NCBI RefSeq assembly: GCF_001194135.2 | Contig: NC_068984.1 | Span: 93,809,262-93,845,803, forward strand | Length of the DNA stretch: 36,542 nt | Direction: 5' to 3' | From: Octopus bimaculoides | Taxonomy: Eukaryota | Shown here: positions 1-36,542 of the stretch, one piece after another | Layout: each line of letters opens with the position of its first letter | How positions within the stretch are numbered: the stretch's first letter is position 1 | Made by a program: the position numbers and the translations under genes | Notes under the pieces: generated by a model | The model's database searches: none | Told to the model about the DNA's origin: nothing | What the model saw: only the letters and a program-made list of their open reading frames with translations

Positions 1-167
1 GAGGGAGAGAAAACAGATTAGTTTATCATCCTCCTAGCCCAGCCAATATGTATTCAAATTGGGAATACAATCAATCAAATACATAATATATTTTTATCAT
101 ACAATCCCAAGGTTAGGCGATCACGATATGTATACAGAAAATTTACATCAGAGAAATAAGCTAAATT

Positions 168-1629
168 AAAATCACAAGCAGGGGAGATGTTTAAAAGATT
201 TACAATAGTCTTTGAATGAAGTAAAATTAAATAGAGTAAGGTGATTTAAAACTGTTCTCAAATGAAATAAAAATAAAGCAGTTCATGAATGAAATAAAAA
301 TATAATGAAGTGAGATTGTTTCAGGGAATACGCAAAGCAAAAACTTTTCTTTCTAATTTGGTGGTCACATTTCCTTCATCAGAGATAGAATTTTTAAAGT
401 TTAGGTTTTTTTTAAGTTCAAGATTCCCTACAGGTTAAAAATTCCTCCAGTTATTCTTTAAATTAATTGAGAATAATTTTCCTTCAACACATATGTACCA
501 CTCTATCTTTAACAAATCGAGTCTGAAATTTTCTCACTCCACAGCATCAAACCTCTGATTGATTATTGCCATAAATAATATGCTTAAAATACAAAATTTG
601 ACAAATACTAATAGTAACAAAGGAAATAATAATAACGAAATGGGTGGTTTTGCAAAAAAAGTTGTGATTGTCCATCCCAAAATAATTGTCCATTAGATGG
701 TCAGTGTCTACTCAACAATGTAGCATATAAATGTGAAATGAATACTTTAAATGAAGTTAAAAAAAGTATACATTGGAAGCACTACAAATTTCAAGATTAG
801 ATATAGGGCACATATGAATTCTTTTGTTAACAAGAATACGAAAAATTCAACTGCTTTGGCCATATATATAAATAAATTAAAAGATAGTAATAGATTATAC
901 TCCCTAAAATGGTCTAACATGGGGGAGTATACTCCATATAACACCCATACAAAAACCTGTAGTCTTTGTTTGAAAGAAGCCATAAATATATTAAGAACAG
1001 ATAAAAAAACTATTGCTGAATAAGATATCCAAGGTTTTCATCTCATGTAGGCACAAGTTGCTATCAACTTACCACTTTTTTAGAAAATAAAAAAATTGGA
1101 AGAAAAAAGTGTTTTTAAATAAAATGTTTTTAAAATGCTGAGTTCCCTGATACAGATCTCCGCTCATCCTTATTCAGACATATAATTTAGTATAGATATA
1201 AATATAATCTTGTATTTCTAGTAATCATGCGACATGAAAATTTATTTTATACACACTGGACCACTTGGAATTTTCATTCTTAATTTTTCCTTTATACTCA
1301 TTCACAACTCTTCTGGCTTTTCTATATTTATTACCAAGATCACACAGCTGTTGTGGGAAAAACTCTTTTAAGAAATCTTAAACTTTAAAAAAACCTAAAC
1401 TTTAAAAATTCTATCTCTGATGAAGGAAATGTGGCTACCAAAGTAGAAAGAAAAAGTTTTTGCTTTGTGTATTCCCTGAAATGATCTCACTTCATTATAT
1501 TTTTATTTCATTCATGAACTGCTTTATTTTTATTTCATTTGAGAACAGTTTTAAATCACCTTACTCTATTTAATTTTACTTCATTCAAGGACTATTGAAA
1601 TCTTTTAATCTCTCCTGCTCATGATTTTT
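168..1629. repeat. Inverted repeat pair 168-420 / 1380-1629 (inverted pseudo-LTR)
   Basis: For example, gaatgaagtaaaattaaatagagtaaggtgatttaaaactgttctcaaatg in the left arm is the reverse complement of catttgagaacagttttaaatcaccttactctatttaattttacttcattc in the right arm. Confidence 0.9.
663..1023 (+). pseudogene. PLE GIY-YIG endonuclease domain, frameshifted
   Basis: CDCPSQNNCPLDGQCLLNNVAYKC, then after a frameshift VYIGSTTNFKIRYRAHMNSF...YSLKWS...CSLCLKEAINI. Matches the PLE CxC-CPLxGxCL / YIG / FKxRY..H pattern. Confidence 0.85.
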
Positions 1630-1761
1630 CTCTCCCTTGTTGAACTTTGATATTTGCTCAATATATTGAGCCCTTCTGTGTTAGTTCATGGAAAGAGTCA
1701 CACTCTTTTATTATTTAATATATCATTAGCTCAAATTGAGCACTACCTACAGAAATAACAC

Positions 1762-2720
1762 ATGGAGAAACAGATTCTTGGTTTATCCTTTAAAAACATC
1801 CCAATTCCTCCAAAACATGTATATATGGAAACATTATTGCAAAAGATTAATGACCTGATTAAAAGAAGGAGATGGAGAGCTTTTTATTTTGAATTGGGGA
1901 ATAAGAAATGGATCAATAGCATGAAAACTACAATCTAGAATCATACAGGAACCCTCCGCACACCCTTGAACTACTGAAATTCAAAAAGGATTTAATATTT
2001 ATGATGAAAAGGCTGAAATTCTCCAGAACAACCAATTCTTTGCAAAAAAAGACTACAGAAAATAATTTCTAATATAAAAAGCTCAGACAATCTTCATGTC
2101 TTATCTAATATAACTGGTAATCTGTTTTCTATTCTAGTTAATGTATATACTGATTTTATATGTAAAGAGTTGAATTCTAAGTATAAGATAGCACATGATA
2201 ATGATTTGAACAAGATTAATAGAGAACATTATAGACTAATAACGGACTTAAATTTACTAGATAGGATCATGCCCTATTCCCCAAAGGTCCCCCATTTCAC
2301 CTTTAAGGACCATAAGGCAAATTTTATTAGTAAACCCACGATACGTTTGATATGTCCGACTAAACTGGACTGTTGCAAAATTAGTAAATCAATCTTAGAT
2401 AGGATCCTCCCTTATGTGAAACAAAATGTGGATTTGCTTCTATGGAACAGCACTGGTGATGTAATTACATGGTTTTCTTCAACTCAAAATAAGGAGAAAA
2501 CTTATTTTATACGATTCGACATTGATAATTATTATCAGTCAGTATCTCTGAGTCTTTTAGATAAGGCATTGGCATTTGCAAATAGGTTTAAGAACAGTTC
2601 ACCTTTGGAAAGAGAGATAATCCAAAATACCAGAAAAACATTAATTTCATATAATGAAAAATATTGGACCCGGATAATTTCGATGTTACGATGGGATCCT
2701 CTGATTCTGCCCAAATCACA
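1762..2720 (+). pseudogene. PLE ORF N-terminus and reverse transcriptase, 3'-truncated, with frameshifts
   Basis: MEKQILGLSFKNIPIPPKHVYMETLLQKINDLIKRRRWRAFYF; FTFKDHKANFISKPTIRLICPTK; FIRFDIDNYYQSV; frameshifted DNFDVTMGSSDSAQIT. Ends in a (TG/TA)n tract. Confidence 0.85.
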
Positions 2721-4438
2721 TATGTGTGTATATGTGTGTGTGTACGTGTACATATATATATGCATGTATCCTTTCCTTTTCTAGTTTCTGCCTAAGAGCT
2801 GCAATCATGCTGTGCACCACCTTTTGCTTTGCTATACTTTCACTAAACCTCTTCTGATATGTGGCATTTGGTAAATGAGAGAGTTTTGATGTTGCTGCCC
2901 ACATCTGTGTCTTTTGCTGTGAGGTAGGTTCATTTGAAACTCTTGACAGGAGGGGATCCAGTTTTGTTTTTGAAGACACCTACATCCATCCTGTGGAGGT
3001 CTCCCAGGCTTTTTGGAAGGATATTGAAGAGTTGTGGGCACTTGAAACCAAAGCTGTTGCAGTACTTGGTCCTGTATCCTGATGGTAATGTTCGTATTTT
3101 TGGTACTATACAGTGGTGCCTTGTTCTGCTGTTTGTATAACTTTCAATGACCAAGTTCTAGGATTTTCCAGATGTATATCACTGCATATCTTACCCATCT
3201 TCATTATAGGGAGTAGAGTCTTAACTTTTTTAGTCTCTCCCTGTACCTGACATGTTGCATTGAGATGGTGTTCTTTGTGTAGCTTCATTGAATTACTCTG
3301 AGTCCCACTGTTAATTTTAGAGTGTATGGTGACCATTATTGGGAGCTGTAATCTAAATGGGTGAAGATGAATATCCTCATGATGACCATCATGGTTTCCT
3401 GTTCTCTCATCTTGAATGTTTTAAAAAGCCATCTAGCCAACCATCTGCATTTTATTGCCAACTTAGTAATATGCACCTGGAAAGATGCATCATTACTCAT
3501 TTCAAAGTTCTGTACCCTCTGAGAGACTTATATCATCTGTATAGCTAGCAAGGGTGGCTATTTGAGCAGCTGAAGGCATGTCTGAGAGGACCACTATAAA
3601 TAGCAGTGGCTTGAAATAGCCCCATTAGTCACTGCTATCTGACTTCTATCTTTTAGAAAATCATGTAGCCACTCTCCAAGTTTTCTGATTATGTAGCTTG
3701 TGACATATCACACTATGGTTGACATGGTTGACTTGCTAAGGATTTTGCAAAGTCAAGTTATGCTCTATCCACATTTGAATTGTTGAGCAGCTGCTTTTAC
3801 ACCCAGTTGTAGTGCTGCAAGAGCTGTGTTAGGCAACAGTCAGTAAGTCATTCTCTTCAAGGAATGCAATTAGTTTCCTTTGGAGTATTTATTCCATGAC
3901 TTTGCTGATGTGTGAGGTCAGAGGGGTACACCTATAGTTTTTAGTATCTGCTCTACTTCTAGTGTGGTCCTACCCTTTAATACATGGAGGAATTTTCCTT
4001 TTTGGCATACTTTAAGAAGGGTTTAATTTTATATTTTTTACAACCCAGGCTTCTTTGTTTACTCTTTTTCTTTCATGGTAGCATTTCAGATGTTTCTCAA
4101 TCTCCAGCAGTGTTGATTCCAGATGAGAATTTTCACTATCATTGAGTTCTCTGTTGAGACAGTTTGCAATCTTTGTACACCGTCTTGTAAGAACTTTTAT
4201 CTCCCTGGGAATCTTCTTCGTGTGCAGTGGCCTTTCTCTCTGGGACAATCTCGTAGCATATGATTTGCGTTACAGACATGAATTCTTTGAATTTCATGTT
4301 GGTGTTAGGTATTGAGACCAGTCTTGTTTGATGATCTCCTTCTCAATGGATTTCCAATATGCTTTATGGAAGTTCAGCTTGGATAGATTTTGGGTGTTTC
4401 TCATAAACTGCATGTCTGTGGGTTCCTTCGATCCATAC

Positions 4439-4575
4439 ATGTTTACAAGGGGGAGACAAGCACCTCCACCCAGCTAAGCCTGCATCCAGAGATGTGCTTG
4501 TGAGTCTTTGCTCATCAGTCTGGAGTAGTATGACCTGCTAGTTGAAGATGCCTGTCAAGCTCTTGTAAACATATA
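4439..4575 (-). repeat. Solo fragment of the HHR-bearing repeat (family 1)
   Basis: Nearly colinear with 4953-5092. Bounded by the inverted repeat ATGTTTACAAG / CTTGTAAACAT. Confidence 0.9.
4485..4524 (-). ncRNA. Degenerate type I hammerhead ribozyme (family 1, copy A)
   Basis: Minus strand reads TCCAGA-CTGATGA-gcaaagactca-caagc-acatc-TCTGGA. Helix I and CUGAUGA are intact; GAAA and helix III are damaged. Confidence 0.5.
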
Positions 4576-4838
4576 TTCTGATCTAAGACTAGCGTCGGTG
4601 TCACTTTCACATTATGGATGAGATCTATATTGTTTGTGAAGCAGTGATCAAGTACAATCGTACCTTGACTTATGAATTTAATTTGTTCCATGACAGAGCT
4701 CGTAACTCAAATTACTCGTATGTTAAATCAAATTTCCCCATTAAAATGAATTGAAATGCTATTAATCTGTTCTGGGTCCCCCAAAAAACACCACAATTTT
4801 TTTTGTTGCAATTTTTTTTTTTAAATAAGAAAAATGTA

Positions 4839-5392
4839 GTTGTATGCTGTCAACTTAATGCGACAGTCCCCTGAAGGGAATAATACTACTGTTGGTTAGA
4901 CCTAGGAAGCTGCACCGCTTCCTGTCAGCCTTGACACATTTCCTGTGTCCTTATGTTTACAAGGGGGAGACAAGCACCACCACCCAGCTAAGCCTGCATC
5001 CAGAGACATGTTTGTGAGTCTTTGCTTGTCATCAGTCTGGAGTAGCATGACCTGCTAATCGAAGATGCCTGTCAAGCTCTTGTAAACATATAATAATTCT
5101 AGTGAAATACATTCACTGATTTCAAACATAAGGACACAGGAAATGTGTCAAGGCCAACAGGAAGCAGTGCAACTTCCTAGGTCTAACCAACAGTAGTATT
5201 ATTCCCTTCAGGGGACTGTCACATTAAGTTAACAGCATACAACTACTTCATCGTATCACTACTGCATAAATCTCTCTGAGTGATTTAGAAATGTATTATT
5301 TCTAAATTTGAAATCAGTGAATGTATTTCACTAGAATTATTATATGTTTACAAGAGCTTGACAGGCATCTTCAACTAGCAGGTCATGCTACT
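4839..5392. mobile_element. HHR repeat array (family 1), left part: inverted partial monomer 4839-5126 (-), then direct monomer 5124-5392 (+)
   Basis: 5124-5248 is the reverse complement of ~4837-4959, and 5297-5391 is the reverse complement of ~5042-5126. The left TSD is aagaaaaatgta (4827-4838). Confidence 0.9.
4999..5041 (-). ncRNA. Type I hammerhead ribozyme (family 1, copy B)
   Basis: Minus strand reads TCCAGA-CTGATGA-caag caaaga ctca-CAAA-CATGT-C-TCTGGA. Helix I is 6 bp, helix III is the palindrome ACATGT, and the cleavage triplet is GUC. G12 is replaced by C. Confidence 0.65.
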
Positions 5393-5605
5393 TCTGTTTT
5401 GTTGCTACTTCCACATTTAGTGAGTTATTTCTGTCTATTATTATTGTTACTTTTATGTTGATAATTATTGATACTTGTTTTACGTTAATTTGCGCTCTGC
5501 GGGGCAAAAATTGTTTTTTCTGCTCTCTTTGTAAAGAAATTGCGAACTGTTTTTCTGTGTTCCGGTGAAAGGAAAATTTATTTTCTTATCAACAAAACTT
5601 TCAAT

Positions 5606-6971
5606 ATGGAGGATGAAATGGCGATGCGCCTAGATTTTTTATTGTGTAATGAGGACTTCCCAATTCTACAAGAAGAAAATGTACAAGTATTACAAGGTAT
5701 ACAAGGTAACCAACAAGTAACCCAGGAAATTAAAAAGGTGAACAGTTTTTCTGCCGCTGTTGGCAGACAATTTGAAGAGATTGAAGTATTACCTGAACAG
5801 TTGTTCAAATATAGAAATTTAATAAAGCAGACCGACAATGAAACAGAAACCATACAAGAGTTGGCGGTAAAAACTGTTATATATAAAGTATACAACCGCA
5901 AGGAGAAACGGATAATGATGATGAAGACAGATACAATTGAAAAGTGCCTTGCCCCTGTGTGGGAAAAAATCAAATATGTAGGAAGAAGGCCACAAAATGC
6001 TACAGTAGAGGCTCAATTTGAAAACGCCGAAGTAGCAAAGGAGATATCAATGCTAACTCTAAAGACGAACAGGATAATGTTATTACCCACGTACTTTGAC
6101 CGGAGAATTACAATAGAGGATATTCCGGCCGAGTATGACGTGTATTGGATGGTAGCAGCACTAATATACGATGTGGAAGAACAAGTCAGATGCACTCAAT
6201 TGGAAGGGGCAAACTCTAGAACTCTTAGTCTAAGCTTCCAATGAAATCCTAGAAACCAGACCAGACAGGATTTTCATAGGGGAGGGACTCAGTGCAAGAG
6301 TGTCGGTGGAGGGACGGAGGCCCAGATGTTTCAAATGTGGTGAAAAGGGCCACGTCTGCTCCGAATGCGAGAAAGTAAAAAAAACCGACACAAAAAAAAA
6401 AGTAGAAGTCCCTCCCCAAAAGGAGGAAAAAATACCAGACAAATCTCAACAGAAAAAAGATGACAACCAAGGAAAAAAGAAAATGCCGGAAAACACAATA
6501 GAAAAAGAAAAAAGCGAAGAAGAAATGGAGTTCCAAGTAGTATCAAATAAAAGGAAAAGACCCCTTAGCCCAGACTCCCCTCCCCCTTCAAGAAAAAAAT
6601 ACAAAACGCAAAACACAAAAAAAATACCCCCGCCACTCCCAAATTGAAACCCGCCCCTAAACCTCCACAAGAAAGAATTGTTTCGTACAATTCGAAAAAT
6701 GAAGTGTTACACGGATTAATTACGAAAAAAAAACTATACGGTGTTGGGACCTATTGTAGGTAAACCGCCACACATATGGTTGGCAAGGATCAGTGTAGAA
6801 CATTATGAACAGTTCAAACAATGATATACAGAAGATATCTATGACATGAGTGAGTTTATCGTAAAAGAAAAAATTGTACTAACACCAATGGCTACACCAG
6901 TCATAGACGATACAGGAGGAGGGGACGATGAAAGTCGTGAAGCCCCTCCTGCAAATTTAAAGGTAAATTAA
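5606..6971 (+). pseudogene. Tx1/L1 ORF1 (gag-like), broken by a stop and frameshifts
   Basis: MEDEMAMRLDF...; stop at 6242-6244; RCFKCGEKGHVCSEC zinc knuckle; K/E-rich linker and FQVVSNKRKR basic motif; probable frameshifted tail ending at TAA 6969-6971. Confidence 0.75.
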
Positions 6972-7185
6972 CTGCTTTTTATCATGGAAGTTAAGTTAGG
7001 GTGTATAAATGTACGTGGCCTGGGGTCAAAATGGAAGCAGACATGCCTCCTAGACGACCTCAGGTCGTGAAAGATAGATATATGCGTTGTGACTGAGTCC
7101 AAGCTGAATNNNNNNNNNNNNNNNNNNNNNNNNNNNNNNNNNNNNNNNNNNNNNNNNNNNNNNNNNNNNNNNNNNNCTTTTTATC

Positions 7186-10100
7186 ATGGAAGTTAAGTTA
7201 GGGTGTATAAATGTACGTGGCCTGGGGTCAAAATGGAAGCAGACATGCCTCCTAGACGACCTCAGGTCGTGAAAGATAGATATATGCGTTGTGACTGAGT
7301 CCAAGCTGAATGGCCCACTGTCGTTCTCGCCTCTTCTGAACGACTACGAGAAATTTATTTCTCCGAGTCAAGGAAGGAGTGGGGGCGTTGTGGTACTGTT
7401 CAAAAAAAGCTTGGACGTACAGGTAAGTACAGTCTTTCTAGACCCAGAAGGTAGGTTGGTCATTCTAGATGTGACACACATGAGTAAGCAGTCTTTCAGG
7501 TTAGTAGCACTCTATGCTTCACAAGAGAATAGACAGATGGTTTTCTTTCGAGACTTGGAAAATTTTCTAGTGACATCAAAAACTTTAGTTTTAACAGGAG
7601 ACTTTAACACTATTCTCAACGTGCGAGCGGATGGTGGTGACTCGACCAACAGAAGAGAAAGCCCTGGCCTAAAAAGGTTACTAGCAAGCTATAAACTAGT
7701 AGACCGCTACAGACTAGATGAACCGCTCATTCCACAGTGGACGTGGTCTAATAGCGATGGTTCACAAAGGTCTTACTTAGATAGGGTTATTATAAAAGAT
7801 AGTGATAGAGATATAGTTAGTTGTCCACAATTTCACTGTACCTCTTACACGGATCACAAATTTGTGACGTGTGAAATACAGTTAGCTAAGTGTCATAGAC
7901 AGGGACGCGGTTACTGGAAGATGAACAAGTCTATTTTGACTAGTGAAGTCTTCCGTGCTCGGGTTAAGGAGTTAGTGCAGAGGGCATTATGCGGAGCCAT
8001 CGTTAATAACAGATGGTGGTGCACCCTCAAAAGAGCCATACGTTTAGAGGGATCTAGAGTAGAAGGACAATTAACTAAGGAGTTAGAGGAGGCCATAGCA
8101 TCAGGCTCTGCATTCAGAGTGTTGGCGGCGAGATCAGTGTTATTCCGTCACCTCCAAGCCAAACACGAAGGTAGTAGAGTCAGGGCTAAGTTACGCACGG
8201 TAGGCAGAGAAGGTATTAACGTTGCCGGATGGGCCCGTCATGTGGAGAGTCGGAGAGGCAGAGAAGCTGCTGTACAGTCTTTAATTGACGAACAGGGGTG
8301 CCGGATCGAAGGACAGGAGGAGATGCAGAAGGCCTTTCATCAGNNNNNNNNNNNNNNNNNNNNNNNNNNNNNNNNNNNNNNNNNNNNNNNNNNNNNNNNN
8401 NNNNNNNNNNNNNNNNNNNNNNNNNNNNNNNNNNNNNNNNNNNNNNNNNNNNNNNNNNNNNNNNNNNNNNNNNNNNNNNNNNNNNNNNNNNNNNNNNNNN
8501 NNNNNNNNNNNNNNNNNNNNNNNNNNNNNNNNNNNNNNNNNNNNNNNNNNNNNNNNNNNNNNNNNNNNNNNNNNNNNNNNNNNNNNNNNNNNNNNNNNNN
8601 NNNNNNNNNNNNNNNNNNNNNNNNNNNNNNNNNNNNNNNNNNNNNNNNNNNNNNNNNNNNNNNNNNNNNNNNNNNNNNNNNNNNNNNNNNNNNNNNNNNN
8701 NNNNNNNNNNNNNNNNNNNNNNNNNNNNNNNNNNNNNNNNNNNNNNNNNNNNNNNNNNNNNNNNNNNNNNNNNNNNNNNNNNNNNNNNNNNNNNNNNNNN
8801 NNNNNNNNNNNNNNNNNNNNNNNNNNNNNNNNNNNNNNNNNNNNNNNNNNNNNNNNNNNNNNNNNNNNNNNNNNNNNNNNNNNNNNNNNNNNNNNNNNNN
8901 NNNNNNNNNNNNNNNNNNNNNNNNNNNNNNNNNNNNNNNNNNNNNNNNNNNNNNNNNNNNNNNNNNNNNNNNNNNNNNNNNNNNNNNNNCGATCCAGGAC
9001 AATCATCATCTCTTACACTACACCTTAGACAGGGTGGGTAAAGTTTCCGGTAAAGGTGGGGCATTGGTCCATTTAGACCAAAGTAAGGCCTTTGATAGGG
9101 TTGACCATCGGTACCTGGCAGCAGTCCTTGAGGCGGCTGGGCTAGGCCCGGATTTCCGCAGTTGGATCAAGGCCATTTATGGTGGCATCAAATCCGCGGT
9201 TCAGTTGAACGGTTAGCTGTCGGAGCCGTTCGAGATCAGGTGTTCAGTCCATCAAGGGTGCCCCCTGTCTCCGCTTCTGTATGTACTGTCTCATGAGCCA
9301 TTGCTGCGGAAGTTGGAGAAGTTGGAAAGCACCACTAATGAAATTGGATGTGGTAAAGGTGTCTCGGCGTATGCGAATGACGTCACCATCACAGTATCAA
9401 AGATGACTCAGCTACCTCGCATAGCAGAGGCAATCAGAAGATACGAGACGGTGGCAGGGGCAAAAGTTTACAAAGACAAGTCTGTTGGTTTGCGACTCGG
9501 CACCTGGAGCAGCAAGCCGATAACATCCAGTGTTGTAGGACACTGGACGGATGGTCCTGTTAAGTTGCTTGGAGTTTGGTTTGGTCCGGACTCCCAGATG
9601 GAGAAAAATTGGAGTGAGGTGATGGACAGGGTAGAAGCACTAACCCGGACCTGGTCCAGTAGGGCGCTGTCTCTGAAAGGAAGGGCGGAGGTGGTGCAGA
9701 CGTTTATTGCGTCAGTTATCACCTACCGCCTGACCGTCGTCCCTTGCCCCGATTTGTGGCTAAATAAGCTGGTTCAGATTCTCTTCCGCTTTTNNNNNNN
9801 NNNNNNNNNNNNNNNNNNNNNNNNNNNNNNNNNNNNNNNNNNNNNNNNNNNNNNNNNNNNNNNNNNNNNNNNNNNNNNNNNNNNNNNNNNNNNNNNNNNN
9901 NNNNNNNNNNNNNNNNNNNNNNNNNNNNNNNNNNNNNNNNNNNNNNNNNNNNNNNNNNNNNNNNNNNNNNNNNNNNNNNNNNNNNNNNNNNNNNNNNNNN
10001 NNNNNNNNNNNNNNNNNNNNNNNNNNNNNNNNNNNNNNNNNNNNNNNNNNNNNNNNNNNNNNNNNNNNNNNNNNNNNNNNNNNNNNNNNNNNNNNNNNNN

Positions 10101-10684
10101 NNAGGGCGGGGTATTTGGATAATTACCAAAGATCCCTGACTTGGCAGTGTTTCAGGAATGCGTTACCTGTCCACAAGAAATTGTCCAGGCACGGGATTTC
10201 AGTGCCACCCGAATGTCCAAGATGCGGGCAGGAGAAGGAAACTATCCTGCACGCTCTTGTTCAGTGCACCCATCTTTCGGACATGACAGTTTATGTTGAA
10301 CACATGCTGTCACACCTAGGAAGAGTACAGCTATCGGCTGAGTCTGTGATTAAGAATGCACCGCCCACCGGACTACCTAAGGAAGGTGAGGCTTGTTTTC
10401 TATGTACAGTCACAGTTATGAAAGAGTGTGCATGGAGAACTCGAATGCAAGGTATGAAGACAGGAACCTTCATCTCCGGCTCTGGAATGCTGTACTATTT
10501 CAGATATCACCTGAAAAGCAAGATAGGGCTGGAGAGAAGGCACCTGTCTAGAATAGTATATGAGGAAAGATGGAAGAAAGTTAGGAGTGAGTGGCCCTAC
10601 TTAATCTTTCCAGATAAAAATCCAAAGGTGAAGACTGGTGTACCTGAAATTAAGTGTAAACTAATGGAAATATTCCAAGTTTAA
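7186..10684 (+). pseudogene. Tx1/L1 ORF2 (APE endonuclease, RT, zinc finger) with in-frame stops and two N gaps
   Basis: LGCINVRGL, TGDFNTIL, SYLDRVII, YTDHKFV, GYWKMNKSIL, LDQSKAFDRVDH, QGCPLSPLLY, YAND (YADD mutated, 9370-9381) and CPRCGQEKETILHALVQC. Stops at TGA 7270-7272 and TAG 9214-9216. Confidence 0.92.
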
Positions 10685-10821
10685 AAATTTTTTAATATAT
10701 TTTTAACATATTTTCTTTAAAAAAATTTTTTAAATGACTCACTAAATGACAATTCTTAAATGTCTGTAGTGTCCTGTATTGTCCCCTCTATGTAAAATAT
10801 ATTTATCGTAATAAAGAGAAT

Positions 10822-11089
10822 AGGTCATGCTACTCCAGACTGATGACGAGCAAAGACACAGAAACATGTCTCTGGATGCAGGCTTAGTTGGGTGGAGGTG
10901 CTTGTAAACATTAGGGCACAGGAAATGTGTCAAGGCCGACAGGAAGCGGTGCAGCTTCCTAGGTCTAACCAACAATAGTATTATTCCCTTCAAGGGACTG
11001 TTACATTAAGTTGACAGCATACAACTACTTCATTGTATCACTACTGCATAAATCTCTCTCAGAGATTTAGAAATGTATTATTTCTAAAA
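10822..11089 (+). mobile_element. HHR repeat array (family 1), right part, continuing the monomer interrupted by Tx1
   Basis: Resumes ggtcatgctactccagactgatga. 10906-11086 repeats 5124-5296. The right TSD is aagaaaaacgta (11090-11101), one mismatch from the left copy. Confidence 0.9.
10834..10876 (+). ncRNA. Type I hammerhead ribozyme (family 1, copy C; best core)
   Basis: TCCAGA (10834-10839), CTGATGA (10840-10846), cgag caaaga caca, GAAA (10861-10864), CATGT, C (10870), TCTGGA (10871-10876). The GUC site predicts cleavage after 10870. Helix II is weak in this copy. Confidence 0.75.
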
Positions 11090-11199
11090 AAGAAAAACGT
11101 ACTTTTAAATAACAAATATTGTATTAAAAAGCAATACAATAGAATCTATCACAATGAACTGTTTTTTTAAGTATAATGTACAGCATTTACCTTGGAAAT

Positions 11200-12867
11200 C
11201 AGACGACTTGTTAATACTGATGGAGGTTGAGGAGAAAGGCTAAACTGAATTACTGAATATTATGAATCAATGTTATAGTTGTCCTTCCAGAACTCTCGAA
11301 GGGTGAGGTATGTGCTCTCCGACACCTCAAAGCAGTAGCAGAACAGGTGCTTGGTGAAGAGCTTCTTGAAATTAGAAATCTCCTGCTGGTCCATGAGCTG
11401 CAGGATAGGGGTGGTGTTGGGTGGAAGGTGGAGAACCTTTGTAAACTTGAATGAGGATGTCATTTTCGAGGTTAGGTGGGTGACCAAGTACATTGTCCAG
11501 AACATGAAGGGCTTGCAAGGGTAGGTTATTTTCCTGGATATATGTCTTAATGTCAGGATGAAAGACCAAATTCATCCACTCCACAAAGAACTGCCTGATG
11601 ACCCACGTCCTTGGATTTGCCCTCCACATAACCTGCAGCTTTTCTTTCAGAATCTTATGTGACTTGAATGCTCTGAGGTTTTCCAAATGATAAACGAGCA
11701 GCGGCTTAATCTTGACGCACAGTGCAAGGGTTAGCCTATCTTTCATGGGTTTGACTTGGCATCCTCTTCTCCTCTGCCATTATATAAGTCCTCCTTGGCA
11801 TCTTCTTCCAAAAAAGTCCTGTCTTGCAACATTTCAAGACTTGGTGGGGGATGTATCCTTCGGCTGCTATAATTCTGGCAAAAGTTTTGAGGTAGGCACA
11901 GGAGTGGCTGTGTGGTAAGTAGCTTGCTTACCAACCACATGGTTCTAGGTTCAGTCCCACTGCGTGGCACCTTGGGCAAGTGTCTTCTACTATAGCCTCA
12001 GGCTNNNNNNNNNNNNNNNNNNNNNNNNNNNNNNNNNNNNNNNNNNNNNNNNNNNNNNNNNNNNNNNNNNNNNNNNNNNNNNNNNNNNNNNNNNNNNNNN
12101 NNNNNNNNNNNNNNNNNNNNNNNNNNNNNNNNNTGTGTGTGTGTATATGTTTGTGTGTCTGTGTTTGTCCCCCCAACTTCGCTTGACAACCGATGCTGGT
12201 GTGTTTACGTCCCCTTAACTTAGCGGTTTGGCAAAAAAGATTGATAGAATAAGTACTAGGCTTACAAAGAATAAGTCCTGGGGTCGATTTGCTCGACTAA
12301 AGGCAGTGCTCCAGCATGGCTGCAGTCAAATGACTGAAACAAGTAAAAGAGTAAAGAGTAATCCTCAACTGTCTTCATATCCGCTCTCACTGCCTCACCA
12401 TGCCTGATAAGGGGGTGAATGCCGGTCTTCTTTTTAAAATTCTCGAACCAGCCCTGACAGGGTTTTAAATGGCTCATCCAATGCCTCTTATGTACAAGTG
12501 CCTGGGGTCTGCTGCAGCAAATCAGTGTAAATAGCTCGTGCCTTCTCGCCGATTATAGCCTCCATCACAGTATCTCCTGCAAGCTGACATCTGTCAACCA
12601 CACCATCAGCAGCTTCCCCATATTTTCATGGATAGATGTCCGCTGTTTAGAAATTATTTCAATGTCCTTGGCTGTCATTATAGCCTTTATCGACTCCTTC
12701 TGCTTCAGTATGGTGCAAATCGTAGAAGTACTACACTCGTACTACTTTGCCATGTCAACTACATACACACCTTGGTCATGTTTTCCAAGAATTTCTTTCT
12801 TTAATTCCATGCACATCATCCGCTTCTTCTCACCACTGTCCTTCACACTCACTTTCTTCGGACCCAT
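11200..12867 (-). pseudogene. Tigger/TIGD1-like transposase (CENP-B HTH plus DDE), decayed and split by a SINE
   Basis: MGPKKVSVKD...MELKKEILGKHDQGV; KPCQGWFENFKKKTGIH; MKDRLTLALC; WRANPRTWV; LDNVLGHP; LPPNTTPILQLMDQQEISNFKKL. Confidence 0.9.
11895..12360 (+). mobile_element. tRNA-derived SINE (family A) inserted in Tigger
   Basis: A-box-like TGGCTGTGTGG and B-box-like GGTTCAGTCCC, internal (TG)n, tail cagcatggctgcagtcaaatgactgaaacaagtaaaagag. Homologous to 20895-21210 and 28215-28601. Confidence 0.85.
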
Positions 12868-13248
12868 GGTTAGAAAGAGGAAGTTTTGCAAAATAACTGC
12901 AAGCACAACACTGATGCTTCTGTAGCATTTTACCACCAGTTTAGCTAATGATCCACTAACTATCTTTGCACTTGCTAACTTGCGTGTCTGTCTAGCTATC
13001 GATCTACTAATGATCTTCACACTTGCTAACATGCATATATGTCAAGCTATCGAGTGAGACACGGGATGCTGGGCAGATGTTATGGCATTCACTGTGGCAT
13101 TCTCTATGCCAACTAGCAGTGGGGTATCTGAAGCTGGCTCATAACCTGAATTTTAGCTCGAAACTCAAAGCACAAAATCAGCCAAGAGGCAGATCATATC
13201 TTGAAAAACTTGTTAGTTGGGACACTTGTAAGTCAAGGTACCACTGTA

Positions 13249-13730
13249 TATTGTTTGCTCTTGTTGATTGGAATATTACTTGTTCCATGTATAACTTGGT
13301 GAGGTTGAGCAGTTCCACTTCATTCACATCACTCATTCCTGAGAGGAAAAGACCTTCAGGCCATCCTATATTGGTCAGGTTGAAGTCTCCCATGAGCTGT
13401 ACAATGATGTGTTGTGCTATTTTGATTAAGACTTAAGATTGGAAGGCAGTCTTCAAATAGGTTGGTATGATTTGGAGATCTGGTGGGGGATAAGTAGTAC
13501 ATATAACTATATTGAGTTGTCTTAAATGTATAATTAGTGTGTCACACAAGTTTGAGTGTGACAAAAGGATCTGGGGTGTGAGGTCTTCATGAATGTACAT
13601 TGCAACTCCACCATGTCTCCTGTCTTTCCTATTGAGTAGGTGATGGGTCTTCTTTGAAATATCAGAGTGTAAAATATTGCTTATGCATACAGGGAAAGAA
13701 GGTTTCATTCCCAAAACTTAAAATATTATA
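13249..13730 (-). mobile_element. 5' part (APE endonuclease) of the CR1-like LINE that continues at 4652
   Basis: RKDRRHGGVAMYIHEDL, MGDFNLTNIGW and QSTRANNI join in frame to LDHCFTNN at 4652 once Tigger is removed. Confidence 0.8.
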
Positions 13731-13789
13731 TTTTGATTGGAAGATGTTTAGCTTTTCAGTAATGCAAAGCTCACATTTGCTGCCCCGTC

Positions 13790-15480
13790 CTCTGTATATT
13801 TTGGACGTGATATAAAAGTCTTTGATAAAATCAACCTTATGTCACAAACTGTATAATCTTAGCATAGTCAGAAAACTTGGAAAATGGCTACATGACTTTC
13901 TAAAAGATAGAAGTTAGGCAGTGATAACCAATGGAGCCTACTCTAAGGAGACACAAATGGTGAGTGGTGTTTCACAGGGCACTGTCTTAGAGCCACTGCT
14001 ATTCATAGCGGCCCACTCAGACATACCCTCAGCTGCTCAGATAGTCATCCTTGATGATACAAAAGTCCGACACCTCAAAGCAGTAGCAGAACAGGTGCTT
14101 GGTGAAGAGCTTCTTGAAATTAGAAATCTCCTGCTGGTCCATGAGCTGCAGGATAGGGGTGGTGTTGGGTGGAAGGTAGAGAACCTTTGTAAGCTTGAAT
14201 GAGGATACAGAACCATGGAGATGTTGCACATCTGCAACAGGGGTTGCATGCAATATACAGGTAGGCTGAGGAAAATAGCATGCAGTTAAGTGCTGGAAAA
14301 TTCCAAGCCCTGTGCTAGCAACACATGAAGCTGAATGAAATGCATATATGGATACACTGGCGCAGGAGGGATTGCAATCCCCTAATCAGAAAGCCATGAT
14401 GGTCCTCTGGAAGACATTTATCCTCAACTGATGAGATTACTACTCCCAACTGTGGTCACCACATAGTGTAAAATTAATGGTAGAATTTGAAAGCAATCCA
14501 GTGGACCCACACAAAGAAAATTGTCTCAATGCAACATATCAGCTATTGGGAAAGGCTACAAAATTAAGTTTCTACCAAAGCCAGGAAAGATATACAGTGA
14601 TATACATCTGGAAAATCTTGGGAGGATTTGTACCAAACTTCGGCATTGAAAGTTACATAAACAGTAGAACAGGGCACCATTGCATAGTACTGTAGTGATT
14701 ATTCTCCAAGGCAGAATTTGGGATCCATGTTGGTTGGTCACCAATTTATGTGGTGATTATATATAGTCAGTACCAGGCGTTGATGTGGCTGTGTGTATAT
14801 TATTATATGAACATATAGAGATGAAGAATAAATTCAAGAACTATATATTTACTACATAAAAATATATTTTATTTACTGTTGATGATGATACATAATCAAA
14901 ATGTAGAATCTAATTGAATGAAGTAATCTATGCAAGAAAGTTCAGAGATAGGAAATATAGAAATAACAGCTAAGTGGTAACTTTCAGTCATGTGGCATAG
15001 AGAAATAAACGGACATAGCAATGACGTGAATGGCTCTAAGTCTAATCAACTAAGAAGCAAGGAGCAGGGTTAGCAAGCTGATTTTATCAATGGAACGCTA
15101 GACATTCTAGAAACTTCCAAGAAAAATGCTAAGCTTCTTGAATAATTAAGAATCATGTCTCATGACACAGATGCTTCAAGAAACTTAGTAAAGAGAGATT
15201 ACTTTATATTCTCTCTTGCAAGAGAGATCATTCAACTATCTAGCTACCACTACAGTACTAAAGATCCCAACATTGCCATCAAGATACAGAACTAAGTACT
15301 GCAACAGCTTGGGTTTCACAGGGCCACAACTCTCCAATATCATTCCAAAAAGCCTGGGTCACCTGCATGGTGTGGATGTAGGTAAAACAAAACTGGATCT
15401 CCTCCTGTCAAGGATTCCAGATGAGCCTACCTCATGGCAGGAAATGCAGACGAGAGTAGCAGTCAAAAACAAAAATGGGA
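13790..15480 (+). mobile_element. Second CR1-like LINE fragment (RT to 3' end), interrupted at 14066-14206 and 14691-15254
   Basis: GKWLHDFLKDR, VSGVSQGTVLEPLLFI, DDTKV, EENSMQLSAGKFQAL and RYRTKYCNSLGFTGPQLSNIIPKSL. Same family as 2790-4437. Confidence 0.8.
14691..15254. mobile_element. Probable solo LTR (Gypsy-like termini)
   Basis: Begins TGTAGTG and ends CACTACA, flanked by a GTAC 4-bp direct repeat (14687-14690 / 15255-15258). Removal restores the CR1 sequence catagtactaaag. An alternative reading is a TA-TSD MITE with 8-bp TIRs. Confidence 0.6.
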
Positions 15481-15829
15481 CAAACATGAATGAATGGAAA
15501 TATGAGAGTGATTGAGAGGACCTGGGATGATATGTAAGTGTTTGATCTTGATCAAAAGCATGTAAGAACAAAGTTCACATTTAGAGCTTTCAAATGGTAT
15601 ATAATTATGCACAGAAAAATGTATTTTGTCATAAAAATGATCAAGCAAAATGTAGATTTTTGCATGGTCAAACTGTGCTTGTCGCCCCTTCTACAGAACT
15701 TTACAGCAATACTTATTTTTATAATTTGTCCAACAGTGTGATGCCTATGTCTCTAATGCATCTTCTTTGGCCTTGGAGCAGTTTACAATGGTACTGCAAT
15801 ACCAATCACTGGGCATAACACCTTTCTGT

Positions 15830-16230
15830 ATTTACAATTTGAGTAACTAGCCAGTACCTTACTTTGCTAGATATTTCAAGAATCTTAATTATTCTTGATG
15901 GATCAGCTGCTTTCCCTACTTCCACATCCTTAATTACTCTATCTACCATACTGCTGTCCACTTGCATGGCTTGTGTCTCTGTTGGGCTTCCTTTAGGTAG
16001 ATGCTCTCTATCCTATGCATTGTCTACATTCAACAGCCTTACTTGCCTTTTACTTTTCAGTGTGAGATTGTGCCATTATCATTCCGTATACACTTTCAAC
16101 AACTTGATATTTTTGTAGAATACTCTCTAACCATCCTTTCTTACAAGAAACTCTCTGCCTCTGATTTTCACATCACAAAGCACGACTGCAGTAGCTTCTG
16201 GTCTTTGCAAAGGGCATGATTACTGGCCCT
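15830..16230 (-). mobile_element. RTE-like LINE ORF fragment (region upstream of RT)
   Basis: Minus-strand KCIRNDNG and AMQVDSSMVDRVIKDVEVGKAADPSRIIKILEISSKVRYWLVTQIVN resemble the RTE 'KxGKAxGPxGI' region. Confidence 0.55.
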
Positions 16231-17945
16231 TTCTGCAAATCAAATCAATAATAAAAAGTTTAGGAAAAAAATTTAATAAAGACTCAATATTGTATGCTCA
16301 ACACAAGCATAAAAAGATCAATATTTAAAGGATTTCAGTGTTCTGTGACAACAGTTGATAAACCATTAAAAAGAGTTGATAATTTGAAATATTTATTGAA
16401 AAGAACAATGATTGTTAGTTTAAATTAATATATGTTTCTCTTTGTAGAGACAGATATCTTTAGTAAATTAAGTAGAAACCAATGCATCTGATGTGTCAGT
16501 TGCACAATAGTTTTTAGAGAAGAGATGAATTGAAATCTATGAATTGCTTGCTAAAATTAGTGGATATTTTCTGATAACTATATGTTTTCTCTTATTGCTG
16601 GGTGTAGTTCAAATGAAACTATAATAACTAATAGTGATTCAGAATTAAAAAAACAAGAGCTGATTTTGTTTTTATTTAGTTGCTCTTAGAAAGCTTTCTA
16701 CTAGCAATTTCAAATGAAGTACAGCATTGTAGTAGAATACATGTCTCTGTGATACTTTTACTCTAATTTTTTTTAAAGTAACATTCATTATTTCCATGTA
16801 ATTTTTGTTTTAATGGTTTACCATTTTATTTATAACGTACTGTGCAGAAAATGTGATAGATTACACCTGCAATTTAAAATGTATATATTTTGATTCAAAA
16901 CTACTTACACATTTTTTGTTTCTTTTTTAGAGTTTTTAAGAGTTTATATATAGCCCAAACTAATTTTTTTGGAAGAAAGTACTAAATATGGCTGCAAGGA
17001 TTGTCATTGCTGCAAGAATAACAGATCATATTAAACTTACCCTAAAAAAACTTGTAAGTATTTTTATTAACATCTGTAAATTTACTTATTCCAGAAACTA
17101 AACTATTAACTTACAACATACTGTTGAAAATCTTTTAAGTAACATTGGCTCACTCCTGTAATGATTGAGCAGAAAATTCCTAAAAATGCATTGCTTTATT
17201 CAAATGTTTAAATAAATATTTATGTGCTTTGTGTGCTTCAAGATCCACTGTTTCAGAAAAGAGTTCCTTCATGTTAACTTAAAAGCTTGTAAGTTCTTAT
17301 GAATCAACAACATACATTTCTCATTGGAAAGAATAAAGTTTCTAAAATGGATAAACAAATTCAAAAGATTTTTTTCTCCAACGGTAGAATGCTTGTCATG
17401 TCTACAGGAAATACAGGTTTAAGTCCTTTGGGCAGTCTTTGAATTTACTATTCAAAAAGGGTTTTACAACCTAATATTTATATGCTGTTATTTCCTAACA
17501 TTTTGTATGCTTCAAGATTCACACTTCCAATTTGAAATTTCATGAATTCTCCTATGACCTCAACAAGTTACATTCAACTGTCTTTAACCATTTAATTTGG
17601 AAGCACAATGTAGACTACATGTATTCAAATGGGCTCCAGTTCCTCTCCTTTTGTGTAAAACATCAACTTGTCAGGCCAAGCAAAAGACACTTGGGAGTAA
17701 CTGCAGTGAGGAAATTGGCATCTCCTGGACTGTGTCATTGTTTGTCTTTGTGATATTCGTTATGTCTTTCTCAGAGTCATAAGAGTTGCAGAGTGCTAGA
17801 TAAATCAGTCTTATTTCTTATGCAACTGAAAGAAAGCAAACAAAACCTTGTCTTGGAGTTACATTTCTTCGAAATTCCAAAACTAAACTGATGTTCCAGA
17901 ATAAACTTCACTCAGAGCTCAATAATGTATATATTCCATCCTTGG

Positions 17946-17992
<47 letters not shown>

Positions 17993-18469
17993 NNNNNNNN
18001 NNNNNNNNNNNNNNNNNNNNNNNNNNNNNNNNNNNNNNNNNNNNNNNNNNNNNNNNNNNNNNNNNNNNNNNNNNNNNNNNNNNNNNNNNNNNNNNNNNNN
18101 NNNNNNNNNNNNNNNNNNNNNNNNNNNNNNNNNNNNNNNNNNNNNNNNNNNNNNNNNNNNNNNNNNNNNNNNNNNNNNNNNNNNNNNNNNNNNNNNNNNN
18201 NNNNNNNNNNNNNNNNNNNNNNNNNNNNNNNNNNNNNNNNNNNNNNNNNNNNNNNNNNNNNNNNNNNNNNNNNNNNNNNNNNNNNNNNNNNNNNNNNNNN
18301 NNNNNNNNNNNNNNNNNNNNNNNNNNNNNNNNNNNNNNNNNNNNNNNNNNNNNNNNNNNNNNNNNNNNNNNNNNNNNNNNNNNNNNNNNNNNNNNNNNNN
18401 NNNNNNNNNNNNNNNNNNNNNNNNNNNNNNNNNNNNNNNNNNNNNNNNNNNNNNNNNNNNNNNNNNNNN

Positions 18470-20694
18470 CATGTAAAGATGATGTTGTAGCAATTTTTTT
18501 TCTTTTTTTACTTACTATATCCTTAGAAATTAAATAAATGAAATAACAAATCTGTTTCTATATCATGTCTTTTCATACACACGTTGCCTAAAAGGGAGCC
18601 TGCTTCTTCTTCTTTATCAAAACTTTATCACTATCATAACATCTGCTAACAACAATACAATAATAGTGGTTCATGTGACTGAAATGTTCTAAACAGTGAC
18701 AGTCAGCTTGGTGTATAAGTAACCATTTACCTATACTTCATATAAAATCACAAACTGTCTAGTCAAGTGAAATTTATAATTATTTTATACCCATACCAAT
18801 ATGCAACCACCAGCAAAAAGAAGAAAATTGAAAGTTATAGCAGTAGCCAAAGTTCGAACAATTGTGCTGGTGCTAGAACATTCAGTGTTACTGAGAAGAT
18901 GGTACAAGAGTTGAGAAAGAATGAGGAAAAATTAACAGATGCAAAAATAAAAATGTGTTATGAGAAGAAGCATTCATTGGCTGAAGTTGGAAAATGGGTA
19001 CTCCAACAGAGACAAGTTGGCTACATTGTAAAATAGAAAAATATCTTATGCCCTAAATCATATAAAGAAGAAAGTAAAAATTTTAAAGCAACAGTAGGCT
19101 GGTGCAATTGTTTTATGAACAGAAAATATCTGGTAATAAGGGAGAAAACAAAAATCACCCATAAACTTCCAAGAGATCTTGATCACAAAGTAACCATTTT
19201 TCACCAGTTCATCTTCAAACTGAGAAAAAGGCATCAGTTTCCATTGTTTTATATTGGAAATATGGATGAAACTTCATTAAACTTTGATATGCTGGGTAAC
19301 AAAATGGTAGATTTGAAGGGAGTAAAAACAGTACATGTTAAAATCACAGGATATGAGAAAATGAGGATTATGGTGGTATTATCATGCATGGCCGAGAGTA
19401 CAAAATTAAAACCCATGGTTATTTTTAAATGTAAAACAAAGCCCAAAATAGATTTTCCTCCTGGCGTTTTTGTTCATTTTCACAAGAAAGGATGGATGGG
19501 CGAGACTGGTGTGAAATTATGGATTGAGAATATTTGGAACAGGTGGCAGTGGCATATGAAACGTACGCAGTTTATTGGTTTAAGATATGCTTTGTAGCCA
19601 CGTAACAGCAAATACTAAAACCCAGTTATCCAAAACCAATACTGATATGCTGTTATTCCTGGTAGTTTGACTTCTATACAGCAGCCACTTGATGTCAGTT
19701 TAAACAAACCATTTAAAGATAATGTGAGAGAGCAATGGAATGACTGAATGATGAGTGGAGAAAAATCTTTTACAAATGGTGGAGTTATGTGTGCTGTCTC
19801 AGTTGATGTTCTCTGTGATTTTGTTATAAAGGCATGTGACAAAGTTAAAGTAGAAAATGTGGTAAAATTACTTTTAAAAATACGGTATCTCTAATGCCAT
19901 GGATGGTACCGAAGATGATATTCTGTACAATAGTGACAACGAAGTCAAAATCGATTCAGCAGAACCAGACTGGAATCCTTATGATGATGGCATATGTGAT
20001 GAATCTTGTAATATGTATGAGAAACTTTTATAAACATGTATTGATGATTGTGAGGAATTTGATGGGTTTTTAGATAAATACATGTGGCAGGTTTGATGTT
20101 TTATTAATATTATTTAACTTGATAAGAAATTTTTAAAAAATTATAATGTCTTATGTTTCAATTGCAACTACACTGTAAAATAATTTTATTGCAAAATATA
20201 GGTTGTGTGTAATCCAAATTGTGTTATTTACCACCAAATGATAATAGATATTTTATGAAAAATATAAATATGTTATTCTAAATGTTATTATTACAGTTGT
20301 ACATTACCATTAAAATTTTTGGAAGGTTAGCAAAAGATAAAGGTTACTGTAAGTGCAATGATGACTCGATGTTTACATTTTCTCTGCCAAGCTTGCATAG
20401 ATAAAAGTTGATTTCAATTAAATAGAATTATATCTCGAACAGGCTATTTATTATGAAGATATGCCAAATATATATAAAGTAAAAATGTTTTTATTACCTA
20501 TATTATAATTTTTTCTTATTTTGTTAATCTGTTCATGTATGTCTATGTTTATCGCACCGAGGTTGAGGTTAGCCTATTTATAAAATCACTTAAAATTCAA
20601 AGTTTGATATTTAGAATGGTTGTATAAGACAACCCCAAATTTTTAGGGTAAATTTTAGGATTTAAAGGTTGCCTTATATGTGGAAATATATATA
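18470..20694 (+). mobile_element. pogo-family DNA transposon (POGK-like transposase), decayed; left end lies in an N gap
   Basis: SNNCAGARTFSVTEKMV (Brinker-like), FKATVGWCNCFMNR, IGNMDETSL, KLKPMVIFK, KGWM, VIPGSLTSIQQPLDVSLNKPFKDNVREQW. TIR-like right end ggttgccttatatgtggaaatata. Confidence 0.8.
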
Positions 20695-20894
20695 NNNNNN
20701 NNNNNNNNNNNNNNNNNNNNNNNNNNNNNNNNNNNNNNNNNNNNNNNNNNNNNNNNNNNNNNNNNNNNNNNNNNNNNNNNNNNNNNNNNNNNNNNNNNNN
20801 NNNNNNNNNNNNNNNNNNNNNNNNNNNNNNNNNNNNNNNNNNNNNNNNNNNNNNNNNNNNNNNNNNNNNNNNNNNNNNNNNNNNNNNNNNNNNN

Positions 20895-20970
20895 CTTCTA
20901 CTATAGCCTCGGGCCAACCAAAGCCTTGTGAGTGGATTTGGTAGACGGAAACTGAAAGAAGCCCGTTGTA

Positions 20971-21039
<69 letters not shown>

Positions 21040-21210
21040 TTGTGTGTCTGTGTTTGTCCTCCTAGCATTGCTTAACAACCGATGCTGGTGTGTTTATGTC
21101 CCCGTCACTTAGCGGTTCGGCAAAAAGAGACCGATAGAATAAAGACTAGGCTTCCAAAGAATAAGTCCCGGGGTCGATTTACTCGACTAAAGGCGGTGCT
21201 CCAGCATGGG
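20895..21210 (+). mobile_element. tRNA-derived SINE (family A); head lies in the N gap
   Basis: cttctactatagcctcgggccaaccaaagccttgtgagtggatttggtagacggaaac...ggcggtgctccagcatgg, homologous to 11895-12360. Confidence 0.85.
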
Positions 21211-21804
21211 AGCGGGTAAAAGGGGGGAGTTTTCAACTTTCAAAACACGGTAGATAGCGTTGATGCCAGGAACCGCGTACGTAGTAGAATGCCTGTGTAT
21301 ACATACTTGTATATGTATACATGTGAGTGAGGGGATATCTGAGTATGGTTATGCACATGGACTCATATATATGTATTGGAGTGTCTATAGCTATTTGTAT
21401 GACCTCATGTACTGTTTGTAGGCTTTTTATGTGCCTTATATTTTTATGTTTTTATATATTTTTATATTTTCTATGTTATACTTTTATTTTTCATTTATTT
21501 ATTTTTATTATTATTTTTTTCTTGCTGTACCCTTATTTTTATTTTCATTTTTATCTTTATTTTTATTTTTGTTTTTGTTTCTATTTCACCTTTGTTTTTA
21601 CCTCTTACTCTATATTTGTATGAAATTCTTTGTGAATCTCTGAAGAGTACTAGCGAATCGTGCATGTACCCCCATTTCAGCATTTCATCCGATAATCACT
21701 CCAGCAGGAACTATTCGGATAGAATGGGGCATGCCAAAGCTAGGCCAAAACAGCTGTAAGATTAAACTTTTGTTCATTCTCTAATTCCTTATGTACTTTG
21801 TACT

Positions 21805-21865
<61 letters not shown>

Positions 21866-21885
21866 ACATGCACACATATATATAT
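21805..21885. repeat. Compound microsatellite (TA)n(GA)n(CA)n; similar tracts at 17948-17992, 20969-21050, 24923-24955, 30690-30712, 33820-33845 and 34066-34170
   Basis: Directly visible dinucleotide and trinucleotide runs. Confidence 0.95.
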
Positions 21886-23184
21886 AATGTAGCATATGAA
21901 TACTCACCCATGTAAGTACTAGCAGGTTGCAAGGAGGGAGACAGTACTTCAATAGAAGAAAATGTTTCCTACAAACTGAAAGTGCAGGGGACTTTCTTCA
22001 AACACAGCCTTATTTATGCCATGAAAAGTTCTCAGTTACTCTTGATACTAATTTAGCAGCTAGAAGAATTATTAAATTTCATAATAAACTTACGACTGTC
22101 TATTACAGTTGGTAATAACCATAGGATAGCAAGTTTTCTCTATACGTCATTGAAATTAAATTTGGGGTTCAATTGACTACACCACAAAACTAATGAGAAT
22201 TTACAATATTAATAACTATTCAAATCATACTCAAATAGTAATCAAATTTATAGTGAGGGGTATTTCACCTAAAATTTCTAAATTCTCTGCCAATAAGGAT
22301 ATTTTTTCTTAGAGTGTCATGTATTACAATAAAGCAGTGAATATGGATAAAATCATGTATATTCTCAATAGTATAAATATTTTCCACCTAAGGTTGGGTA
22401 GCTATATCCCACTACATACAAACATGTTAATACCGTAGATCATGATTATGATAACGAAGTAAATCAATTTAACAATAATGATATAGACTTCAATGTCACA
22501 TGTATCTGAATTGAATATACACTGCCATAAACTGTGGGAACTGTAGTGCCTAATGATACTAATAGAATCTCTTAGGTTAAGGATATTAAACATCAAAATA
22601 CCCTTGGTACCTTTCTCTAGCAAATATCTGAACCATTGTGATTCAAAAGAACAGCCTGTAACTAATAAGAGGAATATAATTAAGAGCGTTATGTTTAACA
22701 ACAATTAGAATTGCCTTACCTCATTTAATATTAACAAAACTGCTAATTTGAAATTGGATGTTATGACTGATAACAAAAAAAAAACTAAATCTAAGTAGAT
22801 TACATAAATGGAATAATCTGTGGTTTAACCCCTTCTTCAGAACACAGGTGTTTCACAAACAAGTCTATAATATTTATTTGAGTATTAAATGCTTTCCCAC
22901 TTCTAGTAAATATTATAAACTGATTGATAGGCATTGAAATGACTTGATAGATATTGAAATGACTATTTTGGTAGTCTTTTTTTCATTTACTTTATTTTCT
23001 TGAGAGATTTAACCTTACTTTTTTCACCAAATTAAAATAAATTTCTGTTTTGCTTTTTTGCCAATTGACAATTTGCCTTTTTTGTTTTCTTTTACAGAAA
23101 ATTAATTTTAAAATAAGGTCTCTCAGTAGTAATTAAATGTTCTATTTTTTATTCTAACTTCAGATCAGACATAGAAACTTAGAA

Positions 23185-24150
23185 ATGATGGTCTTTCAAA
23201 GGATTCTTGGACCCTTGTGTTCTGTTGAACAAATTCCTACAGAATTTCGTGAAAATTTTATTCTCACTGGATATCGTTACCCAGAGTGCACTATATTTCA
23301 GTGTGTTTGCAGTATATTCACTGCAACTAATGAAACTTTTAATTTTTGGACTCATTTCTTGCCAGCTTTATATTTTCTGTACACAATTTGTCAAACATAC
23401 AGCAAAGATTTTCTACAAAGTAGTTATAACTCTCCTCTGATTGCTTACCTTGTGACATGTATTCTCTTTCCTTTTGCTAGTTCAATGGCTCATATGTTTC
23501 TTTCTTTATCTAATAATGCTCGGCACATCTGTTTTTTTATAGATTATGGTGCTGTAAGTCTTTATAGCTTTGGAAGTTCCATCGCTTATCGTGCTTATGC
23601 ATTTCCTGAAGTACTTGAGTACACTTGGTTTGGAAAATGGTACCTACCTATTGCATTTTTTAGTGCTTTGCTGTCAACTCTTTTCTCTTGCCAATCGCGA
23701 TTTAGTGGGAAGTATGAACAAATTTTTCGGATTGGAGTATTTTCATGGCCTTATTTTTTTGACAATATACCTATTTTTATTTTATTTACTCCACTTGAAG
23801 AACGTTTTTATTCCAAATTCTATCACACAAAGCAATTTTTGTACTGTTTTATGGCAGTATTAATGTATGTTTCACATTTCCCAGAGCGTTTTAAACCTGG
23901 ATATTTTGATATTGTTTTACATAGTCATCAGCTTTTTCATATTTTTGGAATAATTAGCACATTTTATCAGATGAGAGGAATTCAGATTGACATGGCTACT
24001 CGAAAAAATACCATTACAAAGCAATGGTTCTATAACTATTTCCACTATAGCATTAGTATTGTACTTGTGCAACTTTTACTAATTGCATTAATTATACTTT
24101 TATATACATGTATTTTAAACCATAAGAAAGCAATTAAAAAGAAAGAATAA
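23185..24150 (+). CDS. PAQR5: Membrane progestin receptor gamma-like (PAQR family, class II), 321 aa, uninterrupted CDS
   Basis: PAQR motifs FRENFILTGYR, NETFNFWTH, SSMAHMF, FIDYGAVSLYSFGSSIAYRAYAFP, FPERFKPGYFDIVLHSHQLFH, with multiple hydrophobic segments. Closest recalled match is PAQR5/6; exact orthology is not established. The N-terminus may extend through the acceptor at 23162-23163. Confidence 0.9.
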   Translation: MMVFQRILGPLCSVEQIPTEFRENFILTGYRYPECTIFQCVCSIFTATNETFNFWTHFLPALYFLYTICQTYSKDFLQSSYNSPLIAYLVTCILFPFASSMAHMFLSLSNNARHICFFIDYGAVSLYSFGSSIAYRAYAFPEVLEYTWFGKWYLPIAFFSALLSTLFSCQSRFSGKYEQIFRIGVFSWPYFFDNIPIFILFTPLEERFYSKFYHTKQFLYCFMAVLMYVSHFPERFKPGYFDIVLHSHQLFHIFGIISTFYQMRGIQIDMATRKNTITKQWFYNYFHYSISIVLVQLLLIALIILLYTCILNHKKAIKKKE

Positions 24151-24922
24151 AAAAACAGTAGGTATCTTGTTAATATACTTATACTGCATAGTTAATCAAA
24201 TCATATTTCCATAGTATTCCTGATTCATATCCTAATTCACCATAAAATTAGATAACCAACCTGTATCAAATTGCTTAATTATTAGGAATATGACAGATAA
24301 ATTGCAATCATTTTACTTTAAACATTACTTATAAAACTCTTATATTTATGGATTTTATATTTTGATCTTTAAAAATAAGTTTAAAAAGAGAAAAAACTGA
24401 TTTCTAATATAACAGATACCATAATGTGATGATATGCCTTGGAAATTTGGTCTTCATTCACAGTAGAAACCATCATTTTTAATTTCTTAACACTTTGGGA
24501 ACAAAATAAAGAATACAAAATCCTATTTACACATACTTTATAGCACAAAGCCCTAAAATTCATCAAGGTAGTGCCCCAGCATGACCACGGTCTAATGACT
24601 GAAACAAGTGAAAGAAGATAGAAAGATTATTGTGTATGAACTGGATACTATAATATATTGGTAATTTTTTAATGAGAATATGTTCATTGAAGTATTGAAG
24701 TTATCTTTGATAAAAATATATCACATCTTTCTAGTTTCTTACTCTAAAACATATTCAATTTCTTGTAATAAAAAAAAAAACAATTGTAACTGTAGTCTGA
24801 TGCTGATTCTTGCTTGAAGCAATTTCACTTTTTTGGTGCTAAAATTTTGGGAAAGGACCTACCATAACATCACCTCTATATTCCCCTCCTTTTAGTTTCA
24901 AGGTGCCATGTAAAATTAAGAA

Positions 24923-24959
<37 letters not shown>

Positions 24960-24960
24960 A

Positions 24961-26100
24961 GGCGGTGAGCTGGCAGAGTCATTACCACACTAGAAAAGAA
25001 TGCTTAGCTGCATTTCTTCCAACCTTACATTCTGAATTCAAATGCCACTGGGGTTGACATTGCCTTTCATTCTTTCAGGGTCATTTGAGCACTAGGTCAA
25101 TGTAATCAACTAGTCCTCTCCCCCAAAATTACTGGCCTTGTGTCAAAATTTGAAACCATTATTATTATTGTTTGGGTTGTTATCTTTATTATTGTTATCA
25201 TTATTATTATTAATTCCACCAAAATCAACTTTGCCTTTCATCTTTTCAGGCTCAATAAAATAAGTATCAGTTAGCCACAGGTTGATGTAATCGACTTACT
25301 CTATTCCCTGGACTTGCTGGCTTTATGCCAAAATTTGAAATTATTATTATTACTATTATTTAAGGTGGCGAGCTGGCAAAATTGTTAGTACACTGGACAA
25401 AATGCTTTGCGGTAGTTCACCTGTTGCTATGTTCTGAATTCTAATTCCGCCAAGGTTGACTTTGCCTTTCATCCTTTCAGGGTCCATAAATTAAGTACCA
25501 CTGAAACACTAGGGTCAATGTCATCAACTAGTCCCCTCCCCGCAAATTTCAGGCCTTGTGTAGAAAGAATCATTATTATTATTATTATCTTTTTTTTAAT
25601 CTAATAATAAAATTACCTATCAATGATTTCATATAATTCCCACGGGTCTTTGAAACTGGAGTGAAAGTTATTTGGAAATGATGATATTTTCAAATTATAT
25701 CTGAATTTTATATGTTTAGATTATTAAACTTTCCCTATTCATTTTTACTATTAATGGACACATTCTCCTGATGAAATAGATATGTAAGATGTTTATATAT
25801 TCAATTGAAATTGTTTCTTAATTATATTTTACTTACTGGAAACAAATGTGACACATCATTATGTTTTAATATTATTCTCCTTCAAGAAGGTGGTGAACTG
25901 GCAGAATTATTAGCATGCTGGGTAAAATGCTTAAATGGCATTTCATCTGTCATTATGTTCTGAGTTTAAATTCTGCCAAGGTTGATTTTGCCTTTCATCC
26001 TTTAGGTGTTGGTAAATTAAGTACCAGTTGAGTACTGAGGTCAATGTAATTGACTTATCCTCTCTCTTTAAATTGCTGGCCTTGTGCCAAAATTTGAAAA
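24961..26100 (+). mobile_element. Cluster of four co-oriented SINEs (family B): 24961-25157, 25212-25340 (5'-truncated), 25364-25570, 25886-26100
   Basis: Shared ggYggYgaRctggca head, gactttgcctttcatcctttcRggg body and gccttgtgccaaaatttgaaa tail. Separated by (ATT)n. Copy 4 has the 19-bp TSD taatattattctccttcaa (25867-25885 / 26101-26119). Confidence 0.85.
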
Positions 26101-26789
26101 TAATATTATTCTCCTTCAAAGTAGGAGAGTAGCCAAGATAGTAAAATACTTTTAAGCTTTCTATTTTGTTCCATCCCTCTACAAAATAGGTTCAAATCTT
26201 GCTTAAGTTGATTATTTTTTTCTTCTGTACGTCCAAGTAAATAAAATACACATTGTGTTTGATTTAACCATACAAATTTGTAGTTTCAGCTATCGTAAGA
26301 AATCACCATTTATTCCTTTGAAATTATCTATCAGATATAGAGCTCACTATCTTTAAGATTTACCAAGTTTTTCATATTGTTTTCTTGTATATCATTATTT
26401 TGTTCATATATATTTTTATGAAATAAATTTATGGTGAGTTTATAGCATTTTTGGGTCTATATGCCCATCTTGGATGTGTTGTTGATATGTTCAATCAACA
26501 TGGACCTGACATAAAAAAAAAAAAAGGAGAATTAAATCTCATGTTTAAAATATTAAAATGCAACACTATTGTCATTTGGCGCAGCAGGCTCGTGGTGAGT
26601 TGGTAGAATAAATATGCCAAGCCCAATCCAAAGCCTAGTTCAGAAATATCTCTTAAAGATGCTTAGAGAGAATGCTGATCAAAATATGTCAACAATACGT
26701 CCAAGATGAGAATATAATGTGATATCAGTATTTGGTTGAATTATAATATGATTAACTTAACACTTTTGTCATGAGAATCATTGTAACAG

Positions 26790-26930
26790 AAAGTGTAGCT
26801 GTATGGTTATAAAGTTCCAGGTTCACTCCCACTGTGTGACACTTTGAGAAAGCATTTACCATAAACTCTTGTCAAACAATGTCTATGGATGATATTTGGT
26901 AAATAGATATTGTTTGGAAGCCTGTTTGAT
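26790..26930 (+). mobile_element. Degraded head of a family A SINE
   Basis: tagctgtatggt...ggttcactcccactgtgtgacactttg...gatatttggtaaatag resembles 11900-12000 and 20930-20950. Confidence 0.5.
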
Positions 26931-27439
26931 GTGGGGTATGTATATTGACAAGAGATGGCAAAATCAATAGTAGACTATCTCATTTATCTGTATCCCATTA
27001 TGTCATGGTAACATCTCATTAATGTCCAGGTCTATAAAGTATCTGGCAATCAAAAGTATAAACAACAATTTTTAAGGGCATACTTTAACATAGTAGCTCT
27101 TTAATAAAACAATTAAAGAATGATAGTTTTCCAAAATTCAATAATTCAAATTTGTATTTTCATCTTTAGAGATATTTTTTTAATTTCAAAATATATTGTA
27201 TTTTTAAATCTAAATGTAATCTTCAACACAAGATTAATTTTTACTGGAGACGATTTATTTTTTAATCTTTTTATATCACATATGTTTTTGATGTTGTATT
27301 TTTCATTACCGTCATTCATTCTAACAGTTATTGCTTTTATGAAAATTAATAAAACTGACTTTCATTCCATTATTTCCTTTGAGCTGTTTGAAAAATAAAC
27401 TTTTGTTGATATCAACCATATATTTGCATCTTATGTTGT

Positions 27440-27861
27440 CATCATCATCATCATCAGTTATTGTTCATTTTCCATGCTGGTATGGGTTGAATGGTTTGAC
27501 AGGAGCTGGCCAGCTGAAGAGCTGCCAAAGCTCTATGTCTGTTTTGGCATGGTTTCTACAGCTGGATGCCTTTGGTCTTTCTTACACACTACATCTGATG
27601 CTTTGCACACCCAATTTTTCTCTCAAATCACACTCTGTTATATATGCACACTGACATTACCCATCCAGAAGATAATACTGGCTTCGTTTCTTTCAAATAT
27701 CAAAGCCTTCAAATATCCTCTGTAGTCATAGCCCATGTCTCACTGCCATGTAACATAGCTGTTTGTACACAAACATCATACAATTTGCTTTTCACTCTGA
27801 GGGAGAGGCCATTTGTCACTAACAGAAGTAATAACTCACTGAACTTCGTCCACCCTATTCT
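27440..27861 (-). mobile_element. RTE-like LINE RT C-terminal fragment fused to a 3' tail ending in (TGA)n
   Basis: Minus-strand GWTKFSELLLLLVTNGLSLRVKSKLYDVCVQTAMLHGSETWAMT...ERNEAS, then ggcatccagctgtagaaacc...ccatgctgg-type tail and (TGA)n. Confidence 0.7.
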
Positions 27862-28214
27862 TATGTATCTATGTGTGTGTGTGTGTGTGTGTATTATAGC
27901 TCAAAAATTAAAATTCATTATAGATATTGCTTTAGTTCTTTAGACAAAGAATACTGTTCTAACTTCAACTGCAGTTTTTTTTTCAAATATGTAGACTTCT
28001 TTCATAATTAAGAATCATGTTCAAAGAAATAGTTTACTTTCAGATTTGAAATATAATGCAAACATCCATGTTTTTAGAATTATCCAAGCCATAGAAACCT
28101 GGGTGAAAAGTCATGTGCACACACACAGAGCAATATTTGTACTGACTGGAAATTTAAGTTTCACCTGACAGTTTATTCAACTATTGAAGAAAGTTTCACT
28201 TCTCAAGTTTTATT

Positions 28215-28601
28215 CTTTTACTTGTTTCAGTCTTTTGACTACAGCCATGCTGGAGCACCACCTTTAGTCAAACAAATCAACCCCAGGACTTATTGTTTGT
28301 AAACCTAGTACTTATTCTATCGTACTCTTTTGTTGAACCACTAAGTTATGGGGATGTAAACACCGACATCAGTTGTCAAGCGATGGTTGGGGGACCAACA
28401 CAGACACACAAACGTGCACACACACACACACACATACGACATGCTTCTTTCAGTTTCTATCTACCAAATCCATTCACAAGGCTTTGGTTGGCTTGAGGCT
28501 ATAGTAGAAGACACTTGCCCAAGGTGCCATGCAGTGGGACTAAACTAGAACCATGTGGTTGGGAAGCAAGCTTCTTACCACAACAGCCACACCTGCACCT
28601 T
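28215..28601 (-). mobile_element. tRNA-derived SINE (family A), near full length
   Basis: Reverse complement of the 11895-12360 family, including the (TG)n and the tail. Confidence 0.88.
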
Positions 28602-28888
28602 TATAGGAAAACAATAGGAATGCCTCATTAAAAGAAGTGGGTGCTTACATATGTTGTAAAAATTACAATGAAAGGAATGTTTGTCTTATTAGTACTAGAA
28701 GTTTGATGAAATAGTCTAAAGAACAAACTGAAAATTTGAAGGTAAATGATGGCAGGCAAGTAAAGACATTATAAGGTAGGGAAGGAAAGTAATTATGTGT
28801 GTGTGTGTGTGTATCATTTGTAAAAAACATAAATATGAAAGAAGAAGCACACTCTAGGGCAGTATATATTAAAAATGGGGAAGGCCGG

Positions 28889-28959
28889 TTTATGGGATTG
28901 CCTTAGGTTTCCCGTCCATAAAGGGCTTAGCTTTATGGCATATCATCAGATCCCAAAAA
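28889..28959 (-). ncRNA. Type I hammerhead ribozyme (family 2, left arm, minus strand; U16.1 mutated)
   Basis: Minus strand reads tttttGGGAT-CTGATGA-tatg-CCATAAAG ctaagcc CTTTATGG-acgg-GAAA-CCTAAGG-CA-ATCCCataaa. The triplet is GCA instead of GUA. Confidence 0.6.
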
Positions 28960-29011
28960 TCTGTTGGCTCATTACCTCCTAAAAATATTTTTAAGAGGTC
29001 ATGGGCTAACA

Positions 29012-29086
29012 AGTTTTTGGGATCTGACGAGACACCATAAAGCTAAAGCCTTTATGGACGGGAAACCTAAGGTAATCCCATAAACT
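29012..29086 (+). ncRNA. Type I hammerhead ribozyme (family 2, right arm)
   Basis: Helix I AGTTTTTGGGAT (29012-29023) / ATCCCATAAACT (29075-29086) pairs 11/12. CTGACGA at 29024-29030; helix II CCATAAAG/CTTTATGG; GAAA at 29062-29065; helix III ACC-TAA-GGT; GUA triplet predicts cleavage after 29074. The base of helix II (gaca/acgg) is non-canonical. Confidence 0.75.
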
Positions 29087-29920
29087 GGTCTTCCCCATTT
29101 ATATATATATAATGAATATCAAATGTTTTACTTTTCCTGTGTGGTGACTGGTAACTATTGCAATTTTCACTGCCATCTTCAATTCTAACAGCAAAAAAGA
29201 TAGCAAATATCCTTCTTTGATAAGTGTCATTAACTCCTTTGAGGTATAAATTTGTAAACAAGTAAATAGTTTGTCTTTGAAATTTTATAGTTCCACTTAG
29301 TTAAAATGCATGCTATGGGTACATTATTAAACTAGTTCCTGACATTTTGTTTTCTTCATAACATGAACAATAACACTGATATCTCTGATTATTTGACAAC
29401 TGAAAAATGTTCAAAACATGAATACAGAAGGTATTGTTATGAAAACTTGTTTATATTTTGCTTCAACTTTTTTTCCTTTTTTAATTTGTGTTAACAATAT
29501 TATTTGATTATTAAAGAAAACCTTATAACATAAAATTTCTAAAGATAAATTTTTTTCACCATCTAAGACAAAATACTGCCCAATCAAAAATGCTTCATAT
29601 AAAAATGAATATTAATTGTATATGATTGTAGTTCTTGCTAACAATCTGGGTTAGAACAAACTTATAAGTAATGGTAAATAAAGAGTGACTCCACACTTTA
29701 ATCAATGCATATTCATACACATGCACATTGAAAACACACACACCTATGTATACATATGTATATATATATATGTGTGTGTATGTATGTATATATATGCTTG
29801 TGTGTATAAATATAAATGCATATTCTTATATACAAATATATATGTAAATATACAGATATGAAAACTTACTAATGATTACATAAAAATATACATATAAATA
29901 TATGCACTGACACTAATTAC

Positions 29921-30510
29921 TATTAGGTTGAGTAAAAAGTAAGCAACTCTTTGAACCATGAAGAATTTGTGCCAGATTTTTGCAGTTTTGAATTTTTTTA
30001 AACATTTTTTGCAATTTTCTGATAATACAGACATAGACTTGCCCAAATGCATCAATAAGTTAACATTGATATTTTTTTCACCATTGTTACAATCATCTGA
30101 AATGGAATTGTCAAAGTGTGATATTCTAGCAATTTTGCTATTCAACTTAAAAAAAGGATGTAAAGCAGCTGAAACTGCTCGCGATATCAACAAAACATTT
30201 GGTGAGGAAATGACCAGTGAGTGGTAAGCTCGAAAATGGTTTAAACAATTTTGCAGTGAGCATAGTAGACACCTATCTGTCATTAATGATGGTCAATTAA
30301 AGACCATCATTGAGAAAGATCCATGTAAAACCATTTGAGAACTGAAAAAAAAAACTTCAAGTTAGCCAGAAAAGTTTGCACACGATTGGAAAATCAAAAA
30401 ATCTCAATAAATGGGTACTACATGATTTGAATGAAAATCAGAAAATGTACAGATATGAAATTTGCTCGTTGCTTCTTCTCCATAACCAGACCAATCCATT
30501 TCTCAACCAG
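29921..30510 (+). mobile_element. mariner (Mos1/Hsmar-like) transposon 5' fragment
   Basis: TA + TTAGGTTGAGTAAAAAGTAA TIR-like end; MELSKCDILAILLFNLKKGCKAAETARDINKTFGE...KWFKQF; KWVLHDLNENQK (WVPHEL motif). Confidence 0.85.
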
Positions 30511-30574
30511 ATGAATTTTGCAGCTTTAATTAAATAATATTTGAGGACTATCTTTTACAAACCTTCTTTTGCAG

Positions 30575-30672
30575 CTACCAAATCTACTCACAAGACTGGT
30601 TGGCATGAGGCTATAATAGATGTCATGCAGTAGAACTGAACAATAAACTTCTTACCACACAGCTACTCATAC
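30575..30672 (-). mobile_element. Degraded head of a family A SINE
   Basis: ctaccaaatctactcacaag...gaggctataatag...cttcttaccacacagc resembles 28460-28590. Confidence 0.6.
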
Positions 30673-30679
30673 AACTATA

Positions 30680-30713
<34 letters not shown>

Positions 30714-31692
30714 GAAAATGGAAAAATTCCATCATCACTAAATGTGACTGAGGGTGCTGGGTAGGACCTATAAGAGTTAAAATCCTTGGTTTTATATTGC
30801 ATATAACTGCCTATGTAATTCTGTAATTTTCACATTAGCTTTTCTCTAACTCAGCCATAAACATATATGGTAAAAATATATGTACTGACAGTTTGGATTT
30901 AGCCAAACCATTTGGTGATGGAGTAGTCACTGCTGACAAGCCTGCCATTTTACAAGCAAAACTAGTCTAGTACAGTGATTTAACTTTGCTTATGAGATGG
31001 TTATCTCCTCTGTCAGTATATGAAAATGTGCTTCCTTGCAGTTCTAAGGGTTTTAACTCTTATTTCTAGCAATATAGGTGCTACTCAGCACCCTCATTCA
31101 CAATTAGTGATAATTGAAGTTTTCCTTTTTGGTTTCATACTGCACCATCACCACCAACAACCCCACAAGAAGAAGAGAAAACGAAAAAGATTCACACCCC
31201 ACCCCCAAAAGCCCAAACACCACATCCAAACTGTCATCAAACAGCACCAACAGCAAAATCAACACACACAGAAATAGACCCCAATACCCTTCCCCTCCCA
31301 CACTCTGATTCCTTTGACATGTCCTCAGATGAAGACAACACAGAGGATTGGCAAGTGGCCACGGGGGAGGGGGAGAAAAAGGATAGAAAAACAAACAAAC
31401 AAAGCGGGGAGGTTTACCAGCCCCAAAACCAACACATCCACAGAAAACAAAAACATCAACACAAACACCCCCCCCCAACAAGTTTGACAGCTATAAACAC
31501 AATCCAGACCTAATGGAATACATGAGGTCAAACACCAAGATGACAGAAAATGACACGAAAAAAAAAATCACCCACGCACAATCACCCATGCCACAACACA
31601 TCAAAATCATACACATAACACATAACACATACAGCACACTGACCCACCAGTTGTCCTGAACAGTCGGTGCCATGCAGTGGGACTAAACTAGA

Positions 31693-32916
31693 GTAATTTG
31701 TGCCCTTGTTCATCTGTCAGGGACCTAATGGTGGCTCTGTTGCCTTGTTGCACCTCCGCCACTCAGGCCTCTCCAACTCCTTCGTCCCTAAGAGCATACA
31801 TCCTAGCTCTGACAATGCATCCTTCGTGTTTGGCATTGAAGTGTTGGTCGAGGGCCAACCTCACTGCCACTATGTTGGCTTTGTTGCCCTGTTGTGCCTT
31901 TGTCACCTGGGCCTCTCACATGGTTCCAAAACCTTCATTCCTTAGAGCATGCATCCTAGCCCTGACAACACATCCTTCATGTTTGGCGTTGAAGAGTTGG
32001 TCAAGGGCCAAACTTGCCGCCAATACATCGGATGGGATGTAACTTCTAATCGCCTCTCCTAGCTTCGTAACTAGGTCACCCTCTATTCTGTTCCTGTCTA
32101 TCACTAGCGCTTTGCTATACCTAATCACTTCAGCTTTTATTGCTCTCTTGAGGGCAAACCACCATTTGTTGTTGATGATGGCTCCCATCAAAGCCCTCTT
32201 CACTAGCGTGCTAATCTGGTCTCTGAAAACCTGTCTCGACGGGAAAGACGCATTCAGTTTCCAGTAACCGGGAGCTTGCCTATGTGCCTTATCTAAGTCT
32301 AGCTTTCATGTCACAAGTTTGTGATCCATGTAGCTGACTGTGTGGAATTGTGAACACCCTACGTTATCTCTATCTACTGTCCTACACAGTATTCTATCTA
32401 GATACGATCTTGAAGATCCAATGCGGTTGTTCCATGTCCACATTGGCGCATTCAGGTGGCTGAGTCGGTACCTGTCAGACAGTTGGAAGCATCTGAGCAG
32501 GTCTCTAAGGCATTTGAATCCCCGTCTATTCCTATCTCTCCCCACGTAGTCTAGATGCATGTCCAAGGTAGCATTCCAATCCCCCACTAAAAGTAAAGGA
32601 CAAGATGTTCGTATGAATACTTCGAGATGTCGAAAGAAATCCATCTGAGTTGTTAAAGGCAGTGTGTGGACTGATATGAGTCAAAAAGCACACCCATTGC
32701 TGGCATTGACATCTAGGAAAACCAGTCTACCCTCCAGGTCTACGAATGTTGTCTTTACTTCGACTCTTACGAAAAAGCACCACTGTGCCACTACCGCCCA
32801 TTTTTGACAGACAGGGAGGAAAATAAATGTTAAACTGTCCGCTGAACATGGACTTTAGGGCCCGTGGATTATGGAGTCTGGTCCCACTTATGGCTATAAT
32901 TTCTAACTCGTGTGAC
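31693..32916 (-). mobile_element. Second Tx1/L1 ORF2 fragment (APE and downstream region), a different subfamily from 5393-10821
   Basis: IIAISGTRL, GGSGTVVLFRK, MDFFRHLEVF..LLLVGDWNATLD, SRSYLDRIL, YMDHKLV, APGYWKLNAS and MGAIINNKWWFALKRAIK all align to the first Tx1 ORF2. Confidence 0.85.
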
Positions 32917-33805
32917 TCCAGTAGCATGAAACCATTGCTACTCATTTTCCCTACTCCAAAACGTCCTAGAGAGTTCCATGTTTGCCAGTCTGTTCCAACT
33001 CTGGCATTAAAATCCCCCAGTAGAATGACTTTATCAGAATTAGGGATTTTTCTAAGTATGGCTCTCAGCTGGGTATAAAAGATTGTTTTATCTTCATCAC
33101 AACTAGTCAAAGTAGGCACTTATTAGAGTAGCAAACAGCTTACCTTTCAAGTGCAACCATAGCATCATTATACGTTCATTTATAGGAACAGTGAGCTCTT
33201 CCAACTTCTTAAGGATATCAGATCGAACTGCAAAACTAACACCAGCCTCTCTGCGCCCCTCCTTCTGTCTTCCTTTCCAAAAAAAGGTGTATCCACCGCC
33301 TACTTCCTCAAGCTGACCATCACCTATACGAGTCTCTGAGAGTGCAGCTATATCAATTTTATAATGGACTGATATGAGTCAAAAAGCACACCCATTGCTG
33401 GCAACAAGTGCAGTGCGTCTTTCAGGCCTACAATCACTCTTGTTGTCCAACAGAGTGCGCACATTCCAACATGAAATGTTTAAGTTCCGTCCAGATTTTA
33501 TAAATGAAAGACTCTTTGTTTTTTGAGCGCAGGATGGACATCCATCAGTCGCGCTAAATTGACCAAATATGGAAAGACAGGCAATTTTTGGTTCACCTTT
33601 TCTAGAACCTCCTCAGTCTCCAGGTGAGCAGTGCTCTCTCCAAATGGAGCTTCTCAGACACCCATGCAGCAACCGAATCCTACCGCTGTCTTGGGCGACA
33701 AGGAGACGACTTTATATCTAGCATGGGCCGCCTACGTGCAGGTTGCTGACTACATGCTTCCAACCCGTCAAGTCTGCATGCTTCACCACCTTCCCATTGC
33801 CGCAG
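32917..33805 (-). mobile_element. RTE (BovB-like) LINE 5' region and APE endonuclease fragment
   Basis: WNVRTLLDNK..RPERRTALVA, YKIDIAALSETR, GGYTFFWKG, INERIM, PTLTSCDEDKTIFYTQL, ILLGDFNARVG and NGFMLL. Confidence 0.85.
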
Positions 33806-33819
33806 GACTTCCGAATAAA

Positions 33820-33851
<32 letters not shown>

Positions 33852-34067
33852 AAATATATACTAAAAATAAGATAAATATATGGAGGAAAAAAAAAACAAA
33901 AAAAACGCACATGTTGAGCNNNNNNNNNNNNNNNNNNNNNNNNNNNNNNNNNNNNNNNNNNNNNNNNNNNNNNNNNNNNNNNNNNNNNNTCTGGTGCCAA
34001 TGTAAGTCGCAGGCTTAGGGATGTGGGAGTGCCGTGATCTCTAGCAGGGGAATGGTATTGGACATAC

Positions 34068-34132
<65 letters not shown>

Positions 34133-34134
34133 AC

Positions 34135-34171
<37 letters not shown>

Positions 34172-34495
34172 TATATGTATCAAAATAAGCAACAAGGATA
34201 TCCAAAGTTAATGCAGTACGATCGTTTCATGTGACTCCATTTATTTAAGCAATGTGAACATTACAGTAAATGTAAAATGCAGAGCAATCCTCAGTTGCAC
34301 AAAGATATAGGAATTTACTGAAATTTCATTTCAACAGAAGGACATATTTTTGTAACTACATTTCAACTCTCCAAGTGGAAAGGAAGAATACAAAAAACCA
34401 TTTGGACTCAGCCAGACCATACAGGCTAGTAATTAATTTTAAGCAGATTTTTAACTGTCACTGATTTTATTTGATTTTTTGTTTCATCTTATCAG

Positions 34496-36542
34496 ACCTA
34501 GTGATTCAAAGCTTAAGAGGGCACCAGCCTTTTCCTTATAGGGAAAGGGAAATAGAAAGAACATAAGATTAGCCAGAATCGTTGAAAATAAGAATGGTGG
34601 TAACAGTTATAGGGATATCAGTAATAATTTAATCAATGTCACTATTAACATTACTTATAATTATAGAAATGGAAGTGGAAATAACAATGACAATAGCAAT
34701 TATGAAGGTAACAGCAATGTCCTTAGCCCTGTCAACCATAACTTAAACCAACATAATGAATATAGTGGTATTGATGCTGGAAGTACAATGGAAATAAATA
34801 GTAGTTGCACCTCTAATGATAATAATGTAAATTATGGATCTAGTTCATAAAAATGGAAATAGAAAATATTAGTATGCCTGATGCTGCAGGAATGATTCTA
34901 TCTGATATCACGATGGAAATGGAGTTAGATAGTAATAGAAGTGATCATAATAAACCTGATAACAGAATTAATAATAGGGGAAATAATATCAATGTGAATA
35001 ATTGTAACAACAATAATTTAAATCTTAGTAATAATATAGGTGTTGTTGATAGTTCTACTAGTTGCAATTGTAGAAATAAGTCCCGTTGTCCGTTATTAGG
35101 CCGATGTCTCACCAGAAACGTANNNNNNNNNNACCGTATAGAAATAGCAGATATGGATGTGAACTATGTTCCATGGAAACATGAAATTTTAAAACTTAGA
35201 AACAATTCTAACCTGATTAATAACAGATTAGATCTTAGAGTATTGTGTGTACACTGTTCCACTTGCACTTTTAAATATTTAAAAAAATAGCAAACTTATA
35301 TAGTGTGGTATTTTAACATCTACCATGTTTATCTTAGGCTATAATTAGTATATATTTAAATTGAAATTAAACTTTTATAGCATATTTTTGATCTCCCACC
35401 TTAATGTATAATCTTCCTGTGATAACTAAAATTTTAACTTTATCCATGGATGGTATATGGTTTTACTTAAATTTTTTTCACATCACTTTTGCTATTGCTG
35501 TTAGTTTTAGTGTGTATCTTACTTTACTTTATTTAACTTAAAAGAATAGGATGTTTTGAAATTTCTTAATAGTTTTTAATAGTCTTCAAACCATTTAAAA
35601 TTTTATTTGATGCCTGACCCTAAAGGATTCATGCTATTCCATTATTCCATTGTTTGTAGTAGTATTATTATTGTTATTTTATGGGTGACTTAAATAAATC
35701 TAATGCTTGTTCCATTATTATTTTGTACTTGGCCCATGTTAGTTAACACAAGTTCCTGATTATTTAAGATAATGTGGTCTAATTAACTTAGTACATAATT
35801 ATCATGTTCTCTATTAGTTGTTTAGTTCACCATTGTATTCTATGTTAATTCCAACCATTCATTTTATCAGTTTCTTAAACCTTGATGAGTCCATCATTAT
35901 AAACCATGTAAATCCTATGTATCAATTCTTTACATTAGTTATAAAATAAATTTTATCTCTAATGTGTCCTTTAAATAATATTAGATATATAAGTTTAATT
36001 TTTACACATCTTATCTACAGTTCTTTATATTGGTGTAAATAAGTCTAAATGTACTTTACCAGAGCATTTTAAATTAATACTACTAAATGGTTTTTGCATA
36101 CTGCATGTATTGATTAGTTACATTACTATATACTATTTCTTTTTATTTCTTATTTCATTATTAATTTATTAATTTATTAATTAGCTTTTATTTATTCACA
36201 TATTAATTAAGCAAATATTGGTATCTCAAATTTTCCAATACTTAGCATATGCAAAACAATACTGATACATTATTCTGATTAATGAAAACTATGAATAAAC
36301 ATATACTGTATCTGTACACATATAGCAACTTTATTTTATATACTTTTGACCAAAGTGCCTTATGTTAAAACTTCTGCTCCATTATAAACTGGTCTGCTAG
36401 TAGAGAAAACCCCCCAACCTATAGTAGTTTGTCACTAAGCCCAAAGAATCTTTATAACCATATCATCCATGTATATTGTTTACCCCTTTCCCTTTCCCTA
36501 TAAGGAAAAGGCTGGTGCCCTCTTAAGCTTTGAATCACTAGG
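34496..36542 (+). mobile_element. Second Penelope-like remnant with an inverted terminal repeat, running off the window
   Basis: Asn-rich linker then CNCRNKSRCPLLGRCLTRNV (~35060-35121). 34497-34552 is the reverse complement of 36488-36542. Confidence 0.7.

What the first reader, a model, noticed from the sequence alone, without database searches (positions are those of the whole stretch)
4839..11089. ~340-350 nt hammerhead-ribozyme repeat (retrozyme-like) arranged as an inverted plus head-to-tail array
Seen: after removing the Tx1 LINE, 5124-5392 plus 10835-11086 read as about 1.5 head-to-tail monomers. The sequence ...tatttctaaa runs straight into tttgaaatcagtg... at 5296/5297, and aaacataagg recurs after 340 nt. 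Each monomer holds TCCAGA-CTGATGA-helix II-(G/C)AAA-CATGT-C-TCTGGA, with a 6-bp helix I conserved in all three copies, a palindromic helix III (ACATGT) and a GUC site. The monomer is non-coding and full of hairpins: TATGTTTACAAG/CTTGTAAACATA enclosing the ribozyme, AGGAAGC/GCTTCCT, GACACA/TGTGTC, TTTAGAAAT/ATTTCTAAA and AGTGAA/TTCACT. Known: minimal type I HHRs with palindromic helix III act as dimers in Penelope-like elements and in metazoan non-LTR retrozymes, whose short tandem monomers are cut out and circularised. Inference: this is a retrozyme-like family able to give ~350-nt circular RNAs; I do not know of it being described in cephalopods. Caveats: only copy C keeps GAAA, and helix II pairs poorly in each copy (an ancestral CGAG/CTCG lost by CpG decay is a guess). 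It could instead be a solo or tandem pseudo-LTR of a PLE.
Basis: partly seen in the sequence, partly recalled or inferred. Interest (0 to 1): 0.9.

Follow-up and report, generated by a model that had tools for sequence, protein, structure and literature searches.

The report
Decayed hammerhead-ribozyme retroelement repeat, LINE-interrupted
This is an old, mutated insertion of a short non-coding mobile element carrying a relic of a self-cutting hammerhead RNA, a known kind of animal element (retrozyme, dependent on Penelope-like elements), later split by a LINE; it is not a working ribozyme locus.

Summary
A 340-nt non-coding unit occurs as an inverted copy (A, 4839-5126, minus) plus 1.54 direct units (B 5124-5306; C 5307-5392 + 10835-11088). 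C is split by an L1/Tx1-like LINE with a 13-bp target duplication. A fourth partial copy (A', 4439-4575) lies outside the stated range.

Undoing one inversion gives a contiguous 2.36-unit tandem flanked by a 12-nt duplication. That is the architecture of Penelope-like-element insertions.

The hammerhead motif is more than chance. A covariance model built only from four published retrozyme hammerheads ranks the three copies first in the window (25.7, 17.7 and 10.2 bits; background 9.5 or less).

No copy looks functional. Helix II pairs at 2 of 4 positions. The catalytic G12 is present only in copy C, and the outgroup copy suggests that G may be secondary. Rfam hammerhead models give no hit. No covariation can be measured from three copies. 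The direct array carries only one hammerhead, so the locus cannot release a circle.

Genome-wide copies could not be obtained, so the family consensus, the decisive test, remains open. Verdict: a decayed new member of a known kind, of modest interest.

The parts
4439..4575 (-). Copy A': a solo 137-nt piece (unit positions 35-174). It corresponds exactly to the long hairpin domain bounded by ATGTTTACAAG / CTTGTAAACAT. It carries the most decayed hammerhead-like motif, at 4485-4524.
   Evidence: (D15, D16), 40, 56 for the extent; 10.2 bits, E=0.88, within background. The left edge abuts the 5' end of a decayed LINE at 2893-4438.
4827..4838 (.). Left target-site duplication of the whole composite, AAGAAAAATGTA. 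Its last 3 nt, GTA, overlap the element end as microhomology.
   Evidence: 15/17 match to 11085-11101, placed directly at both ends. Only 2 of 2000 random 25-mer pairs from the window reach the same score.
4839..5126 (-). Copy A, inverted: unit positions 1-288. Hammerhead-like motif at 4999-5041 with CAAA in place of GAAA.
   Evidence: (I3, I4, I7, I10); 17.7 bits, E=0.0055.
5124..5306 (+). Copy B: 5'-truncated direct copy (unit positions 167-340) with no hammerhead. It joins A head-to-head through an AAA microhomology at 5124-5126.
   Evidence: (D5).
5307..5392 (+). Copy C, first 86 nt (unit 1-86). It ends in the LINE target duplication AGGTCATGCTACT (5380-5392).
5393..10821 (+). Secondary insertion of a decayed L1/Tx1-like LINE. 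It has ORF1 with a CCHC knuckle, then an ORF2 with endonuclease, RT and zf-RVT domains. It contains three N gaps and at least two in-frame stops. It is not part of the repeat.
   Evidence: Pfam: zf-CCHC, Exo_endo_phos, RVT_1, zf-RVT. (stops; gap 1 flanked by identical 135-nt copies). (13-bp duplication).
10822..10834 (+). Second copy of the LINE target-site duplication, AGGTCATGCTACT. Its last T is the first base of hammerhead helix I.
10835..11088 (+). Copy C, remaining 254 nt (unit 87-340).
10834..10876 (+). The best-preserved hammerhead-like motif:
- helix I 10834-10839 / 10871-10876
- CUGAUGA 10840-10846
- helix II plus loop 2 10847-10860 (CGAG-CAAAGA-CACA, only 2 of 4 pairs)
- GAAA 10861-10864
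- palindromic helix III ACAUGU 10864-10869
- predicted cut after C10870
   Evidence: strict pattern, 0 expected. (25.7 bits, E=2.5e-5, full model length). (helix I 100%, helix II 50%, helix III 100% paired; no covariation). (no Rfam hammerhead hit).
11090..11101 (.). Right target-site duplication of the composite, AAGAAAAACGTA. It differs from the left copy by one CpG/TpG transition.

Best explanation
What it is. The locus is one old insertion of a short (340-351 nt), non-coding, non-autonomous retroelement of the animal 'non-LTR retrozyme' type, probably mobilised by Penelope-like-element machinery. It carries a canonical type I hammerhead at the tip of a 137-nt hairpin.

Inferred history.
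1. A tandem, hammerhead-sense RNA of at least 2.36 units (about 800 nt) was reverse-transcribed at a staggered break. The template was either a multimeric transcript or a rolling-circle copy of a circle.
2. One part of the cDNA was inverted during integration, as in twin priming.
3. A 12-nt target duplication resulted.
4. The copies then decayed by about 5-7% from each other, partly through CpG loss.
5. An L1/Tx1-like LINE inserted just 5' of helix I of copy C.

Function. In an active master, the hammerhead, with its minimal palindromic helix III, would cut multimeric RNA as a dimer and yield unit-length RNA able to circularise. This follows from the published behaviour of the newt/axolotl and PLE ribozymes. 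The three copies here are fossils and are not expected to cleave.

Shown: the copies, both target duplications, the inversion geometry, the similarity of the motif to published retrozyme hammerheads, and the strand-specific hairpin.
Inferred: PLE dependence, the RNA template, the ancestral activity, and circles.
For: 1. Copies and period.
2. Inversion geometry: the inner end of A (unit position 1, at 5126) and the right end of C (unit position 340, at 11088) are adjacent nucleotides of the tandem. A single inversion breakpoint therefore restores a contiguous array of unit 167-340, 1-340, 1-288.
3. A 12-17-nt duplication sits exactly at both ends.
4. This matches the PLE insertion pattern of partial tandem plus adjacent inverted copy, optional tail and variable duplication length (PMC8557442).
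5. Model R1, built only from coral, mussel and two axolotl retrozyme hammerheads (PMC7229834 Suppl. Table 2), ranks the three copies 1-3 in the whole window (25.7, 17.7, 10.2 bits; next 9.5). In control DNA it gave at most 14 bits in about 50 kb of non-animal metagenome loci. It also found a textbook hammerhead (33 bits) in an unrelated animal contig.
6. Descriptor simulation: 3 relaxed and 0 strict hits in 60 Mb.
7. The 137-nt domain folds 9.6-10.3 kcal/mol better on the hammerhead strand than on the antisense strand in all three copies, with 6-8 G.U pairs against 3. In either integration model the RNA template is the hammerhead-sense strand.
8. Non-coding: the longest stop-free frame is 62 aa, and a six-frame pseudo-protein query found no homologue. 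GC is 38-47% across the four pieces.
9. A 340-nt period with no ORF means the full element is 340 nt long, which a 5'-truncated coding PLE would not give.
Against: - No Rfam hammerhead family matches, either at gathering score or at E<=10, even on an 86-nt slice.
- G12 is C in A and A'. Helix II is 50% paired. There are no compensatory changes, and helix I never varies, so it says nothing.
- The hammerhead segment is, if anything, more variable than the rest of the unit: 6 variable columns in 43, against 19 in about 308.
- With A' as outgroup, parsimony puts C at position 12 in the source. The GAAA in copy C could therefore be a later chance change.
- Only three motif copies, from two insertion events, were available.
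- No autonomous PLE with a related end was found. The PLE-like coding remnants at 751-2781 gave no R1 match above 7.4 bits.
- The exact coincidence of A' with the hairpin domain is not explained by this model.
Confidence: 0.62

Rival explanations
1. The repeats are pseudo-LTR material of an autonomous Penelope-like element, a solo or rearranged pLTR, rather than an independent short element. The hammerhead is the ordinary pLTR ribozyme.
For: - All canonical PLEs carry hammerheads in their pLTRs, and their insertions show tandem plus inverted copies (PMC4209133; PMC8557442).
- A 2026 preprint finds pLTRs and retrozymes to be phylogenetically close.
- PLE-like coding remnants (GIY-YIG 751-1020, RT-like 2170-2781) lie 2-4 kb away.
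Against: - The tandem period is 340 nt with no ORF. In a PLE the repeated unit is the whole multi-kb element, so 2.36 consecutive 340-nt units are not what a 5'-truncated PLE leaves.
- The only coding sequence between the copies is an unrelated LINE with its own duplication.
- The ribozyme has the canonical retrozyme layout (6-bp helix I, 4-bp helix II, helix III present). The PLE 'min-HHR' layout instead has a long helix II and a bulged base after A9.
- The nearby PLE-like remnants gave no R1 match above 7.4 bits and no similarity to the unit.
Confidence: 0.15
2. The hammerhead resemblance is a coincidence, or the ribozyme was already inactive (C12) in the source. On this reading the unit is an ordinary SINE-like or satellite repeat. 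Alternatively, the 137-nt hairpin is a MITE-like DNA element with 11-bp terminal inverted repeats that was captured in a longer unit and also occurs solo as A'.
For: - No Rfam hit.
- 2 of 3 copies lack G12. Helix II is unpaired in all copies. There is no covariation.
- Parsimony with A' favours an ancestral C12.
- A' ends exactly at the two arms ATGTTTACAAG / CTTGTAAACAT. In A and B the hairpin is flanked by TA...TA.
- The simulated rate of about 0.05 hits per Mb for the relaxed descriptor would give on the order of a hundred chance hits in a genome of a few Gb.
Against: - R1 scores of 25.7 and 17.7 bits over the full model, with E-values of 2.5e-5 and 0.0055 for the window.
- Features not demanded by the descriptor also fit: the 14-nt helix II/loop spacing, a CAAAGA loop 2 close to the axolotl CAAAAA, a GAAACAUGUC string identical to Ax330, and helix I continuing through an internal loop into a closing stem.
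- The hairpin is strand-asymmetric because of G.U pairs, as expected for an RNA rather than a DNA palindrome.
- The motif sits in an element with retrotransposon-type integration: a 12-nt duplication and a twin-priming-like inversion. This is not a cut-and-paste TA insertion.
- There is no tRNA-like part.
Confidence: 0.2

Closest known systems
Metazoan non-LTR retrozymes (Cervera & de la Pena 2020, PMC7229834; coral, mussel, axolotl)
   Same: - Short non-coding unit of 340-351 nt; published retrozymes are about 170-400 nt.
- GC below 50%.
- Type I hammerhead with a 6-bp helix I, a 4-bp helix II layout and a minimal palindromic helix III.
- Head-to-tail copies.
- Target duplication longer than 4 bp.
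- A model built from their ribozymes detects the copies here.
   Different: - Only 2.36 units, one part inverted.
- The ribozyme cores are mutated.
- No sequence similarity to the mussel, coral or axolotl units outside the ribozyme.
- No expression or circle data.
Axolotl HHR_Amex1 / newt satellite 2 hammerhead (PMC7229834)
   Same: - The helix III and cleavage-site string GAAACAUGUC is identical to the Ax330 construct.
- The A-rich 6-nt loop 2 is similar (CAAAGA against CAAAAA).
- The paper states that such ribozymes cleave efficiently only as dimers.
   Different: - Helix II here is CGAG/CACA or CAAG/CUCA and is not paired.
- The base pair next to the core is C.A in all copies. The axolotl Amex2 type also has a mismatch (U.U) at that position, but its remaining three pairs are intact.
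Penelope-like element insertions and their pLTR min-hammerheads (PMC4209133, PMC8557442)
   Same: - Partial tandem plus adjacent inverted copy.
- Variable-length target duplication.
- The ribozyme is expected to act in a tandem, dimeric context.
   Different: - No RT/GIY-YIG ORF in the unit.
- The ribozyme is of the canonical type, not the min-HHR type (long helix II, bulged base after A9, no helix III).
L1 5' inversions by twin priming
   Same: One retrotransposition event yields a direct 3' part and an inverted 5' part between one pair of target duplications, joined at a short microhomology (AAA here).
   Different: That mechanism was described for an APE-type LINE endonuclease with poly(A) priming. 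Here there is no poly(A), and the enzyme is presumed to be a PLE GIY-YIG/RT.

Membership tests
Hammerhead ribozyme, type I (canonical metazoan) | Core box CUGANGA (positions 3-9) | tested here: met
   CTGATGA is present in all three copies.
Hammerhead ribozyme, type I (canonical metazoan) | Core box G12-A13-A14 followed by A15.1 | tested here: inconclusive
   GAAA only in copy C (10861-10864). A has CAAA and A' has CAAG. Outgroup parsimony favours C at position 12.
Hammerhead ribozyme, type I (canonical metazoan) | Helix I flanking the core, with the cleavage triplet N-U-H directly before its 3' strand | tested here: met
   The 6-bp helix UCCAGA/UCUGGA is 100% paired in 3 of 3 copies. The triplet is GUC in C and A, and AUC in A'. 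The helix is invariant, so it gives no covariation evidence.
Hammerhead ribozyme, type I (canonical metazoan) | Helix II of at least 3-4 bp, including the 10.1-11.1 pair next to the core | tested here: not met
   50% of cells are paired. Position 10.1-11.1 is C.A in both copies that have letters there. An ancestral CGAG/CUCG lost by CpG decay is possible, since 7 of 25 variable columns are CpG-type and CpG o/e is about 0.2. It is not observed.
Hammerhead ribozyme, type I (canonical metazoan) | Short helix III with a palindromic loop (dimer-forming) | tested here: met
   ACAUGU in C and A, identical to axolotl Ax330. It is lost in A'.
Hammerhead ribozyme, type I (canonical metazoan) | Match to curated covariance models (Rfam hammerhead families) | tested here: not met
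   No hammerhead family at gathering score, nor at E<=10 on 8 kb or on 86 nt.
Hammerhead ribozyme, type I (canonical metazoan) | Match to a model built from experimentally studied retrozyme hammerheads | tested here: met
   R1 scores: C 25.7 bits (E=2.5e-5), A 17.7 bits (E=0.0055), A' 10.2 bits (not significant). Window background is at most 9.5 bits. Non-animal control DNA scored at most 14 bits.
Hammerhead ribozyme, type I (canonical metazoan) | Self-cleavage | not testable with these tools
   Needs in vitro transcription of monomer and dimer constructs.
Metazoan non-LTR retrozyme | Short (about 170-400 nt) non-coding unit with GC below 50% | tested here: met
   340/351 nt. GC is 38-47% across the four pieces. 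Longest stop-free frame is 62 aa. No protein homologue.
Metazoan non-LTR retrozyme | Head-to-tail array in which each unit carries a hammerhead on the same strand | tested here: inconclusive
   As assembled, there are 1.54 direct units with one hammerhead, plus an inverted 0.85 unit with one. Undoing one inversion gives 2.36 contiguous units with two hammerheads.
Metazoan non-LTR retrozyme | Target-site duplication longer than the 4 bp of plant LTR retrozymes | tested here: met
   12 nt, AAGAAAAA(T/C)GTA.
Metazoan non-LTR retrozyme | Dispersed multicopy family expressed as unit-length circular RNA | not testable with these tools
   No host genome or RNA data could be reached. All routes tried failed.
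Autonomous Penelope-like element (pLTR) | RT plus GIY-YIG ORF between or next to the repeats | tested here: not met
   Between the copies there is only an L1/Tx1-like LINE with its own duplication. The PLE-like remnants at 751-2781 are unrelated in sequence to the unit.
Autonomous Penelope-like element (pLTR) | Insertion architecture: partial tandem, adjacent inverted copy, variable-length duplication | tested here: met
   compared with the description in PMC8557442.
MITE (for the 137-nt hairpin / A') | Terminal inverted repeats flanked by a short fixed duplication such as TA | tested here: inconclusive
   11-bp arms ATGTTTACAAG / CTTGTAAACAT. Flanks are TA...TA in A and B, TA...TT in C and TA...TG in A'. 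Two bases in AT-rich DNA are not significant.

The most novel reading that the evidence does not exclude
Its intact newt-type hammerhead (GAAACAUGUC, dimer-dependent) would produce abundant circular RNAs. That would be a first for this lineage. A Tx1-type LINE may also preferentially target the repeat next to helix I.
Probability: 0.2. Interest if true: 0.5.

Novelty: new member of a known kind. Interest (0 to 1): 0.3.

Why it matters
If the family proves to have intact members elsewhere in the genome, it would extend hammerhead-bearing circular-RNA retroelements to another animal lineage. It would also add a clean example of PLE-type integration, a tandem template with an inverted part, for a 340-nt non-autonomous element.

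As it stands, the locus is a neutral fossil. It mainly serves as a seed sequence for a genome-wide search. In the held library I found no paper describing hammerheads or retrozymes in cephalopods. An Octopus vulgaris repeat annotation lists active Penelope and L1-Tx1 families without mentioning ribozymes.

Tried and rejected
- Rfam at gathering score, and at E<=10 on 8 kb and on 86 nt: no hammerhead family. The only weak hits were C/D-box snoRNA models, triggered by the UGAUGA box. There is no D box before the terminal stem, so these were rejected.
- Collecting more copies, all without result:
  - A 17-mer scan of metagenome contigs gave 39 hits. All were chance or part of a coding retrotransposon of one sample.
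  - 20-mer scans of viral contigs and of GTDB genome contigs gave none.
  - A concatenated six-frame pseudo-protein of the unit, searched against 5.8 billion proteins, gave none.
  - LINE C-terminus homologues gave one Logan cluster at 59% identity on contigs under 2 kb, with no repeat.
  - pogo transposase homologues led to another animal's contigs, about 73% identical in the transposon only, with no repeat.
  - Exact look-up of three window ORFs found none in the collection.
- tRNA-derived SINE: no tRNA found.
- Homology of the unit to published mussel, coral and axolotl retrozymes: none outside the ribozyme.
- Full-text search for the ribozyme sequence string: only unrelated primer matches.
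- Target specificity of the LINE: the only other related LINE piece in the window (about 31900-33100, minus strand) is 70% identical over 238 nt and is not next to a repeat. This is uninformative.
- Covariation: with three sequences there is none to measure. In the long stem, 3 of 5 differences keep pairing through G.U, which is about what transitions alone would give.


Full report
**Observation**

Reading the sequence and running repeat, BLAST and alignment analyses confirm one repeat family with a 340-nt unit. The unit is 351 nt in the variant that keeps an 11-nt CTCCCCCTTGT segment, which copy C lost between CTTGT direct repeats. The pieces are:
- A' 4439-4575 (minus; unit 35-174)
- A 4836/4839-5126 (minus; unit 1-288)
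- B 5124-5306 (plus; unit 167-340)
- C 5307-5392 + 10835-11088 (plus; unit 1-340)

Pairwise identities are 93-95%, and no further copy exists in the window.

The ...atttctaaa|tttgaaatcag junction is at 5306/5307, not 5296/5297. The unit ends at 11088, not 11086. The third ribozyme copy (A') lies outside the stated range.

**Gaps and the LINE (tested first, as asked)**

All three N runs lie inside the inserted LINE, and none touches the repeat.
- Gap 7110-7176 is bracketed by two identical 135-nt stretches (6975-7109 = 7177-7311). This is an unmerged overlap, an assembly artefact.
- Across 8344-8989 the frame is nominally kept. Across 9794-10102 it changes from frame 1 to frame 2. Gap lengths are only estimates, so neither is informative.

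The LINE has ORF1 with a CCHC knuckle and an ORF2 with an Exo_endo_phos endonuclease, RVT_1 and zf-RVT, in the canonical order on one strand. It has in-frame stops in the endonuclease N-terminus and at 9214 in the RT, so it is a dead copy.

An exact 13-bp duplication, AGGTCATGCTACT, sits at 5380-5392 and 10822-10834. The rejoined flanks align to copy A without a gap. Removing the LINE is therefore justified. I could not test whether it belongs to the Tx1 clade specifically.

**Architecture**

The composite 4839-11088 is bounded by AAGAAAAATGTA (4827-4838) and AAGAAAAACGTA (11090-11101). These differ by one CpG/TpG transition. Only 2 of 2000 random 25-mer pairs from the window match as well.

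The inner end of the inverted copy A (unit position 1, at 5126) and the right end of C (unit position 340, at 11088) are neighbouring nucleotides of the tandem. Undoing one inversion therefore restores a contiguous array of unit 167-340, 1-340, 1-288. That is about 800 nt, or 2.36 units, carrying two ribozymes 340 nt apart. The A/B junction shares an AAA microhomology.

This is the pattern described for Penelope-like-element (PLE) insertions: a partial tandem, an adjacent inverted copy, an optional short 'tail' and a variable duplication length (PMC8557442). It also resembles twin-priming inversions of L1, which I cite from my own knowledge. In either orientation of the model, the RNA template is the ribozyme-sense strand.

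A 340-nt period with no ORF means the whole element is 340 nt long. That fits a non-autonomous element rather than a truncated coding PLE. The longest stop-free frame is 62 aa, and a six-frame pseudo-protein query found no homologue.

**Is the hammerhead real?**

For:
- The strict pattern occurs once in the window, against 0.00 expected in 100 shuffles.
- A relaxed descriptor asks for a 6-bp helix I, CTGATGA, 8-20 nt, NAAA, then 2-10 nt ending in U-H, then the complementary helix I arm. It gave 3 hits in 60 Mb of simulated sequence, and 0 when GAAA was required.
- I took four retrozyme hammerheads from Supplementary Table 2 of PMC7229834 (coral Amil224, mussel Mg353, axolotl Ax353 and Ax330). 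I aligned them and built a covariance model without any window sequence.
- Searched over the whole window with filters off, that model's three best hits are exactly the three copies. C scores 25.7 bits (E=2.5e-5), A 17.7 bits (E=0.0055) and A' 10.2 bits (E=0.88). The next hit scores 9.5 bits.
- In controls, about 50 kb of non-animal metagenome loci reached at most 14 bits. Two contigs of an unrelated animal yielded a textbook hammerhead (33 bits) and a decayed one (25.3 bits). The model is therefore sensitive and reasonably specific.
- The layout is the canonical metazoan one: 6-bp helix I, 4+6+4 nt for helix II and loop 2, and GAAACAUGUC identical to axolotl Ax330. That paper reports such ribozymes as efficient only as dimers.
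- The motif sits at the tip of a 137-nt hairpin. The hairpin is 9.6-10.3 kcal/mol more stable on the ribozyme strand than on the antisense strand in all three copies, with 6-8 G.U pairs against 3.

Against:
- No Rfam hammerhead family matches, even at E<=10 on 86 nt.
- Helix II is 50% paired, and position 10.1-11.1 is C.A.
- G12, the general base, is C in A and A'. With A' as outgroup, parsimony puts C12 and U11.3 in the source, so the GAAA of copy C may be secondary.
- Helix I never varies and there is no compensatory change, so there is no covariation evidence.
- The ribozyme segment is not more conserved than the rest: 6 variable columns in 43, against 19 in about 308.
- CpG decay is real here: 7 of 25 variable columns are CpG-type, and CpG o/e is about 0.2 in the unit and 0.35 in the window.

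**What the locus can do now**

The direct array (B + C) contains a single ribozyme. The other two are on the opposite strand, 517 nt apart, and both lack G12. The locus cannot release a unit-length RNA by double self-cleavage. It is a fossil, not a retrozyme 'gene'.

**Interpretation**

The most likely reading (about 0.6) is a decayed insertion of a short, non-autonomous, hammerhead-bearing retroelement of the metazoan non-LTR retrozyme kind. It would have been integrated by PLE-type machinery from a multimeric or rolling-circle template and later hit by a LINE.

Rivals:
- pLTR material of a coding PLE (about 0.15). The 340-nt period, the absence of an ORF and the canonical rather than 'min-HHR' layout argue against it.
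- A chance or already-dead motif in an ordinary repeat, possibly with the 137-nt hairpin being a MITE-like module (about 0.2). The exact coincidence of A' with the hairpin and the C12 parsimony argument favour it. The model scores, the strand-asymmetric RNA fold and the retrotransposon-type integration argue against it.

**Comparison with known systems**

It works like, and most resembles, the retrozymes of PMC7229834 and the newt/axolotl dimeric hammerhead. Membership of 'hammerhead ribozyme' is only partly met:
- Met: core box 1, helix I, helix III and the cleavage triplet.
- Not met: helix II and the Rfam models.
- Met in one copy only: G12.

The unit has no sequence similarity to the mussel, coral or axolotl units outside the ribozyme, so it would be a new family of a known kind.

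In the held literature I found no description of hammerheads or retrozymes in cephalopods. An Octopus vulgaris repeat annotation reports active Penelope and L1-Tx1 families but mentions no ribozymes. I could not verify that the window is from a cephalopod.

**What failed**

Every route to more genomic copies failed:
- metagenome, viral and prokaryote-genome k-mer scans
- the pseudo-ORF protein search
- LINE and pogo homologues followed to their contigs
- exact look-ups of window ORFs

**Verdict**

This is a new member of a known kind, present here only as inactive relics, and of modest interest (0.3).

Noticed in passing
window 5380-5392 / 10822-10834 and LINE 5393-10821: The L1/Tx1-like LINE inserted exactly at the 5' edge of hammerhead helix I, with a 13-bp duplication AGGTCATGCTACT and no poly(A) tail; it ends ...AATAAAGAGAAT. 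Tx1-clade LINEs are often target-specific (my own knowledge), so the repeat might be a preferred target. The only other related LINE fragment in the window (about 31900-33100, minus strand, 70% identical over 238 nt) is not next to a repeat.
   Followed up: partly
window 6975-7109 and 7177-7311: Two 100% identical 135-nt stretches bracket the 67-N gap. They contain the start of LINE ORF2. This is an unmerged contig overlap, an assembly artefact.
   Followed up: yes
window 4439-4575: The solo copy A' begins and ends exactly at the two arms (ATGTTTACAAG / CTTGTAAACAT) of the 137-nt hairpin that carries the ribozyme. This looks as if the hairpin were a module of its own. Its left edge abuts the truncated 5' end of a decayed LINE. 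It remains unexplained.
   Followed up: partly
window 200-430 / 1369-1600, 751-1020 (+), 2170-2781 (+): PLE-like coding remnants. A weak, below-threshold GIY-YIG match (E=0.0012, 19.5 bits against a 22.6-bit cut-off) in the ORF at 751-1020, which lies between roughly 230-nt inverted repeats that are 90-97% complementary. There is also an RT-N-terminus-like ORF (FTFKDHKANF...RLICPTK) with no Pfam hit. The endonuclease lying upstream of the RT would suggest a Naiad-type PLE. The retrozyme-hammerhead model R1 scored nothing above 7.4 bits in this stretch.
   Followed up: partly
window 2893-4438 (-) and 13863-15461 (+): Two diverged (71-88% identical), oppositely oriented fragments of another LINE family with RT motifs. 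Both are decayed, with many stops.
   Followed up: partly
window 11260-12480 (-), 14029-14253 (-), 19115-19597 (+): pogo/Tigger-like DDE_1 transposase remnants. Stretches 11318-11458 and 14066-14206 are 99% identical direct repeats.
   Followed up: partly
window 23185-24150 (+): An apparently intact, intronless 321-aa ORF of the HlyIII/PAQR family (Pfam E=8e-37), probably a host membrane progestin/adipoQ-type receptor gene. The exact sequence is not in the protein collection.
   Followed up: partly
window 12134-12357, 21023-21220, 24565-24622, 28209-28437: Four or more copies (81-88% identical, both orientations) of a SINE-like repeat containing ...GGGGTCGATTTGCTCGACTAAAGGC.GTGCTCCAGCATGG.... 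Several copies lie next to microsatellites or N gaps.
   Followed up: no
window 28870-29103: A 117-nt-arm inverted repeat with no spacer (86% complementary), forming a long palindrome.
   Followed up: no
L044 15202-15248 (+) and L045 2886-2923 (+) (ENA ERZ25067582 contigs): These contigs were fetched only as controls. They come from an unidentified AT-rich animal genome deposited as a metagenome assembly. One holds a textbook type I hammerhead (AAUAUAC-CUGAUGA-GGUCU..AGACC-GAAAC-AGGCCU-GUA-GUAUAUU, 33 bits). The other holds a decayed one (25.3 bits).
   Followed up: partly
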